Assembly: GCA_029978905.1 (NCBI GenBank)
Contig: JAPOIM010000003.1
Span: 37,528-101,527 of the forward strand
Direction of reading: 5' to 3'
From: Planctomycetota bacterium
GTDB lineage: Bacteria > Planctomycetota > Planctomycetia > Pirellulales > UBA1268
DNA: 64,000 bases
A program made the position numbers and the translations under genes. This document shows positions 1 through 64,000 of this stretch, piece after piece. Positions within the stretch are counted from its first letter, which is position 1. Each line of letters opens with the position of its first letter. The notes under the pieces were generated by a model that had not been told where the DNA came from, did no database searches, and worked only from the letters and a program-made list of their open reading frames with translations.

Positions 1-378
1 GCACTTCATCGCCGAGGTGATCACGGCGTGCGCGGCTTTGAGCTGCTCCACGTAGCGAGGCGAGTCCGCCTTGATCCGCTGCGCGAGGAAGTAGGCCTGC
101 ATCGTGTCTTGAACCTTGCCGGCATGCTCTTCCTTGGTCATCACCCAGCGAGCCATCTGGTTGACGGACTGCGCGGTGGGCTGACCGCCAGCGAGCAGTT
201 CGTTGAGCTGGGTTTGGGCCTTGGCGATGGTCTTGGTGTCTTCGAGAAGCTGCTCAAACCGCAGCTGGTCGCCGTAGATGCCACACGGCACCTGGCAGTG
301 AGCGAGAGCAACCGACGGGGAGGCAAGTCCTGCAACCAGGACAGCAAGGGCGGTGGTTCGGACAAGGGCTCGCAGCAT
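1..378 (-). CDS. sodN: Nickel superoxide dismutase precursor (3' end runs off the window)
   Basis: Not in the ORF track. Manual translation gives MLRALVRTTALAVLVAGLASPSVALA-HCQVPCGIYGDQLRFEQLLED...RWVMTKEEHA...YFLAQRIK...AMKC. HCxxPCxxY is the Ni-hook. AGGAG lies 9 nt before ATG 378; alternative ATG at 387. Confidence 0.93.
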   Translation of the reverse strand, partial: MLRALVRTTALAVLVAGLASPSVALAHCQVPCGIYGDQLRFEQLLEDTKTIAKAQTQLNELLAGGQPTAQSVNQMARWVMTKEEHAGKVQDTMQAYFLAQRIKADSPRYVEQLKAAHAVITSAMKC

Positions 379-406
379 GAAAGGCATCTCCTGCTTGGGT
401 GGGGCC

Positions 407-448
407 AAAAAAAGAACTCGGGGAGCTGCGGGATACAGCTCCCCGAGT
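407..448 (-). terminator. Intrinsic terminator-like hairpin between the beta-barrel gene and sodN
   Basis: 13-bp perfect stem (actcggggagctg / cagctccccgagt), 7-nt loop, followed on the minus strand by TCTTTTTTT. Confidence 0.8.
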
Positions 449-509
449 CGCAGGATAGTCTCTTGTCGCGGGCACCCCAAACGGGCTGCGCCACGATCGG
501 CTACCGGTC

Positions 510-1469
510 CTACCTCCAGCGACGGAAGGGCTCGTAGACCCGCACGGTCAGCAGCAGTTCGCTGGCTGAATACCGCTCGTTGTAGGTGAATGGGTTGCCG
601 GCGAAGTAACCCACCGCGGGCGTTTCGTCGATCGCGAAGAAGCGGTAGCCGACGTCGAAGATGATGCGTGGGTTGTACTCGTAGGTCACGCCACCACCGG
701 CCTGCCAGGCGAAGTTGGCGACGGGGTCATTGCCCGTGTAGAGATCCGCAAGGCCCGTTCCAGAAATCGTGGATCGGTAGCCACCGGTGCCCAGACCACC
801 ACCGACGTAGATGCCGAACGACTTCGTGACGTCGTAGTCCCGCCACAAGTTGACCGTCGCAGACCAGACATCGGTGGCACGCAGCGTGAGTGATCCGAGC
901 TGAGGATCGCTGTCGGTGGCGGTCATCTGATCGCGGCCACGCCCTTCGATCTCCAAGCGGACTGCACCGTTCGAGCGATCAAAGGACATGCCGAGTGCAC
1001 CGCCGATCGTGAACACGGACTCGTTGCGGATAGCTGGCGAACCCGGATTATCGTCATTCAGTGTGGCGAATGTCACGCCGGTGATGCCGCTGATGTAGGG
1101 CTGCCATGGTGGCAGCAAACCCCCTCGACGACCACCGGAAGCACAGTTGACCGTATCGCAGCTCGCGTCGCTCATCCTCGAGCTCACGCTGTCGAGAAAA
1201 CTGGTAAGAGCAACAGGGGAAGTCGACTTGGCCTCAGCCTCACTGAGGAGCTCGGAAGGCTCTTTCGGTCCGAGCTGATCGAGATTCTCATCGAGTGCTG
1301 CGGCGATGCCTGGATCGAGCGATTCTGGAGCAGCGGTGGAGAGGCTCTCTGCGACGCTGTCGGCCTGGTAGGCGTCGAACCAGTCGGCGCGGCTGCTCGC
1401 ACCAATCACCTGAGCCGCGCCAAACAGCGCGATGCACGTCAGTATTCGTTTTGTTAAGAGACAACGCAT
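510..1469 (-). CDS. Outer-membrane beta-barrel protein (opacity/OmpA-like 8-stranded barrel)
   Basis: Signal peptide, low-complexity linker, then amphipathic strands (RLEIEG, YVGGGLG, FAWQAGGGVTY, FDVGYRFF). Confidence 0.75.
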   Translation of the reverse strand: MRCLLTKRILTCIALFGAAQVIGASSRADWFDAYQADSVAESLSTAAPESLDPGIAAALDENLDQLGPKEPSELLSEAEAKSTSPVALTSFLDSVSSRMSDASCDTVNCASGGRRGGLLPPWQPYISGITGVTFATLNDDNPGSPAIRNESVFTIGGALGMSFDRSNGAVRLEIEGRGRDQMTATDSDPQLGSLTLRATDVWSATVNLWRDYDVTKSFGIYVGGGLGTGGYRSTISGTGLADLYTGNDPVANFAWQAGGGVTYEYNPRIIFDVGYRFFAIDETPAVGYFAGNPFTYNERYSASELLLTVRVYEPFRRWR

Positions 1470-1630
1470 GTGAGACCCCCTCGCCTCGCCTGGTATTCGA
1501 TAAAGTCGTTATCGCCCCAACAATCGGGACTGAATAATCGATCGGCCACGCACAACCGATCGCTCAACGACTTTCGTGACAGGCGTCAGGGTTTGCCTAA
1601 TCGTATGCCCCAAAGGGCAGTTTTCGGCAT

Positions 1631-2404
1631 TTAGACGTACGGGGACTGGCCTTTTTGGCCTTCAGAGAAGGCGTGCAGCATTGTGGCTACAGAGGCGACG
1701 GCGGCCATAAAAAAGGCTTTTCCTTTGTCGGACGTGGCGGTCCGAGGGTCTCCGCATCCGGTATCCGGGTGGGTCGTCGACCAAGGCCGCGGCGTCCAGA
1801 CGCCGGGCTGGGCGATCTCCTCAATCGCAAATGGGATTGTTCGACCGTCTCCCGCGTGTTCCATCTCGACCAGACGACCATCGAGGTGCAGCACCAAGGA
1901 GGTCTCCAGGTCGCCGGCATGGTCGCCGGGATTGTCGAACGTCGCACGCATGACGTCGGGACAGAGCTGCCAGAAGTTGACCACCACAATCGTGGCCCCC
2001 GTTTCCAGCATCACATCACGCACCAGCGGCGCAAAGGCGTTCCCACCGTGGCCATTGAGGATCACCAGCCGGTCGATCCCCTGTCGCACGAGGCTCTGCG
2101 TGACGTCGCGAAGGATGGCGAGGGCGGTGGCGGTTGAGAAGTGGATCGTGGCGACCTGATCCTGCTGTTGGGCGTTGTTCCCAAAAGGAATCGCTGGGAG
2201 CAGGAGGGCCTTGGCACCCTGCTCAACCGCGCGTTCCACCGCTGCTTCCGCGATGGCCGTGGCTTCGATCACGTCGGTTCCGTGGGGCAGATGCCAGCCA
2301 TGGGCTTCTGTGGCTCCCCAAGGCAAGACGGCGACGTTGGGCCGGTTGGCACGCAGCTGTCGGTAGGTGGCTTCGTGCAAGACATGTGGTCGAGGGCCAG
2401 GCAT
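1631..2404 (-). CDS. Creatininase-family amidohydrolase
   Basis: Motifs GATEAHGWHLPHGTD, NGHGGN and DHAGDLETS. Confidence 0.88.
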   Translation of the reverse strand: MPGPRPHVLHEATYRQLRANRPNVAVLPWGATEAHGWHLPHGTDVIEATAIAEAAVERAVEQGAKALLLPAIPFGNNAQQQDQVATIHFSTATALAILRDVTQSLVRQGIDRLVILNGHGGNAFAPLVRDVMLETGATIVVVNFWQLCPDVMRATFDNPGDHAGDLETSLVLHLDGRLVEMEHAGDGRTIPFAIEEIAQPGVWTPRPWSTTHPDTGCGDPRTATSDKGKAFFMAAVASVATMLHAFSEGQKGQSPYV

Positions 2405-2604
2405 AGGATGCTCCGCGCTGAGTTCTGCGACGTTTTACCATGTTTGCTGGAGTTCCAACGGGACGCGGTGCAGCCACGCGCAGCGCGTGCGCCGCGTGTT
2501 TGCGGTGTGTGCGACACGGCGGTGAGGGTGCACCCGCGCGCTCACGAGGGTAGTCTGTCGACGGCCGGGAAGGGGTTTGGATCCTGTCTGAAGGGAACGT
2601 GCGG

Positions 2605-3822
2605 ATGGCTGCTTGGATGCGGTTGTGGACGGTGGTTCTGGTGAGCCTGGTGGCGTTGCTCCCCGAGGGTGTGCATGCCCAACAGGCTGGGGACGAGGAA
2701 CCGCCGATGGCCTTTGCCGTGTCGGCCACTATCGAGGAGTTTTTGGGTGAGCCCGTGTTGGTGCCGATGCAGCAGCTCTGGGAGCAGCGAGGTGGTTGGG
2801 GGGGCGTGCTTTCTGCTCCCGACGGTACGCTGCTGGCCTTTCGCTCTCCGGGGGGTGGCGAGGTGCGACGCAGCCGCGACGGAGGCCTGACCTGGGACGC
2901 TGCTGTGGCCATTGATCCAAGCGGCGCTGCGTCGCGTGCCAACGGCGGCAACGCTCTCGTGGATGAAACCACCGGCGAACTGCTCTACGTCTGCCCTCAG
3001 GAGAAGTGGCTCTATCGCAGCGGCGACTCTGGTGCGACATGGGAGCGGGAAACCATCGAGGTATTGCCCGATCGGCTGGGGCTCGTGCCTGGGATTGAGG
3101 GCGCGGGTGCGATGCAGTGTGGGCTCACCCTCGCGTTCGGTGCGCACCGTGGGCGGCTCGTGAGCCCAGCCAGGATCATGGGGCCACAAAACTCCAACGA
3201 TGTTGCCTGGCGGCCCTACCACTACTCCACGGCCATCATCAGCGACGACCACGGAAAAACCTGGCAGACCACCAATCCGTTTCCAGTGCTCGGCACGGGT
3301 GAGGCGGCGATTGCCGAGCTCTCTGACGGATCGTTGCTCTACAACTCGCGGGAACACATGAGCCGCGGCAATCGATTCTTTGCCACGAGTTACGACGGCG
3401 GGCAGCTCTGGATTGAGCCACGTCGGAGTCAGGAACTTCCAGATGGCCCCCGTGGCACGTCGTATGGGTTGATGGGGGGCATGCTCCGTTTGCCGATCGC
3501 AGGCCGCGACATCCTGCTCTACAGCAGTTCCGATACCGACGCGGGGGCGATGCCAGCGCAGCGCGGTGCGTCCATCGCGGGAGGGCGTGAGAAGATCACC
3601 GTCTGGGCCAGCTTTGATGGTGGAGCGTCATGGCCTGTAAAGCGGCTTGTCTACGACGGACCAAGTGCCTACTCGAATCTGGGTGTGGGTCGCAGCGGCA
3701 CGGCCAGTGCGGGGAAGGTGTTTGTGATCTTTGAAGGTGGGCCCCGCGGGAGTCATGCGGCCGTGCAGGTGGTTGCTTTCAACCTTGCGTGGCTCCTCGA
3801 TGGTGGTCCCGTTCCCAACTAG
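2605..3822 (+). CDS. Secreted sialidase-like (BNR/Asp-box, GH33-type) beta-propeller
   Basis: Signal peptide. Five Asp-boxes (SRDGGLTW, SGDSGATW, SDDHGKTW, SYDGGQLW, SFDGGASW), plus EAAIAELSDG..NSR and AYS. Alternative GTG start at 2599. Confidence 0.8.
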   Translation: MAAWMRLWTVVLVSLVALLPEGVHAQQAGDEEPPMAFAVSATIEEFLGEPVLVPMQQLWEQRGGWGGVLSAPDGTLLAFRSPGGGEVRRSRDGGLTWDAAVAIDPSGAASRANGGNALVDETTGELLYVCPQEKWLYRSGDSGATWERETIEVLPDRLGLVPGIEGAGAMQCGLTLAFGAHRGRLVSPARIMGPQNSNDVAWRPYHYSTAIISDDHGKTWQTTNPFPVLGTGEAAIAELSDGSLLYNSREHMSRGNRFFATSYDGGQLWIEPRRSQELPDGPRGTSYGLMGGMLRLPIAGRDILLYSSSDTDAGAMPAQRGASIAGGREKITVWASFDGGASWPVKRLVYDGPSAYSNLGVGRSGTASAGKVFVIFEGGPRGSHAAVQVVAFNLAWLLDGGPVPN

Positions 3823-4053
3823 CTGGCTGCAGGGGAAGCGTGGCAACCGAATCGTTGTGGTGGGGAACGTTCAGGTTTAGCCTGCAATAGTTGCGTTGGC
3901 ACGTAGGGGTCGACAGGCCCATGCGAGGGGATCTCCGCTCGCGACATGCGTATCGACGGCATGGATGTGCGGCGGCTCTCGGGTCGCCAGCGACACCCGC
4001 GTCTTCGCGGGGCTGAGCACTCACCCTTCGTCATCCTCGAGGGAGGTTTCCCC

Positions 4054-4953
4054 ATGCGATGTCAAACTGTCTTGAGGTCTGCGCTGACCGCGGCCCTGGT
4101 TGGGGCCTGTTTCCTGACGCCATCCGGACGGCTCCTGCGAGCCGAAGCCATTTGGAACTACGACTTCGGCACCGGCACTGGCGTTGTCACCAGTGGCGAA
4201 AGCACGACGTTTCTTCCCACACCAGCGCCGGATGGCGGAACCGCGCGGGTGCGAGTGGGGGCTGGCGGAGGTGGGTTTGCCTTGGTGAATCCCGGCGTGG
4301 GCCGTTCGTCGCTCGTGGCCACGGCGTCTTCCAGCACGTCGGTAAACAAGTTCTCCATTTACGACTACAGCGGCAGCGACCTGTTCACACTGGAAGCGGA
4401 GGTGACGTTTCAGGGAGGGAGCAGCGGTTCGTGGTATCTGCTTGTCGGGAATGGGTCGTCGTTCAGTGACGGCACCAGTTTCGACAGAACTGAGGTTTTC
4501 AGTGGACTACGGTGGGATTTCGAGAGCGATGGCGGGCTGACCACCTCGCGGCTCTCCTCGAGTGGGAACTGGCTGACCACGAATGTGCCCAGCATGGTGC
4601 AGGACACGACTTACCGCCTGAAGATCTACGGCAACAACACCCCCAATGCCATCGACCACGCGGGATTGCGTCTCGAGCCTGCGACATGGGATGTGTTGAT
4701 CGACGGCGTCGTGGCCGGGAGCGGCTTGGCGAAGGGAGGGCTTGCCGACAGCACGCCGATCGACTCCTTCATGTTCAACGGCTCAGGATCCGCGGGGAAT
4801 GCGGCAACCCTCACTCTCAACTCGGTGACCTACGCCAATGTGCTGGCCCCTGAGCCGCACGCCTGGATGCTCGCGGCGGTGGGGGTTGCTTGCTGCTGGG
4901 GAGCGAGAATTGCCAATAAACGTCGTAAAAATGGGATCTCCGGGGGCCTCTGA
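4054..4953 (+). CDS. PEP-CTERM-type sorted surface protein
   Basis: GGAGG precedes ATG 4054. Signal peptide, Ser/Gly/Thr-rich beta domain, C-terminal APEP + hydrophobic helix + KRRK. Confidence 0.75.
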   Translation: MRCQTVLRSALTAALVGACFLTPSGRLLRAEAIWNYDFGTGTGVVTSGESTTFLPTPAPDGGTARVRVGAGGGGFALVNPGVGRSSLVATASSSTSVNKFSIYDYSGSDLFTLEAEVTFQGGSSGSWYLLVGNGSSFSDGTSFDRTEVFSGLRWDFESDGGLTTSRLSSSGNWLTTNVPSMVQDTTYRLKIYGNNTPNAIDHAGLRLEPATWDVLIDGVVAGSGLAKGGLADSTPIDSFMFNGSGSAGNAATLTLNSVTYANVLAPEPHAWMLAAVGVACCWGARIANKRRKNGISGGL

Positions 4954-5067
4954 GTGAGGCAACTGGCCTACGGCTTCTGTCGGGGGTTTGCTACAAGCCC
5001 ACCTGTGGTGCGGCACGTGGTGTGCTTGTCACTCGGCTGAAGAACCCTGGGCACGGAGTCGCCTCTG

Positions 5068-5964
5068 ATGTGGATCAGGAATATCCGCTCCCTCTCGATC
5101 ATCGCCACCGTTGTCTGGGCTGCGGGTGCGGTCGCGATGAGCGCCGCGACGGCCGCGGACAGCGACTGGGAAATGCGAGTGGAAAGCAGCATCTACCGCG
5201 ACGACGAAGACAAACCGATAGGCCGTAGCCTGGCCCTCTTCACGAGCGACGTGGTTTGGGATTTTCTCGAGCTTCCAGATGCCGACGGATCTCTGCAACT
5301 CGCCGAGGTGGTGCTCCATGATCCACTCCGGGAACGGACGGTGCTGGTGGATCCTCGCCGCAAGGTAAAGGTGGAGGTCGACAAACTCAAACTCGATCGG
5401 CTGCGGGTGTCTCTCGCCAGTTGGGCACGCGGCGCCGATGATCCCATTATTCGCTGGGCAGCAGGCAGCACGGTCACCGAAGGCCTCCGCGTGGAGCACG
5501 ACCCACATCCGATGGTAGTGCTGACGGGACCGAAGGTGCGGTACGAGGTCGACTTTGAAGAAGTGGCCAACCCACAAGCGGCCACGAGTTACCAGCAGTT
5601 CGCGGATGTCTCGCTGCTCGTCAAGGCACTCGTGCACCCCGGCGGGATTCCTCCCTATCCAAGGATGGCCATCAACCATCGTCTGATGGGTGAGCAGGCG
5701 ATTCCCAGCGAGGTGCGGTTGACGCTGGCGAGCGATCTTCCGCTGGTGGGAGGGCTGCCTGGTGCGCTTGGAGAAAAACTCCTCCGCAGCGAACACCGCA
5801 CCCACCCCCGTCTGCTCACCGAAGATCGACGTCGTATTGCTGATGCGTCGACGTGGATCGGCGAGGCATCGCTGGTCTCGCTTGAGACATATGCCAACCC
5901 TGCAGTGGAGTCGACCGCCGACCGGTCCGCTGAGCCAACGGGTGGCCGTTCGCTTACGCGTTAG
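5068..5964 (+). CDS. Secreted hypothetical protein
   Basis: 298-aa ORF with a signal peptide; first gene of a tightly packed + strand run. Confidence 0.65.
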   Translation: MWIRNIRSLSIIATVVWAAGAVAMSAATAADSDWEMRVESSIYRDDEDKPIGRSLALFTSDVVWDFLELPDADGSLQLAEVVLHDPLRERTVLVDPRRKVKVEVDKLKLDRLRVSLASWARGADDPIIRWAAGSTVTEGLRVEHDPHPMVVLTGPKVRYEVDFEEVANPQAATSYQQFADVSLLVKALVHPGGIPPYPRMAINHRLMGEQAIPSEVRLTLASDLPLVGGLPGALGEKLLRSEHRTHPRLLTEDRRRIADASTWIGEASLVSLETYANPAVESTADRSAEPTGGRSLTR

Positions 5965-5982
5965 CGCGGCCCAGGACTTCTC

Positions 5983-6756
5983 ATGTCCAGTTCACACGCA
6001 CCTCTACCGCCGTCGGCCGCGGCCCGTCGCCGAGTGGCCGGGCTCCGACGGCTCGCGCTGTGGTTGGGGGTGCTGGTGCCTGCGATGGCGATTGCCTGTG
6101 CACTGCTGGTGCGACACGAGCCGACTTTCTATTCAGCTGTGCACGAGGAGATCGCGGCGGGTGCGGATGCAGCCGTTGTCGCAGCGATGCGGCAGAGGGC
6201 ATCGGCCAGGTTTGTCTCGAAGATCGCAGGGCTCGTCGCCGACGTTTCTCGAGAGGGAACCTGGTCGACGGTGATCGGTGATGACGAACTCAATGCCTGG
6301 CTCGCCGTCGAACTCCCCGTCAATCACCCGGAACTCTTGCCGATGGGTGTCAGCGACCTTCGGGCACAGTTTGTGCCGGGAGAGGTGCTTGTTGGCTGTC
6401 GCGTCGGGGGAATCTTGGGTGGGCTTGCCTGGGTGGAGATGCGGGTGCAGCTGCTGGACGCGAACCGGATTGCCGTCACAGTGGAGCGGTGTCGCGTCGG
6501 GCTCCTGCCTGTGCCACCGGGCCTTGTCGCCTCGCAAGTGGCAAAGAGCCTCCGGCGGGCAGAGGTGGCGTGTGAGATGCTCCGCAGGGAGGGGCAGACG
6601 CAACTCGTCGTGCAGTTGCCAGCAGCCGCAGCCGCTGGCCATGGTGGCGCGGCTGTTCGTTGGTGGCTCGACGGCCTCCGCATAGAACAGGGGGACGTCG
6701 TTCTCACGGGCACCAGTCGCCGTGTGCAGGAGAGCCGTCAGAGAGTCGGACCCTAA
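5983..6756 (+). CDS. Membrane-anchored hypothetical protein
   Basis: Basic N-terminus plus one TM helix; 17-18 nt gaps to both neighbours. Confidence 0.65.
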   Translation: MSSSHAPLPPSAAARRRVAGLRRLALWLGVLVPAMAIACALLVRHEPTFYSAVHEEIAAGADAAVVAAMRQRASARFVSKIAGLVADVSREGTWSTVIGDDELNAWLAVELPVNHPELLPMGVSDLRAQFVPGEVLVGCRVGGILGGLAWVEMRVQLLDANRIAVTVERCRVGLLPVPPGLVASQVAKSLRRAEVACEMLRREGQTQLVVQLPAAAAAGHGGAAVRWWLDGLRIEQGDVVLTGTSRRVQESRQRVGP

Positions 6757-6773
6757 AGGAGCGAGACATCACG

Positions 6774-8177
6774 ATGCCGCGTCTGACATTCCTTGGTGCT
6801 GCAGGAACGGTTTCTGGGAGCCGACACCTTTTGGAAAGCGAGGGCGGTCGTGTGTTGTTTGACTGTGGTCTCTTTCAGGGGGAGCGGGCCCTTCGCCGAA
6901 GAAACTGGCAGCCGCTTGGGGTGCCGCCCGAGCGGATCGATGCGGTGGTGCTCACGCATGGCCACATCGACCACTCCGGCTGGCTGCCGCGGCTCGTGCG
7001 GGAGGGGTTCCGCGGGCCAATCCTGACGTCGCCGCCGACCGCCGATCTCCTCGGCCTGCTGCTCTACGATTCGGCGAAGTGCCAAATGGAAGATGCGGAG
7101 TATGCCAACCGAAAAGGCTATTCCAAGCATCACCCTGCCCTACCCCTCTATGAAGAACACGACGTCGACCAGACCCTTCGGCAGGTGGAGGTTGTCGACC
7201 GAGAGACTTGGTTTGAAACCTGTTCGGACGTGCGATGTCGTCTGCACGATGCGGGCCACATGCTCGGAAGTTCGTATGTCGAGGTTGAAGTCAATGCGCC
7301 GGGGCGGCCGCAGAGGCTGATTGTTTCCGGTGATGTTGGTCGCTACGACGCCCCGCTCTACAACGACCCGCTGCCTCCCCCGCCCTGCGATGTGTTGATT
7401 TGCGAGAGCACCTATGGAGACCGTGATCATTCGCAGGTCGATCCGCTGGATGAGCTCGAAAAGATCGTGAACGAGGCGGTGAAGCGAGGTGGGCTGTTGC
7501 TCGCGGCGTCGTTTGCCGTGGGGCGAACACAGCAACTCGTGTACCTCCTGCGCATCTTGATTGCCTCAGGCCGCATACCAGAGCTGCCGATTTGGATCGA
7601 TTCGCCGATGGCAGTGGAAGCGACCCACGTGTTTCGCAGGCACGCGCATGAGCACGACCTTTCGGAAGCGCACGAAGAGGGCGTTGCCGAAGCGCTCTCG
7701 GCCCCTTGGGTGCGGATGACAAAATCGGCCGAGGCGTCGAAGGCGATCAACCACGAGGAAGGCCCCGGCGTTGTGATTGCCTCAAGCGGCATGATGACGG
7801 GGGGGCGGATTCTGCATCATCTCAAGCGGCGTCTGCCGGATCCTCGCACGACGGTGCTCGTGACGGGCTTCCAAGCGAAGGGCACCCGTGGCCGCACGCT
7901 GCTCGACGGCAACCCGACGCTGCGGATCCACGGGCGCGACATCCCCGTGAAGGCTGCGGTCCGGAGGCTTGACGGCCTTTCCGGCCACGCCGATCGGCAC
8001 GAAATTGTGCGATGGCTGACAGGGATGCCCGCGCCGGCCCAGGTGTTTCTCGTGCACGGCGAACCAACCGCCGCTCGGGGGATGGCAAAACAGCTCGAGA
8101 CCTCGTTCGGCTGGAAGGCAACGATTCCAGCGATTGGCGACTCATTTGAAATCGGCGACGCAGCGGCGGCACCGTGA
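6774..8177 (+). CDS. MBL-fold beta-CASP ribonuclease (YSH1-like)
   Basis: FLGAAGTVSGS, DCG, THGHIDH, AGHMLGS, SGD, ESTYG, SGHAD and LVHGE motifs. AAGGAG precedes ATG 6774. Confidence 0.9.
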   Translation: MPRLTFLGAAGTVSGSRHLLESEGGRVLFDCGLFQGERALRRRNWQPLGVPPERIDAVVLTHGHIDHSGWLPRLVREGFRGPILTSPPTADLLGLLLYDSAKCQMEDAEYANRKGYSKHHPALPLYEEHDVDQTLRQVEVVDRETWFETCSDVRCRLHDAGHMLGSSYVEVEVNAPGRPQRLIVSGDVGRYDAPLYNDPLPPPPCDVLICESTYGDRDHSQVDPLDELEKIVNEAVKRGGLLLAASFAVGRTQQLVYLLRILIASGRIPELPIWIDSPMAVEATHVFRRHAHEHDLSEAHEEGVAEALSAPWVRMTKSAEASKAINHEEGPGVVIASSGMMTGGRILHHLKRRLPDPRTTVLVTGFQAKGTRGRTLLDGNPTLRIHGRDIPVKAAVRRLDGLSGHADRHEIVRWLTGMPAPAQVFLVHGEPTAARGMAKQLETSFGWKATIPAIGDSFEIGDAAAAP

Positions 8178-8205
8178 CGGACCACCAGTGTTTAAGGAGA
8201 ACGGC

Positions 8206-9159
8206 ATGCGTGAGAATGCGGAGAAGCCCTGCGAACGAATACCGTCATCACCGCTGGGGAATGATGTGCCCCTGATGGCATCGAACCTCGAAGCGATCCT
8301 CTCATCGCCGAGTTACGTCCTCGCCGACGACGATCACGATTTGCTCGAGCGGGAAGAGATGCGTGGCGTGCGAATGATGCTCGAGTTGCAGAAGCCCGAG
8401 CTGGCCCTGCAGGAAGAGAAGATTCACTCCACCGTGATCGTCTTCGGCGGAACGCAGATCGTGGAGCGAGGAGCTGCGGAGCGACGGCTTTCCAATGCGC
8501 GGCGGGCCGCAGCAGACAAGCCGAACGACACCGCCCTCGCGCGAGAGGTTGCCCGCAGCGAGCAACTGCTGAACTTAAGCCACTACTACGACGAGGCGAG
8601 AGAGTTTGCCAGGCTCGTGTCGGTCGACCATCAGTGCGAGGCGAGGCGCGAGTTTGTGGTGGTGACGGGGGGTGGCCCGGGGATCATGGAAGCCGCCAAC
8701 CGTGGTGCTTTCGACGTGGGCTGTAAATCCATCGGACTCAACATTCGCTTGCCGTCGGAGCAGCATCCCAATCCCTTCATCACGCCAGAGCTCTGCTTCC
8801 AGTTTCGCTACTTCGCCATTCGGAAGTTTCACTTCATTTTGCGAGCAGCGGGGGTGGTGCTCTTTCCCGGTGGCTTCGGCACCCTCGATGAACTGTTCGA
8901 AGCCCTGACGCTCAGGCAGACGCATCGCATGCAGCCAGCACCGATCGTGCTCTACGGCCGCGACTACTGGAAGAGTGTGATCGACTTTCGAAAACTCGCC
9001 GACTTTGGCGTGATCGCCGACGCCCACCTCGATCTCTTTACCTACGCCGACACCCCCGAGGCAGCCTGGCGGACGATCGTCGACTTCAACGAGCGGAAGC
9101 GGAAAGCACAGCAACGCGACGAGTCGCCGGCCACGGATGAAGACGATCTTCAACCGTAA
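8206..9159 (+). CDS. LOG-family (TIGR00730) nucleotide phosphoribohydrolase
   Basis: TGGGPGIMEAANRGA, YFAIRK and PGGFGTLDELFE motifs. AAGGAG precedes ATG 8206. Confidence 0.88.
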   Translation: MRENAEKPCERIPSSPLGNDVPLMASNLEAILSSPSYVLADDDHDLLEREEMRGVRMMLELQKPELALQEEKIHSTVIVFGGTQIVERGAAERRLSNARRAAADKPNDTALAREVARSEQLLNLSHYYDEAREFARLVSVDHQCEARREFVVVTGGGPGIMEAANRGAFDVGCKSIGLNIRLPSEQHPNPFITPELCFQFRYFAIRKFHFILRAAGVVLFPGGFGTLDELFEALTLRQTHRMQPAPIVLYGRDYWKSVIDFRKLADFGVIADAHLDLFTYADTPEAAWRTIVDFNERKRKAQQRDESPATDEDDLQP

Positions 9160-9204
9160 CCACGACTCATCACCCTCGCCCACAGCGCACGAGAACGGAA
9201 AACC

Positions 9205-9984
9205 ATGATGCGGAATCCTGTTGACTTCACCTTGGGGAGTGTGGCCCACCATGGTCAGGTGGCGCTTGTGACCGGCGGCGCGCGGCGGGTGGGGAAGGCC
9301 ATTGTGCAGGCCCTTGCGGCCCGCGGGTACGCGGTGGCGATTCATGCAAACAACAGCTTGGCAGCGGCCCGGGAAGATGCCGCCACCTTCCAGGCTGCGG
9401 GCATCCCGGCACTCGCGGTCACGGCCAACCTGCGGGACGAGGGGCCGGTACGGGCGATGGTGCACCGAGTGGTCGATCATTTTGGACGCCTCGACGCGGT
9501 GGTGAACTCGGCGGCGATCTGGCGTCAGCAGCCGTTTGAGTCTGTGACCGCGGATGACCTGCGTCAGCACTTTGAGGTGAATGTCGTGGGGAGCTTCGTC
9601 GTGGCGCAGGAGGCAGCGATGACGATGATCGATCAGGATTCGGGGGGCTGCATCGTCAGCCTCGGCGACTGGGCGGTCGCTCGGCCGTATGCGAACTACG
9701 CAGGCTATTTTCCGAGCAAGGGGGCGATTCCTGCGATGACTCGGTCCCTGGCGGTCGAACTAGCCGCCCGCAATCCGCGGATCCGGGTGAACTGTGTGCT
9801 GCCTGGGCCCGTGATGCTGCCGGAACATCTCTCGGCGGAGGAGCGCCACGAGGCGGTTGCTGGCACCTTACTGAAGCGGGAGGGGCGAGCGGAGCATGTC
9901 GCCCACGCCGTGCTTTTCCTGATCGAGAACGAGTTTGTGACCGGGGTCTGCTTGCCGGTCGACGGCGGTCGGACAATCGCTTAA
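9205..9984 (+). CDS. SDR oxidoreductase, pteridine reductase (PTR1/FolM)-like
   Basis: TGGARRVG (the pteridine-reductase-type Arg variant), VNSA, YxxxK (YFPSK) and VDGG. Confidence 0.8.
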   Translation: MMRNPVDFTLGSVAHHGQVALVTGGARRVGKAIVQALAARGYAVAIHANNSLAAAREDAATFQAAGIPALAVTANLRDEGPVRAMVHRVVDHFGRLDAVVNSAAIWRQQPFESVTADDLRQHFEVNVVGSFVVAQEAAMTMIDQDSGGCIVSLGDWAVARPYANYAGYFPSKGAIPAMTRSLAVELAARNPRIRVNCVLPGPVMLPEHLSAEERHEAVAGTLLKREGRAEHVAHAVLFLIENEFVTGVCLPVDGGRTIA

Positions 9985-11774
9985 CCCTGCGGGGCATCCG
10001 CCTGATGGCAAGGCAGATGCAACGCAAAGACCGAGCCCACGCCAGGCGTGCTCTTCACGTCAACACTTCCGCCGTGGGCCTGCACGATGTGTTTGACGAT
10101 CGAAAGCCCGAGGCCGGTGCCGCCAAGTTTGCGGCTGCGCCCTCGGTCGACGCGATAGAAGCGTTCAAAGATGCGCGGCAGATACTGCTCGTCGATACCG
10201 CTGCCTTCGTCTGCCACGGCGATGGTGATCGAGCGGTCGTCGTGGTCCTCTTTGAGCGTCACCGCGATGCGAACGGTCTTGCCGGGATCGCTGTACTTAA
10301 TGGCATTGTCGATCAGATTGATCAGGGCCTGCTCGAGCAGCGGCGGATTGACTGCGACGATCACGGCTGGGTCGCAGTCGACGCTGACTGCAATCGCACG
10401 TTCGTTGGCACGGAGCTGGCAGCTACCGATGGCAGCGTTGATGACCTCGATCAGGGAGACTGTTTCGAGCGTCAGATCGCTGCTCTCCTCGATGCGCTCG
10501 ATCCGCGAGAGGGCGAGCAGATCCTCAATGATCGCCTCGAGCCGCTCGGCCTGCCTCGCAATGATCGAAAGGAACCGCAGGGCATCCTCCCGATTCTCAA
10601 GGGCCCCATCCATCAATGTTTCCACGAAACCCCGGATGGAGGCGGTGGGCGTTTTCAGCTCATGGGAGACATTCGCGACAAAGTCGCGTCGGATGTTTTC
10701 AAGATGACGAAAGTGCGTGACATCGTTGAGCACAATCACTGCACCATGCTCGCTTCCGCTCGAGGACCGAAGCGCCGTTCCTCGAACAAGAAGCACCCGC
10801 TCGCGGGAGGCATCTCGCAGCACGAGGTCGTCTTCGATCGTTTCTTTGCAGTCGAGTGCCCGCAATACAAAACGGCGGAGGTCTGGATTGCGCACGACCT
10901 CCTGAAGGGGGCGGAGGAGAACCTTGCCGGGCTCGAGGCCAAGGAGATCGGCGGCCGCCGTGTTGATGCTCAAGATCCGATGGCGGTGGTCGACGGCAAG
11001 TACGCCCTCGACCATGCTTCCGAGGACGGCCGCTTGCTGCGAGCCCTGTCGGCCGATCGTGCGAGCCCGTTCGAGCAGCTGGTCCCGTAGGCCAGTCACT
11101 GCGGCGGCGATGGTGCTCAGCTCGGCAAGGTCGGGTGTGGGAATGGCGACCTGCAACGAGCCGCGGGCAAGTTGGCTGGCAGACTCGGCGAGTTCCTCAA
11201 CCCCTGCCGCAGCGCGTTTGGCGACGACGTAGCCAGCGGCGATCGCCACGGCCGCGGCCGCGAGAAAACGAAGCAGCAGCGACCATTGGCTCAGGCGGAG
11301 TTCCCGGTCAAGTGCGGTGGTTTCGGAGGTGACGCGGAGAATCCCGTTGTTTTCCGTGGCGACGGCGAGCGTGAGGACGCGCCGTCCCTGCTCGGCATCG
11401 TAATGGTCGCTGCGTGCTTCCGCGGCACCTTGGCGAATGGCCGCGATGGCACGGTCGGCTCCACGGCTGCTGTCTTCGTCACTCTCTGGCCTCGCCGGGT
11501 TGCCTTCGTGGTCGAAGAGGTCAAGCCGCAGATCAGTCGCGCGCTGCAGGCTGTCGGCAGACGCGTGCCACGGAGCGAGGGTGTCGGCGTTGAAAGGGCT
11601 GGCGGGCACTGCCGCCTCAGCCATCCTCGCCACATCCTGCATGCGACGGTATTCCCCCTCTTGGGAGAGGCGCGCGAGCCCCACGGAGGCAAGCCATGAC
11701 ATGGCCACCATGGTGGCGATCACCAAGCCACACCAACTCGCGAAGAGATGCCAAACAAGTCGGGTACGAGGCAT
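9981..11774 (-). CDS. phoR: PhoR-like sensor histidine kinase (2 TM, HAMP, PAS, HisKA, HATPase)
   Basis: RRDFVANVSHELKTP, NLIDNAIKY, DEGSGI and IFERFYRVDRGRSRKLGGTGLGLSIVKH. Confidence 0.85.
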   Translation of the reverse strand: MPRTRLVWHLFASWCGLVIATMVAMSWLASVGLARLSQEGEYRRMQDVARMAEAAVPASPFNADTLAPWHASADSLQRATDLRLDLFDHEGNPARPESDEDSSRGADRAIAAIRQGAAEARSDHYDAEQGRRVLTLAVATENNGILRVTSETTALDRELRLSQWSLLLRFLAAAAVAIAAGYVVAKRAAAGVEELAESASQLARGSLQVAIPTPDLAELSTIAAAVTGLRDQLLERARTIGRQGSQQAAVLGSMVEGVLAVDHRHRILSINTAAADLLGLEPGKVLLRPLQEVVRNPDLRRFVLRALDCKETIEDDLVLRDASRERVLLVRGTALRSSSGSEHGAVIVLNDVTHFRHLENIRRDFVANVSHELKTPTASIRGFVETLMDGALENREDALRFLSIIARQAERLEAIIEDLLALSRIERIEESSDLTLETVSLIEVINAAIGSCQLRANERAIAVSVDCDPAVIVAVNPPLLEQALINLIDNAIKYSDPGKTVRIAVTLKEDHDDRSITIAVADEGSGIDEQYLPRIFERFYRVDRGRSRKLGGTGLGLSIVKHIVQAHGGSVDVKSTPGVGSVFALHLPCHQADAPQG

Positions 11775-11817
11775 GAAGGGCGGTGGGAGCGGGCTGGGAG
11801 ATCAGGTTGGGATCGGC

Positions 11818-12522
11818 TTATGCACGAAACCGGTACCCGACGCCGCGAACGGTCTCGACATACGAGCCGAAGTCACCGAGCTTCTTGCGGAGCCCGGCGA
11901 CCTGCACATCCACCGATCGCTCCGTGACAGGATAATCCTCCCCCTTCACCGCGTCGACGATTTGGGTTCGCGTGTAGGCCCAGCCGGGACGCTTGGCGAG
12001 GAAAGCGAGCAACGCAAACTCGGTGTAGGTCAGCTCCAGCGGTTTTCCCGCGAGTGTCACTTCGTGCCGGCCCGGGTGGATCGAGAGTTCGTGGACATCG
12101 ATCGTGACGTCCTCCTCGCTCGCACGCTGCACCTCTTGCCGCCGCAGGAGAGCCTTGACCCGGGCGGTGAGCACCCGAGGGCTAAAGGGCTTGGTGATGT
12201 AATCGTCCGCCCCGCGTTCGAGGCCTCTGACGACATCGCTCTCCTCCGTTTTGGCGGTGAGCATGATGATCGGGATCTCACGCGTTTTCGTATCCGACTT
12301 GAGGCGGCGGCAGACCTCCAAGCCGTCGATGGCAGGCAGCATCAGGTCGAGCACGATCAGGCTCGGTGGTTGCCGTCTGGCAGACGCAAGCGCGTCTTCA
12401 CCCGTCGAGACGCAGGCCACGCGGTAACCAGCCTTGGCCAGGTTGTAGCGCACGAGTTCCAGCAGGTCGTCTTCGTCGTCGACGACGAGGATGGTGATCG
12501 CGTCGTCTGCAGCGCTCGGCAC
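11818..12522 (-). CDS. phoB: PhoB/OmpR-family response regulator
   Basis: VVDDE, LDLMLP, MLTAK, GADDYITKPFS and the wHTH TVRGVGYRF. AGGAG precedes GTG 12522; adjacent to the phoR-like kinase. Confidence 0.8.
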   Translation of the reverse strand: MPSAADDAITILVVDDEDDLLELVRYNLAKAGYRVACVSTGEDALASARRQPPSLIVLDLMLPAIDGLEVCRRLKSDTKTREIPIIMLTAKTEESDVVRGLERGADDYITKPFSPRVLTARVKALLRRQEVQRASEEDVTIDVHELSIHPGRHEVTLAGKPLELTYTEFALLAFLAKRPGWAYTRTQIVDAVKGEDYPVTERSVDVQVAGLRKKLGDFGSYVETVRGVGYRFRA

Positions 12523-12645
12523 GATGGACTCCTCTCGGGCAGCAGCCTCCCATGAATGGTCGGCCTCTCTGAACGACTGGAGTGTAAGTTGCCGGGGCGG
12601 TGGCAAAGATGAGTTTTGTGTGAGCCGAGCGTCTTTTTGGGCACG

Positions 12646-15600
12646 CTACGAGAAGAGCAGCTCGACATCTTCTGCCGTGAGGCTCGCGGCCATGCCTTCC
12701 TCCGCCCGCACGATCGACTCGGCGAGTTCCCGCTTCCGGGCCTGGAGTTGGACGATTTTTTCCTCGACGGTGTCGCGGGCGATCAGGCGGTAGGCAAAAA
12801 CCGGACGCGTCTGGCCAATGCGGTGGGCTCGGTCGACGGCCTGGGCCTCCACAGCGGGATTCCACCACGGATCAAGGATGTAGATATAGTCGGCGGCGGT
12901 CAGGTTGAGGCCCTGACCACCCGCCTTCAGCGAAATCAGAAAGAGACGGCAGTCGGGGTCTTCTTGGAAGCGATTGACACGTGCTTGGCGGTCGGTGGTC
13001 CTGCCGTCGAGGTATTCGTAGGTCGCGCCCTTGGCATCGAGGTGCTGCCGCAGGATTGCCAAAAAGCTTGTGAACTGGCTGAAGACCAGGACCTTGTGCC
13101 CTTCGTCGGTCACCTCGTCGAGCTGGCCCAGCAGCGCCTCGAGCTTTGCTCCTGGTTCACTCTTCTCAGTCGCATCGATGAGCCCCGGGTGGCACGCCGC
13201 CTGACGCAGCCGCAGCAGGGCTTCCAGGACAGCGATGCGAGAGCGTCCGATCCCCATGCGGCTGATCCGACCGGTGAGTTCCTGCCGGTAGTGCTCGCGG
13301 AGCTCGTCGTAGGCCTTTCGCTGTTTTTGCCCAAGTTCCACGACCAGCGTCTGCTCGGTCTTCTCAGGCAGGTCGGTGAGCACTTGGTTCTTCGTGCGTC
13401 GCAGCAGGTATGGCCGAACGGCGCGGGCCACGATGTCGGCGGCAGAGCCTCCCCGGCCACCGGCGAGAAACCGTCGCAGTCGCGTGGCAGTTCCAAGTTG
13501 GCCTGGGTTGAGGAACTCGAAGATGCTCCAGAGTTCGCCAATGTGGTTCTCGACCGGCGTGCCAGTCACCGCGAGGCGGTGTCGGGCGCGGAGGAGTCGG
13601 CAGGCCTTCGCGGCTTGGCTGCCGGCATTCTTAATGGTCTGCGCTTCGTCGAGCACGACGTAATCAAACTCGAGTTGGCGATGGTCCATCGCATCGCGGC
13701 GAAGGGTGCCGTAGGTGGTGAGGATGAGATCGGCGTCGGCGAGCGATTCGGCATTCTCACGTCGCGCGGCACCGGTGTGGTTGAGCACGCGCAGCTGCGG
13801 GGCAAATCGCTGCGACTCCTCCATCCAGTTGAAGATCAGGCTCTTCGGAACAACCACGAGCGAAGGACGGTGGCCGAGGCCTTCGGCGGCCACCAACTGC
13901 CGCCTGCGGAGGAGCATCGCGAGCACCTGGATCGTTTTGCCAAGACCCATGTCGTCGGCGAGGCAGCCACCGAGCCCCATCTTTTCCAAGAAGATGAGCC
14001 AGCCGAGGCCCTCCTTCTGATACTGGCGGAGGGTTCCCTGGAAGCCTTCGGGCTCCGTTTCCGGCTGCGGTCGCTCACCGCTGGTGAGTTCTTCCCGGAT
14101 CTTCTCAAACGCCTCGTCGACGCGGATGCTCGGCTGGCTGGCCAGGAGGGCATCGAGCAGGGCAGCCTGCATCCGCCCGTATCGCAGGCGACCATCCTGC
14201 TTCTGAGCGAGAGCGACCAATGGCTCCAGTTGGCCGGGCCAGTCGTCGGGAAGGATTCCCATCGAACCATCGGAAAGCTCCACCGCTCGGTCACCTCGAG
14301 CGATTGCTTCCAAGAGGGCGGGCATCTCGACGGTGACACCGCCGAAGTCGAGCGAGCCCGAGAGTTCGAACCAGTCGATTCCGCTCGTCACATGCCAAGC
14401 CATGCTGCCGGCAGGTCGATACCGGCGACCGGCGACCTCGACGGCCCAGCCCACCGCGGCGAGCTGCGCGACGGAGGCATCGAGCCGTTCGCGGGCGATT
14501 TCCACATGGTGCAGCGCGTCTGCGTCCTTCGGACTGACCCCGCCAAACCGTGGCAACTCGGCCACCGCGAACCGTTCCGCGTCACGATCCCGCAAGACGA
14601 GGATGTGCGAGGCCAGGTCGACAACACCACCGGCGGGATCGTCGGCAGCGACCAAAATGCCGCCGTAGTCAAACCAGACCCGGCCGGCCAATCGCACCCG
14701 CTGCTGCTTTCGTCGCCGCACGCCGGAACCGTCGGGCTCGGCACTGACCGCTGGCGAATCGTCGAGGACGAGTTTGGGGCGTGGCTGGCCGGATTCGATT
14801 CTCCAGCCTGTCCACGCTGGCAGCACCAACCGTGGAGGATTGGCGAGGCCGGCGAGTTGTTCGATGAGTCCGTCGATGTGCTGGCCGGGAAGTTCGAGCG
14901 CCCCACGTCGCTCGAACTGTTCAAGCCACCCCACATCGTTTCCCAGATCGACCCGGGCAAGGCGGTCGTCAAAGATGGCGAGACCGCAGCGGAGGATGGC
15001 TCGGGCGCTGCTCAGGGCCCTCCGCTGGCTTCCTTGCGTGAGCATGCCTTCGAGCGTCGCCTTCGGGGGGCGTTTGGGCCCGTCGCGGCGTGAGTTGCCT
15101 GTGAGCGTCGACTCTTCCTCACTGGTTGTGGGTGGGTCGTCCGGCCCCACCACGAGGGAGAACTGCCATGGTCGACTGCCATCCCAGGCGAGGGGAATCG
15201 CGAGCTCTGGATTGCGGCGAGGCTCGGGTTGATACAGCAGCCGGCCACGCTCACACAGCCAGGCCAGCCGTGCGGTGACCGCCGACTCATCAATCAGGAT
15301 GCGGCTGACTTCCGAGGTCGATGCCGATTCAGAATAGCCACGGTCGACTACCGCGGTGCTGCCGAGCAGTTCGGCGAGCACGGCCCGCTCGTGAACGTCG
15401 AGTTGTTCTTTGAGGGCCGCGTCGATCACGACCGGCTTCGGCCGTCCCGTCGCATTGCCGGCGACATCGACGGTGATTCTCGCAGGTGTGAGCAGAACGC
15501 CTTTGGTTTCCGCAGACGCATTGATTTCGAGCAGGAACACCAGGCCCCCGCTGCCGCGACGAGCGTCGCCAAGTTGGAATGAGCGGGTCCGCACGGCGGG

Positions 15601-16164
15601 TTCGACAAGCCGGCGCCTCGTTTCGAGGTCGACGGACCAGGCCGGTTGACGGCCTGATGGCCAGGCGATTTTGGGGGGTTCGATCGCAGCGTGGACGTTC
15701 AGGGCCGGGGCCTCGTCGCTCGGCTCCTGCCGGTCGTCGTCGAATTCGGCGGGCTCGTCCGCGAGCACATCGCTGGGCTCGTCTGCGAGCATCTCCTCAT
15801 CGAAGAGTTCCTCTTCCTCAGCGTCTTCGTCGGCCAGCACGTCGAGTTCGATGGGGGTGTGCTCGTGAACGCCCGAAAAGAAGCCGCGACGATCGACCTC
15901 CAGGAGCACAGCCGCCAACTCGGCCGAGGGCAGGCCAGCCTTGCCACGGCGGCTCGAACAACGTGTTTCAAGCGTCATTCCGCCACGACGCGTGGCCGAG
16001 AGCTCAAGCGAGACGTCGTGGGTGTTGCCGGTTTCGTCGCTGACGACAGCCTTCACCTGGCCGACACGAGGCGACGAAACCTGAACGGGACGAATCTCGC
16101 GATTGGCCCGGTCGATGTCGGACGGCTCGAACAGATGAAATAGGCGTTTGGCGAGACTTGTCAT
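12646..16164 (-). CDS. SNF2-family ATPase/helicase (SWIM/SNF2 type)
   Basis: LRQYQKEG, LADDMGLGKT, DEAQ, TGTPVEN, FSQF, SLKAGGQGLNLT and DPWWNPAVEAQAVDRAHRIGQ. Confidence 0.92.
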   Translation of the reverse strand: MTSLAKRLFHLFEPSDIDRANREIRPVQVSSPRVGQVKAVVSDETGNTHDVSLELSATRRGGMTLETRCSSRRGKAGLPSAELAAVLLEVDRRGFFSGVHEHTPIELDVLADEDAEEEELFDEEMLADEPSDVLADEPAEFDDDRQEPSDEAPALNVHAAIEPPKIAWPSGRQPAWSVDLETRRRLVEPAVRTRSFQLGDARRGSGGLVFLLEINASAETKGVLLTPARITVDVAGNATGRPKPVVIDAALKEQLDVHERAVLAELLGSTAVVDRGYSESASTSEVSRILIDESAVTARLAWLCERGRLLYQPEPRRNPELAIPLAWDGSRPWQFSLVVGPDDPPTTSEEESTLTGNSRRDGPKRPPKATLEGMLTQGSQRRALSSARAILRCGLAIFDDRLARVDLGNDVGWLEQFERRGALELPGQHIDGLIEQLAGLANPPRLVLPAWTGWRIESGQPRPKLVLDDSPAVSAEPDGSGVRRRKQQRVRLAGRVWFDYGGILVAADDPAGGVVDLASHILVLRDRDAERFAVAELPRFGGVSPKDADALHHVEIARERLDASVAQLAAVGWAVEVAGRRYRPAGSMAWHVTSGIDWFELSGSLDFGGVTVEMPALLEAIARGDRAVELSDGSMGILPDDWPGQLEPLVALAQKQDGRLRYGRMQAALLDALLASQPSIRVDEAFEKIREELTSGERPQPETEPEGFQGTLRQYQKEGLGWLIFLEKMGLGGCLADDMGLGKTIQVLAMLLRRRQLVAAEGLGHRPSLVVVPKSLIFNWMEESQRFAPQLRVLNHTGAARRENAESLADADLILTTYGTLRRDAMDHRQLEFDYVVLDEAQTIKNAGSQAAKACRLLRARHRLAVTGTPVENHIGELWSIFEFLNPGQLGTATRLRRFLAGGRGGSAADIVARAVRPYLLRRTKNQVLTDLPEKTEQTLVVELGQKQRKAYDELREHYRQELTGRISRMGIGRSRIAVLEALLRLRQAACHPGLIDATEKSEPGAKLEALLGQLDEVTDEGHKVLVFSQFTSFLAILRQHLDAKGATYEYLDGRTTDRQARVNRFQEDPDCRLFLISLKAGGQGLNLTAADYIYILDPWWNPAVEAQAVDRAHRIGQTRPVFAYRLIARDTVEEKIVQLQARKRELAESIVRAEEGMAASLTAEDVELLFS

Positions 16165-16252
16165 GCAGAACAGAGCAGGCGTGGCATCTGGTGAGCGTCA
16201 ATGGGGAACTCGCCAGTCTAGCCCCGCAGGCTCTGAACACCAACGCCGCGTC

Positions 16253-17314
16253 TCAACCACCTTTTACAGTGGCAATCAGCTCAAGAACATTGTCGACGGG
16301 TGTCAGCGGCAGCACCCCGTGTCCGAGATTGAAGATGTGGCCCGGTTTGCCGCCCGCGGCCTGGAGCACCTCGAGCGTGCGATTCCGCACGGTCTCTCGA
16401 TCGCTCAGCAGAATTGCCGGATCGAGGTTGCCCTGCACAGCTCGCTCGTCACCCACCACACGCCGTGCATCGCTGAGGTCGATGCGCCAGTCGATCCCGA
16501 TCACGCTCCCGCCAGACTCTGCCAGCAGTGGTAGCAGTGCGGGATTGCCGGTGGCAAAGTTGATCACCGGCACGCGCGTGGCAGCCTCACGGATGGCTGC
16601 TGCCGTGTGCGGGAGCACGTAGCGGCGATAGTCGGCAGGGCTGAGGCATCCTACCCAGCTGTCAAACACCTGCAGGATCTGCGCGCCGGCATCGATTTGG
16701 GCGAGCAGGTAACGGCTGATTCCCCGTGCCATGCGAGCCATCATCTCGTGCCATGCCCCCTCGTCGCGATACATGACCGTCTTCGTGCGGCTCCAGGAGC
16801 GGCTGGTGCCGCCTTCAATGCAGTAGCCCGCGAGCGTGAACGGGGCGCCGGCAAAGCCGATCAGCGGCAGGGCGGGATTGAGTGCGGCCCGCGTTTGACG
16901 GACGGTTTCGAAGACAAACTCCAGCGACGAGAGATCCTCGAGTTCCTGCAGGCGAGCGAGGTCGCGGGGATCGAGCAGGGCGTTGTGGATCACCGGTCCG
17001 CCGTCCACGGGATAGTCGAGGTCCATCCCCATCGGCTCAAGGATCGGCAGCAAATCGCTGAAGATGATGGCCGCATCCACTTCCAACCGCTCGACCGTGG
17101 CGATCATCACCTCGGTGGCGAGTTCGGGTGTGCTGCAGAGTTCTTTGAACGTCACCTTTTCCCGCACGCGCCGGTATTCGGGGAGGTACCGCCCTGCCTG
17201 CCGCATCAGCCACACCGGCGTCCGTTCCACGGGTTCTCGCCGACAGGCCCGCATCACCAAGGAGTCGTGCCAGGGTTCCGAGGCGGGGCTGGCAGGGGAA
17301 GGCTGGTCGGGCAT
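16253..17314 (-). CDS. hemE: Uroporphyrinogen decarboxylase
   Basis: PVWLMRQAGRYLPEY, FSD, GFAGAPFTL, QGNLDP and HIFNLGHG. Start uncertain (17314-17359). Confidence 0.95.
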   Translation of the reverse strand: MPDQPSPASPASEPWHDSLVMRACRREPVERTPVWLMRQAGRYLPEYRRVREKVTFKELCSTPELATEVMIATVERLEVDAAIIFSDLLPILEPMGMDLDYPVDGGPVIHNALLDPRDLARLQELEDLSSLEFVFETVRQTRAALNPALPLIGFAGAPFTLAGYCIEGGTSRSWSRTKTVMYRDEGAWHEMMARMARGISRYLLAQIDAGAQILQVFDSWVGCLSPADYRRYVLPHTAAAIREAATRVPVINFATGNPALLPLLAESGGSVIGIDWRIDLSDARRVVGDERAVQGNLDPAILLSDRETVRNRTLEVLQAAGGKPGHIFNLGHGVLPLTPVDNVLELIATVKGG

Positions 17315-17443
17315 GGCGAAACTCTGTGGGTCGTGAGGAACGTGTCGGCTGGAGGGCAAAAAAGCCCACCTTCTGCGGAGTCTTGGCGGCTTCTCTGTTT
17401 TCGGCGGCTCGCTAACTACAATTAACCTGGTTTTTGACTCAGT

Positions 17444-18349
17444 GTGGAGACGGCACCCCGTATGGGCGATTTCGTGGCAGGGATTTCAGTGGTCTGTTTC
17501 GCCGCAAGTTATGCGGTGGCACTGGCCTTTGAAGCCTCCAGGCTGCTCTTCCGGTCCGGGGTCCGTGGCGCGGCGATGCTGGGGTTCGCGACGGCCGGCC
17601 TGTTTGCGCACACGCTCTTTCTGCTGTGGCGGGCGATCAACGAGCCGGTGGTGCCGCTGTCGAGCGAGTTCGACTGGTATCTGCTGGCGGCCTGGCTCCT
17701 GGCGGCGGGTTCGCTGTGGCTCACGGTTGCCAACCCAAAGACGCCGGTGGGCCTCTTCTTTCTGCCCATCGTGCTGCTCTTGATCGGTCGGGCCGAGATG
17801 TCGAGCCGCACGCCGTTCCCGCAAAACCCGGCGACGCAGGCGTGGGGGATGATCCACGGGAGTTTTAATCTCGCGGCGAGCGTGGCTGTGGCGATCGGAG
17901 CGGTGGCTGGACTGATGTGGTTGATCCAGGCCGGCAGGCTCTCGCGGAAGGCGACTCCCCTTCGCGGCTTCCGCATGCCAAGCCTGGAGAAACTGGCGAT
18001 CCTCACCAGCCGCTGTGCCTTGGTTGCTGCCACCACAGGCGCCGCGGGCTTCCTCTCCGGAATCGTGCTCAATGCGGTGAACCAGCAGCAGGGCCTGCTC
18101 GAAACCGTGCCGTGGAACGACCCCGTCGTGCTGCGGATGGGCTTGCTGGTGGCGTGGCTGTTGGTGGCTGCGGTGGTCTCTCGGGTGCTCGCAAGGCGGC
18201 CCGAGGGAACGCGGGTGACCGCCTCGCTCTCGCTTGTGAGCCTCGTGGTGCTCGCCGCCTCGATGGTGTGGGGCCTTGTGGGACCAACCCGACACGGAAA
18301 GTCTCCTGAGGTGGTGAAGGCGGACGCCGCTGCGGGAGACACGCCATGA
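17444..18349 (+). CDS. Cytochrome c assembly (CcsA/HemX-like) membrane protein
   Basis: About 8 TM helices, conserved His (MIHG), PSLEKL and PWNDP. Overlaps the hemA start. Confidence 0.75.
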   Translation: METAPRMGDFVAGISVVCFAASYAVALAFEASRLLFRSGVRGAAMLGFATAGLFAHTLFLLWRAINEPVVPLSSEFDWYLLAAWLLAAGSLWLTVANPKTPVGLFFLPIVLLLIGRAEMSSRTPFPQNPATQAWGMIHGSFNLAASVAVAIGAVAGLMWLIQAGRLSRKATPLRGFRMPSLEKLAILTSRCALVAATTGAAGFLSGIVLNAVNQQQGLLETVPWNDPVVLRMGLLVAWLLVAAVVSRVLARRPEGTRVTASLSLVSLVVLAASMVWGLVGPTRHGKSPEVVKADAAAGDTP

Positions 18350-19620
18350 CGCTGGCCCTCCTCGGCGCGACCCATCACAGTGTTCCTCTAGCGCTTCGCG
18401 AGCGGCTTGCGTTCACGACCGAGCAAGCCATCGACGCCATCGGGCGATTCCGCGACATCTTTCCCGGTCGGGAGATCGTGCTGCTCTCAACGTGCAATCG
18501 CGTCGAGATCTACACCGCGGGTGAGCAGGACGCGCCTCCCCCGACCGCCGACGAGATGGTGCGGTTTCTCGCCGACTGCCGCGGCCTCAACGCGGGCGAC
18601 CTCGCGGGCCACCTCGACTGCCAGGTTGACCAGGCGGTGGTGCGGCACCTCTTCGGCGTTGCCAGTGGCCTCGACAGCATGGTGCTGGGGGAACCGCAGA
18701 TTCTCTCGCAGGTGAAGCAAGCGTGGGCGATGGCGCGCGAGCGCGACTCTGCCGGTCCACTTACGACGGAGATGTTTCAGTCCGCGCTACGAACCGCAAA
18801 GCGTGTGGCGAGTGAGACCGCCATCGGACGTGAACGGCTTTCCATCCCAAGTGTGGCCGTCGCGGATTTCGCGCGAGGTGTTTTCGAACGCTTTGACGAC
18901 AAGCGGGTGTTGCTGCTCGGTGCCGGCAAGATGGCGGCCGAAACGCTCCTGTATCTGCGTGACGGAGGAGCGCGACATGTCGTGCTGCTCAACCGCAGCC
19001 GAGCGCGGGCCGACGAGCTCGCGGAGAAACTCGGCGGCGTGGCAGTCGACTGGTCACGACTCGATGAAGAACTCGCGCTAGCCGATCTCGTGGTGAGCAC
19101 GACCGGCGCCAGCGAACCGGTTGTCGACGCCGCCCGCTACGCGACGATCGAACCGGCCCGTGGTGGTCGGCCCTTGGTGGTGCTTGATCTCGCCGTGCCT
19201 CGCGACTTTGATCCCGCCATCAACAGCCGCCCGGGTGTGTGGCTCTACTCCATCGAAGACCTCGCCGCTGCCTGTGAAGCCAACCGCCGCAAGCGGCAGC
19301 GGGAGATCCCGGCGGCACTCGCGATCGTCGAAGAAGAGACCAGCCGTTTCATGGCCGAACTCCATCACCGCCACACCGGGCCGGTGATCGAGCAGCTGCG
19401 TGCCGGGTGGAACGAAACAGGCGAGGCAGAACTGGAACGGCTCTTCCGCAAACTGCCCGAACTCGATTCCGCGGCCCGCCTCGAGATCCGCAAAGCCTTC
19501 GACCGCTACGCCGCGAAGCTTTTGCATCGGCCGCTGACATCCCTCCGTCACGAAAGCCATTCCGGCCCGCCGCACGGCTTGCTCGATGCGCTGAAGCGGT
19601 TGTTTCACCTTGAGGACTAA
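18346..19620 (+). CDS. hemA: Glutamyl-tRNA reductase
   Basis: LSTCNRVEIY, SGLDSMVLGEPQILSQVK, GAGKM and DLAVPRD. Confidence 0.96.
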   Translation: MTLALLGATHHSVPLALRERLAFTTEQAIDAIGRFRDIFPGREIVLLSTCNRVEIYTAGEQDAPPPTADEMVRFLADCRGLNAGDLAGHLDCQVDQAVVRHLFGVASGLDSMVLGEPQILSQVKQAWAMARERDSAGPLTTEMFQSALRTAKRVASETAIGRERLSIPSVAVADFARGVFERFDDKRVLLLGAGKMAAETLLYLRDGGARHVVLLNRSRARADELAEKLGGVAVDWSRLDEELALADLVVSTTGASEPVVDAARYATIEPARGGRPLVVLDLAVPRDFDPAINSRPGVWLYSIEDLAAACEANRRKRQREIPAALAIVEEETSRFMAELHHRHTGPVIEQLRAGWNETGEAELERLFRKLPELDSAARLEIRKAFDRYAAKLLHRPLTSLRHESHSGPPHGLLDALKRLFHLED

Positions 19621-19630
19621 CGGGGCGCTC

Positions 19631-19768
19631 GGGGCGAGCCCAGTGCTGCCCCGCCGGACGTTCGCTGCGGGCCCTCCAGGCCCTCGCTCACTCGGATGTC
19701 CGCTGCGCTTTGGCCCTCCGGGCGTCGCTTGCTCCCATACGCCGGCGGGTCAGCACCGGGCTCGCCCC
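19631..19768. repeat. 138-bp palindromic element (REP/MITE-like) between convergent genes
   Basis: 27-bp terminal inverted repeats at 19631-19657 and 19742-19768 with 2 mismatches, plus an imperfect internal direct repeat. Confidence 0.75.
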
Positions 19769-19772
19769 TCGC

Positions 19773-21620
19773 TTAATTGGCGGCGGGTTCGGTGACGGTC
19801 AGGGTTTGGCCGAGGGCGACGGCGTCGAGGGTTTGCACGATGCCTGAGGGCCAGGTGATCTCAACCTGGCAGGTGGTGGGGGCGTCGTCTGCGTTGGGGC
19901 CGAGCCCGAAGAAAAGCCGCGGCTGGTGGGTGCTCGCATAACTCATGCCTGCGATGAGCTGCTGGACGACCGTTCGGTCACCGCAGCGGACCGTGGCCTT
20001 GCAGCCGATGCCTCGGCGGTTGCTCGTGGTGCCGACGAAGGTGAGACCGAGCCATCGGCCAAGGTCTGCCTGGTTTTCGAGCAGGGCAAGGGGGGTGTTT
20101 TGGTGGATCACGGCGAGATCGCAATCGCCGTCACCGTCGTGATCCGCCATCGCCACGCCACGGGCGACTTGACGGATCTCAAAGAAGGGGCCGGCCATGC
20201 TGCTGCAATCGTGAAAGGAGGAGCCGTTCCACTCAAAGAGTTGCGGCTGCTGCGCGAGCAAGGGATTGCCGGGATAGTTTTCAATGTGACCGTTGGCGAT
20301 GAAGAGGTCCATGTAGCCATCGGCATCGAAGTCGCAAAAAACGGTGCCGAATCCGAGACGGGGCAGCGTGGGCGTGTGGAGGCCCACAAGCCCGGTCACG
20401 TCTTCAAAACCCGCGGATCCGAGCCCACGGTAGAGCGTGTTGGATTCGTCGTAGAAATGGGCGGAGTAGATGTCGAGGTTGCCGTCGTTGTCGTAGTCGC
20501 CCACGGCCAAGCCCATGCTCGCCTGCGTGCGGCCGAGCCGGTCGACAGCGCACCCAAGCACCATGGCCCGCTCTTCAAACCGTCCGCCTCCTTGGTTCAC
20601 GAAGAGGAAGTTGGCTTCAGTGTCGTTGGCGACGTAGAGATCGCACAGCCCATCGCCCGTGAAGTCAGCCACGGCCACGCCGAGGCCTTTGTTGCCAGGT
20701 CCAAAGAGCCCCATCTCGCGAGCAGCCTCGCGGAAGGTTCCGTCACCGTTGTTGATGAAGCAGGCGTCGGGCCAGGGATCGATGTCGCGGGGATGACATA
20801 TCCGCGCTTCGCCCTGGGGGTTGTTGCAGGGAAGGGGATCCAAAATGTCGTACTGCAGGTAGTTGCAGACGTACAGGTCGAGGTCGTGATCACCGTCGAG
20901 ATCCGCCCAGGCCGCAGACGAACTCCAGCGGGAGTCGCCAGTGCCACTCTCGTCGGTGACGTCGACGAAGGTGCCGTCGCCAAGGTTGCGAAAGAGGGCG
21001 TTGGTGCCAGCGTTGGTGACGTAAATGTCGTCGAAGCCGTCGTCGTCGAAGTCGCCGATCGCCACGCCTTGGCTGTAGCCCGTTTCGCGGAGCCGAGCCC
21101 GTTCGGTCACGTCAACAAACGAGGAGCCGCCATCTTCGCCGGGGAGGTTGCGAAAGAGTCGATCGCTCGGCTCTTGGTCTCGCACGGACACCGAGGGATC
21201 ACCCCCTTGGCCAACGTGCAGATCGGGGTGTCCGTCGCGGTCGTAGTCGAGCCAACCAGATCCACCGCCCGTTGCCTCCGCCATCAGCGACATGCCGTTC
21301 TCGCCGTTGTCGTAGACATGCACGAGGCCGGAGTACTCGGCCACGTCGTCAAACGGGGTGCAGGTCACCGGCACTGCCGAGTCAGAACCCGCCTTCGGCG
21401 ACGAGGGCTTGGAGAGGTCGAAGGCAAAGGCAGAAGAAGCTGCTTTGCCGCCACCTGCATCATCCGAACCGCTCGCCTGTGTTGCCTTCTGCGATTCCTC
21501 GGGCCCGGAAGGCCGACGGCCGTCGCAACCACAGAGGGCTGCGACGGCCGCCAGATATCCAACCAGACTCACCTGAATGAGTGTCACTGATCCAGTGGCA
21601 TTGACCACGCTTCTCAACAT
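19773..21620 (-). CDS. CRTAC1-like FG-GAP/VCBS repeat lipoprotein with C-terminal ASPIC/UnbV domain
   Basis: Lipobox-like LCGC, repeated DxDxDGxxD motifs, C-terminal SNRRGIG...YAS..QPRLFFGLG...ITWPSG. Confidence 0.88.
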   Translation of the reverse strand: MLRSVVNATGSVTLIQVSLVGYLAAVAALCGCDGRRPSGPEESQKATQASGSDDAGGGKAASSAFAFDLSKPSSPKAGSDSAVPVTCTPFDDVAEYSGLVHVYDNGENGMSLMAEATGGGSGWLDYDRDGHPDLHVGQGGDPSVSVRDQEPSDRLFRNLPGEDGGSSFVDVTERARLRETGYSQGVAIGDFDDDGFDDIYVTNAGTNALFRNLGDGTFVDVTDESGTGDSRWSSSAAWADLDGDHDLDLYVCNYLQYDILDPLPCNNPQGEARICHPRDIDPWPDACFINNGDGTFREAAREMGLFGPGNKGLGVAVADFTGDGLCDLYVANDTEANFLFVNQGGGRFEERAMVLGCAVDRLGRTQASMGLAVGDYDNDGNLDIYSAHFYDESNTLYRGLGSAGFEDVTGLVGLHTPTLPRLGFGTVFCDFDADGYMDLFIANGHIENYPGNPLLAQQPQLFEWNGSSFHDCSSMAGPFFEIRQVARGVAMADHDGDGDCDLAVIHQNTPLALLENQADLGRWLGLTFVGTTSNRRGIGCKATVRCGDRTVVQQLIAGMSYASTHQPRLFFGLGPNADDAPTTCQVEITWPSGIVQTLDAVALGQTLTVTEPAAN

Positions 21621-21678
21621 TCTTCCTCCTGAGGAAGCTCGCCGAATGAAGAGCATCAACGCCAATCAGCGACTCATT

Positions 21679-22782
21679 TCACTTCGCGACTTCACCGCCA
21701 GCTGCGGTCGCCACGGCGTACCGCACCCAGTGGTCGATGTCGTCGGTGTAGAACTGCACGCTTCCGTCAGCCCTCATGGCCCCGGCACCACCAGGGTGGT
21801 TGGAGCTCCAGCCGGCACAGCGACGGTCACCGTGGCCCTGGAGCCACGCTGGGTTCTTGTTATTCAGCGGATTCCGCAGGGTGTGCTGCGACCCAACCGA
21901 GAAGAACCAGCCAGCACACTCGTCAGGAGTCCGAGCGTCCCACACACCGTTGTTGTAGCCACGGAAGTGGTAGTTCTCGAACACAGCGATCGTCTGCGAG
22001 GTACCGTCAACCAGGTCGCCGAGCTTCTTCTTACCAGCATAGGCAAACACGCCGTTGATGCGGGCAAAATCGTCCTGGAGCCAGTTGTTGCTGATCCAAG
22101 GCGTGCCAGCACTACCCTTGGTGAAGCGGTTGGCACCGTTCGGATCGCTACCGTTGAAATCAGGCACGTTGCCGCAGTCCTTCCAGCCGCCCCAGATATG
22201 ACCGAGGTTGCCGTTGTAGTCGGTACGAGCTGCCTGGGAAGCTGCAGGACCACCGGAGTTCTGCACCCACATATTGCGGGTTTCAACCATGCCGTTGCTT
22301 GGGCAGAGAAGCATGCTGATCTTCTGCTGTGCTACAGCAAGATTTACACCTTGGTTGCAAGTCTCTTGGAACCTGATCTGGTCATAAAGAGCCTGCTCTT
22401 CCATGTAGGGGAGAGCCTGCACGATCCAAGAAAACGAGGAGTCATTTCGCTGGATCGGGAATCGACCAACGGGTTGACCGGGGGTTCTGGGATCGGAATA
22501 AACCTTGGTCCCGCCGTCGTACTGAAATCCCTTCTCATCTGGGGCGTCCCGCATGGGGTCCATTGAGTAGGGATACACGTCCTTGTTGGCGCTGGCGTAG
22601 TTGTGGAAGGCCAGACCAATCTGCTTTAGACTGTTCAAGCACTGACTGCGGCGGGCTGCCTCACGCGCGGACTGAACGGCCGGCAGAAGAAGACCAACCA
22701 AGACGCCAATGATGGCGATGACGACGAGCAGTTCGACGAGCGTGAAGCCACGACGACCCTGCAGACGCAACGTCTTGAGCAT
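21679..22782 (-). CDS. DUF1559 prepilin-type N-methylation domain protein
   Basis: [37 protein letters not shown], and C-terminal H-x9-DG ([14 protein letters not shown]). Confidence 0.93.
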
Positions 22783-22909
22783 GGGAACCTCGCTGGGGAG
22801 AAAGAAAAGAAAAAATCAACGCGTTGCCAGCGAAGTCAACCGAGGCCAACCACTGTCAACGACAGAACACACGAAACCGAAATCAAGGTAGGGAGTACGT
22901 CAAAGATGC

Positions 22910-23353
22910 TTATTCAACGGAAAGATCAATAGTGTTTTGACCGGAGGTCACTTCCACCGACTTCGACCAGTCAGCAGGGATGCTCGACTCTGGGCCGGTT
23001 GGTGCTTGCGAGCTCCGTCCGCTGCCACCTGCACCACTGCCGTAGGCAGCTTCGTCAACGGCGCCGGACGACTGCTGGGCGAGCGTCACCGTGTAGCTTC
23101 CAGCCATCGCGCCAGGCTTGCCCTGGGTGCCGGAGGTCAGGGTGTAGGAACCATCCGCCCCGGTGCGGCCGGAGGCTGCTTCCATCGATGAATCTGATGG
23201 TTGAAACGTGACGAGCACGTCAGCCGCAGGCTGGCCACCGATGGTCACCTTGCCGCTGACGGGGTTCATGGCGGGGCCACCTTCACCGCAACCTGCGAGC
23301 GTGGTGACGAGGCCAAGGCAGAGAACAAGTTGAAGTCGGCGTGAGAGCGTCAT
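22910..23353 (-). CDS. Carboxypeptidase-regulatory-like domain lipoprotein (DUF1559 partner)
   Basis: Lipobox LAGC; PVSGKVTIGGQP...VTFQP...TGADGSYTL...GAMAGSYTV. Confidence 0.85.
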   Translation of the reverse strand: MTLSRRLQLVLCLGLVTTLAGCGEGGPAMNPVSGKVTIGGQPAADVLVTFQPSDSSMEAASGRTGADGSYTLTSGTQGKPGAMAGSYTVTLAQQSSGAVDEAAYGSGAGGSGRSSQAPTGPESSIPADWSKSVEVTSGQNTIDLSVE

Positions 23354-23477
23354 GGAAAATCCGGGATGCAAAGGAAAAGCGGAAATGAGTTCGGAATCCA
23401 GTTTCAGGATATTTTGGCCATTCGGTCGCTGCTGCAGGGTGCGGTGAAACCACACGAAACCGCGTGCAGACGAGCCC

Positions 23478-23491
23478 GCAACACCCGTGGC
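23478..23491 (-). promoter_or_regulatory. Candidate sigma54-like element GCCACGGGTGTTGC
   Basis: 13/14 identical to 45978-45991; lies 124 nt upstream of the lipoprotein-DUF1559 unit. Confidence 0.45.
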
Positions 23492-23584
23492 TGGTGATTG
23501 CGTTCCGTAAGGGCGTACGTCCTCCCCGAAACCTTTGTTCGATTTTAGCCCCAAGAATCAGCGAGTCAACGGAAAAACACGCGA

Positions 23585-24847
23585 TTACGGCGCGGTGGGT
23601 CCCAGGGCGCCTGCCGGTGGTGCCGCAGCGAGCATCTGCTGCACCCTCGCTCGGAGCCGATCGGCGATTTCCGTCCCCCCACAATCGGCAATGTAGTCTG
23701 CGATCTCCACCATCGTTTCGGGATTGGTGGCCTGCACACTTGGTTGCTGTAGGATGGTTCTGCGGAGTGTGCGGCCTCGATCGGCTAGGTCGGCAAGCCG
23801 CGCAGCCTCTTCCTCGTTGCCGATTTTTCGCTGAATCACGGCCTGTTCGTGGAGGGCGATGGCGTCGTAGGGAAAGAGTTCGCGGGCTTTGAGGTAGGAG
23901 GAGTTCGCTTCCTCCAACTCTTCGCGAGTGCCGTGGACCCAGGCCTTGAATCGCCAGAAACGGTTGTCTTCCAGGGCAGATGGTGGGGCGGCGGCAAGCA
24001 GGCGAGTGACTTCCTCGACATCGCCGGCCGTTTGGGCCTTTTGGATAAAATAGGCCCTCGCTTCGATGTTTTCGGGGTATTTGTCAAAGAGTTCCTGCAG
24101 CCGACTCTCGCGGCTTTGGGCAACTTCGGAGGTGCTGCCTGCGGCGGCGATCTCTTCGTCTTGAAGGGAGTCTTCCAGGCCGCGGTTGGCGAGTTCCCCG
24201 CGCACCACGGCCACTTCGAAGAGTTCGGTGCCAGGGTTTTCTCCCAGCCAGCGGAGGTTGACCGACTCGGTGTTGGCAAGCGTGAGCCAGTCGGCTCCCA
24301 TCAGATAGACGTAGGTTTCCGGCATGTCGCAGCCCACGTCGATCGACTCTTTTGTGATTTGGTAAGTCTTTATCCGCTGCAGCGTGATCGCGTAGTAGAA
24401 GGTCAGCCGCCGCCGAGCTTCGCAGTTCTCGGGATCGAGCCGAAGCACCCGGTCCAACGTGCGAACCGCTTCTGATGGCCGGCTGAGTTGCCCAAACATC
24501 AGGTCCACTCGCTGCAACAGCGCGGGCACGGTCTTGGGGTCGTTATCGGGGAGGACCTCGAGGTAGTCGCCGGCCGCCCCGTAGTTGCCCAGCGCCATGG
24601 CGGATTCGGCGGCGATGATCAGTGGATCGGCGAGCGTTGGTTCCAGGTGGGCCCATTCAAAGGCCAACTCTTCAGTCCGAGCCCAGTCGCGCACCTGCCG
24701 AGCGCCGAGGCAGTCTGTCCGCACCGCGTAGGCCCGGCCCTTGTGCCAGTACTGGTAGCCCACAAGCACCACGCCGGCGACCAACACACCGCCGAGGACC
24801 AGTTTCAGCCAGGGACGCACCGCGGTGGCTGGGCGTTCGTCTCTCAC
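23585..24847 (-). CDS. Membrane-anchored TPR protein
   Basis: N-terminal TM helix followed by TPR-like helical repeats (LDPENCEA, KYPENIEA, LFPYDAIA). Confidence 0.75.
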   Translation of the reverse strand: MRDERPATAVRPWLKLVLGGVLVAGVVLVGYQYWHKGRAYAVRTDCLGARQVRDWARTEELAFEWAHLEPTLADPLIIAAESAMALGNYGAAGDYLEVLPDNDPKTVPALLQRVDLMFGQLSRPSEAVRTLDRVLRLDPENCEARRRLTFYYAITLQRIKTYQITKESIDVGCDMPETYVYLMGADWLTLANTESVNLRWLGENPGTELFEVAVVRGELANRGLEDSLQDEEIAAAGSTSEVAQSRESRLQELFDKYPENIEARAYFIQKAQTAGDVEEVTRLLAAAPPSALEDNRFWRFKAWVHGTREELEEANSSYLKARELFPYDAIALHEQAVIQRKIGNEEEAARLADLADRGRTLRRTILQQPSVQATNPETMVEIADYIADCGGTEIADRLRARVQQMLAAAPPAGALGPTAP

Positions 24848-24852
24848 CGAAC

Positions 24853-25785
24853 CTACTCCTTCGCATCCGTGGAAGCGGCACGTTGAGCCGAGGTGATGGC
24901 GGTGAGGGTGCCGGCCTGATCGAGCAGGTAGATCGCTTTCGCCCGAGGGTCGGCGACGAGCACGCCTGCCGACGAGCGAGCCAGCCCGACTGGCCCCTGC
25001 AGCGGCGCCCCTGAGACCAGTTTGGTGACATCGCCAGCCGTGCTCACCTGCCAGATGCAGGCGGCGTAGTTGTCGCTGACGTAGGCGACGCCGTCGTCAT
25101 CCACCACCACATCGTGCGGAAACTCAAACGCCCGCTCGGTCACGACCGGGTCTACCGAGCCGTCGACGGCCACCCGCACCAGCGGAGCGTCGCCTGAGGC
25201 GGCGATGGCCCACAGCTGATCGCGTGTATCCACAAACAGGCCTCGCGGGGCTGCGAGTTGGGCCACCTCCTCGGGGTCGCCACCGGCGACAGGCAGCTGC
25301 CAAATCCGCTGCGTTTCCAGGTCCGACACAAACAGCTGCCCGGTGCTCGTAATCGCGAGATCGACGGGGATACCAATCTTGCCGCCGGTCAGCGGCGTGG
25401 GCGTGCCGTCTTCTGCCAAGCGATAGATCTCGCGTGTGGCGGAATCACCGACAAACACGCTGCCGTCGGCTGCCACCGCGACCGCCCGGATCGCGTTGAG
25501 CGGGGTGCGAAACCGTTTCTCTCCGCGAGCAAAGACTGCCGGGGCCCCGTCGGTGACCTTCCACACCCCAGGCAGCAGCCGGTCGGCCACGTAGAGCGTG
25601 CGGTCGTCGACGGCGGCCACCGAGAGAGGATACTGCAGCGTCTCGGAGGCCTCCTGTCCCCAGGTTGCTTTGGAAGAGGCAGCGAAAAGCAACAACAGGC
25701 AGGCCGCTGTGAGAGAGACGCGACCGGTCGGCCACCGGCGGCTGCATCGACCTCGCGCGACGAAATCCAAGCACGGCATGTTCAT
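24853..25785 (-). CDS. Secreted NHL-repeat beta-propeller protein
   Basis: Signal peptide; repeats YPLSVA..LYVAD, PVDLAI..LFVSD, FPHDVVV..YVSD. ATG 25785 overlaps the upstream TGA. Confidence 0.8.
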   Translation of the reverse strand: MNMPCLDFVARGRCSRRWPTGRVSLTAACLLLLFAASSKATWGQEASETLQYPLSVAAVDDRTLYVADRLLPGVWKVTDGAPAVFARGEKRFRTPLNAIRAVAVAADGSVFVGDSATREIYRLAEDGTPTPLTGGKIGIPVDLAITSTGQLFVSDLETQRIWQLPVAGGDPEEVAQLAAPRGLFVDTRDQLWAIAASGDAPLVRVAVDGSVDPVVTERAFEFPHDVVVDDDGVAYVSDNYAACIWQVSTAGDVTKLVSGAPLQGPVGLARSSAGVLVADPRAKAIYLLDQAGTLTAITSAQRAASTDAKE

Positions 25786-28700
25786 GGGCGGTTTGGCTCC
25801 GGTCCCCCTTTTTCCCCAACGAATCCTACCTCCGACTCCGCGGAATCGCGACGGAGGAACTGCCAAAAGGCAGCTGTGTGCCGACGTGTCTGGTACTCCA
25901 GAAGATAGGCGCGATACGCGTCGCTGTCTGGTGGAGGATCGTCGGCCGCCGGTGGATAGCTCCGCATCGCGGCAAAGGGGAGGGGCTCGGAGGTGTCGCC
26001 GACGGCCGTGGCGAGATTGGCGTCTTTGTCCCAGCCAAAACTTGCCAGCACGAAATCCCGCTCCCACCCAGGCTGGGCAAGAGGTGGTGCGGCAAATCGC
26101 AGCGTCATTTCGTCCCCGGAACCCATCACCACCAGCCGGTCGTCTTGAGCGGCAAGCAGGTCGCAGACATCACCGAAGCGGGTGAAGGCTCCATACATGG
26201 GCGGCCACTTGGGGGAAGTGTTGACGTGGGCGTAGTCGAACTGCTCCGGACCAGCCCCCGCGGCCTGCTCGATCCGCGAAAAGCCACGGTGATGCAGGTC
26301 GGCCGAGAGCGGTCGCACCTCGTGCGTGACCATCTCGACCGGTGCTTCGCCGGACGTGAAGAAGATGGCGTCCCAGGCGATTTCCATCGTGGTCTCAATC
26401 CGCACGCGTGGATCCTCGACGGGTACGAGGCCACTGAGGTTCACGGCCATCGTCTTGGTCTTGCCGCCAGGGAAACCCATCATCGGCAGCACCGTCTTCC
26501 AGCCGCCCGTGCCGTCGGGCACCGACAGGCTCGGCGGCGCCGGAAGGCCAAGGGCAGGATCCCGTCCGAGGGCGACATTGAGGCTGACCGTCGTGGGGTA
26601 GGTCCAACCGGTGAGAAAGAGCGTCAGTTGGGAGGGATCGTTGAGGGTGCCGAGGTCGAGTTCGACGACCGATGGCTCGGTGAGGCCTTGGCGAATCTTG
26701 CGACCAGAAGGGGGCAGGAACAGACCGTCCTCAGCCGACACCAAAGGCAGCACATCCTGGCCGTCCCCTGTGTGTGCGGCGACAGGCACCTTCCGCTCCC
26801 GAACCGCATGCAGGCCAAACGCGGCGATGCTCGGCGGCCCGACCTTTTCGTTGGAGAAAACTTCGACGCCGGGGGGATGATCGATCGCCAGCAGTTTGAC
26901 CTCGTCAAAGTAGGCTGCTTCCCAAAGCTCCTCGGTGATCTGCATTCGATACTCACCATCGGCTTCGACGAGCAGGCCACGGGGAATCGAGATGAACTCC
27001 TGCGGCCGATCGGGCATCAACTCCCCTTCGCTCCGCTGCAGTCCCAGCGGCGCAGCCCAGAGCAGATCGGTCACGAAGCGGTAGCCGCTGCCGTCCCAGG
27101 TGTAGAGGTACGGGCAGGAGCCGAGCAGGATCTGCTGCTCGCAGACCAGCAGGTTGGCCTGAGGTTGCAGGATGTTTTGTGGCACGCCATTGAGCCACAG
27201 CACGCGGACCGCATCCGCCCCAACGCGATCGCCAAGGCCAAAGTGGGTCGTGCGTCGGCGGACCGACTGCGGCTGGTAGAGGCCACCTGCCTTAAGTTCG
27301 AGCAGGCTCCCAAGTCCATGGGCGTTGACGCGGCCACTCGGGGCGAAGTCGCCTCCCTTGATCTGCTGGGCTTCCAGGTCGATCGCCAGCCAGTGGTGGG
27401 CATTGCCTCCGTCGTTGTCGAGCACCAGTGACGCATCGCTGGCCACGGCGAGGTCGAGGTCGCCATCACCGTCGAGGTCGGCAGTGTCGACGCTGTGGAG
27501 GCCACGCACGTCCGTGGGCATCACGGAAGCGGCAGTGAAGCCCGCAGGGGTGCCTCGCCAGGCCTGAAGTTGGTCCGGCTGCCAGCTGATGAGGTCCAGC
27601 CAGCCGTCGTTGTCGTAGTCGACAGTGATCAGCCCATCGCAGGGGGACGCATCGATTTGCTGTGCGGCAAGGTCGCTCGCCCTGGATGCCGCAGCAACAT
27701 CCCGCAGCAGCCAGAGCCCATCAGGACCCGCCACGACCGCATCCCAGCGGCCGTCGCCATCGGCGTCGAGCAGGTCGAGGCTGCGGGCCGTGCGGTCAAA
27801 CGACGTCGCGTGGTAGCGAAACTGCCCATGCCGAAGATTCTCGAGGATGCCCACACCGGCCTCACCGCAGAGCACGAGGTCGACGTCGACATCAAAGTCG
27901 AGATCGATGGGGACGATGGCGGCGACGGCGTGTTCACGAGGTGGCATGGCTGCGGAAGGCGTGGCGTCGACAAAGCCCTGCGAGCCGTGGTTTTGCCACA
28001 GGTGCAGGCCGTGGTCGTCCCACACCACGAGGTCGATCGGACCATCGGCATCGAGGTCGGTGGCGGCGGCCGCGAGCACCGCGCCTGTGACATTTGGCAG
28101 GGCCGCGGGCAGCGGCTCAAGCGAGCGCGAGGTGCCGTCTTCACCGAGACGATTCTCTAAGGCGACGAGTCCGCCGCTGCCGAAGGCCACCAGGTCGAGG
28201 TCGGCGGCAGGGCAGCGTCGCATCGTGGGCGCCGTGGCACCCTCTGGAGCCGTGGCGGACGCCGCAACTTCGGCCTGCCGTTTCGCCTCGTCAAAGTCGA
28301 GGTCGAGGTCGACGGCAAGCACGCCGCGGCAGCCGTCAGGAACGGGGGCCGTGAGCGACGGAGCCCAGCCGTCGGGCCTGCGGGTCAAGACGGTGAGCGT
28401 GGTCTCGTCCACGAGCACGAGGTCGACGTTTCCATCGAGATCGATGTCTTCCAGCCGCACTGCTGTGGCAGGGCTGCCCCCATCGAGAGCCAGAGGTTGC
28501 GGCGCATATGTCACGGGAATCGCTGCGGCGTCGGTGACGACGGCTGCTGCCGAGCGGACGTCGTCAGAGAGCCGTTCGATCACAAACTCCAGCGGATGAG
28601 GATCGACGGCCGTTCGGTCGCCCGCAGCCTGCGGAACCAAGAGGTTCGCAAGCCCGCGAAACGTGCCCGACGCTGCGGCGGTGTCGCCTGCGTCGAGTGC

Positions 28701-29444
28701 GGAGATGCCGCGGTCGAGCAGCATCCGCACGTCAGTCTTCGTGAAGGCGAGCACCGCGGGAGCAAAGGGGGCGATCGCCTGCCACCTTGCTTCCACGTGC
28801 TCTCCAAGCGCGGCGTCGGCGGAGAGTGCGCCGCGATCAAGGCCGATCGCCGCAGCCCGCAGCCATTCCACGGCAAGCCAGAGGTTGCGTGGATCGGCGG
28901 TGCATGCCTGCTCCAGGGCTTCGACATGACCATCTCCGCCACCATCGGCTTCGTCTCGCAGCTGCAAGGCCTGCCAGGAGCCATACCAGGCAGCGGCATC
29001 CTCGGGGCTGATTTCCACGACCTTGGCAAAGGCGGCCGCGGCCGCGTCGGCATCCCCAGCAAGCAGCGCGAGTTTGGCAGAGAGCCAGTGGAACGCACGC
29101 GAGGGCCCCTCGACCGCCGCCAGTCGCTCGAGGGCGGCCACGGCCGTGCTGAGCTGCTCGGTGGTCACGGGGCCTTCACCGATCGCCAAGATCGAGGCGA
29201 CCACCAGATTGCGTGGGCCAAAGGGGTCGGTCGGCAGGGCTTCGGCGAGGGCGCCGAGCCGCGGCGTTGCCGCGCCGAGTTCCTGGTTCTCGAGTTCAGC
29301 GATGGCGAGGTTGGCTTCGTGGAGCAGTGCCTCGGCGGTCGCCGGATCGATGGCTTCAGGCCGGGGCCAAAGCCACCAGGCTGCCGTGGCGAGGCCTGCG
29401 ATCAGAACGGCGACGCCGGCCCAGGTCAGGGATCGGTGTGTCAT
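25782..29444 (-). CDS. Large TPR + FG-GAP + ASPIC/UnbV protein with an extended C-terminal domain
   Basis: TM anchor, TPR-like helices, many DxDxDGxxD repeats, UnbV (HFGLG..VRVLWLNG), then a SCPYLYTWDG...GWDKDAN domain. Confidence 0.85.
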   Translation of the reverse strand: MTHRSLTWAGVAVLIAGLATAAWWLWPRPEAIDPATAEALLHEANLAIAELENQELGAATPRLGALAEALPTDPFGPRNLVVASILAIGEGPVTTEQLSTAVAALERLAAVEGPSRAFHWLSAKLALLAGDADAAAAAFAKVVEISPEDAAAWYGSWQALQLRDEADGGGDGHVEALEQACTADPRNLWLAVEWLRAAAIGLDRGALSADAALGEHVEARWQAIAPFAPAVLAFTKTDVRMLLDRGISALDAGDTAAASGTFRGLANLLVPQAAGDRTAVDPHPLEFVIERLSDDVRSAAAVVTDAAAIPVTYAPQPLALDGGSPATAVRLEDIDLDGNVDLVLVDETTLTVLTRRPDGWAPSLTAPVPDGCRGVLAVDLDLDFDEAKRQAEVAASATAPEGATAPTMRRCPAADLDLVAFGSGGLVALENRLGEDGTSRSLEPLPAALPNVTGAVLAAAATDLDADGPIDLVVWDDHGLHLWQNHGSQGFVDATPSAAMPPREHAVAAIVPIDLDFDVDVDLVLCGEAGVGILENLRHGQFRYHATSFDRTARSLDLLDADGDGRWDAVVAGPDGLWLLRDVAAASRASDLAAQQIDASPCDGLITVDYDNDGWLDLISWQPDQLQAWRGTPAGFTAASVMPTDVRGLHSVDTADLDGDGDLDLAVASDASLVLDNDGGNAHHWLAIDLEAQQIKGGDFAPSGRVNAHGLGSLLELKAGGLYQPQSVRRRTTHFGLGDRVGADAVRVLWLNGVPQNILQPQANLLVCEQQILLGSCPYLYTWDGSGYRFVTDLLWAAPLGLQRSEGELMPDRPQEFISIPRGLLVEADGEYRMQITEELWEAAYFDEVKLLAIDHPPGVEVFSNEKVGPPSIAAFGLHAVRERKVPVAAHTGDGQDVLPLVSAEDGLFLPPSGRKIRQGLTEPSVVELDLGTLNDPSQLTLFLTGWTYPTTVSLNVALGRDPALGLPAPPSLSVPDGTGGWKTVLPMMGFPGGKTKTMAVNLSGLVPVEDPRVRIETTMEIAWDAIFFTSGEAPVEMVTHEVRPLSADLHHRGFSRIEQAAGAGPEQFDYAHVNTSPKWPPMYGAFTRFGDVCDLLAAQDDRLVVMGSGDEMTLRFAAPPLAQPGWERDFVLASFGWDKDANLATAVGDTSEPLPFAAMRSYPPAADDPPPDSDAYRAYLLEYQTRRHTAAFWQFLRRDSAESEVGFVGEKGGPEPNRP

Positions 29445-29750
29445 GGCTCAGTTGCTCGCGGGAGGAGAAGGTGGCGGGGCCGAATGGCGGGCCTCGGCGT
29501 CAGCCACCGAGGCTCGCAGCTGGGGTACGGCAGGATGCTCGGGGGCGATCGCCGCCAAACCAGTGAAGTGCCGGGCCGTGTGGACAAAACCATCCTCGAA
29601 CATGCTCCGGCTGAACAGACAACTTCTCGAGTATCCCGCTGCCCAAAAGGCTCGGTCAAGCGGCACACTCGAGCGCCTCACTGTAGACTTTTCCCTTCGA
29701 AAGCCAGCCAGACAAGACCGCCAGACTTGAGATTCGCCAGAGGATGCCCC

Positions 29751-31079
29751 ATGCACCACCCCGAGCCCATCGAACGCCTCGTGAACCTGCTCGATCCTGC
29801 GGGCAACCTGATCTTCAACATGTCTGTTGATGAGGCGGTGGCACGCGTCGGCTCGGGCGATCCAGCGAAGGTCCGCGAGATCGAAGGGCAGTTTGCTCTC
29901 GTGCATCGCGATGGAAAGCAGATTCGCCTGGCCCGCTCGATCGGCCGACCGCTGCGGTATTTCATCGCCAAGAAGGCGGCCGGTCCTGTGCTGATCACGG
30001 CCGATCGCATCGACGCGATTCATGCGTGGCTCAAGCAGGAAGGGCTCGCCGATCAGTTTCATCCCTCCTACACCCGCATGGTGCCGGCCCACCACATCAT
30101 GGAGCTGCACCTCGTCGGCTGCCCCGATCCTAGCCCCACCTGCACCCGCTTCTTCACGCCGGAGCGGAATCGCTGGTCGACAAGCCTTGATGACATCGGC
30201 CGCCGCTACATGCAGGCGGTGCAAGACTCGATCGATCACTGGCTCGATCGCATCGGTCCGCACGAGCCGATCGGCGTGCTCTTCTCGGGCGGGATCGATA
30301 GCGGCGCTCTCGTGGTGCTCCTCCACGACCGGCTGCTGGCTCGTGGCGAGTCACCGCAGCGGCTCAAAGCCTTCACGCTCTCGGTCGAGAGCGACGGCGC
30401 TGACCTGCGACAGGCCCGCGAGTTTCTGCATGCGCTGCAGATGGACTATCTGCTCGAGGCGGTTGAGGTGAGCCCGGAGGAGATCAGCCTCGCCGATGCC
30501 ATCCGGGCCCTCGAAGACTACAAGCCGCTCGATGTGCAGGCGGCGGCCGCGACGCTCGCTTTGTGCCGAGGCATTCGACAGCGGTATCCCGAGTGGAAGC
30601 ATCTCGTCGATGGTGATGGTGGCGATGAGAACCTCAAGGATTACCCGATTGAAGACAATCCGGAACTGACGATCCGCAGCGTTCTCAACAACCTGATGCT
30701 CTATCAGGAAGGCTGGGGGGTGGAGGCGATCAAGCATTCCCTGACCTACTCCGGCGGTCAGAGCCGCGGCCACGTGCGCAGCTACGCACCGGCAGCCACG
30801 CTCGGCTTCCAAGGCTTCAGCCCGTATGCCCTCCCCAACGTGATCGAGGTGGCCGAGGGCATTCCCTTTATTGAGCTCACCGACTGGGATCACGAGAAGC
30901 TCTACGCCCTCAAGGGCGAGATTGTCTGCCGCGGACTGAAACTCCTCACGGGCCGCGACATGCCGGTCTTTCCCAAGCGGCGATTCCAGGCAGGGATCAG
31001 TGCGGAGGGCACGGTCGAGGCGCTCTTTCCCGCAGACCCGCAGCTCTACCGTCGGCTCTTCCAGGAGTGCTGGAGCTGA
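29751..31079 (+). CDS. Asparagine-synthase-related ATP pyrophosphatase/amide ligase
   Basis: PP-loop LFSGGIDSG, DGDGGDE, PKRRFQ and a GQFALV Ntn remnant. Real start is probably MHHPEP at 29751; the upstream part of the track ORF is antisense to the FG-GAP gene. Confidence 0.82.
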   Translation: MHHPEPIERLVNLLDPAGNLIFNMSVDEAVARVGSGDPAKVREIEGQFALVHRDGKQIRLARSIGRPLRYFIAKKAAGPVLITADRIDAIHAWLKQEGLADQFHPSYTRMVPAHHIMELHLVGCPDPSPTCTRFFTPERNRWSTSLDDIGRRYMQAVQDSIDHWLDRIGPHEPIGVLFSGGIDSGALVVLLHDRLLARGESPQRLKAFTLSVESDGADLRQAREFLHALQMDYLLEAVEVSPEEISLADAIRALEDYKPLDVQAAAATLALCRGIRQRYPEWKHLVDGDGGDENLKDYPIEDNPELTIRSVLNNLMLYQEGWGVEAIKHSLTYSGGQSRGHVRSYAPAATLGFQGFSPYALPNVIEVAEGIPFIELTDWDHEKLYALKGEIVCRGLKLLTGRDMPVFPKRRFQAGISAEGTVEALFPADPQLYRRLFQECWS

Positions 31080-31117
31080 CGCTTGGCGAGTCGGGCCGGC
31101 TCGGGGGCTTTCCTGCC

Positions 31118-32590
31118 CTACCGCGGGGCGGTGTGGGCGAAGCGGTTGGCAGCGCTCGGGTTGAAGAGCCCGGCCGTGTCGTAGCGCTGCAGCGACTCAT
31201 GGAGGCTCGCGAGCGTGTCGGCAACGTCAGCGACACCGGCCGCGGCCCGCAGTAGCGTGTTGCGGGCGGCGGTAAGATCCCGACGCAGAGGCGATGCGTC
31301 GGCTGCCAAGAAGCCGCATGCGTGGGGAGGAGTGCCTGCCTTCGCTGTCTGCTCAAAGCGGATTGTGGCGAGAAAAAAGAGGGTGCAGGCTGCGCGAAAG
31401 AGCCGCGGTTCCCCCATCGTGACGTAGGCGGCACTCACGAGTTGGTCGATCCAGCGGATCTCGTCGCAGACGGCTGTGCCGTAGGTCAACCAGTCATCGC
31501 TGGCATGGCGATCGGTCAGCAGCAGATCGGCGACTCTGGCCACGCCATGCACGGCGTGGGCGATGCCGGTGCTGTGGAGCGGATCGACGAAGCCTGCGGT
31601 CGTGGGCAGCATCGCCCATCCAGGACCGGAGGCGTGTGACCACGCCCGCTGCAGCGGGCCCATGGCAGCGAGAGGTTGAACGGGGTCGGCCGACTCTAAG
31701 AGCGACCACAGGCTGGGGTAATCGCGGAGGAGTTCTCGCCAGAGGTGGTCGAGGTTGGCGGTGCGGTCTGGAGGGTTGCCCGGCTCGATAAGGCCCACAC
31801 TCGTGAGTCCGTCATCGAATCGCAGCATCCACAGCCAGCCATGCTCGAGCAGGTGATGCTGCGCGGCATCATCGGAGCGAAACGGCGCGATCGTGGAGGC
31901 GTCACCTGCCGCGAGACGCTGAGCATCCCAACTGCCGGCGTTGCGAAAGTGACTAAAGATTGCTGACGTGTGGGTTTCGAGGGCGGCATCCTGGCGGCGG
32001 AGGCCAAGGGTCACGCCGAGCACGCCGGCCGCGCCGCTGGCATCGATGACCACGTCGCAGCAGATCTGTTCCTCGTGGGCAGCGTCATCGGCCTGCCAGG
32101 AGAGGTGCCAGCGATCTGCCTCGCGCTCAAGCCGTGTGAGTCGACAGCCTTCTCGCGCGAGCCCGCCTGCGGCCTGTGCCTGCTCAAAGAGCCATGCGTC
32201 CACATCCGCGCGGAGCCAGTGCGTGTCGCTCTGCTCGTCGCTGCTGCTGGCGGCGACGAGCAGCGAGGCTTCGTGGTCGGGCGTGTCGGTGTAGGGCTTG
32301 CCTCGGTGATGCCGGAAGTAGGAGAAGCCTCGCTTCTTGCCGCAGCGGAGCTTCGGCAGGTGGGTCTTCCAGGAGCCATACCTGGAGAGCGGAGCGAGGG
32401 CTGGGAGTTGGTATCGCGCGGCGAGGTCGGCAATCACCATGTCGGCAGCCGGTGTGCTCGACTCACCGATCGCAAACCGTGGATGGTGGAGGCGGTCGAT
32501 GATCGCCACCCGCATCCCCTGTGACGCGAGGATCCAGGCAAGCAGGCTGCCGCTGAAGCCACTGCCGATGATCACGACGTCACACGTCAT
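31118..32590 (-). CDS. Flavin-dependent halogenase-like oxidoreductase
   Basis: GSGFSG, PRFAIGES, KKRGFSYF (candidate catalytic Lys), GWLWMLR (WxWxI-like) and FVDPLHSTG. ATG overlaps the radical SAM stop. Confidence 0.8.
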   Translation of the reverse strand: MTCDVVIIGSGFSGSLLAWILASQGMRVAIIDRLHHPRFAIGESSTPAADMVIADLAARYQLPALAPLSRYGSWKTHLPKLRCGKKRGFSYFRHHRGKPYTDTPDHEASLLVAASSSDEQSDTHWLRADVDAWLFEQAQAAGGLAREGCRLTRLEREADRWHLSWQADDAAHEEQICCDVVIDASGAAGVLGVTLGLRRQDAALETHTSAIFSHFRNAGSWDAQRLAAGDASTIAPFRSDDAAQHHLLEHGWLWMLRFDDGLTSVGLIEPGNPPDRTANLDHLWRELLRDYPSLWSLLESADPVQPLAAMGPLQRAWSHASGPGWAMLPTTAGFVDPLHSTGIAHAVHGVARVADLLLTDRHASDDWLTYGTAVCDEIRWIDQLVSAAYVTMGEPRLFRAACTLFFLATIRFEQTAKAGTPPHACGFLAADASPLRRDLTAARNTLLRAAAGVADVADTLASLHESLQRYDTAGLFNPSAANRFAHTAPR

Positions 32591-33555
32591 GCCTGGCACC
32601 CACACGTGAGGTCGGGGCGAGAAATGTGCCGCTGGGTCAAGTTCATCGCCGCCAGCCGGGCCTGCCGCACCGGACGGCAGACGTCGCAACTTCCCGCGAG
32701 CGTGGGGAAGTCCCAGAGATCGATGGTCACCACGGTCGCGGTGGCCGCGGCGACCTCAGACGGCTCCGACAGGGCCGCGTCCGCCACGGCCTCAAGGTCC
32801 GCCGCGGTGGGGAGGCGGAGCGGTCCGTCGTCAAGCAACCGATCGACCCAGCCATTGCCACGTCGCAGCGGCACGATGCTCACGTGCCGGATGCCACACT
32901 CTCGCGCAAACGCCACCGACCGCAGGCACCACGCCACCGCCTCGTCTGGAGCGATGCCCGGCACACCGAGCAGCACGAAGGCCCGCGTGTCCACACCCCA
33001 CGCAGCGAGCGTCTCGCAGGCGCGGGCCATGTCGTCGAGCGTCATCTGTTTGTTGAGGGCGGCGAGGGCTTCCGGGTGCGCGGTTTCCAGGCCCATGGCC
33101 ACCTCGAGTTGGCCAGAGAGCTGATCGCGAAACGCCGGCACCACCTCACTGCAGAGACGCGGATGGTTTTCTACGACCACCCGTTCAAACGAAGCGACGA
33201 GGCTTGCGATTTCGGGAAGATCCTCCCGCGGCACGCTCCGGTGATCAAAGAAGTTGCTGCCGTTGTAGAGCTTGATCCAGCGGGGAGGCTTGGCACCAGG
33301 GGCTGGGTGCGCGAGGCCGTGGCGAATCTGCTGCGGCAGGATGCCTGGGGGCGTCGGCGTGGGGAGCGTATGCTTCCAGAGGTCACACATGCTGCAGGTG
33401 AAGCGGCACTCGCCACCGGTGAGGAGCATCACCCTGGTGCTGACACCCACTCCCGGCGAGGCTGTCTCTTCCTCATCCCACACGGCCTGCGGGACCTCGA
33501 GCGCCACGTCCGCTCGCGCCCCTCGCAGGCTGCGGATCTCGGCTGAAGCAGCCAT
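32587..33555 (-). CDS. Radical SAM enzyme, RaSEA/TIGR01210-like
   Basis: CRFTCSMC (CxxxCxxC), KLYNGSNFFD, VENHP and LEVAMGLETAHP..LNKQMT. Confidence 0.85.
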   Translation of the reverse strand: MAASAEIRSLRGARADVALEVPQAVWDEEETASPGVGVSTRVMLLTGGECRFTCSMCDLWKHTLPTPTPPGILPQQIRHGLAHPAPGAKPPRWIKLYNGSNFFDHRSVPREDLPEIASLVASFERVVVENHPRLCSEVVPAFRDQLSGQLEVAMGLETAHPEALAALNKQMTLDDMARACETLAAWGVDTRAFVLLGVPGIAPDEAVAWCLRSVAFARECGIRHVSIVPLRRGNGWVDRLLDDGPLRLPTAADLEAVADAALSEPSEVAAATATVVTIDLWDFPTLAGSCDVCRPVRQARLAAMNLTQRHISRPDLTCGCQA

Positions 33556-33560
33556 GGCGG

Positions 33561-34913
33561 TCAGACGAGCACGGAATCAAGCCGGCCCGTCGAGTCGCCA
33601 AAGTGATCCTGCGGCGCGCCCATGATGTCGAGCATCGTGAGGTAAAGATTCGACATCGGCTGCTCATCGGACAGCACGAGGTTGCGACCGGTGGTCAGTC
33701 GACCTCCTGCAGAGCCAGCCATGATCACCGGCAGGTCGTTGTGGTTATGCCGGTTTCCATCGGAGAGGCCACTCGTGTAGAGCAGCATCGAGTTGTCGAG
33801 CAGGCTGCGGCCATTCTCTTCGCGGATGTCCTTCATGCGGGCCAGCACGTAGGCCAGCTGCTCACCGTAGAAACGGTCGATGCGGGCAATCTTTTCGAGG
33901 TTCTCTTCCTTGCCCTGATGGTGTGAGAGGTTGTGGTGGCCATCCCCCACACCCACTTCAGGGAAGCTGCGGTTGCTGCCATCGTGGGCGAGCATGAAGG
34001 TGGCGATCCGCGTGGAGTCGGTCTGGAAGGCGAGCACCATCATGTCGGCCATCAGACGGATGTGATCGGCATACGAGGATGGCGGACGATCGGGCAGTAC
34101 GAGCTCCGGCACGCCGGCGACCGACTCAGGGTTAAACGCAGCCACCCGCTGTTCGATCTCGCGAACACCGGTGAGGTACTCGTCGAGTTTGCGACGATCA
34201 TTCGTGCCGAGGTTCTGCGAAAGCCCACGAGCTTCGCCGAGCACAAAGTCGAGGATCGACTTCTGTTCTTGCTGTCGGGCGGCCAGGCTTTCCGCCCGCT
34301 CATGACCGCTGCCCGCGCCAAAGAGCCGCTCAAACACGAGCCGCGGGTTGGTCTCCGCCGTGGCCGGCTGGTTCTCACTCCGCCACGACATGTTGAAGGA
34401 GTAGGCGCAGGAGTAGCCCGAGTCGCAGTTGCCACTCTTGCGGGATGCGTCACAGGAAAGTTCAAGCGAGGGGAAGCGGGTGTTGTTGCCGATCACGCTC
34501 GCCGCAACCTGGTCAACGGAGACGCCGGCCTTGATGTCGGCGCCTGCGGTCTTGCGGGGGCGCGCGCCCGTGAGAATGGTGGCCACGGCTCGGGCATGGT
34601 CACCCGCCCCGTCGGGCCCAGCGAAGCCATTTTGCTGGGCAAGGCCGCGGATGAACTGCAGGTCGTGGCGGAAGGAGGTCAGCGCTTCCAGCGAGGGACC
34701 AAAGGAGTAGTCGGCGCCGCTTCCCGTGGGCATCCACCGTTCGACGTTCACACCGTTGGGGATGTAGAGAAACGCCATGCGCGTGGGGACGGCGGCGGCC
34801 GCGGCGGCGTGAGCGGGGCTGGCTAGCGAACCCAACGTGGGCAGCGCGAGCGAAACACCAAGCCCCCGCAGCAGGGAGCGGCGGCTGATTTCGTTGCGGC
34901 GTGCGTTCGACAT
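33561..34913 (-). CDS. DUF1552 (HXXSHH) protein with Tat-like signal
   Basis: SRRSLLRGLG, YIPNG, CDSGYSCAY, TDSTRIAT, HHNLSHH and HNHNDLP. GAGGAG precedes the start. Confidence 0.9.
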   Translation of the reverse strand: MSNARRNEISRRSLLRGLGVSLALPTLGSLASPAHAAAAAAVPTRMAFLYIPNGVNVERWMPTGSGADYSFGPSLEALTSFRHDLQFIRGLAQQNGFAGPDGAGDHARAVATILTGARPRKTAGADIKAGVSVDQVAASVIGNNTRFPSLELSCDASRKSGNCDSGYSCAYSFNMSWRSENQPATAETNPRLVFERLFGAGSGHERAESLAARQQEQKSILDFVLGEARGLSQNLGTNDRRKLDEYLTGVREIEQRVAAFNPESVAGVPELVLPDRPPSSYADHIRLMADMMVLAFQTDSTRIATFMLAHDGSNRSFPEVGVGDGHHNLSHHQGKEENLEKIARIDRFYGEQLAYVLARMKDIREENGRSLLDNSMLLYTSGLSDGNRHNHNDLPVIMAGSAGGRLTTGRNLVLSDEQPMSNLYLTMLDIMGAPQDHFGDSTGRLDSVLV

Positions 34914-34968
34914 GATGGGTCTCCTCAACAAAGTCTCGTTTGGTTGAACGAGCGACGGGCGTCCGAGG

Positions 34969-36957
34969 TTACGGTCGGCGATACTGAAAAGGCACGCTTG
35001 TGACCACACCTCGCACGATATCGGTCAGGCTTCCGCCAGCGTCGGCCTGGTCTACGATTTTATCGACTGCGGGGGCATCGAAGTATTCCACTCCACGGCC
35101 GAGGGCGTAGGTCATGACTTTTTCGCTCAAACAGCGGTGAAAGTCGGTTTTTCGCGGGCCCGCGATCGTTTCGGCAAGTTCCTGCACGTTGGCGAAGGAC
35201 TCGCCTGTAATGAGTGTGCCGGCTGTATCGATGCTGTCGGCCTGCTCTCCCCGCCACTGGCCGATCGCGTTGTACTGCTCAAGGGCGAGGCCCAGCGGAT
35301 CCATCCGGGCGTGGCAGGAGGCGCAGAGGGCGTCTTTGCGATGGAGTTCCATCAGTTCTCGCATGCTCGCATCCTCGCCGACCCCGGCGGCCACCTCTTC
35401 CAAGGTAGGCACATCGGCTGGTGGCGGTGGAGGTGGGGTGCCGAGAAGATTCGTGAGAATGAAGAGACCTCGCTTCACCGGCGACGTGCGTGATGGATTG
35501 GAGGTCACCATCAGAAAGCTTGCCTGTGTCAGCAGGCCACCGCGATGACTTCCTTCGGGCAGGTCCACCAGCTGCATGCTCTCCCCTTCGATATCGGGCA
35601 CGCCGTAGAAGCGGGCCAAGCGATCGTTGAGAAAGGTTGACTTGCCCACGATCAGGTCGGTCGCCGGTAGGCCTTCTCGCAGCAGGTGCGCGAAGAGCAT
35701 CTCGGTCTCACGCTTCATCGCTTGCCGAAGGTGGTAGTTGAAGAATCGGTCTGCGCCGCCGCGACGTCGACGATCGTCGCCTTCGTCGCTGTTGAAGACC
35801 ACGACGGCGTTGAGATCGAAGGGAAGAGTTTCCACATCGCGCGTCTGCAGCCACTGACCAACGAAGTTCTCCACGAAGGCGTTGCTCCGCTCATCGGCGA
35901 TCATGCGGTCGATCTGCCCATCGAGTTCGGCCCGCAGCCGCCCTTCGCGAGCAAGCGTGAAGAGCTCCGCATCAGGCATCGTGCTCCACAGGAAGTAGGA
36001 GAGCCGTGAGGCGAGCGAGTAGTCGTCGATCGGCTGTGCCTGCGGGCCGAGATCATCGCCACCTGTGTCAGCCACATCTTCGATGCGAAATAAGAAGCGT
36101 GGCGAGGCGATCACAGCAGCCGCAGCAGCAGCGATACGGTGCTCAAAGGGAGTGCCGTCGCCGCCCGCCGATTTCGCGACAGTCACCAGCCGTCCGAGCG
36201 TGGCGTCGTCTACGGGCCTGCGGTAACCGCGGTCGGCGAGCGTGCGGAGGGTTTCGCGGAGATGCCGTTCGGCTTCCACTTCGTCGCCAGGCGGGGGGCC
36301 GAGCGGGAAGAGCCGCTGATAGAGTTCACGGTAGCCTTCGCCATCGCGAGAGCGTGCCTCGTCGGCAATCTGTTCGGCAACTCGTGAGGCAACGCCGACA
36401 TATTTCTCCAGCAGCAGTGGTGAGATGGAGAGCACGGCCCCGATTGTGTCGAAGCCGTAGCCAGTGTCGTCTGGAGGAAGTTCGTAGGTGACGTCGATGT
36501 CGACACCCGTGAGATCGCGAACGGTGTTGGCATACTCCACGCGGTTGAGCCGTCGCAGCACCACCTGCCCCGGATCGGGGTGGGCAGCATCGATGCCCAG
36601 CACGTCGGTCTCGACATACTGCAGCAGGGCGGCTTTTTCGTCGGCGGTCGGCTGGGGGGCATCGGCTGGCGGCATGATGCCCGCCCGCACGTTTCGCACC
36701 ACCGTGGCCCATGCGGCGACATCGCTCTCGGCAGCCGGTGTGCCGAGGTGCTCAAGCAGCCTGTCGAGGGCCACGCCTCCTTCTTCAGCCCCGTCGCAGT
36801 GGCAGTCACCACACGACTGCCGCAGCAGGTCGCCGCCGGCGTCGCCGCGAGTGACGGCTGCGGTCAGGCAGAGCAGCAGCGCGAGGGCTGCCCGTGGCAT
36901 CACCACCTGAGCGTTCCCGAGACGCTCGCGGCGTGTTCTCTCGTCGACTCTCGACAT
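34969..36957 (-). CDS. DUF1592/DUF1588 planctomycete cytochrome-c domain protein (short form)
   Basis: CGDCH, MPP, LRRLNRVEYANTVRDL, LASRLSYFLWSTMPD, TSPVKRG and CASCH. Start uncertain (36900-36957). Confidence 0.88.
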   Translation of the reverse strand: MSRVDERTRRERLGNAQVVMPRAALALLLCLTAAVTRGDAGGDLLRQSCGDCHCDGAEEGGVALDRLLEHLGTPAAESDVAAWATVVRNVRAGIMPPADAPQPTADEKAALLQYVETDVLGIDAAHPDPGQVVLRRLNRVEYANTVRDLTGVDIDVTYELPPDDTGYGFDTIGAVLSISPLLLEKYVGVASRVAEQIADEARSRDGEGYRELYQRLFPLGPPPGDEVEAERHLRETLRTLADRGYRRPVDDATLGRLVTVAKSAGGDGTPFEHRIAAAAAAVIASPRFLFRIEDVADTGGDDLGPQAQPIDDYSLASRLSYFLWSTMPDAELFTLAREGRLRAELDGQIDRMIADERSNAFVENFVGQWLQTRDVETLPFDLNAVVVFNSDEGDDRRRRGGADRFFNYHLRQAMKRETEMLFAHLLREGLPATDLIVGKSTFLNDRLARFYGVPDIEGESMQLVDLPEGSHRGGLLTQASFLMVTSNPSRTSPVKRGLFILTNLLGTPPPPPPADVPTLEEVAAGVGEDASMRELMELHRKDALCASCHARMDPLGLALEQYNAIGQWRGEQADSIDTAGTLITGESFANVQELAETIAGPRKTDFHRCLSEKVMTYALGRGVEYFDAPAVDKIVDQADAGGSLTDIVRGVVTSVPFQYRRP

Positions 36958-37103
36958 AAAACCCTTGCTCTCCGAGGCTGCGTCATGCTGCGTTGGCGGA
37001 ACTTGCACCCTACCATCCCCGTGTGGCTCAGGCCACGCCGCTGCCCCCTCTCGGAGCCGTGCCCGGGCTACCATAGAAGGCCTCACCAGCTCCCACGGTG
37101 CCC

Positions 37104-39716
37104 ATGCAACCGAACCATTTTTTCAGAAACTGTGCTGTTTTTCTGCTTGCGATCGTAGCCCTCTGCGGCTCTCGTGGCGTGGCCGGGGAATCTCTTCAAC
37201 GGCCAAGCGGCTCCGACGGTGCGGTCGCGGCAACCGAGAGCTCTGCGGCGGGGCTCGCCGGCTTCCGCCGCGACGTCGAACCGGTGCTGCAGGCGGCCTG
37301 TCTCGAGTGCCACGGCCCGGACGCGAGCGAAGGAAACTTCCGCGTCGACACCATCGATCCTGACCTGATCCACGGCGAAGACCTGGAATGGTGGAGGGAT
37401 GTGTTCGCGGTCCTCACCAAGGAAGAAATGCCTCCCGTGGATGCCGACCCGCTGGCCGACGCGGATCGCGTGCGGGTGGTGAACTGGCTGGCACGCGAGC
37501 TCCAGCAGGCTTCGCGGGCCCAGCGCGCTGCAGGCGGCCGCTCATCGCTGCGGCGGATGACCCGCTACGAGTTCGGCTACGCCTTACAGGACCTGCTCGA
37601 GTTGCCCTTTGATTTCGCGCGCGACCTTCCGCCTGACGCGGTCCAGACCGACGGTTTTGAAAATGGAGCCGACACGCTGCAGGTTTCGGTGGGGCAGTTT
37701 ATGGCCTTTCACGAAGCGGCTCGCGCGGCGCTTGCGCGAGCGACTGTCCGCGGCGAGCAGCCTCCGCCGCGATACTGGTCGATCACCATGGAGCAGGGGG
37801 CGGCTGGCGTGTGGCCCGACGAGCCAACTCCCACGCCAGCGAAGCACCCGCGGCCGTACTACAAGCAGCGTTCCACAGGTCAGACGGCGGTGATCCAGTG
37901 GGCGTACCCAGAAGCAAAATATGCATGGCTGCCTGCGGACTCGCCGACGGACTTGCCAGCAGACAGCGATGTGGTGGCGGTGATCCCACCGCGGCAGAGA
38001 CTGACGGTGGAACTCGGGGACCGCGTGCCTGATGCGGGGCAGATCGAGATTCGCGTGCGGGTGTCGCGGCCTGACGACGCGAGTGGTCCGCCACCAAGCC
38101 TCCAACTCGAGTTTGGCTGGCAGGCGAGCAACGACTCGCAGGCGTCGGTCCGGATCAGTCCACACGACGAACGTGTCGAGGCGCCCTCCTCAGCACCGCA
38201 GACCGTCACCTGGCGCGTGCATGCCAGTGAGATCCTCCCACGGAACATGGTCCGCGGCATCAACAAGCTTGGCGATCTCCCGAACCCCTCGGAGTTTCTC
38301 CGGCTCGTCAACAGCAGCGTCTCGACAGGCGACATCGAAGTGCACGCGGTGGAGGTGGCCGGCCCGCTCTACGACACCTGGCCGCCCGCCTCGCACACGC
38401 AGCTCTTGGGTTCTCAAGACCTTGCGGCTCTCACAGCCGACGAAGCGTTGCCGGTGGTCCGCGCGCGTCTGCGCCGCTTCATGGAGCGCGCCTGGCGGCG
38501 ACCGGTGACGCCGGACGAAGTCGATCGCAAGGTCGCGCTCTTCACCACCGTGCGGGCCACGGCGGACGACCTGCAAGAAGCAGTTGTTGAGACGCTGGCG
38601 GCAGTCATCGCCTCACCCAACTTTCTCTATCTGACTGGCCCTGAGCACGTGCTCACCGGCCCCGAGCATGTGGTCGACGCGGGATCACACGTCGAAGCGC
38701 AGGCGCTTGAGCCCGCCGAACTCGCCACGCGTCTTGCGATGTTGCTTTGGTGCAGCCTGCCAGACGAGCCGCTGCGTGTGGCGGCCGCAGAGGGGGCACT
38801 CGCCGAACCTGGTGCGGTTGCCGAGCAGGCCAGGCGGCTCCTCGCCGATCCACGCAGCCACCGTTTCTGTGAACAGTTCACGAGGCAATGGCTCGACCTC
38901 GACCGGTTGGCGTATCTCGAGGTGGACCGGAAGGTCTATCCCGCGTTCGATCCCTCGCTCGTGGAGGCGATGCGGAGCGAGCCAGCCACCCTCTTTGCCG
39001 AAATGCTCCGTGAGGACCGGAGCGTGGGAGATCTGCTCGATGCCGACTACGTGATGGTCAACGAGCGGCTCGCTCGGCACTACGGCATCGGTGGTGTGGA
39101 TGGAAACGCGTTTCGCGAGGTCGCGCTGGAGGGAGACCAGCGGCGCGGCGGCCTGCTCACGCAGGCGGGGTTGCTGGCGATGAACGCCGATGGGGTCGAT
39201 TCCCACCCCCTGAAGCGTGGCGTGTGGCTGCTCGAGCGCCTGCTCGATGATCCGCCACCACCGCCCCCTCCGGCCGTGCCGCGGATTGATCTCGCGGATC
39301 CCGAAATTGCCAAACTCACGCTGAAAGAACGCCTGTTGGACCACCGCAATCAGGCAGCCTGTCGCTCATGCCATGAGCGGATCGATCCGTGGGGCATCGC
39401 TCTGGAAAACTACGATGCGATTGGTGGTTGGCGAACGGAGATGGCGGGGAAGCCCGTCGATGCCACGAGCAAACTCTTCAACGGCGACACCCTGGAGGGT
39501 GTGGTCGGGCTCAAGACCTACCTCCGCGAGCATCGAGCCGACCAGTTCCGCCGGGCGATGGTGCACAAGCTCGCCAGGTATGCCTTGGGAAGACCGCTGA
39601 CGTTTGCCGATCATGATCAGGTCGAGGCGATCGCTGCTCGGCTCGACGAGCGTGGGGATGGTCTTGCTACGATGATCCAGGTGCTTGTGGAGAGCGATCT
39701 TTTTCGGTCGCGGTAG
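37104..39716 (+). CDS. DUF1592/DUF1588 planctomycete cytochrome-c domain protein
   Basis: Signal peptide; CLECH, MPP, LRRMTRYE, LWCSLPD, SHPLKRG and CRSCH. Confidence 0.9.
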   Translation: MQPNHFFRNCAVFLLAIVALCGSRGVAGESLQRPSGSDGAVAATESSAAGLAGFRRDVEPVLQAACLECHGPDASEGNFRVDTIDPDLIHGEDLEWWRDVFAVLTKEEMPPVDADPLADADRVRVVNWLARELQQASRAQRAAGGRSSLRRMTRYEFGYALQDLLELPFDFARDLPPDAVQTDGFENGADTLQVSVGQFMAFHEAARAALARATVRGEQPPPRYWSITMEQGAAGVWPDEPTPTPAKHPRPYYKQRSTGQTAVIQWAYPEAKYAWLPADSPTDLPADSDVVAVIPPRQRLTVELGDRVPDAGQIEIRVRVSRPDDASGPPPSLQLEFGWQASNDSQASVRISPHDERVEAPSSAPQTVTWRVHASEILPRNMVRGINKLGDLPNPSEFLRLVNSSVSTGDIEVHAVEVAGPLYDTWPPASHTQLLGSQDLAALTADEALPVVRARLRRFMERAWRRPVTPDEVDRKVALFTTVRATADDLQEAVVETLAAVIASPNFLYLTGPEHVLTGPEHVVDAGSHVEAQALEPAELATRLAMLLWCSLPDEPLRVAAAEGALAEPGAVAEQARRLLADPRSHRFCEQFTRQWLDLDRLAYLEVDRKVYPAFDPSLVEAMRSEPATLFAEMLREDRSVGDLLDADYVMVNERLARHYGIGGVDGNAFREVALEGDQRRGGLLTQAGLLAMNADGVDSHPLKRGVWLLERLLDDPPPPPPPAVPRIDLADPEIAKLTLKERLLDHRNQAACRSCHERIDPWGIALENYDAIGGWRTEMAGKPVDATSKLFNGDTLEGVVGLKTYLREHRADQFRRAMVHKLARYALGRPLTFADHDQVEAIAARLDERGDGLATMIQVLVESDLFRSR
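38631..38672 (+). repeat. In-frame 21-bp tandem duplication, (LTGPEHV)x2
   Basis: ctgactggccctgagcacgtg followed by ctcaccggccccgagcatgtg. Confidence 0.8.
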
Positions 39717-39759
39717 CCCGTGGTAGTGCGGTATGTGACACGCAGGGAAGGAGAAGCGA

Positions 39760-41157
39760 ATGGCAAACGCCGTTGCTCGTGAAAACCGTCGCCGTTTTCT
39801 CCGTGGCACGGGCGTGGCGCTTGCGCTTCCGTGGTTGCAGTCCGCGCTCCCGCTCCACGCCGCGGTCGATGGTGCAGAGCCGATGCGGCGGCTGGCCTGT
39901 TTCTACATGCCGGATGGCGTGCCGATGCCACTGCGGGAAGATCCGGCCTATCAAGACTGGTCCTGGTTTCCGCATGGTGCTGGGAAGGAGTTCACCTTCA
40001 GCAAGTGTTTGGATCCTCTGGAGCCGCTCCGCAGTGAAGTGACTGTGCTCTCGGGCTTCTCGCACCCACATGCCCGCAAGATCCATGGCCACTGCAACGC
40101 CGATCAGTTTCTCACGGGAGCCGCTACCGGAGGCAGAGGCGACTACACCAACGCCATCTCGCTCGATCAGGTGTTTGCCAGACAGGTTGGGGATCGCACG
40201 CGGTTGTCGTCGCTCGTGCTGTCGACCGACGGCGGCACGGGGACCTCGCGGGGTGCCCACACGCTCTCCTTCACCGCGAGCGGACGGCCGATCCCGGCCG
40301 AGCATCGGCCGAAGCAGATCTTTGACATGCTCTTTGTGAAGCAGGATGCTGCGGCCGCGCGTCGGCTGGCGATGAGCCAGAGCGTGCTCGACGATCTCCT
40401 TGAGGATGCGAGGTCGCTGAAGCGGTCGATCGCTGCCGAAGACCGGCAGGCTCTAGATGCGTATCTGGAGAGCGTGCGGGAGACCGAACAGAAGGTGATC
40501 AAGGCCCGGGCATGGCTGGAGATCCCCCTGCCGGCAGTGGATGTCGATCACCTCACGCTCGACATCACGCCGGAAAAACCGCAGGCCTACCTGGAGACGA
40601 TGTTTGATCTGCTGCATCTCGCGTTCATGACCGACTCCACGCGGGTGGCCACCTATCAGCTGGGTCGTGAGAACGGGATCGGGGTCAGCGACTACCTGGC
40701 GCGGGCGGTTGGCTTCCATCTCACCCACCAGCTCTCGCATGAGACCAAGCAGCCGGATGGCTGGAAAAACTTTGGCACCTATTGCCGCTTCTTAAGCGAG
40801 CAACTGGGCCGTTTTCTGGGGCGGCTGCAGTCCACGCCGGAGCCGGCCGGGGATGGCACGATGCTCGACAACACGCTTGTACTCTTTGGGTCGGCGTCGA
40901 GCGCCTTCCATCTCTCCCGCAACTATCCATTGATCCTGGCTGGTGGGCGGTCGATGGGCTTTCAGCATGGGCAGTATCTCAACCGCGCCGGCGACAAGAT
41001 GCAGGGGGGCGCCTGGGACGGTGGCACCGAACCGTGGCAGGAGGAGCAGCTGCGTGAAGACGTGCCGCTGTCAAACCTCTTCGTCACGATGCTGCAGCGG
41101 CTCGGCGTAGAGACGGAGACCTTTGCCGACAGCACCGGGACGGTTGATGATGTGTGA
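39760..41157 (+). CDS. DUF1552 protein with Tat-like signal
   Basis: NRRRFLRGTG, YMPDG, ISLDQ, TDSTRVAT and HQLSHE. Confidence 0.9.
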   Translation: MANAVARENRRRFLRGTGVALALPWLQSALPLHAAVDGAEPMRRLACFYMPDGVPMPLREDPAYQDWSWFPHGAGKEFTFSKCLDPLEPLRSEVTVLSGFSHPHARKIHGHCNADQFLTGAATGGRGDYTNAISLDQVFARQVGDRTRLSSLVLSTDGGTGTSRGAHTLSFTASGRPIPAEHRPKQIFDMLFVKQDAAAARRLAMSQSVLDDLLEDARSLKRSIAAEDRQALDAYLESVRETEQKVIKARAWLEIPLPAVDVDHLTLDITPEKPQAYLETMFDLLHLAFMTDSTRVATYQLGRENGIGVSDYLARAVGFHLTHQLSHETKQPDGWKNFGTYCRFLSEQLGRFLGRLQSTPEPAGDGTMLDNTLVLFGSASSAFHLSRNYPLILAGGRSMGFQHGQYLNRAGDKMQGGAWDGGTEPWQEEQLREDVPLSNLFVTMLQRLGVETETFADSTGTVDDV

Positions 41158-41219
41158 CCTGCGGCGGGGCGTGATGCCGCCCGAGGCCGAACGGGAATCG
41201 AACGAGTGAAAGTGAGTGC

Positions 41220-42152
41220 ATGAGTATTTTTCAGGGCTGTATGCCTGCGTTGATGACTCCCTGTGACGCCCAGGGAAATCTTCTCCACGACGAACTCGTG
41301 GCGACCGCCAAGCAGCTGATCGAGGCCGGCATGTCGGCGGTGATCTACTGTGGTTCGATGGGCGACTGGCCGCTCCTCACGGATGCCCAGCGGCAGGAGG
41401 GTGTGCGTCGCCTGACTGAAGCCGGGATCCCGGTCGTGGTCGGCACCGGCGCCCAGAACCCCCACGCCGCGGCGGCACACGCAGCACACGCAGCCGAAGT
41501 CGGGGCAGCAGGACTGATGGTGATCCCCCGCGTGCTCTCGCGAGGCTCCTCGCCGACAGCCCAGCGTCATCATTTTGCCGGCATCCTCAAGGCTGCCGCC
41601 GGACTTCCGGCAGTGATCTACAACAGCCCCTACTACGGCTTCGAAACCAAGGCCGACCTCTTCTTCCAGCTGCGGAAGGAGTTTTCCAATCTCGTGGGCT
41701 TCAAGGAGTTTGGTGGAGCCGCCTCGCTGACCTACGCGGCCGAGCACATCACCAGTGGTGACGCGGATCTGGCCCTGATGGTGGGCGTCGACACGCAGGT
41801 TTTTCACGGGGTCGTGCGGTGCGGGGCGGTGGGAGCGATCACGGGCGTGGGGAACGCGTTGCCACGCGAAGTGCTGCGGCTCTTCGAACTCTGTCGGCAG
41901 GCCGCTGCGGGCGATGCGGAGGCACGGCGGCTGGCAGGCGAGCTCGATTCGGCACTGTCGGTGCTCTCGACCTACGACGAGGGGCCAGACTTGGTGCTCT
42001 ACTACAAGCGCCTGATGGTGCTCGAGGGGCACTCGGCCTATGCCTCTCAGCTCAATCCCAGCGACGCCCTCAGCGCGTCTCAGCAGGGCTTCTTGGAAGC
42101 GCAGTGGCGTCAGTTCCGCACGTGGTGGGACTCCTGGCCAGGCCGAGGCTGA
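41220..42152 (+). CDS. hypD: DHDPS-family Delta1-pyrroline-4-hydroxy-2-carboxylate deaminase (HypD-like)
   Basis: PALMTP, YCGSMGDWP, IPRVLSRG, YNSPYY and GFKEFGG, closely resembling rhizobial HypD as I recall it; adjacent to a hydroxyproline epimerase. Confidence 0.8.
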   Translation: MSIFQGCMPALMTPCDAQGNLLHDELVATAKQLIEAGMSAVIYCGSMGDWPLLTDAQRQEGVRRLTEAGIPVVVGTGAQNPHAAAAHAAHAAEVGAAGLMVIPRVLSRGSSPTAQRHHFAGILKAAAGLPAVIYNSPYYGFETKADLFFQLRKEFSNLVGFKEFGGAASLTYAAEHITSGDADLALMVGVDTQVFHGVVRCGAVGAITGVGNALPREVLRLFELCRQAAAGDAEARRLAGELDSALSVLSTYDEGPDLVLYYKRLMVLEGHSAYASQLNPSDALSASQQGFLEAQWRQFRTWWDSWPGRG

Positions 42153-42154
42153 TC

Positions 42155-43120
42155 ATGTCGCAGCTCAGGGTGCACACGGCGTGTGAGCGGATCGCGTTTG
42201 TTGATAGCCACACGGCGGGTGAGCCGACGCGGCTGATCCTTTCGGGCGGCCCAGATCTCGGTGGAGGCTCGGTGGGCGAGCAGCTCGATCGACTTCGGGG
42301 GCACGACTGGCTCAGACGCTGCGCGATCCACGAGCCGCGTGGGCACGAGGCGATCGTGGGGGCGGTGCTGTGCGAACCGCTCGATCCGGAGGATGCCTGC
42401 GGCGTGATTTTTTTCAACAACACCGGGTATCTCGGGATGTGTGGGCACGGCACGATCGGTGTCGCTGTCACGCTGCATGCGCTGGGTCGCATTGGCCTCG
42501 GGCGGCATCGGTTTGAAACGCCGGTGGGCCGTGTTGAGGTCGACCTGCTCACGCCGCACCGCGTGGCGATCGACAACGTAGCGAGCGAGCGCGTGAAGCG
42601 AGGGGTGTCGGTGGAGGTCGAGGGAATCGGCCGTGTCACGGGCGATGTGGCCTGGGGGGGCAACTGGTTTTTTCTCGCTGACCAGGCGCCGTGTGCCATT
42701 GTGCCGGCCAACATCGGCCACCTGCTCGATGCGGGGGAACGGGTGCGGGCAGCGCTTGTGCGGGAGGGGATCACGGGCCGCGATGCTGGTGAGATAGATC
42801 ACATCGAGTTTTTTCAGAAGAGTGACACGCCCGGGGTCGATGCCCGCAACTTTGTGCTCTGCCCAGGCGGCGCTTTTGATCGCTCGCCATGCGGCACGGG
42901 CACGAGTGCGAAACTCGCCTGCTTGGCTGCCGACGGCAAACTCGCTCCCGGTGAAACCTGGGTGCAGGAGAGCGTGCTGGGAGGTGTCTTCGAAGGCCGG
43001 TACCGCATCAGTGACGAGCGAGGCGTGATGCCCACGATTACCGGCGAGGCATTTGTGACAGCCGAAGGAGATCTGCTCCGCCAGCCGGAGGATCCCTTTG
43101 CCGAAGGGATGGGGCGATGA
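42155..43120 (+). CDS. 4-hydroxyproline 2-epimerase (proline racemase family)
   Basis: DSHTAGEPTR, EPRGH, FFNNTGYLGMCGHG and DRSPCGTGT; both catalytic Cys residues are present. Confidence 0.9.
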   Translation: MSQLRVHTACERIAFVDSHTAGEPTRLILSGGPDLGGGSVGEQLDRLRGHDWLRRCAIHEPRGHEAIVGAVLCEPLDPEDACGVIFFNNTGYLGMCGHGTIGVAVTLHALGRIGLGRHRFETPVGRVEVDLLTPHRVAIDNVASERVKRGVSVEVEGIGRVTGDVAWGGNWFFLADQAPCAIVPANIGHLLDAGERVRAALVREGITGRDAGEIDHIEFFQKSDTPGVDARNFVLCPGGAFDRSPCGTGTSAKLACLAADGKLAPGETWVQESVLGGVFEGRYRISDERGVMPTITGEAFVTAEGDLLRQPEDPFAEGMGR

Positions 43121-44403
43121 ACGCGCACACCGAGGCCACTCCAAAGCAGTCGGTGCCACGGGAGTCGGTGATTGTTGCCGGCGGAGGGATCGTGGGCTTG
43201 GCGTGCGCCCACTACCTCGTCCAGTCGGGCTACGACGTGACGGTCATCGATCAGGGAACGATCGGTGGCGAGTGTTCGCATGGCAACTGCGGCTACGTCT
43301 GCCCAAGTCACGTGGCGCCTCTGACAGAGCCAGGGGCGTTTCGGGTGGCGCTTCGTTCGCTCTTCAACCCTCAGTCGCCGTTTCGTGTGAAGCCGAGGCT
43401 CAGTCCTGCGCTGCTGCGCTGGATGCTGCAGTTTGCACGGCGCTGCACGCACAAGCAGATGCTCACCGCCGGCGCGCATTTGCAAGTGATCCTCAATGCG
43501 TCGATAGCCGAGTATCGAACGCTCATGGCGACGGAGCAGCTCGCCTGTGAGTGGGAGGAGAAGGGGCTGCTCTATGTCTTTGAAAACCAGGGACCGCTTG
43601 AGGCCTTTGCCGCTGAGGACCGGTTGCTGACGGAGCACTTTGGGCTCTCGGCCACCAGGATCGCTGCGACAGACCTGACCGACTTTGATCCAGGACTCAA
43701 GCCAGGGCTCGCGGGGGGCTTCCACTACCCCGGTGACGCCTCCGTGCGTCCCGACCGGCTCAATGCCAGTTGGTGCACCCGGCTGCGGGAACAGGGGGTT
43801 CGCTTTCGCGAGCACTGTGTGTTGCAGCGCGTGCTCCGCCAAGGGAATCGCGTGGACGGTCTCGAGACATCGCAGGGCCCGCTCTCGGCGAAGCACTATG
43901 TCTTCGCGCTCGGTGCCCGCAGCACCCTCTGGTCCAAACAACTTGGTATTTCGATTCCGATCGAACCAGGCAAGGGCTACTCGCTTACCATGCCGCGGCC
44001 AGACCACTGCCCAGACCATCCGATCCTGTTTCCCGAGCAACGGGTGGGGGTGTCGCCATTTGCGCACGGGATGCGCCTCGGGTCGATGATGGAGTTTGCG
44101 GGCTACGACACCACGATCCCGCCGCAGCGCCTTCGTCAGCTGCGAGAGGCCGCCCGTCGATACCTGGTCGCGTCGGTCGATGCACCCGCGGACGAAACCT
44201 GGTTTGGCTGGCGACCGATGACCTGGGACAGCCTGCCGATCATCGGTCCGGTGCCAGGGCTCGCAGGGAGTTTCCTGGCCACAGGGCACAACATGATTGG
44301 CGTCACGCTGGCCCCGGCAACAGGCCGGCTCGTGGCGGATCTCGTCAGCGGCCGCACACCCTTCATCGACGCGGCCCCGTACTTGCCGTCGCGGTTCGGA
44401 TGA
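43117..44403 (+). CDS. FAD-dependent D-amino-acid dehydrogenase (probable D-hydroxyproline dehydrogenase)
   Basis: GGGIVG, SHGNCG, PGKGYS, GWRPMTWDSLPIIG and ATGHNMIG; ATGA overlap with the epimerase. Confidence 0.85.
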   Translation: MNAHTEATPKQSVPRESVIVAGGGIVGLACAHYLVQSGYDVTVIDQGTIGGECSHGNCGYVCPSHVAPLTEPGAFRVALRSLFNPQSPFRVKPRLSPALLRWMLQFARRCTHKQMLTAGAHLQVILNASIAEYRTLMATEQLACEWEEKGLLYVFENQGPLEAFAAEDRLLTEHFGLSATRIAATDLTDFDPGLKPGLAGGFHYPGDASVRPDRLNASWCTRLREQGVRFREHCVLQRVLRQGNRVDGLETSQGPLSAKHYVFALGARSTLWSKQLGISIPIEPGKGYSLTMPRPDHCPDHPILFPEQRVGVSPFAHGMRLGSMMEFAGYDTTIPPQRLRQLREAARRYLVASVDAPADETWFGWRPMTWDSLPIIGPVPGLAGSFLATGHNMIGVTLAPATGRLVADLVSGRTPFIDAAPYLPSRFG

Positions 44404-44407
44404 TGCG

Positions 44408-45772
44408 CTAGAGCGCCGGGATCATGCCGCGGTCGCGGAGCCAGGTGATCGCGCCGCTTTGCCAGGCATCCCAGGACGGGCCCTTGTAGCCGTTGAGGCC
44501 ATGCCCACCATCTGGGAGCCGCAGCAGCAACGCCGGCAGTCCATGCTCGCGGTAGGCATCGTAGAAAAGTTCGCTGTGTGCGATCGGCACCACCGTGTCG
44601 TCGACGGCATGGGCGAGAAACGCAGGGGGTGCTTCGGCCGTCACTTGGAGGTGGGGTGAAAAGCGACGCACGACGTCGTCACTGAGGTGAGAGCCAAAGA
44701 GGTTCTTCCGTGAGCCCGCATGCGCTGTTTCGCCCATGTCGATCACGGGATAGATCAGGATCGCAAAGTCGGGACGAGACGACTGCCGCTCCACAGGATC
44801 AACGGCACCTTCCTCGCCTCCCGCGAAGAGCGTGGTGGTGGTGGCGGCAAGATGGCCACCGGCGGAGAATCCGATGATGCCCACGCGAGCGGGATCAATC
44901 CGCCAATCGGTCGCATGGTGACGAACGGTGCGGAGGGCGCGGGCTGCGTCGAGCAGCGGCACCTCGGTGCGACCGTGAGGTAGACGGTATTCCAGCACGA
45001 TCCCGGCGATGCCATGCGCGCAGAGCCATGAGGCGATGCCGTGCCCCTCCCCGTCGACCACCAAGCCCCCATAGCCACCGCCTGGACAGATGACGGCCGC
45101 AGCCCCATTGGGCTGCTCAGGCAGATGGACGGTGATGAAGGCGTTCTCATCAGCGGGCGTGGAGGCCTCGTCATTCGTGAGCATGCCCACAGGGGGTGTG
45201 GCCTTCCACAGCGGTGTGCGTGGGAGCACTTCTTCGGCCTGGCTTGTTCCCAGGGCCACGGCGAGAAGCAACGGCGCGAGCCACAGCGCGGCCCGACCGC
45301 TCGAAGGGAGCGTCGACTCGGAAGCCTGGGAGCGGTTGCTGTTGGATCGGGAGGAGGCCAAGGCCTCACGCCGTGCGGCGAGCAGGATCATCGTAAAAGG
45401 AATCCACCAGAGGAGATCGTTTGTCGGGAGCGTCACACCGAATGCAGTCGGCACGTCGCCGCGGATCACGCCACTGACGTAGCCGATCGGACCGAAGACC
45501 TTGCCAAGGAGTCCCACCAAAACAATGGGCCAGTGTCGTAGCGGATTTGTGGCTGCCGCAAGATACCCCACGCCATACACGCCCACGATCATGCCCACGC
45601 ACTGCCAGAGAAATGGATACCGTGGCTGCTCGAGCCCTGTGAGCACAAAGAGCCAGGAGGGCACGAGCACAGTCAGGCTGCCCCACAGCAGGTTGTAGAT
45701 TCCCGCCGCGAGCAGCCAGTGTTTCATCCATGGTCGCCCGGCGGGGCGGGCCTCGTCGGCGATCAAACTCAT
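44408..45772 (-). CDS. Fusion of an N-terminal multi-TM domain and an alpha/beta-hydrolase (acetylxylan-esterase-like)
   Basis: N-terminal 4-TM domain (AAGIYNLLWG...HWPIVLVGLLGKVFGPIG...NDLLWWIPF). C-terminal PGGGY, GFSAGGH, DDTVV and GGHG catalytic motifs. Confidence 0.8.
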   Translation of the reverse strand: MSLIADEARPAGRPWMKHWLLAAGIYNLLWGSLTVLVPSWLFVLTGLEQPRYPFLWQCVGMIVGVYGVGYLAAATNPLRHWPIVLVGLLGKVFGPIGYVSGVIRGDVPTAFGVTLPTNDLLWWIPFTMILLAARREALASSRSNSNRSQASESTLPSSGRAALWLAPLLLAVALGTSQAEEVLPRTPLWKATPPVGMLTNDEASTPADENAFITVHLPEQPNGAAAVICPGGGYGGLVVDGEGHGIASWLCAHGIAGIVLEYRLPHGRTEVPLLDAARALRTVRHHATDWRIDPARVGIIGFSAGGHLAATTTTLFAGGEEGAVDPVERQSSRPDFAILIYPVIDMGETAHAGSRKNLFGSHLSDDVVRRFSPHLQVTAEAPPAFLAHAVDDTVVPIAHSELFYDAYREHGLPALLLRLPDGGHGLNGYKGPSWDAWQSGAITWLRDRGMIPAL

Positions 45773-45977
45773 GGCAGCAGCTCACGTGGCAGGGGCGATC
45801 CTGAGGCCGCCATGCGTCGACGGGCCTCTGGTGGATGCTAGGCGCCCGCGGTGAGGATGGCGGGAAATTCGCTGAAACCGGGTTTTCGCCCCGATTTGAC
45901 GCCACTTTGGGGGGGCAGGAGAAACCTTGGCCTGCGGCGGGGATGGCCATACACTTGAGGGGTTGGTTGGGGGGTGG

Positions 45978-45991
45978 GCCACGGGGGTTGC
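45978..45991 (+). promoter_or_regulatory. Candidate sigma54-like element GCCACGGGGGTTGC
   Basis: Near-identical to 23478-23491; lies 118 nt upstream of the DUF1559 ATG. Confidence 0.45.
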
Positions 45992-46109
45992 CCACGGATT
46001 CTTCGCGTTTTTCTTTTTCTTCTTTTTTAACCGCTGAACTCACCAAAAGATTCGCCCGTTGTGAGCAGCGGCGATCGCGGTGACGTCAGGCCAAGCGAAG
46101 GAGTGTTTC

Positions 46110-47093
46110 ATGTCTCGCTCTTCGAAGGGGTTCACGCTCGTCGAACTTCTGGTCGTCATCGCCATCATCGGCGTGCTTGTGGGGCTCTTGCTGCCGGCAG
46201 TGCAGTCGGCCCGTGAGGCAGCTCGTCGCATGTCGTGCACCAATAATCTCAAGCAGATCGGCCTCGGGCTGCAGAACTACCACGACACCAACGGAGACTT
46301 TCCGCCTGGAGGGATCTGGTGGACGAACTCTCCCGGTGCTGCGAACTTTGCCAGGAACCGTGGCTCGATGCTCGTGTATCTGCTGCCGTTCATTGAAGAG
46401 AAGACGCTCTACGATTCCCTCGATCTTGAACAGAATCCCTGCTACCAAAAGTTTCCTGGTGGTGCTTCGGTGAATGGTTCGCCCTACATCGCTGGAACGG
46501 TCGTGTCGGTGTACCGGTGCCCCTCCGATCCCTCGCCCCCACGCAACGAGATTGTGGCGGATGGGATCCAACCGGGTCAGCTGGCGATGTTTAGCTACGC
46601 CGCATCCAAGGGGCCCACCCGCACAGGCAACAATGCTGCCGGCAGCTGTCCTGAACGCGCCGCCTACGACGCCTACAACTACAGCACGACCGACAACGTG
46701 CCCGCCGGGCCATTCACGCGGATGGGCCGTGTGTTCACGGCCACGATGTCCGACGTTGAAGACGGCCTTTCCAAAACGATCTTCGTGGGCGAGGTGATGG
46801 GCAATTGCGCCTTGCCGATTCAACGTGGCTGGGCGCATTCCAGCAACACGCAGGGAATGATCAGCACGATCTATCCGATCAATTACGACACCTGTACGCA
46901 GGACCTGTCCAAGGGCCCTTGCGCCTGGTGGAACAACTGGAGCACGGAGTTTGGATTTAAGTCAGCCCATCCGAGCGGTGCGAACTTTGTGATGGGTGAC
47001 GGGTCCGTGCACTTCGTGTCGGAAACGATCGACCACTGGACCTACCAGCGGCTGGGCGGTCGCAACGAGGGTGAGGCGGCGTCGTTGCCATAA
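46110..47093 (+). CDS. DUF1559 prepilin-type protein
   Basis: [16 protein letters not shown]..., RCPSD, DGLSKTIFVGE and SAHPSGANFVMGDGSV. AAGGAG RBS. Confidence 0.93.
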   Translation: MSRSSKGFTLVELLVVIAIIGVLVGLLLPAVQSAREAARRMSCTNNLKQIGLGLQNYHDTNGDFPPGGIWWTNSPGAANFARNRGSMLVYLLPFIEEKTLYDSLDLEQNPCYQKFPGGASVNGSPYIAGTVVSVYRCPSDPSPPRNEIVADGIQPGQLAMFSYAASKGPTRTGNNAAGSCPERAAYDAYNYSTTDNVPAGPFTRMGRVFTATMSDVEDGLSKTIFVGEVMGNCALPIQRGWAHSSNTQGMISTIYPINYDTCTQDLSKGPCAWWNNWSTEFGFKSAHPSGANFVMGDGSVHFVSETIDHWTYQRLGGRNEGEAASLP

Positions 47094-47193
47094 GACGCCG
47101 CAGCAGTTGCTCACAAGCGGGTGTGCCAGCAGCGCGGGCGCTGTGGTGCGAACAGCCGCGCGCGTGTCGCAAACCTTTCTGGAGAAAACGTCG

Positions 47194-47637
47194 ATGAAGA
47201 GCTGCAACTGGCGATTGTGTGCCGTGGTCATGATGGCGGCGGTAGCGCTCCTCGGCACGGGATGTGGGCCCGCCGGCCCGGTCCTGGCGCCCGTTGAAGG
47301 TGTTGTGCTCCTGGAAGGGGAGCCGCTTGAGGGGGCGGTGGTGCTGTTTCAACCAGAGGCGGGCGGAAAGCCGGCGACGGGGCTCACCGACGCCGCCGGG
47401 AAGTTCTCGCTGACGACGCTTGAGAAGGGAGACGGGGCGTACGTCGGAGTGAACTCCGTCTCGATCACGAAACAACTGCCCTCCACGTCGTCGGCCAATG
47501 TGGAAGAGGGGGAAATCAGCGAAGTCGAGCTTGGCTCGCCACCGCGGTATGCGAGCCCGGCCCTCTCTGGCATCACGATCAACGTTGAAAAGGGCATGCC
47601 GCCCGTCACGCTGGAAATGACCTGGGAGGAGCAGTAG
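47194..47637 (+). CDS. Carboxypeptidase-regulatory-like domain lipoprotein
   Basis: Lipobox GTGC; PVEGVVLLEGEPLEGAVVLFQP...TDAAGKFSL...PPRYASP. Confidence 0.85.
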   Translation: MKSCNWRLCAVVMMAAVALLGTGCGPAGPVLAPVEGVVLLEGEPLEGAVVLFQPEAGGKPATGLTDAAGKFSLTTLEKGDGAYVGVNSVSITKQLPSTSSANVEEGEISEVELGSPPRYASPALSGITINVEKGMPPVTLEMTWEEQ

Positions 47638-47645
47638 CCCGCGTT

Positions 47646-48941
47646 TCAACTGCCTGTGGTCAACCCCGGCAAGCTGCCCGTGCTCGACGCAAATCGCTCG
47701 ATGCCCAGCCCCATCTGCTGCAGCATGCTGACGTAGAGGTTGGCGAGGGGGGTGTTGTTGTTTTGATCGAAAGCGAGGTGCTGGCCGTGATGGAAACCGC
47801 CTCCAGCGAGCAGGATCGGCAGGTTGCGATTGTCGTGGCCGCCACTGTGCATGTGCGATCCAAGCAGCACCATCGTTCGTTCGAGCAGCGGTGAGCCGTG
47901 TTCGTCGGTCGCCTTGAGCTTGGCGAGGAGGTCGCCAAAGGCCGCCAGGTGTGCCCCTTCGATGATGCTCAGCTGCTTGAGTTTTTCGGGATCCTGGCCG
48001 TGGTGCGAGAGGTCGTGGTAGTTCATCGACACGCCTGGCAATGAGGCGACCGCGTTGGAATCCCCCACGCTGTAGGTGATCACCCGCGTGGAGTCGGTGA
48101 GCACCGCAAGGTAGATAATATCGTAGAACTGCCGCGCGCGGCCGGTGATGTCGTTGGGGTCGCGGAGGTCGACGAGGGGTTCGGCATCGACGTGCGGCTT
48201 GGGCAGGTGCTGCCAGCGCTCGGCTTTCTGCAGCCGTTGCTCCGCCTCACGGACCGAGGTGAAATACTGATCAAGTTTCTGCTGGTCACGCTGGCCGACA
48301 CGCTGCTGCATTGCTCGAGCACTCTCGCCGACCGCATCGAGCACGCTCTGCCCTTCACGGAGACGGGCGATCTGTTGTTGCTGCTCGCGAGGATTGCCAT
48401 CGACGAAGAGGTTGTGAAAGAGCCTGGCCGGCGAGGTGTGGGCAGGCACGGGCACACCGTTGCCCGACACGGCGATTCCTCCGCTGCCGAGTGTGAGCGA
48501 TGCATGCCTCGTCTCTAGGCCGACGGCGTTCGCCGCGAGCTGATCGATCGAGATCGTGTTGGTGAAGTTCGCGCTTCCCGGGTGGAAGGCTCCCGTCAGC
48601 CATGATTTTGAGGCTGCATGCCCACCGTCGACGTCGGGGTGTGACGTTCCCGAGATCAGCGTGAAGTCGTTTCGCAGGTCGGCAAGGGGCGTGAGGTACG
48701 GCGTCAGTTCGTAGGCTCGGCCTGCCTGCGTTGGCATCAGGTTGGGCGGATGAAAGGAAAGCTCGAAGTTGATGGCCACCATCCGTTGTGGAGTGGCGAC
48801 TTCCTCGGTGGCTCCTGCCACCTGGCTGCCCATGCACTCGAGCATCGGCAGGGCCATCGCCACGCCGGTGCCGCGGAGGAGCGCGCGTCGTGGCAGCCGC
48901 CGGCTGTGGGTCGCGTGGGCGGTGCGCTTTGTCGTTGGCAT
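47646..48941 (-). CDS. DUF1552 protein with Tat-like signal
   Basis: RRALLRGTG, ISIDQ, TDSTRVIT, YHDLSHH and HDNRNLP. GAGG precedes ATG 48941. Confidence 0.9.
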   Translation of the reverse strand: MPTTKRTAHATHSRRLPRRALLRGTGVAMALPMLECMGSQVAGATEEVATPQRMVAINFELSFHPPNLMPTQAGRAYELTPYLTPLADLRNDFTLISGTSHPDVDGGHAASKSWLTGAFHPGSANFTNTISIDQLAANAVGLETRHASLTLGSGGIAVSGNGVPVPAHTSPARLFHNLFVDGNPREQQQQIARLREGQSVLDAVGESARAMQQRVGQRDQQKLDQYFTSVREAEQRLQKAERWQHLPKPHVDAEPLVDLRDPNDITGRARQFYDIIYLAVLTDSTRVITYSVGDSNAVASLPGVSMNYHDLSHHGQDPEKLKQLSIIEGAHLAAFGDLLAKLKATDEHGSPLLERTMVLLGSHMHSGGHDNRNLPILLAGGGFHHGQHLAFDQNNNTPLANLYVSMLQQMGLGIERFASSTGSLPGLTTGS

Positions 48942-48966
48942 GGAACCTCTCCCGGGGCAGGCGTCG

Positions 48967-51384
48967 TCACGGTTGACGAAACATCGGACTGGCCACAACA
49001 GCGTGAACGATTGATCGCAGGCCATGGTGGTCGTCGGCAGTGGAATCCGCGATGCGGTCCACTTCCGCACGATCGGCGAAACCGAGTCTTCGACCGATGG
49101 CATACGAGAGGAGGAGCCGCGTGAGGGCACGCGTGAAGGCCGCATCATCATCGACGAGCCATTGCTTGTAGTCGCGGACATTCTCAAAAGATTGGCCATC
49201 CGGCGTCTGCCCTGTCGTATCCACAGCGGGTCCGCGTTGGTAGCGAACATGATGGTTGGGCGATTCGGGGTGGAGCGGCGTGGGGACGTGCTCGCCACCG
49301 TTGGCGACGCGATACCAGTCGCGCTGGCCGCCGATCACATCGAAGCATTCCAGGGCAAATCCCGGTGGATCGATCGCCTTGTGGCAGCTCGCGCAGCTGG
49401 CGTGGTCGCGGTGCCGGGCGAGCTGCTCGCGGATGGTGGTGGCCCCACGGATGTCGGGCTCGATTGCGGTGACCGAGGGTGGCGGCGGAGGAGAGGGGGT
49501 GCCGTAGAGGTGTTTGAGAATCCACGCGCCCCGGAGCACGGGAGAGGTCCGGGTGCCATCGGCCGAGACCTTGAGCACGCTCGCCTGGGTCAGCACACCA
49601 CCGCGCGGGGAGTCGGCTGGGAGGGGGACGCGCTGCATGGCCAGCCCCTCCACGCCGTCGATGCCGTAAAACTCGGCGAGCGGTCGATTGAGCATCGCAA
49701 AGTCGGAATCGAGAAATGTCTGCACGCTGAGATTCGACTGCATGATCTCGCCGAAAAAGGCACGTGTTTCGTCGAGCATCGACTGCCGCAGGAGCTGGCT
49801 GTATTCCGGATAGAGCTGGTCGTTGGGCACCGTAAAGTCGATGTCACGCAGCCGCAGCCACTGGTCGGTGAAGCTCACGACAAAACGCTGCGACTTCTCA
49901 TCGTCGAGCATCCGTTCCACCTGCTGGGTAAGCACCTCGGCGTGATGCAGCGTGTTGCTGGCCGCGAGCGAGAGCAGTTCCTCGTCGGGCAGCGATCGCC
50001 AGAGGAAGTAGGAGAGCCGCGATGCCAGGGCGACGTCATCCACCGTCGCCGTGCGTGGGCGGCCGCTTTCGTGGCCGGGCTCACGCGGTGTCGCCAAAGG
50101 TTCTTCCAGAAAGAGAAACTCCGCCGCACACAGCACGCCTTTGATCGCATGGCGGAGCGCGGCTTCAAACGACTCGCCGGCATCGAGCGAGCGCTTCGCC
50201 AGGTCGAGGTAAGGGCGCGGCGACACGCGGTCGGCAGGTCGGCGAAACGCACGAGGCAGGTGCCGTAGGAGGATCTGTTTGATGTCATCAAGGCTGCCGT
50301 GACTTGGGTCGACGTCACCCAGGAGGGCTTGCCGGCTTGGCCGCGGCCATGGCTCAAGCGGACCTTCGATCGTGATGTCACCCAGCCAGAGACCTGCGCC
50401 TTGGTAGGTGGCGGTGTCGACGCTCCACCAAGGAAAGCCGTTGTGTAGGCGAAAGGCAAACGTGTCGGACGACTCAACCGCCCGATCGATCAGCTCGATC
50501 GTCGTCACCTCGCCTGGTGGGATCTCAAAGAAACCAGCCGTGTGGCCAGGAATGCGTCCGGTCACTCCCCCCTCCACCTGCATCACCACGGGCTCTTCAG
50601 TCTGAATCGCCTTGGCATGGATCGTGAGCCGGTAGGCCGCGGGACCGCGGACGGCAAAGCCGTACATCGGCAGGCTCTTGGCGCCGCTAAAGAGCACGAC
50701 GCCATCGTCATCGATGCGGTCGGCGGTGTCGCTGGAGCGGAGGTCGCGAATGTTGAGGGTTTCGCGGATCTGTGGAGGTGCCTTCTCAGGGCCAAACACC
50801 TCGTCGAGCACGAGATCCGCAGCCTCCAGGTAGAGCAGCATCTGATCAGGGGAGAGGGACAGCCCCGAGGCAGTCGTGTCAAAGCCCTGCTCGACCGTAT
50901 CATCCGGCAGCGTGGTGGAGAGATCGACCTCGATGCCAAACAGGTCACGCACCGTGTGGATGTACTCATCGCGGTTGAGGCGGCGAAGGAGCACCTCGCG
51001 GTGTGCGGTCTCGGCACGGCTGAGTTCGCCGCCGAGCGACTCGAGAAAGCGACGCGTTTCGTCGGCCTCCGGGGCCGTCTCTGAGGCAGGGGGCATCGTG
51101 CCTGCCGCCACGCGATCGTAGAGATCGACCCACCGTCTGTGGACCTCCGCGTCGTCAAGATGGGTGGACAGCGTGGTCAGGTCGAGGCCGCTTTCAGGCG
51201 CGTCGCCCGCGTGGCAGGCGATGCAGTGCTGCTGCAAATAGGCCTGCTGCAGCGGTTCCGCGGCGTCCGCCACCCAGGCAAAAGTCACTGCCACAAGCGT
51301 GACACACACGCCGATGCGACCATGGTCGCGTCGCCTCGGCGACACCCTGGCCCACTCGTTTCGGCTGGGTTGGCAGTTGCCCAT
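48967..51384 (-). CDS. DUF1592/DUF1588 cytochrome-c domain protein
   Basis: CIACH, MPP, LRRLNRDEY, LASRLSYFLWRSLPD, TSPVLRG and CASCH. Start uncertain. Confidence 0.9.
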   Translation of the reverse strand: MGNCQPSRNEWARVSPRRRDHGRIGVCVTLVAVTFAWVADAAEPLQQAYLQQHCIACHAGDAPESGLDLTTLSTHLDDAEVHRRWVDLYDRVAAGTMPPASETAPEADETRRFLESLGGELSRAETAHREVLLRRLNRDEYIHTVRDLFGIEVDLSTTLPDDTVEQGFDTTASGLSLSPDQMLLYLEAADLVLDEVFGPEKAPPQIRETLNIRDLRSSDTADRIDDDGVVLFSGAKSLPMYGFAVRGPAAYRLTIHAKAIQTEEPVVMQVEGGVTGRIPGHTAGFFEIPPGEVTTIELIDRAVESSDTFAFRLHNGFPWWSVDTATYQGAGLWLGDITIEGPLEPWPRPSRQALLGDVDPSHGSLDDIKQILLRHLPRAFRRPADRVSPRPYLDLAKRSLDAGESFEAALRHAIKGVLCAAEFLFLEEPLATPREPGHESGRPRTATVDDVALASRLSYFLWRSLPDEELLSLAASNTLHHAEVLTQQVERMLDDEKSQRFVVSFTDQWLRLRDIDFTVPNDQLYPEYSQLLRQSMLDETRAFFGEIMQSNLSVQTFLDSDFAMLNRPLAEFYGIDGVEGLAMQRVPLPADSPRGGVLTQASVLKVSADGTRTSPVLRGAWILKHLYGTPSPPPPPSVTAIEPDIRGATTIREQLARHRDHASCASCHKAIDPPGFALECFDVIGGQRDWYRVANGGEHVPTPLHPESPNHHVRYQRGPAVDTTGQTPDGQSFENVRDYKQWLVDDDAAFTRALTRLLLSYAIGRRLGFADRAEVDRIADSTADDHHGLRSIVHAVVASPMFRQP

Positions 51385-51416
51385 TTTGTGTCCAGTCCTG
51401 GGGAACGCGATGCGTG

Positions 51417-51839
51417 TTATGGAGCAACGGCCGTCTCTTGGTAGAGGAGCTCTTTCCATTGGCCGTCTGCCTTCACCCACACGGCAGTCACGAAACTGTG
51501 GGGGGCGAGCGGCGTGCCACGGAAGGTGCCCGCCATTTTCAAGGAATAGCCGACCAGCACGCCATCGTCGCCAACTGGGGTGAAGGTCATCGCTCCGGCG
51601 GTGTACTCGTCGAGTTCAAGGTCGCCCAACGTGGCCACCTGTTCCTCACGCGTTTGTTTACCGGCCCAAGGGGTAATCGCGGTGTGGTTCTCGGTCATCA
51701 GCGAGGTGATCGCGGCCGAGTTGTGTGTGGTAAACGCCTCGTTGAGTTGCCGCAGGGCCGTTTCCACGTCGTGGCTCGGTTCGGCGGCGAGCGCCGGCGT
51801 GACGCACACGAAGAGGGCCATGGCGAGAAGGTGACGCAT
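51417..51839 (-). CDS. Secreted NTF2-like (DUF4440/SnoaL-like) protein
   Basis: Signal peptide; NTF2-type pattern ending TAVWVKADGQWKELLYQET. GGAG precedes ATG 51839. Confidence 0.8.
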   Translation of the reverse strand: MRHLLAMALFVCVTPALAAEPSHDVETALRQLNEAFTTHNSAAITSLMTENHTAITPWAGKQTREEQVATLGDLELDEYTAGAMTFTPVGDDGVLVGYSLKMAGTFRGTPLAPHSFVTAVWVKADGQWKELLYQETAVAP

Positions 51840-51901
51840 GAGAGTCTCCATGTGCGGAGTGATGGATGCGGCCACAGGGGGGCTGCGTTTTTTGGCGTCT
51901 G

Positions 51902-53125
51902 TCAGTCGCTCGCCGGTCGGACGGCGGTCGTGTCGGTGATCGTATCACCAGGATAGAGAATCACCTGCTCACCACCGCGAAGTCCAGCGAGTACCTCCGC
52001 TGTGCGTTCCCCACGGCGGCCTGTCGTGATCGGCGTCAGTTGGGCCCGACCGTGATTCACGACGAACACGGCCTCCACGCCATCTCGCCGGAAGATAGCG
52101 GCCAAGGGGACGAGAGCGGCGTCGTGCACCTCGTCGACGGTGATCGCCACCTCCACGCGGTAGTCATCTCCCAGGGCAGGGTGGTCTGGTGGCAGTTCGA
52201 GTTCGATGATCACGTTGACCCGCTGCTCCTCGACTCCGAGAGGTGAGACTTTCGTGAAGCCCCGCGGTTCCACCACCCGGACCTGCCCGCTCAGAGGCTG
52301 GCCGCCCCCCCAGGCGGTGATTTCGCAGTCGTCCCCTGGCTCCACGAGGACGGCATCTTCCGAGATGAGGTCGACGACCACTTCGAGGTCGAGCGGGTCG
52401 CCCAGTTCCACGATCTCCGCGCCCGCTGTGACGATGCCCTCCCCTTCGCGGATCACTCGCAGCACGCGGCCGTTGATCGGGGCAGACAGGGCAAGATTCC
52501 AGGCCGCGGAACCGATTCGCGGATCTCCCTCTTGCTGTGGCCGTGATCGCACAAGCGCCGCCTGGGCAACCTCCATCAGATGCTCTGCCACATGGACCTG
52601 CTCCTGTGCCTCCTCAAACAACTTGACGGCGGTCTTCCAGGCCCGCTCACGAGCATCGAGTTCCTCGTGGGTGATGGCCTTCTTGGGAAAGAGCTCCTGA
52701 CCTCGTTTGAGGTCTGCGAGTGAATACTCGACCTGGATCTCCGCGCGCTCGAGGGCGCGATCCGCCAGGTTGCCGATCGCCCTTGCGGTTTCCACCCGCG
52801 CGAGTGCGTCGGCCTCGGCCCGCGGATCGAGGAGGGCTGGGTCGGGTGGATCGATCACCGTGATCACAGTGGTGCCGGCCACCACCTCATCGCCAGGATG
52901 GACTTCCACCCGTGTCATCTGCCCACCCAAGGGAGCGCGGACCACATACCGTTCGCGGATCCGCGTGACACCGTCGTCGGCGACGCGGACGGCCAAGCGA
53001 CCACGGCCCACCTCTTGCAGATCCACGACGAAGGGCCGCGGCCTCAGGCCCCAGGCAATCGCCGCGGACACAGCGACCAGGACGGCGGCAGCAAACAGGC
53101 CGGTAGGAAGGCGATGGCGCTGCAT
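51902..53125 (-). CDS. Membrane-fusion/periplasmic adaptor (HlyD/MacA-like)
   Basis: TM anchor, VRAPLGG, coiled-coil hairpin, SAPINGRV and FTKVSPLGVEEQRV. Confidence 0.87.
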   Translation of the reverse strand: MQRHRLPTGLFAAAVLVAVSAAIAWGLRPRPFVVDLQEVGRGRLAVRVADDGVTRIRERYVVRAPLGGQMTRVEVHPGDEVVAGTTVITVIDPPDPALLDPRAEADALARVETARAIGNLADRALERAEIQVEYSLADLKRGQELFPKKAITHEELDARERAWKTAVKLFEEAQEQVHVAEHLMEVAQAALVRSRPQQEGDPRIGSAAWNLALSAPINGRVLRVIREGEGIVTAGAEIVELGDPLDLEVVVDLISEDAVLVEPGDDCEITAWGGGQPLSGQVRVVEPRGFTKVSPLGVEEQRVNVIIELELPPDHPALGDDYRVEVAITVDEVHDAALVPLAAIFRRDGVEAVFVVNHGRAQLTPITTGRRGERTAEVLAGLRGGEQVILYPGDTITDTTAVRPASD

Positions 53126-53126
53126 A

Positions 53127-55511
53127 TCAATCCCGCACCTTGAGAACCGCGACCAGGTCGAGTCGGTCGAGCAGCCGACGCACAATCCCTGCGGTGACGA
53201 GTGCCGCAGCGAAGACCGTCGCCGCCGAAATGGCGTATGTCCGCGGGAGGACGATCGCCGGCACGCGAAACAGATCTGTATCGTAGCCCCAGGTGGTGAT
53301 GTGCACGAATCCGAGCCCGAGAACGAGCCCCAGGGGCACGGCAGCCAAAGTCAGGAGTGCCTGTTCGCCAATCAGGATCGCCGCGACCTCACGCCGCGTG
53401 TAGCCGAGCACCCGCAGGCTTGCCAGGTCGCGGGACCGTTCGATCACGCTTTGCCGTGCCGTGGTCGCCACCACACCGCAGGCGATGGCAATCGCAAACA
53501 GTGTGTTGACAGACCGCATGCGGAGCAGGGTTTGGGCAATCGTCTCGCGAAACGTGTCGAGCTGTCGTTGCCGAGAGACAAAGCCGGCTACACGCGGACT
53601 GTCGGCGAGGCGGGTGTCGATGGAGGTGGCCGCGTCGTCTTCGATCGCAAGAAAGGCTCCCGAGAAGCGAGGGCCTTCGTTGAGGAGTTGCTGCAGGGAG
53701 TCACCAGGTAGCCAGGCGGAAGTGCCGACCATGTCGTCGACGAGTCCGGCAATCACCAGCTGCGTGCGTGGGCGTCGCCCTTCCAGCAGGTCGACGTCAA
53801 TCGCATCACCGAGTTTCGCCCCCAGCAGTTCGGCGAGTCGCCGGCTCATGATCAGACCGTCGCCGCGCGGTTGGTGGACCTGGCCGTGGATGTCGAGGAT
53901 GCGAAACAGGTGGGTGTCGGCTGCGGTGGCCATCAGTTCCTGCCGCCGTTCCCGCTGGCCGAATCGCAGCGTTGCGGCCGCAACACGAAATGGTTCCACA
54001 GCCTGCACACCGGGTAGCCTCGCGAGTTCGGCGACGGCGTCACGGCCGACCGGCTCAACGAATGCCACCGATCGGTCGAAGCGTTGAACCTGCGTGAACT
54101 GAAACTCCGCGAGCGACTCAATCGCATCCCCCACAAACATCCCCAGCACCATCACCGCCGCCCCGAGCGCGAGACCAAGAATCGAGAGCCCGCTGGCCAT
54201 CGGGCGGCGTTCCAGGTGCCGCAGCATCATCCGCGTGGTTGGTGCCAAGAGCGGTCCCACGCCGAGCCGCTCCACGAGCGACACGCGGTACACCGCCGGT
54301 GGCTCGGGTTGCATCGCGGCTGCGGGGCGGATGCGGACGGCTCGGCCCACTGCCTGGGCCACACCCCCGATGGCCGCGGCCGACGCGATGGCCACGGACC
54401 AGCCGACGGCCTGGGCATCGAGGTGAAAGGTCAGCTGGGGGAAACGAAAGAAGCGGGTGTACATCTGGGCCAGGTTCACTCCGAGCCACCAGCCCAGCGG
54501 CACACCCATTACCGCACCCCAGAGAAGCACCACGATCGCCAGCTTCACATAGTGGCTGCCGATCTCGAGGGGCGTGTAGCCAAAAGCCGCGAGCGTGGCG
54601 ATCTGTTCCTGTTGCGTGCCGATGAGTCTGGAAACCACCAGGTGCATCAGGATCGCGGTGACGGCCAGAAACACGAGCGGGGCCACGCGACTCATGTTCC
54701 GCAGTTCGCGAAGCTCGTTGGTCAGGTAGCGGTGTGAGGTCTGAAACTCACGACCAAAGCAGCCCAGGCCGCCGTACCGCGTGAGCTGGTGGTCGACGGC
54801 ATGGCAGACCTCACGCAGCGACGTTCCGGGACTGACCGCCGCCACCACATCATTGAAGGCATCGCTCATGTCAAACGCCGCCGCGAGCCCGCGCCTCCCC
54901 ATCCAGAAGACTCCAAACGAACGGTCGTCAGGAAACGGTCCGCTCGGTCCGATCGTGTAGACATACTCTGGCGAGGTGGCGATCCCCACGAGATCGAGTC
55001 GGGAGCGACGTCCGTTAAGAATCGCAAACAGGTGGTCGCCCGGGGCGAGGCCGTGGGCCTCCGCAAACCCCGCGCCGACCACCGTCTCGGAAGAGCGTCC
55101 CGGTTCAGGGAGGCGGCCTTGGAGCAGATGCAACTGGTTGAGTTGGGCTGCGCGGTCAGCAACATCGGAGTCAGGGAGCGAGATCAGACGACCGATGGCA
55201 GGGAGACGCTGCCCATCGGGGGCGCGGAGGTCGAGCGTTACGTCGTGGACCACGCGTGATTCAAGACGGGAGATGCCCTCGAGTGCCGCGAGCCGGCGAG
55301 CGACACTTTCGGGTGCCCGCTCGAGGTGCACAAACAGGTCCGCGAAGTGTGCCTGCTTGGCATACTCGCGCTGTGTGGCATCGAGGGAGCGGAGCATGCT
55401 CCACGACATCACGAGCACCGCCACGCCGCAGGCCATCACCACCGCCACGGCGGCGAGCTGCGGAGCAAGCCGCAGGCAATCACGCAGCAGTTTTCGGTCG
55501 AGGATCGACAT
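53127..55511 (-). CDS. ABC exporter permease (duplicated MacB/FtsX type)
   Basis: LDRKLLRD start; two periplasmic+FtsX halves (QIATLAAFGY, DLASLRVLGY). Confidence 0.88.
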   Translation of the reverse strand: MSILDRKLLRDCLRLAPQLAAVAVVMACGVAVLVMSWSMLRSLDATQREYAKQAHFADLFVHLERAPESVARRLAALEGISRLESRVVHDVTLDLRAPDGQRLPAIGRLISLPDSDVADRAAQLNQLHLLQGRLPEPGRSSETVVGAGFAEAHGLAPGDHLFAILNGRRSRLDLVGIATSPEYVYTIGPSGPFPDDRSFGVFWMGRRGLAAAFDMSDAFNDVVAAVSPGTSLREVCHAVDHQLTRYGGLGCFGREFQTSHRYLTNELRELRNMSRVAPLVFLAVTAILMHLVVSRLIGTQQEQIATLAAFGYTPLEIGSHYVKLAIVVLLWGAVMGVPLGWWLGVNLAQMYTRFFRFPQLTFHLDAQAVGWSVAIASAAAIGGVAQAVGRAVRIRPAAAMQPEPPAVYRVSLVERLGVGPLLAPTTRMMLRHLERRPMASGLSILGLALGAAVMVLGMFVGDAIESLAEFQFTQVQRFDRSVAFVEPVGRDAVAELARLPGVQAVEPFRVAAATLRFGQRERRQELMATAADTHLFRILDIHGQVHQPRGDGLIMSRRLAELLGAKLGDAIDVDLLEGRRPRTQLVIAGLVDDMVGTSAWLPGDSLQQLLNEGPRFSGAFLAIEDDAATSIDTRLADSPRVAGFVSRQRQLDTFRETIAQTLLRMRSVNTLFAIAIACGVVATTARQSVIERSRDLASLRVLGYTRREVAAILIGEQALLTLAAVPLGLVLGLGFVHITTWGYDTDLFRVPAIVLPRTYAISAATVFAAALVTAGIVRRLLDRLDLVAVLKVRD

Positions 55512-55517
55512 CCAGGC

Positions 55518-56243
55518 TCACCAGTGAAGCGACCGCGGGTTGCACCGTGTTTCGTTGACCTCCGCACTCACAATCTGACCGTTGGACATCATCAGCACGC
55601 GATCGGCCATGGCCGCGATCCCGGCGTTGTGGGTGATCAGGATGGTGGTGGAGCCGAGTTCCGCGCTGACGTGGGCGAGGGCCTCAAGCACCACGATGCC
55701 CGTCTTTGCATCGAGGGCACCGGTTGGCTCATCACACAAGAGCACTTCGGGGCGTTTCACGATCGCGCGGGCCACGGCCACCCGCTGCTGTTCACCGCCA
55801 GAGAGTTGCGAGGGGAAGTGGTCACCTCGATCTGCGAGGCCCACCAACGCGAGGGCCTCGGCAGGTTCCATCGCATCGTGGGCAATGTCGGCGACCACCG
55901 CCACGTTCTCCGCGGCCGTCAGCGCCGGCAGCAGGTTGTAAAACTGAAACACGAAGCCGACATGGTCGCGGCGGTACGCCGTTCGCGTGGCATCGTCGAT
56001 GACAGTCAGGTCGTGGTCTTGAAATCTGAGGCTGCCTGCGGTTGGAACATCGAGGGCGCCGAGCAGGTTGAGCAACGTCGACTTCCCGCTGCCTGACGGG
56101 CCAAGGATCACCACAAACTCGCCTCGGGCGAGATCGAGATCGACCCCCTTGAGTGCCTGCACCTCCACCTCGCCCATGCGGTAGGTGCGGGTCAGACCTC
56201 GGGCGACAAAGGCGGGTATCGGCGCGGCGGCGGGCGTAGACAC
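55518..56243 (-). CDS. ABC ATP-binding protein (LolD/MacB type)
   Basis: [36 protein letters not shown] and ITH. Confidence 0.92.
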
Positions 56244-56343
56244 GGCGAGAGCCTCCCTGCCAACCAGTTTACTCGCGGTGATGTCAGCACCGCGGGAGGT
56301 GAAGGCAGCACTGCCTTACACGCGTGTGGGCGTTGCCACGCGC

Positions 56344-56377
56344 AAGAAAAAACGCCGGGCACCATCGTGCTCGGCGT
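56344..56377 (-). terminator. Intrinsic terminator downstream of tRNA-Asn
   Basis: Stem acgccgagcac / gtgcccggcgt (one mismatch) followed by TTTTTCTT on the minus strand. Confidence 0.7.
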
Positions 56378-56422
56378 CTTGTGCGGTTCAGAGGAAGCGA
56401 TCGAATGCTTTCTCAGGAAAGG

Positions 56423-56494
56423 CTCCCCGAGTAGGACTCGAACCTACAACCTAGCGGTTAACAGCCGCTCGCTCTACCATTGAGCTATCGGGGA
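56423..56494 (-). tRNA. tRNA-Asn(GTT)
   Basis: TCCCCGA acceptor stem, TAGCTCAATGGTAGAGC D-arm, AGCGG-CTGTTAA-CCGCT anticodon arm, GTTCGAGTC T-loop. CCA is not fully encoded (CCT). Confidence 0.96.
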
Positions 56495-56585
56495 ATGTGA
56501 GGCCCTACTCTACCGTCAGGAAGAGGACCACGCTAGCCGGGAATGACAGGCATCGGCTGGGGAGAGCGGCCCGCGTGAGCGAGGT

Positions 56586-57038
56586 TTATGCGTCCTCATC
56601 GCCGGGCGTGGGTGCCGGGGCATCGAGGTCTTTCTCCAGCAGCACCGAGTTGCCGCGATCGTTGTATTCGATGGTGGTCATGAAACTCCGCATCAGGAGC
56701 AGTCCACGGCCGCCGGGCATGTCGAGCCGGTCTTCACGGGTGCAGTCGGGCACCGTGTCTGGCTTGAAGCCCGGGCCCTCGTCGGTGACCCGGATACGGA
56801 CATGTCGCGGCGACACTTCGCAGGCGACGAGCACCTTTTTCTCCGGGTCGAGTTGGTTGCCATGCAGGATCGCGTTGACGATCGCTTCTTCGGCCGCCAG
56901 ATGCACGCCAAAGATGTCGGACTGTTCCCAGCCAAAACTCCCGAGCTTGGAAAGCAGTTCATCGAGCACGACACGGCTCGCACCCCTCTCGCTAGGGAGT
57001 GTGTAATCGTGCTGCCAGCTCTGGTGTTCGTGACTCAT
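56586..57038 (-). CDS. Anti-sigma factor Ser kinase (RsbW-like, HATPase_c_2)
   Basis: EEAIVNAILHGN, DEGPGF, GRGLLLMRSFM and YNDRGN. Confidence 0.88.
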   Translation of the reverse strand: MSHEHQSWQHDYTLPSERGASRVVLDELLSKLGSFGWEQSDIFGVHLAAEEAIVNAILHGNQLDPEKKVLVACEVSPRHVRIRVTDEGPGFKPDTVPDCTREDRLDMPGGRGLLLMRSFMTTIEYNDRGNSVLLEKDLDAPAPTPGDEDA

Positions 57039-57078
57039 CTCGTTGGGTCCCCGCTCCTCCGCCAGGCGACACAGGGGG

Positions 57079-57432
57079 CTAAAACGCCGCCAGTGCGTCT
57101 GCCTCATCGTCACGGATGTCGAATACCCGGTTGAGTTTTGTGACCTGGAAAACTTCCAGAATCTCGGGGCAGATGTTGCTGAGTTTGAGCCGGCCCTTCT
57201 TTCCCTTCACCTTCCGGTCGAGGGTGATCAGCTTGCCGAGAGCCGCGCTGCCGAGAAACTCAACGCCGTCAAAGTTGAGAAGAATCGACTTGCGATTGTC
57301 GAGATCGACGAGGCCGAAGAGTTCGGTACCAAACTCCTCGATCATCGATTCATCTAGGATCTTTTTGTCCTGGAAACGCACGAGGGTGACGTCGCCCGTC
57401 TTGGAGACATCAATTCGGCGGTACTGCGACAT
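57079..57432 (-). CDS. STAS-domain anti-anti-sigma factor (RsbV/SpoIIAA-like)
   Basis: LLNFDGVEFLGSAALGKLI and EVFQVTKL; real start is ATG 57432. Confidence 0.9.
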   Translation of the reverse strand: MSQYRRIDVSKTGDVTLVRFQDKKILDESMIEEFGTELFGLVDLDNRKSILLNFDGVEFLGSAALGKLITLDRKVKGKKGRLKLSNICPEILEVFQVTKLNRVFDIRDDEADALAAF

Positions 57433-57717
57433 CGTGGCTTCTCTTCTGCTGACAACACCGGAATTCGACGCCGCCGCGGCCCCCCAAGCGTCGGTCGACA
57501 ACCTGCGCAAGATCCGCCGGTCGCCATCGAACAGTGAGTAAGGTACCGCGTGGTCCCAGGGATTGCCACGCGGAACCGCCTTGCCGGGGCATTTCCTTGC
57601 ACAGCCGGCTGCCGCACTCCGCGGAAATGCCATTTCTGCTGCCAGTTTGGCAGCGACGGTCAACGGCCGACGGAAAAAGGAGTGGTTTTGTGCGAGAAAA
57701 CAGTTGGTTGCTGCTTT

Positions 57718-57733
57718 AGGCGCGCCACTTGCA
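57718..57733 (+). promoter_or_regulatory. Candidate sigma54 -24/-12 promoter upstream of groES
   Basis: AGGCGCGCCACTTGCA fits GG-N10-GC with TTGCA. Confidence 0.35.
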
Positions 57734-57947
57734 GTATCAGACCGCGTCCAGGCTGGAGGTGCCGGCCTGGCACCCCCGTTGGTTGTGGCGAAACGGCTGT
57801 CGGGGCGAAGGGATGTCGGCATCGCGCGTCGTTTTTGGGCCTGGCCCGAACGGCACGCGGTGACGCGAGTGGCCATGGATCTGGCTTGAGCCAACGTTTT
57901 CGATCGTTTCGAGCCCCTCACGAGAGAGAAGAAGAGGACCATCGAGC

Positions 57948-58277
57948 ATGTCAGCAACCGCTAAAAAGCCTGCCAAGACGGCGGCGGCCGCCAAACTGAT
58001 CCCCTTGGGTGACCGCGTGGTCGTGGAGCGGGAGGCGAGCGAGCAGAAGACCTCCGGCGGCATCCTGCTGCCTGATTCGGCCAAGGACAAGCCGGCCCGT
58101 GGCACCGTGGTGAGCGTCGGTGAAGGCAAGTTGGACGACAAGGGCGTGCGGCACGCACTGCAAGTCAAGCCAGGCGATCGCGTCGTGTTCACGAGCTACG
58201 CCGGCGAGCCCTTCAAGATCGGCGACGAAGAACTGCTGCTGATGCGTGAAGACGACATCCTCGCCGTTCTTGGCTAG
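57948..58277 (+). CDS. groES: Co-chaperonin GroES
   Basis: LIPLGDRVVV, KTSGGILLPDSAKDKP and MREDDILAV. Confidence 0.97.
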   Translation: MSATAKKPAKTAAAAKLIPLGDRVVVEREASEQKTSGGILLPDSAKDKPARGTVVSVGEGKLDDKGVRHALQVKPGDRVVFTSYAGEPFKIGDEELLLMREDDILAVLG

Positions 58278-58329
58278 GTCGACCCCCTTCCCAAACCATT
58301 CAACCAACAGACCAAAACAGGAGAGATGA

Positions 58330-59958
<1,629 letters not shown>

Positions 59959-60002
59959 TGCCGGCAACGGGATCAGTCAGCAGGATTCACCTGTGAAACA
60001 CG

Positions 60003-60037
60003 AACCGGGGCGGCCGCAAGGCTGCCCCGGTTTTTTT
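60003..60037 (+). terminator. Intrinsic terminator of groESL
   Basis: aaccggggcggcc-GCAA-ggctgccccggtt followed by a T run. Confidence 0.9.
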
Positions 60038-60187
60038 GTTGGAAGCTCTTGGCGAGAGCCAATACTTTTTTCCGTCAGGCCCCGTGCCACGTCCTTTCTC
60101 CGGAGCGACTTGAGTGTCGCCAGTCGCCACTGCATGCTGATGGCGCTTTTGGGGGAAAGGTTTCTCGGTTCTGCAAGGGGACAAACC

Positions 60188-63100
60188 ATGAGGGATCTGT
60201 TTGCGCGCGTTGGTCGTGATCATGGCAACGGAGCAGCTGTTCGCCGTCTGCGGCGACGAACGGGGCACGCGATCGGCAGAGGCTCCATCGTCGAGCGGCT
60301 TGAGCCGCGGCGAGCGCTCGCGATCACCGTGCCCGTTCAGGATCTCACGGGTCTCGATCCAGCCGAATACGACGTGTGGGTCACCGGGCATGGCATCCCG
60401 GGTTGGCAACCCGCCGGTCAAGATCCGCTGTATTTGATGGCCCTCGGGTCGACCGGATCATTCACACAGGTGGCGACAGCAATCGAGTCGGCGACCTCAA
60501 CGGGCACCACGGCGACGATCACCACGATGTCGCCGCATGGGCTGAAGTCGGGCGAGCAGGTGTTCATCGCCGGCGTCTCGCCAGACGGGTATGACGGTGT
60601 GTTTACGATCGCGTTTGAAAGTCCAACCAGCTTCTCGATCACAACGTCAGGGAGCAACCTTGGCGACGCCACCCCTCAGCAGGGCACCGTGTACGCCTCG
60701 TCGATGATTGCGACGCGTTCGATCTCGAGCGCAACCTCGTTGAGCTTTAATGCATTCCAAAGCACGGGTCTCGCGGAGTTCACGACGAGCGGTCCGCATG
60801 GCTTGTCGGTCGGCCAAGCGATTGAAGTCACGGGGATGACTCCTGATGGCTACAACGGCGTGTTCAGTGTGGCGCAGGTGCCATCGTCGACCACGTTTCA
60901 AGTGTCCTACGCGGCGCCAGCGGCACTCGCCGATGGCGCGGGTGGCACTCTGCAGTCGGTGGCGCTGCAGCCGATTCGCCTTTCGCAATTGACGGGCGAC
61001 ATCACGCTCGACGAGGGGCTCACCAACGTCTCAAGCAAACTGATCGTGTTCGTCACATCGGCGGGTTCGTCGCCAAGCGGCCTGCCGTTTAATGCCAACA
61101 CGGTAACGCCGACCGACCCACCGACCGCGCCCTACAGTCCGTCGCTGCTTGCGCCAGGATCGGTTTTCGACATCGTCGAGTTTGCGTATTTGCCGTGGGG
61201 TGCCACCACGGCGGAAAAAGACGCAAAGTTTGAGGCCACGATCACGACCACGCAGCCTCATGGCTTGAAGGCCGGTGATTCTGTCACGCTCTCGGGCGTT
61301 GTCGACGCAACGGGGTCGGCGATTGCTGGGTACAACAGCACCTTCACCGTGACCAGTATCGCTTCTCCGCTGCAGTTCACCTTTGAAGTGAGCTCGCTCC
61401 TGCCGGACGGTGGTTCGGGGAAGGCAGGCAGTGTGTCGATCTCGTCGGGCTTCTCCACGTTTGATGTGTCTGCGGTCGATGGCCTGACGATTCCGATGAC
61501 GCTCACGGCGAGCGAGGCCAAGCCGAGCATGGTCAACGGATCGCTGACCACGATCACCTCCGTTGGCATCCGGCTGGAGAGCGGCTTCAGCCGCGATGCG
61601 ATCGGGGCGGCGTTCACGGCCTTTATGCAGGCCGATCCGCTGGGGCATGTCGATGCACAGAACCCAGCCTCGCGCGATTTCACAAAGTTGCTCTACCAGT
61701 CGCAGGTGGAAGGCTCGCCGATCACCGGTGTTTCCGCGTCATGGTCAAACAACACGGCCACCTTCACTTACGGCTCGACGTCACCGATCCTGCAATACGA
61801 ATGGGTGGAGATCAGCGGCTTCACTGGCAGCGAGGTTGGGTTCAATGGACTCTTCCAAGTGCAGACCGCAACAGACACCGATTTCACGGTCACCAACACC
61901 CAAAGCTCCCTCACGACCGCCAGTGGTGGCACGGTCACGCCGGTGTTGTTTCAGGGGCCGTCACTCCCGGACAGCGAGTTTGTGGCGATCACAGCGCCCA
62001 AGGACTGGCTTGCCAATCAGGTGCCGTCTCCAACGAAAACGCCGCCTGGGCTCGCATCGCAGGATCCCCTGGCCACGTTTTGGGACGAGACGATCGAAAG
62101 CTTCTTTCAGAGCGGTAACTTCGTGAGCATCTACCTCGGAAAGGATCCTGCTTATCCGATTTACTCAGGATCTTCCGACGGCACGCAGTTCACGCTGAGC
62201 AACGGCCCCAACACGTTTCAATTCCCCAAGCCGACCGGTGGCTCGCTCGCCAACGCGATGTATGTGTGGTCGCAGGAAAACGCCCCAAGCGGAGATGCGG
62301 GGCTGCTGCAGGATCAGATCTGGCAGGCCCTTTGTCGTGGCGTGGCGCTCGACGGCGTGAGCGCGTCGTCGGTGACCAATGGCGAGAGCAGTACGGCGTG
62401 GAATGACAGCACGACTTGGTACACGCAGCACACGAGCACGGCATTCCCGACCTTTGAGTCGGTCTACGATCCGTATTCAAAGTTCCTGCATTATTCGACG
62501 CTTCAAGGCACCGTTGATACGACGGCGACGACGTCGATCTTCTTGCACAACGCGGCGTATGGGTTTGGCGAGGATGAGAACCCGATCGGCAATCCTTACA
62601 ACGGGCCGCTCGTGCCCTCCAAACTCGACGGCACTGTGTATGACGATTCGTCGGTGACAATCAGCCTCGCCCCGTGGACAACCCCGCCGCCGCCGACGAT
62701 TGTTTCTGGCGACTTCAATGGCGACGGGCTCACCGACATCGCCTCGCGGGACCAGGCGACGGGGATGTGGTCGGTGGCGCTGACCGCGGGAGATCCGACG
62801 ACTCCGCCCACGACCGTGCCGATGAGGGCCTGGTCGACGAAGTTCACCTACGACGACATCTCGGTGGGCGACTTCACCGGCGATGGAGTGGACGACATTG
62901 TTGGGCGTGACACAGTCGGGCGGTGGTGGCTGCTCGCGGACACCGGCAGCGGCTACACGAATACGATGATTGGCCGCTGGTCGGCCGATGTTGCCTGGAT
63001 CGACGTCGTCGTGGGCAACTTTGATGGCGACCCGGGTAACAAGGCAGACATTGCCGGCCGCACCCCGACCGGGATGTGGTGGTATCTGCACGACAGCGGC

Positions 63101-63802
63101 ACAACCACGCCGCAGTTTGTGAATGAGAAGATGGCCCGTTGGTCTGTTGGCACCGATGCGAAGCCGGTTGCATGGTCGGACATCGTGGTCGGCGACTTCG
63201 ACGGGGTGAACGATGGTCGCGATGAGATCGCGGGTCGCAACTCGTCTGGCCAGTGGTGGCTGCTCAGCTACGACACGACCACCTCCGCATGGGGGAACGA
63301 ACTGCTTGGTGGTTGGGCGACGAGCCAGCAGTGGGTGGATGTGGTGGCGGGGAAGTTTGACGATTCAGGACGGACCACGATTGCTGGCCGGACGGGGAGC
63401 GACGTGTGGTGGCTGCTTTCCTACGACACAGCCAAGGAGCAGTTCACAAACACGCGGATGGGGCGCTGGGCCGGCTCGGCGACGGCGTGGGGCAGCGTGG
63501 TGGTCGGCGACTTCGACGGCAACGGAGTGGACGACGTCGCGGGCCGAAATCTCACGAGCGGGTCGTGGAATGTGACGGGGCTCGTGAACGGGACCTACAC
63601 CACCCGCAACTTCACTTCCGGCGGTGGTGAGTGGCCAACCTCGAGCGCGTGGGCACTGGCGTTTGCGGGGCTCTACGACACGCAGGCCAAGGGACCGCCC
63701 GCCATGTGGGGGATCCTGGGCCGGTCGATCTCGGGTTCTTGGATTCGATCGCTCTCCGATGGCACCGCGTTCACAACGGAATCGGTGACCGGATACCCAT
63801 GA
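60188..63802 (+). CDS. Large extracellular protein: planctomycete LEPR motif + GH64/thaumatin-like region with inserted repeats + FG-GAP repeats
   Basis: ERLEPRRALA; FDIVEF...VSAVDGLTIPM...ALCRGVA...YSKFLH...AYGF; four HGL/GYNG-type repeats; repeated GDFxGDGxxDIAGR units. Confidence 0.75.
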   Translation: MRDLFARVGRDHGNGAAVRRLRRRTGHAIGRGSIVERLEPRRALAITVPVQDLTGLDPAEYDVWVTGHGIPGWQPAGQDPLYLMALGSTGSFTQVATAIESATSTGTTATITTMSPHGLKSGEQVFIAGVSPDGYDGVFTIAFESPTSFSITTSGSNLGDATPQQGTVYASSMIATRSISSATSLSFNAFQSTGLAEFTTSGPHGLSVGQAIEVTGMTPDGYNGVFSVAQVPSSTTFQVSYAAPAALADGAGGTLQSVALQPIRLSQLTGDITLDEGLTNVSSKLIVFVTSAGSSPSGLPFNANTVTPTDPPTAPYSPSLLAPGSVFDIVEFAYLPWGATTAEKDAKFEATITTTQPHGLKAGDSVTLSGVVDATGSAIAGYNSTFTVTSIASPLQFTFEVSSLLPDGGSGKAGSVSISSGFSTFDVSAVDGLTIPMTLTASEAKPSMVNGSLTTITSVGIRLESGFSRDAIGAAFTAFMQADPLGHVDAQNPASRDFTKLLYQSQVEGSPITGVSASWSNNTATFTYGSTSPILQYEWVEISGFTGSEVGFNGLFQVQTATDTDFTVTNTQSSLTTASGGTVTPVLFQGPSLPDSEFVAITAPKDWLANQVPSPTKTPPGLASQDPLATFWDETIESFFQSGNFVSIYLGKDPAYPIYSGSSDGTQFTLSNGPNTFQFPKPTGGSLANAMYVWSQENAPSGDAGLLQDQIWQALCRGVALDGVSASSVTNGESSTAWNDSTTWYTQHTSTAFPTFESVYDPYSKFLHYSTLQGTVDTTATTSIFLHNAAYGFGEDENPIGNPYNGPLVPSKLDGTVYDDSSVTISLAPWTTPPPPTIVSGDFNGDGLTDIASRDQATGMWSVALTAGDPTTPPTTVPMRAWSTKFTYDDISVGDFTGDGVDDIVGRDTVGRWWLLADTGSGYTNTMIGRWSADVAWIDVVVGNFDGDPGNKADIAGRTPTGMWWYLHDSGTTTPQFVNEKMARWSVGTDAKPVAWSDIVVGDFDGVNDGRDEIAGRNSSGQWWLLSYDTTTSAWGNELLGGWATSQQWVDVVAGKFDDSGRTTIAGRTGSDVWWLLSYDTAKEQFTNTRMGRWAGSATAWGSVVVGDFDGNGVDDVAGRNLTSGSWNVTGLVNGTYTTRNFTSGGGEWPTSSAWALAFAGLYDTQAKGPPAMWGILGRSISGSWIRSLSDGTAFTTESVTGYP

Positions 63803-63819
63803 TCAGGCAGCAGGACTGA

Positions 63820-63999
63820 TCAGCGACCAGTCTCCGGTGGCAGGAGGCGTGCGAGAAAAGTCTTCCAGAGGTCGGGCTCAAACACGCTGTGGATCTCTCG
63901 GCGGAAGGCCGCGGTGATCTCCACCTCGTCGGCAAAGCACTCCTCAAAGCAGCTGCGAAGGAGCTGGAGGTGCTCTGGGCTGTAGCTGTCGAAGTAGCA
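63820..63999 (-). CDS. 3' end of a hypothetical protein (partial)
   Basis: Open frame CYFDSYSPEHLQLLRSCFEE...LLPPETGR* entering from the window edge, convergent with the previous gene. Confidence 0.5.
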   Translation of the reverse strand, partial: CYFDSYSPEHLQLLRSCFEECFADEVEITAAFRREIHSVFEPDLWKTFLARLLPPETGR

Positions 64000-64000
64000 C

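What the first reader, a model, noticed from the sequence alone, without database searches (positions are those of the whole stretch)
29751..33555. Candidate undescribed enzyme module: radical SAM + halogenase-like + glutaminase-less AsnB-like ligase
Seen: three adjacent tailoring-type enzymes. The radical SAM and halogenase-like genes are translationally coupled by an ATGA overlap. No NRPS, PKS, carrier protein or evident RiPP precursor lies in the window, and the trio is flanked by secreted FG-GAP/TPR/NHL genes and cytochrome-c DUF1592/DUF1552 pairs. Known: these families perform radical bond cleavage, electrophilic halogenation and ATP-dependent amide formation. Inference: a scaffold-free pathway that makes or modifies a small halogenated, N-containing compound. 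I know of no characterised pathway with this combination.
Basis: partly seen in the sequence, partly recalled or inferred. Interest (0 to 1): 0.88.

Follow-up and report, generated by a model that had tools for sequence, protein, structure and literature searches.

The report
Conserved ligase, radical-SAM, halogenase-like gene trio
Three neighbouring enzyme genes of unknown function are inherited or lost together in many planctomycete and Rhodothermales-type genomes, always alongside a large exported propeller protein, so they probably form one uncharacterised pathway.

Summary
The window holds an AsnB-like PP-loop ligase without the glutaminase cysteine (29751-31079, +), a PltM/CtcP-like flavoenzyme (32590-31118, -) and a RaSEA-like radical SAM enzyme (33555-32587, -). 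The last two share an ATGA overlap. One correction: the ligase gene lies on the opposite strand, convergent with the flavoenzyme gene.

In 201 genomes of the window's class, ligase and radical SAM orthologs occur in exactly the same 63. The flavoenzyme is in 54 of those 63. In 151 genomes of a second class (that of a Rhodothermales MAG) the counts are 29, 28 and 27, all nested. In 35 of 80 fetched loci the order is ligase, radical SAM, flavoenzyme on one strand.

Two points change the reading:
- The flavoenzyme is an accessory. It keeps the halogenase lysine, but the WxWxIP motif reads W-x-W-x-L-R in 50 of 50 orthologs, so halogenation is unproven.
- The "flanking" FG-GAP genes are linked. All 92 ligase-positive genomes hold a homolog of the 1220-aa exported TPR/FG-GAP/ASPIC protein, against 96 of 260 negative ones, and it is often adjacent.

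Function is unknown. My best guess is ATP-dependent amide ligation followed by radical C-N chemistry, as in ArcS/RaSEA. I found no description in print.

The parts
29751..31079 (+). AsnB-like / beta-lactam-synthetase-like PP-loop ATP-dependent ligase, 442 aa, with no N-terminal Cys nucleophile. It is the most conserved member of the module.
   Evidence: PF00733, 52.6 bits. TIGR01536, 58.3 bits against a cut-off of 267. SGGIDS PP-loop aligned to the SGGLDS of AsnB/ASNS. AF2 model pLDDT 85.3. Foldseek top hits: beta-lactam synthetase 1m1z (1.1e-13), human ASNS, AsnB 1ct9, CarA 1q19. Median 62% identity over 44 loci.
31118..32590 (-). Flavin-dependent halogenase-like FAD enzyme (PltM/CtcP-like), 490 aa. 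It is an accessory member of the module.
   Evidence: PDB sequence search: 7v0b at 2.4e-39 and 6bza at 1.3e-38, over residues 3-405. The lysine in the C-G-K-K-R-G-F stretch aligns with the lysine of the corresponding PltM and CtcP stretches. W-x-W-[MI]-L-R replaces WxWxIP in 50 of 50 orthologs. Present in 54 of 63 and 27 of 29 ligase-positive genomes.
32587..33555 (-). RaSEA-like (TIGR01210-like) radical SAM enzyme, 322 aa. It forms the core pair with the ligase.
   Evidence: CxxxCxxC at residues 50-57, invariant in 19 of 19 aligned homologs. TIGR01210, 72.8 bits (cut-off 212.15), HMM positions 1-211 of 313. Found in the same 63 of 201 genomes as the ligase.
32587..32590 (-). ATGA overlap of the radical SAM stop codon and the FAD-enzyme start codon.
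   Evidence: Read directly from the sequence.
25782..29444 (-). Large exported protein, 1220 aa: N-terminal membrane anchor, TPR, FG-GAP repeats, ASPIC/UnbV, and a C-terminal beta-sandwich region. It is divergent from the ligase gene (306-bp spacer) and genetically linked to the module.
   Evidence: Pfam. C-terminal 451 aa is single copy in the own genome. A homolog is present in 63 of 63 and 29 of 29 ligase-positive genomes, against 64 of 138 and 32 of 122 negative ones. It sits in one operon with ligase and radical SAM in 5 of 6 f110 loci. Residues about 115-270 of the C-terminal model resemble CBM32/CBM35 modules, Z 8-10.
24853..26067 (-). NHL-repeat protein downstream of the large protein. 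The ORF as listed is over-extended at its 5' end.
   Evidence: PF01436, 58 bits. An ortholog sits in the same position in L025-type loci.
23585..24847 (-). TPR protein.
   Evidence: TPR_19, 33.2 bits.
19773..21665 (-). Second, smaller FG-GAP/ASPIC protein, 630 aa.
   Evidence: FG-GAP_3, 162.6 bits, and UnbV_ASPIC, 56.1 bits. A counterpart lies directly upstream of the radical SAM gene in L025-type loci, and between the large protein and the ligase in f110 loci. It is one of only 7 UnbV_ASPIC matches in the 4.26-Mb genome.
33561..37086 (-). DUF1592 (37086-34969) and DUF1552 (35009-33561) pair directly upstream of the radical SAM gene on the same strand. They are probably co-transcribed here, but they are not a conserved part of the module.
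   Evidence: Pfam. There is a 5-bp gap to the radical SAM start. Homologs of this pair appear in only 7 of 80 related loci. The own genome holds 13 DUF1552 copies.

Best explanation
The three genes are one functional module.

Composition:
- The core is a pair: a glutaminase-less AsnB / beta-lactam-synthetase-like ligase and a RaSEA-like radical SAM enzyme.
- The PltM/CtcP-like flavoenzyme is a frequent but dispensable third member.
- The module belongs to a larger system built around exported beta-propeller proteins: a 1220-aa TPR/FG-GAP/ASPIC protein, a smaller FG-GAP/ASPIC protein and an NHL protein.

Most likely mechanism (all three steps inferred, none shown):
1. In the cytoplasm the ligase adenylates a carboxylate and joins it to an amine. 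That amine is not glutamine-derived ammonia.
2. The radical SAM enzyme then cleaves or rearranges the adduct by C-N chemistry, as RaSEA does with the lysine adduct made by ArcS.
3. The flavoenzyme halogenates or hydroxylates an activated carbon of the same substrate.

The product is more likely a small molecule than a protein residue. It is made for, or used with, the exported propeller proteins.
For: SHOWN: functional coupling.
- Of 80 loci anchored on the radical SAM gene, 57 have the FAD gene directly downstream on the same strand (54 with a gap of 200 bp or less).
- 45 of the 80 have the ligase gene: 35 directly upstream on the same strand and 10 convergent downstream, as in the window. 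42 of the 80 have both.
- Among the 39 loci with at least 3 kb upstream and 6 kb downstream: 27 have both, 2 FAD only, 2 ligase only, 8 neither.
- Class sample of 201 genomes: ligase in 63, radical SAM in the identical 63, FAD in 54 of those 63.
- Second class, 151 genomes: ligase 29, radical SAM 28, FAD 27, all within the 29. None of the 122 ligase-negative genomes has either.
- In many genomes the genes are unlinked yet all retained. One example is G393, where the FAD gene lies about 330 kb away.

SHOWN: link to the exported protein.
- A homolog of its C-terminal 451 aa is in 63 of 63 and 29 of 29 ligase-positive genomes, against 64 of 138 and 32 of 122 negative ones.
- It is also in 4 of 4 non-planctomycete trio genomes tested.
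- By my reading of the place tables, it lies within about 10 kb of the ligase gene in 16 of the 63, spread over families f1, f2, f3, f110 and f111.
- In 5 of 6 f110 loci one operon reads: ABC ATPase, large protein, FG-GAP/ASPIC, RnfD-like membrane protein, ligase, radical SAM.
- Locus L069 holds all of these plus the FAD gene.
- Two of the own genome's 7 UnbV_ASPIC genes lie within 10 kb of the trio.

INFERRED: chemistry.
- The ligase has the PP-loop and the two-domain AsnB / beta-lactam-synthetase fold but no Cys nucleophile.
- The radical SAM enzyme's best family match is RaSEA.
- RaSEA removes the lysine skeleton from the ArcS product, so lysine serves as nitrogen donor, and it works in a complex with ArcS (PMC11298593, passages read).
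- The FAD enzyme aligns over about 400 residues with PltM and CtcP and keeps the lysine.
Against: - No substrate, product or activity is known. Every mechanistic step rests on superfamily resemblance.
- The RaSEA match is far below the family cut-off (72.8 against 212 bits), and no ArcS/TGT-like gene is among the conserved neighbours.
- The FAD enzyme lacks the I-P of WxWxIP in 50 of 50 orthologs. It is absent from 9 of 63 and 2 of 29 genomes that keep the pair. One of those two, G599, also lacks a radical SAM hit; I suspect a fragmented assembly, which I did not check.
- 96 of 260 ligase-negative genomes have a homolog of the large protein, so that protein works without the module. Shared lineage or habitat could produce part of the association, because related genomes are not independent.
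- In most Pirellulaceae-type loci no FG-GAP gene lies within 10 kb. tblastn finds the large protein in 8 of 80 loci; ORF clustering finds the wider FG-GAP/ASPIC family in 19 of 80.
- The very high conservation of the ligase (median 62% identity across orders and two phyla) would also fit a macromolecular substrate.
Confidence: 0.4

Rival explanations
1. One reading: a scaffold-free pathway that makes a halogenated, nitrogen-containing small natural product. The FAD enzyme is a true chlorinase or brominase, and the neighbouring exported proteins are irrelevant.
For: - The closest solved relatives of the FAD enzyme are free-substrate halogenases, PltM and CtcP.
- The catalytic lysine is conserved in 50 of 50 orthologs.
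- No NRPS, PKS or carrier domain in the ORFs scanned.
- The window sequence recurs in estuary, seawater and sediment metagenomes, which are halide-rich.
Against: - WxWxIP is changed to W-x-W-x-L-R in 50 of 50 orthologs.
- The FAD gene is missing from 11 of 92 genomes that keep the other two, so halogenation cannot be the point of the pathway.
- Several carrier loci come from freshwater-lake MAGs by their record titles.
- The association with the large exported protein is not explained.
- The only planctomycete brominase in the papers I read, BaaB, sits beside a chorismate lyase and is Bmp5-like, which is a different system (10.1101/723874, passages read).
Confidence: 0.2
2. A maturation system for a peptide or protein, RiPP-like or like quinohemoprotein amine dehydrogenase maturation. 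The radical SAM enzyme makes a cross-link, the flavoenzyme oxidises or halogenates an aromatic residue, and the AsnB-like enzyme closes a lactam or isopeptide bond. The target is exported.
For: - The FAD enzyme also gives sub-threshold matches to the protein-modifying flavoenzymes QhpG (1.5e-19), GoxB and LodB.
- Glutaminase-less AsnB homologs include peptide macrolactam cyclases (NF033561, weak hit at 2.7e-4).
- The module is tied to exported proteins, and an ABC ATPase heads the f110 operon.
- The strong conservation of the ligase fits a macromolecular substrate.
Against: - No conserved small ORF lies near the trio. The 12 largest clusters printed, of 4917 small ORFs, looked to me like shadow frames of the FG-GAP genes, by their position and composition.
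- No RRE, leader peptidase or SPASM domain was found.
- In 60 aligned large proteins (29 from trio-positive genomes, 31 from negative ones), no column is at least 90% conserved in positives and at most 10% in the 23 clade-forming negatives. So no trio-specific target residue is visible.
- The QhpG score is 70 against a cut-off of 240.
Confidence: 0.2
3. A nucleic-acid (tRNA, rRNA or DNA) base modification pathway related to archaeosine synthesis. A PP-loop enzyme activates a base, an amino acid is added, and the RaSEA-like enzyme trims it.
For: - The best family match of the radical SAM enzyme is RaSEA. A weaker one is the tRNA-modification enzyme MnmL/YtqA.
- PP-loop chemistry is common in tRNA modification (recalled, from no call).
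- The ligase is unusually conserved.
Against: - The distribution is patchy and accessory: 63 of 201, 29 of 151, and 9 of 301 in the phylum-wide sample.
- No transglycosylase, QueC/D/E-like or RNA-binding gene is among the conserved neighbours.
- The ligase fold is AsnB / beta-lactam synthetase, not a tRNA PP-loop family.
- The tie to exported proteins is unexplained.
Confidence: 0.07
4. Three unrelated enzymes that happen to be neighbours.
For: In the window the ligase gene is on the other strand. The radical SAM gene follows an unrelated DUF1552 gene by 5 bp.
Against: Identical presence and absence of ligase and radical SAM in 201 genomes, and near-identical in 151 more. Conserved gene order in two phyla.
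Confidence: 0.02

Closest known systems
ArcS-RaSEA (archaeosine synthesis in Euryarchaea)
   Same: A group-transfer enzyme is paired with a TIGR01210-type radical SAM enzyme. An amino acid, lysine, serves as nitrogen donor in place of glutamine or ammonia, and the radical SAM enzyme removes its carbon skeleton (PMC11298593, passages read). In both systems the two genes travel together.
   Different: The partner here is an AsnB-like PP-loop ligase, not a TGT-like ArcS. The radical SAM enzyme scores 72.8 against the 212-bit family cut-off and matches only HMM positions 1-211 of 313. The hosts are bacteria. No tRNA-related neighbour was found. The substrate is unknown.
PltM and CtcP (tetracycline 7-halogenase), flavin-dependent halogenases of free phenolic substrates
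   Same: Alignment over about 400 residues at 1e-38 to 1e-39. The GxGxxG motif, the G-E-S/A-T-P stretch and the lysine are conserved.
   Different: WxWxIP reads W-x-W-[MI]-L-R in 50 of 50 orthologs. The C-terminal roughly 90 residues are unmatched. No flavin reductase or polyketide/pyrrole context is present. Activity is unknown.
Beta-lactam synthetase, carbapenam synthetase and asparagine synthetase B
   Same: A two-domain fold: a vestigial Ntn domain plus a PP-loop synthetase domain. Foldseek E 1e-13 to 4e-11, TM 0.53-0.66. The SGGxDS and G-[DE]-G-x-D-E motifs align. Like beta-lactam synthetase and CarA, it has no N-terminal Cys.
   Different: Only 442 aa. Sequence similarity to any solved member is marginal (E 4e-7 with a profile). 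The family is tightly conserved and always paired with a radical SAM enzyme.
Quinohemoprotein amine dehydrogenase maturation (QhpD radical SAM, QhpG flavoprotein, dedicated ABC exporter). The system as described here is recalled, from no call.
   Same: A radical SAM enzyme plus a halogenase/GG-reductase-type flavoprotein acts in the cytoplasm on something that ends up outside the cell. An ABC ATPase sits in the f110 operon.
   Different: QhpG scores 70 against a cut-off of 240. No SPASM domain, small subunit gene or peptidase was found.

Membership tests
Flavin-dependent halogenase | N-terminal GxGxxG FAD-binding motif | tested here: met
   G-S-G-F-S-G at residues 9-14; variants G-S-[GS]-F-[STA]-G occur in the orthologs.
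Flavin-dependent halogenase | Catalytic lysine that carries or guides the hypohalous species. This definition is recalled, from no call. | tested here: met
   The second K of G-K-K-R-G-F aligns with the K of the matching PltM and CtcP stretches. That K is present in every variant listed for the 50 orthologs; only the commonest 12 variants were printed.
Flavin-dependent halogenase | WxWxIP motif. This definition is recalled, from no call. | tested here: not met
   The window protein has W-L-W-M-L-R. All variants printed for the 50 orthologs read W-x-W-[MI]-L-R-F, while PltM and CtcP in the same alignment have W-x-W-x-I-P.
Flavin-dependent halogenase | Halide-dependent halogenation, with a partner flavin reductase | not testable with these tools
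   No reductase is among the conserved neighbours. The genome-wide search was not done.
Asparagine synthetase B (class II glutamine amidotransferase) | N-terminal Cys nucleophile of the glutaminase domain. This definition is recalled, from no call. | tested here: not met
   The N-terminus is M-H-H-P-E. No Cys lies near the start in any of the 26 aligned orthologs.
Asparagine synthetase B (class II glutamine amidotransferase) | PP-loop SGGxDS and the synthetase-domain fold | tested here: met
   S-G-G-I-D-S at 179-184 is invariant at S, G, G, D, S. It aligns to ASNS/AsnB. Foldseek hits 1ct9, 9b6c and 1jgt.
Asparagine synthetase B (class II glutamine amidotransferase) | Score above the curated equivalog cut-off | tested here: not met
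   TIGR01536, 58.3 bits against 267.1. NF006949, 27.5 bits against 499.
RaSEA (TIGR01210 archaeosine radical SAM) | CxxxCxxC radical SAM cluster motif | tested here: met
   C50, C54 and C57 are invariant in 19 of 19 sequences.
RaSEA (TIGR01210 archaeosine radical SAM) | Score above the curated cut-off over the whole model | tested here: not met
   72.8 bits against 212.15. Only model positions 1-211 of 313 are matched.
RaSEA (TIGR01210 archaeosine radical SAM) | ArcS/ArcTGT partner | tested here: inconclusive
   No such family is among the recurrent neighbours in 80 loci. Whole genomes were not searched for ArcS or TGT.
Lasso-peptide / macrolactam cyclase systems | Precursor peptide, leader peptidase and RRE next to the AsnB-like cyclase | tested here: not met
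   No conserved small-ORF family. The only recurrent neighbours are radical SAM, FAD and FG-GAP genes. NF033561 scores 19.7 bits against 300.
QhpG/LodB/GoxB protein-modifying flavoenzymes | Score above the curated cut-off | tested here: not met
   QhpG, 70.2 bits against 240. GoxB, 37 against 400. LodB, 29.6 against 400.

The most novel reading that the evidence does not exclude
The trio makes a so-far unknown small cofactor or ligand: an amide-bearing molecule, halogenated or hydroxylated in most lineages. It is exported and needed by a family of periplasmic or surface beta-propeller proteins (TPR/FG-GAP/ASPIC and NHL), in the way PQQ serves propeller quinoproteins.

This would explain the nested distribution: every genome with the pathway has the propeller protein, while some genomes have the propeller protein alone and could scavenge the compound. 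It would also be the first bacterial use of RaSEA-type 'amino acid as ammonia surrogate' chemistry outside tRNA.
Probability: 0.15. Interest if true: 0.85.

Novelty: new variant of a known kind. Interest (0 to 1): 0.62.

Why it matters
All three proteins belong to well-studied enzyme superfamilies. Their subfamilies carry only generic names in the databases searched ('asparagine synthase-related protein', 'radical SAM protein'). My five literature searches found no description of the combination.

The module is common: 63 of 201 genomes in the window's class and 29 of 151 in a second class. The ligase search returned 8000 proteins at E 0.001 or better, which is the tool's candidate limit. The best 120 listed are all at least 67% identical to the query.

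The genetics is unusually clean, with identical presence and absence of the two core genes. That makes it a good target for enzyme discovery:
- a glutaminase-less AsnB homolog that always works with a RaSEA-like radical SAM enzyme;
- a large halogenase-like clade with an altered signature motif.

The tie to abundant but unexplained exported FG-GAP/ASPIC proteins of planctomycetes offers a first handle on what those proteins need.

Tried and rejected
- **Complex prediction, ligase with radical SAM**. Verdict 'no answer' (score 0.00, mark 0.32). This is no evidence either way.
- **Conserved small ORFs as a possible precursor**. I clustered 4917 ORFs of 18-110 aa within 2.5 kb of the trio in 86 loci plus the window. 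The 12 largest clusters printed looked to me like alternative frames of the neighbouring FG-GAP genes. The method would miss short or fast-evolving peptides.
- **Rfam** at E up to 1 over window 19000-38000: 0 matches.
- **Promoter and terminator scan** of 29300-37300: no more sites than in shuffles.
- **Trio-specific residues in the large protein**: 0 columns. One row, L097, was dropped because its longest ORF sat on a very long branch. G637 was never fetched.
- **Tree of the large proteins** (FastTree only). The trio state needs 7-10 changes, and 23 of 31 negatives fall in two clades. The association is therefore partly lineage-bound.
- **ESM Atlas on the C-terminal region** of the large protein: only unnamed clusters.
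- **Foldseek on the C-terminal model**: no match at E 0.001 or better. VIA-align gives CBM32/35-like beta-sandwich matches for residues about 115-270 only, Z 8-10, which is near the tool's background level.
- **RnfD-like membrane protein** of the f110 and L069 loci: not found in the own genome, which is 94% complete.
- **DUF1592/DUF1552 as module members**: rejected. Homologs are in only 7 of 80 loci, and the families are multi-copy (13 DUF1552 in the own genome).
- **Expression**. Contigs of three metatranscriptome runs from one study cover the region at depths like the DNA run. Contigs cannot show transcription, and DNA carry-over is not excluded. I claim nothing from this.
- **BaaB brominase** of planctomycete strain 10988 and the **ammosamide halogenase and Asn-synthetase-like enzymes**: different systems.
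- **Literature searches** found no paper on this gene combination. These cover open-access PMC and bioRxiv only. I opened no supplementary files. Supplementary tables of halogenase or planctomycete gene-cluster surveys could list this cluster.

Full report
**1. What is in the window**

Reading the ORFs and junctions gives three genes:
- An AsnB-like gene on the + strand: ATG 29751 to stop 31079, 442 aa.
- On the - strand, a radical SAM gene: 33555-32587, 322 aa, CxxxCxxC at residues 50-57.
- Directly after it, an FAD enzyme gene: 32590-31118, 490 aa.

The AsnB-like gene is convergent with the FAD gene, separated by 38 bp. The radical SAM start follows the stop of an upstream DUF1552 gene by 5 bp on the same strand. 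In this genome the likely transcription unit is therefore DUF1592, DUF1552, radical SAM, FAD, with the ligase gene transcribed separately. The ligase gene is divergent from a 1220-aa FG-GAP gene, with a 306-bp spacer.

**2. Family assignment**

- *Ligase.* It matches PF00733 (52.6 bits) but no curated equivalog; TIGR01536 gives 58.3 bits against a cut-off of 267. It has the PP-loop S-G-G-I-D-S, and its N-terminus is M-H-H-P with no cysteine. An AlphaFold2 model from 26 orthologs (pLDDT 85.3) matches beta-lactam synthetase, human and E. coli asparagine synthetase, carbapenam synthetase and TsnB9 over both domains (Foldseek E 1e-13 to 4e-11, TM 0.53-0.66). A profile of the family aligns its PP-loop and its D-G-D-G-G-D-E stretch with the corresponding AsnB/ASNS motifs.
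- *Radical SAM.* It is below Pfam's cut-off for PF04055. Its best NCBIfam match is RaSEA (TIGR01210): 72.8 bits against a cut-off of 212, model positions 1-211 of 313. No solved structure matches by sequence at E up to 1.
- *FAD enzyme.* It aligns over residues 3-405 with the tetracycline 7-halogenase CtcP (2.4e-39) and PltM (1.3e-38). In 50 orthologs the GxGxxG motif, the G-E-S-S-T-P stretch and the lysine that aligns with the PltM/CtcP lysine are kept. The WxWxIP motif reads W-x-W-[MI]-L-R throughout. That WxWxIP and this lysine define halogenases is my recollection, not a tool result.

**3. Is it a module?**

I anchored a search of one genome per species on the radical SAM family. Results from tblastn of the window's proteins against these 80 loci:
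- The FAD gene is directly downstream on the same strand in 57. The gap is 200 bp or less in 54.
- The ligase gene is present in 45: directly upstream on the same strand in 35, and convergent downstream in 10, as in the window.
- Both are present in 42.
- Many loci are cut by contig ends. Among the 39 with enough flank: 27 have both, 2 FAD only, 2 ligase only, 8 neither.
- Median identity to the window proteins: 62% for the ligase, 47% for the radical SAM enzyme, 43% for the FAD enzyme.

The 8 'neither' loci prompted whole-genome searches. In an even sample of 201 genomes of the window's class:
- The ligase (E 1e-30 or better) is in 63, and the radical SAM enzyme is in exactly the same 63 handles.
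- The FAD ortholog (E 1e-40 or better) is in 54 of these 63. One other genome has a 30%-identical relative.
- The nine without it all belong to one family, f110.
- In many genomes the genes lie on different contigs or hundreds of kb apart, yet all are kept.

The phylum-wide sample gives 9 of 301, so the module is accessory and lineage-restricted.

As a replicate I sampled the class of the genome behind locus L075, a Rhodothermales MAG by its record title. In 151 genomes the ligase is in 29, the radical SAM enzyme in 28 and the FAD enzyme in 27, all inside the 29. Neither occurs in the 122 ligase-negative genomes. Related genomes are not independent, so I give no p-value. The pattern is the same in two phyla and is patchy within genera.

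**4. The neighbours matter**

ORF clustering over the loci shows only one further recurrent family: FG-GAP/ASPIC proteins, in 19 of 80 loci plus the window. Three arrangements occur:
- *Window type.* Large TPR/FG-GAP/ASPIC protein, NHL, TPR, DUF1559, then a 630-aa FG-GAP/ASPIC protein, all on the - strand and divergent from the ligase gene.
- *L025 type.* Large protein, NHL and further genes, then a 682-aa FG-GAP/ASPIC protein directly upstream of radical SAM and FAD.
- *Family f110.* 5 of 6 loci fetched read: ABC ATPase, large protein, 610-690-aa FG-GAP/ASPIC protein, RnfD/NqrB-like membrane protein, ligase, radical SAM. There is no FAD gene.

Locus L069, from another lineage, holds ligase, radical SAM, FAD, large protein, small FG-GAP protein and the RnfD-like gene together.

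The C-terminal 451 aa of the large protein has no Pfam match and is single copy in the own genome. A homolog occurs as follows:

| Sample | Ligase-positive genomes | Ligase-negative genomes |
|---|---|---|
| Window's class | 63 of 63 | 64 of 138 |
| Second class | 29 of 29 | 32 of 122 |
| Non-planctomycete trio genomes tested | 4 of 4 | not tested |

In the window's class, 62 of the 63 score at least 255 bits. G464's copy is split into two pieces beside its ligase gene. Only 5 negative genomes reach 255 bits.

The module is therefore nested inside the distribution of this exported protein. The own genome has only 7 UnbV_ASPIC matches in 4.26 Mb, and two of them flank the trio. By contrast, homologs of the DUF1592/DUF1552 pair that sits upstream in the window appear in only 7 of 80 loci.

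**5. What does it do?**

Nothing here shows a substrate. What follows is inference.

The invariant pairing of a glutaminase-less adenylating ligase with a RaSEA-like radical SAM enzyme recalls ArcS-RaSEA. There, lysine rather than glutamine or ammonia is added to preQ0, the radical SAM enzyme removes its carbon skeleton, and the two proteins work as a complex (PMC11298593, abstract and passages read). My leading model has three steps:
1. ATP-dependent ligation of a carboxylate to an amine.
2. Radical C-N cleavage or rearrangement of the adduct.
3. In most lineages, halogenation or hydroxylation by the flavoenzyme.

I favour a small-molecule product made for the exported propeller proteins. The trio proteins show no N-terminal hydrophobic stretch or signal-like start in the translations, so I take them to be cytoplasmic. 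No precursor-like ORF is conserved. The large protein also shows no residue conserved specifically in trio-positive genomes (0 columns).

All of these are weak negatives. A peptide or protein maturation system remains a serious rival, since the FAD enzyme also matches QhpG, GoxB and LodB below their cut-offs. An RNA or DNA modification role is less likely, given the patchy distribution and the lack of any nucleic-acid-related neighbour.

The C-terminal region of the large protein models as beta-sandwiches. Residues about 115-270 resemble CBM32/CBM35 modules at Z 8-10, which is close to the tool's background. At most this hints at a carbohydrate-binding surface protein.

**6. Novelty**

Database names for the three proteins are generic. 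Five full-text searches found no description of the combination. These searches cover open-access papers and preprints only, and no supplementary files were opened. The planctomycete brominase BaaB (10.1101/723874, passages read) and the ammosamide enzymes (PMC12715798, passages read) are different systems.

I rate this as a new variant of a known kind. The enzyme superfamilies are known, and the 'transfer enzyme plus RaSEA-type radical SAM' logic is known. The partner, the host range, the third enzyme and the genetic context are new.

**7. Verdict**

The module is real and widespread. 'Halogenated small molecule' is one possibility among several, and the flanking FG-GAP genes are part of the story.
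- Confidence that the three genes are functionally coupled is high. Confidence in the specific mechanism is low. The overall figure of 0.4 covers the whole statement.

Noticed in passing
window 33561-41157 and 47646-51480: Three DUF1592/DUF1552 (planctomycete cytochrome-c / HXXSHH) gene pairs lie in this 64-kb window. The whole 4.26-Mb assembly has 13 DUF1552 matches, so this is a local concentration.
   Followed up: partly
L082-L085, L087 (for example L087:10002-10892) and L069:18124-18852: A membrane protein of about 295 aa with a weak RnfD/NqrB match (PF03116, 29.8 bits) sits between the small FG-GAP/ASPIC gene and the ligase gene in family f110, and beside the module in L069. It was not found in the window's own genome.
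   Followed up: partly
window 25785-27152 (C-terminal region of the 1220-aa protein): This region has no Pfam match but has 55 invariant columns in 44 sequences. Examples in the numbering of the C-terminal alignment are C13-P14, D91-H92-P93, W260-D261 and W374-K376-D377. It looks like a conserved binding or catalytic site on beta-sandwich domains.
   Followed up: partly
window 16253-19620: Haem-synthesis genes lie just beyond the FG-GAP block: uroporphyrinogen decarboxylase (16253-17359, -) and glutamyl-tRNA reductase (18346-19620, +).
   Followed up: no
window 51902-56201: A MacB-type export set: HlyD-like adaptor, MacB/FtsX permease, and an ABC ATPase-like match at 55527-56201. No link to the module was tested.
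   Followed up: no
L004, L007, L026, L035, L040, L048, L069 (record titles): Several loci with planctomycete-type gene content carry record titles such as Candidatus Kuenenia, Chitinophagaceae or Chitinophaga. The bin labels may be unreliable, so I did not count phyla from titles.
   Followed up: no
window 19500-37500: Near-identical sequence is held by estuary, seawater and sediment metagenomes of 12 studies. Contigs from three metatranscriptome libraries of one study also hold it. One RNA-library contig spans the DUF1552 / radical SAM junction (33341-34158). Contigs cannot show transcription.
   Followed up: partly
G560, G599 (second-class sample): G560 keeps adjacent ligase and radical SAM genes but gave no FAD ortholog at E 1e-40 or better. 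G599 has the ligase near a contig start and neither partner, which I suspect reflects a fragmented assembly; I did not check this.
   Followed up: no
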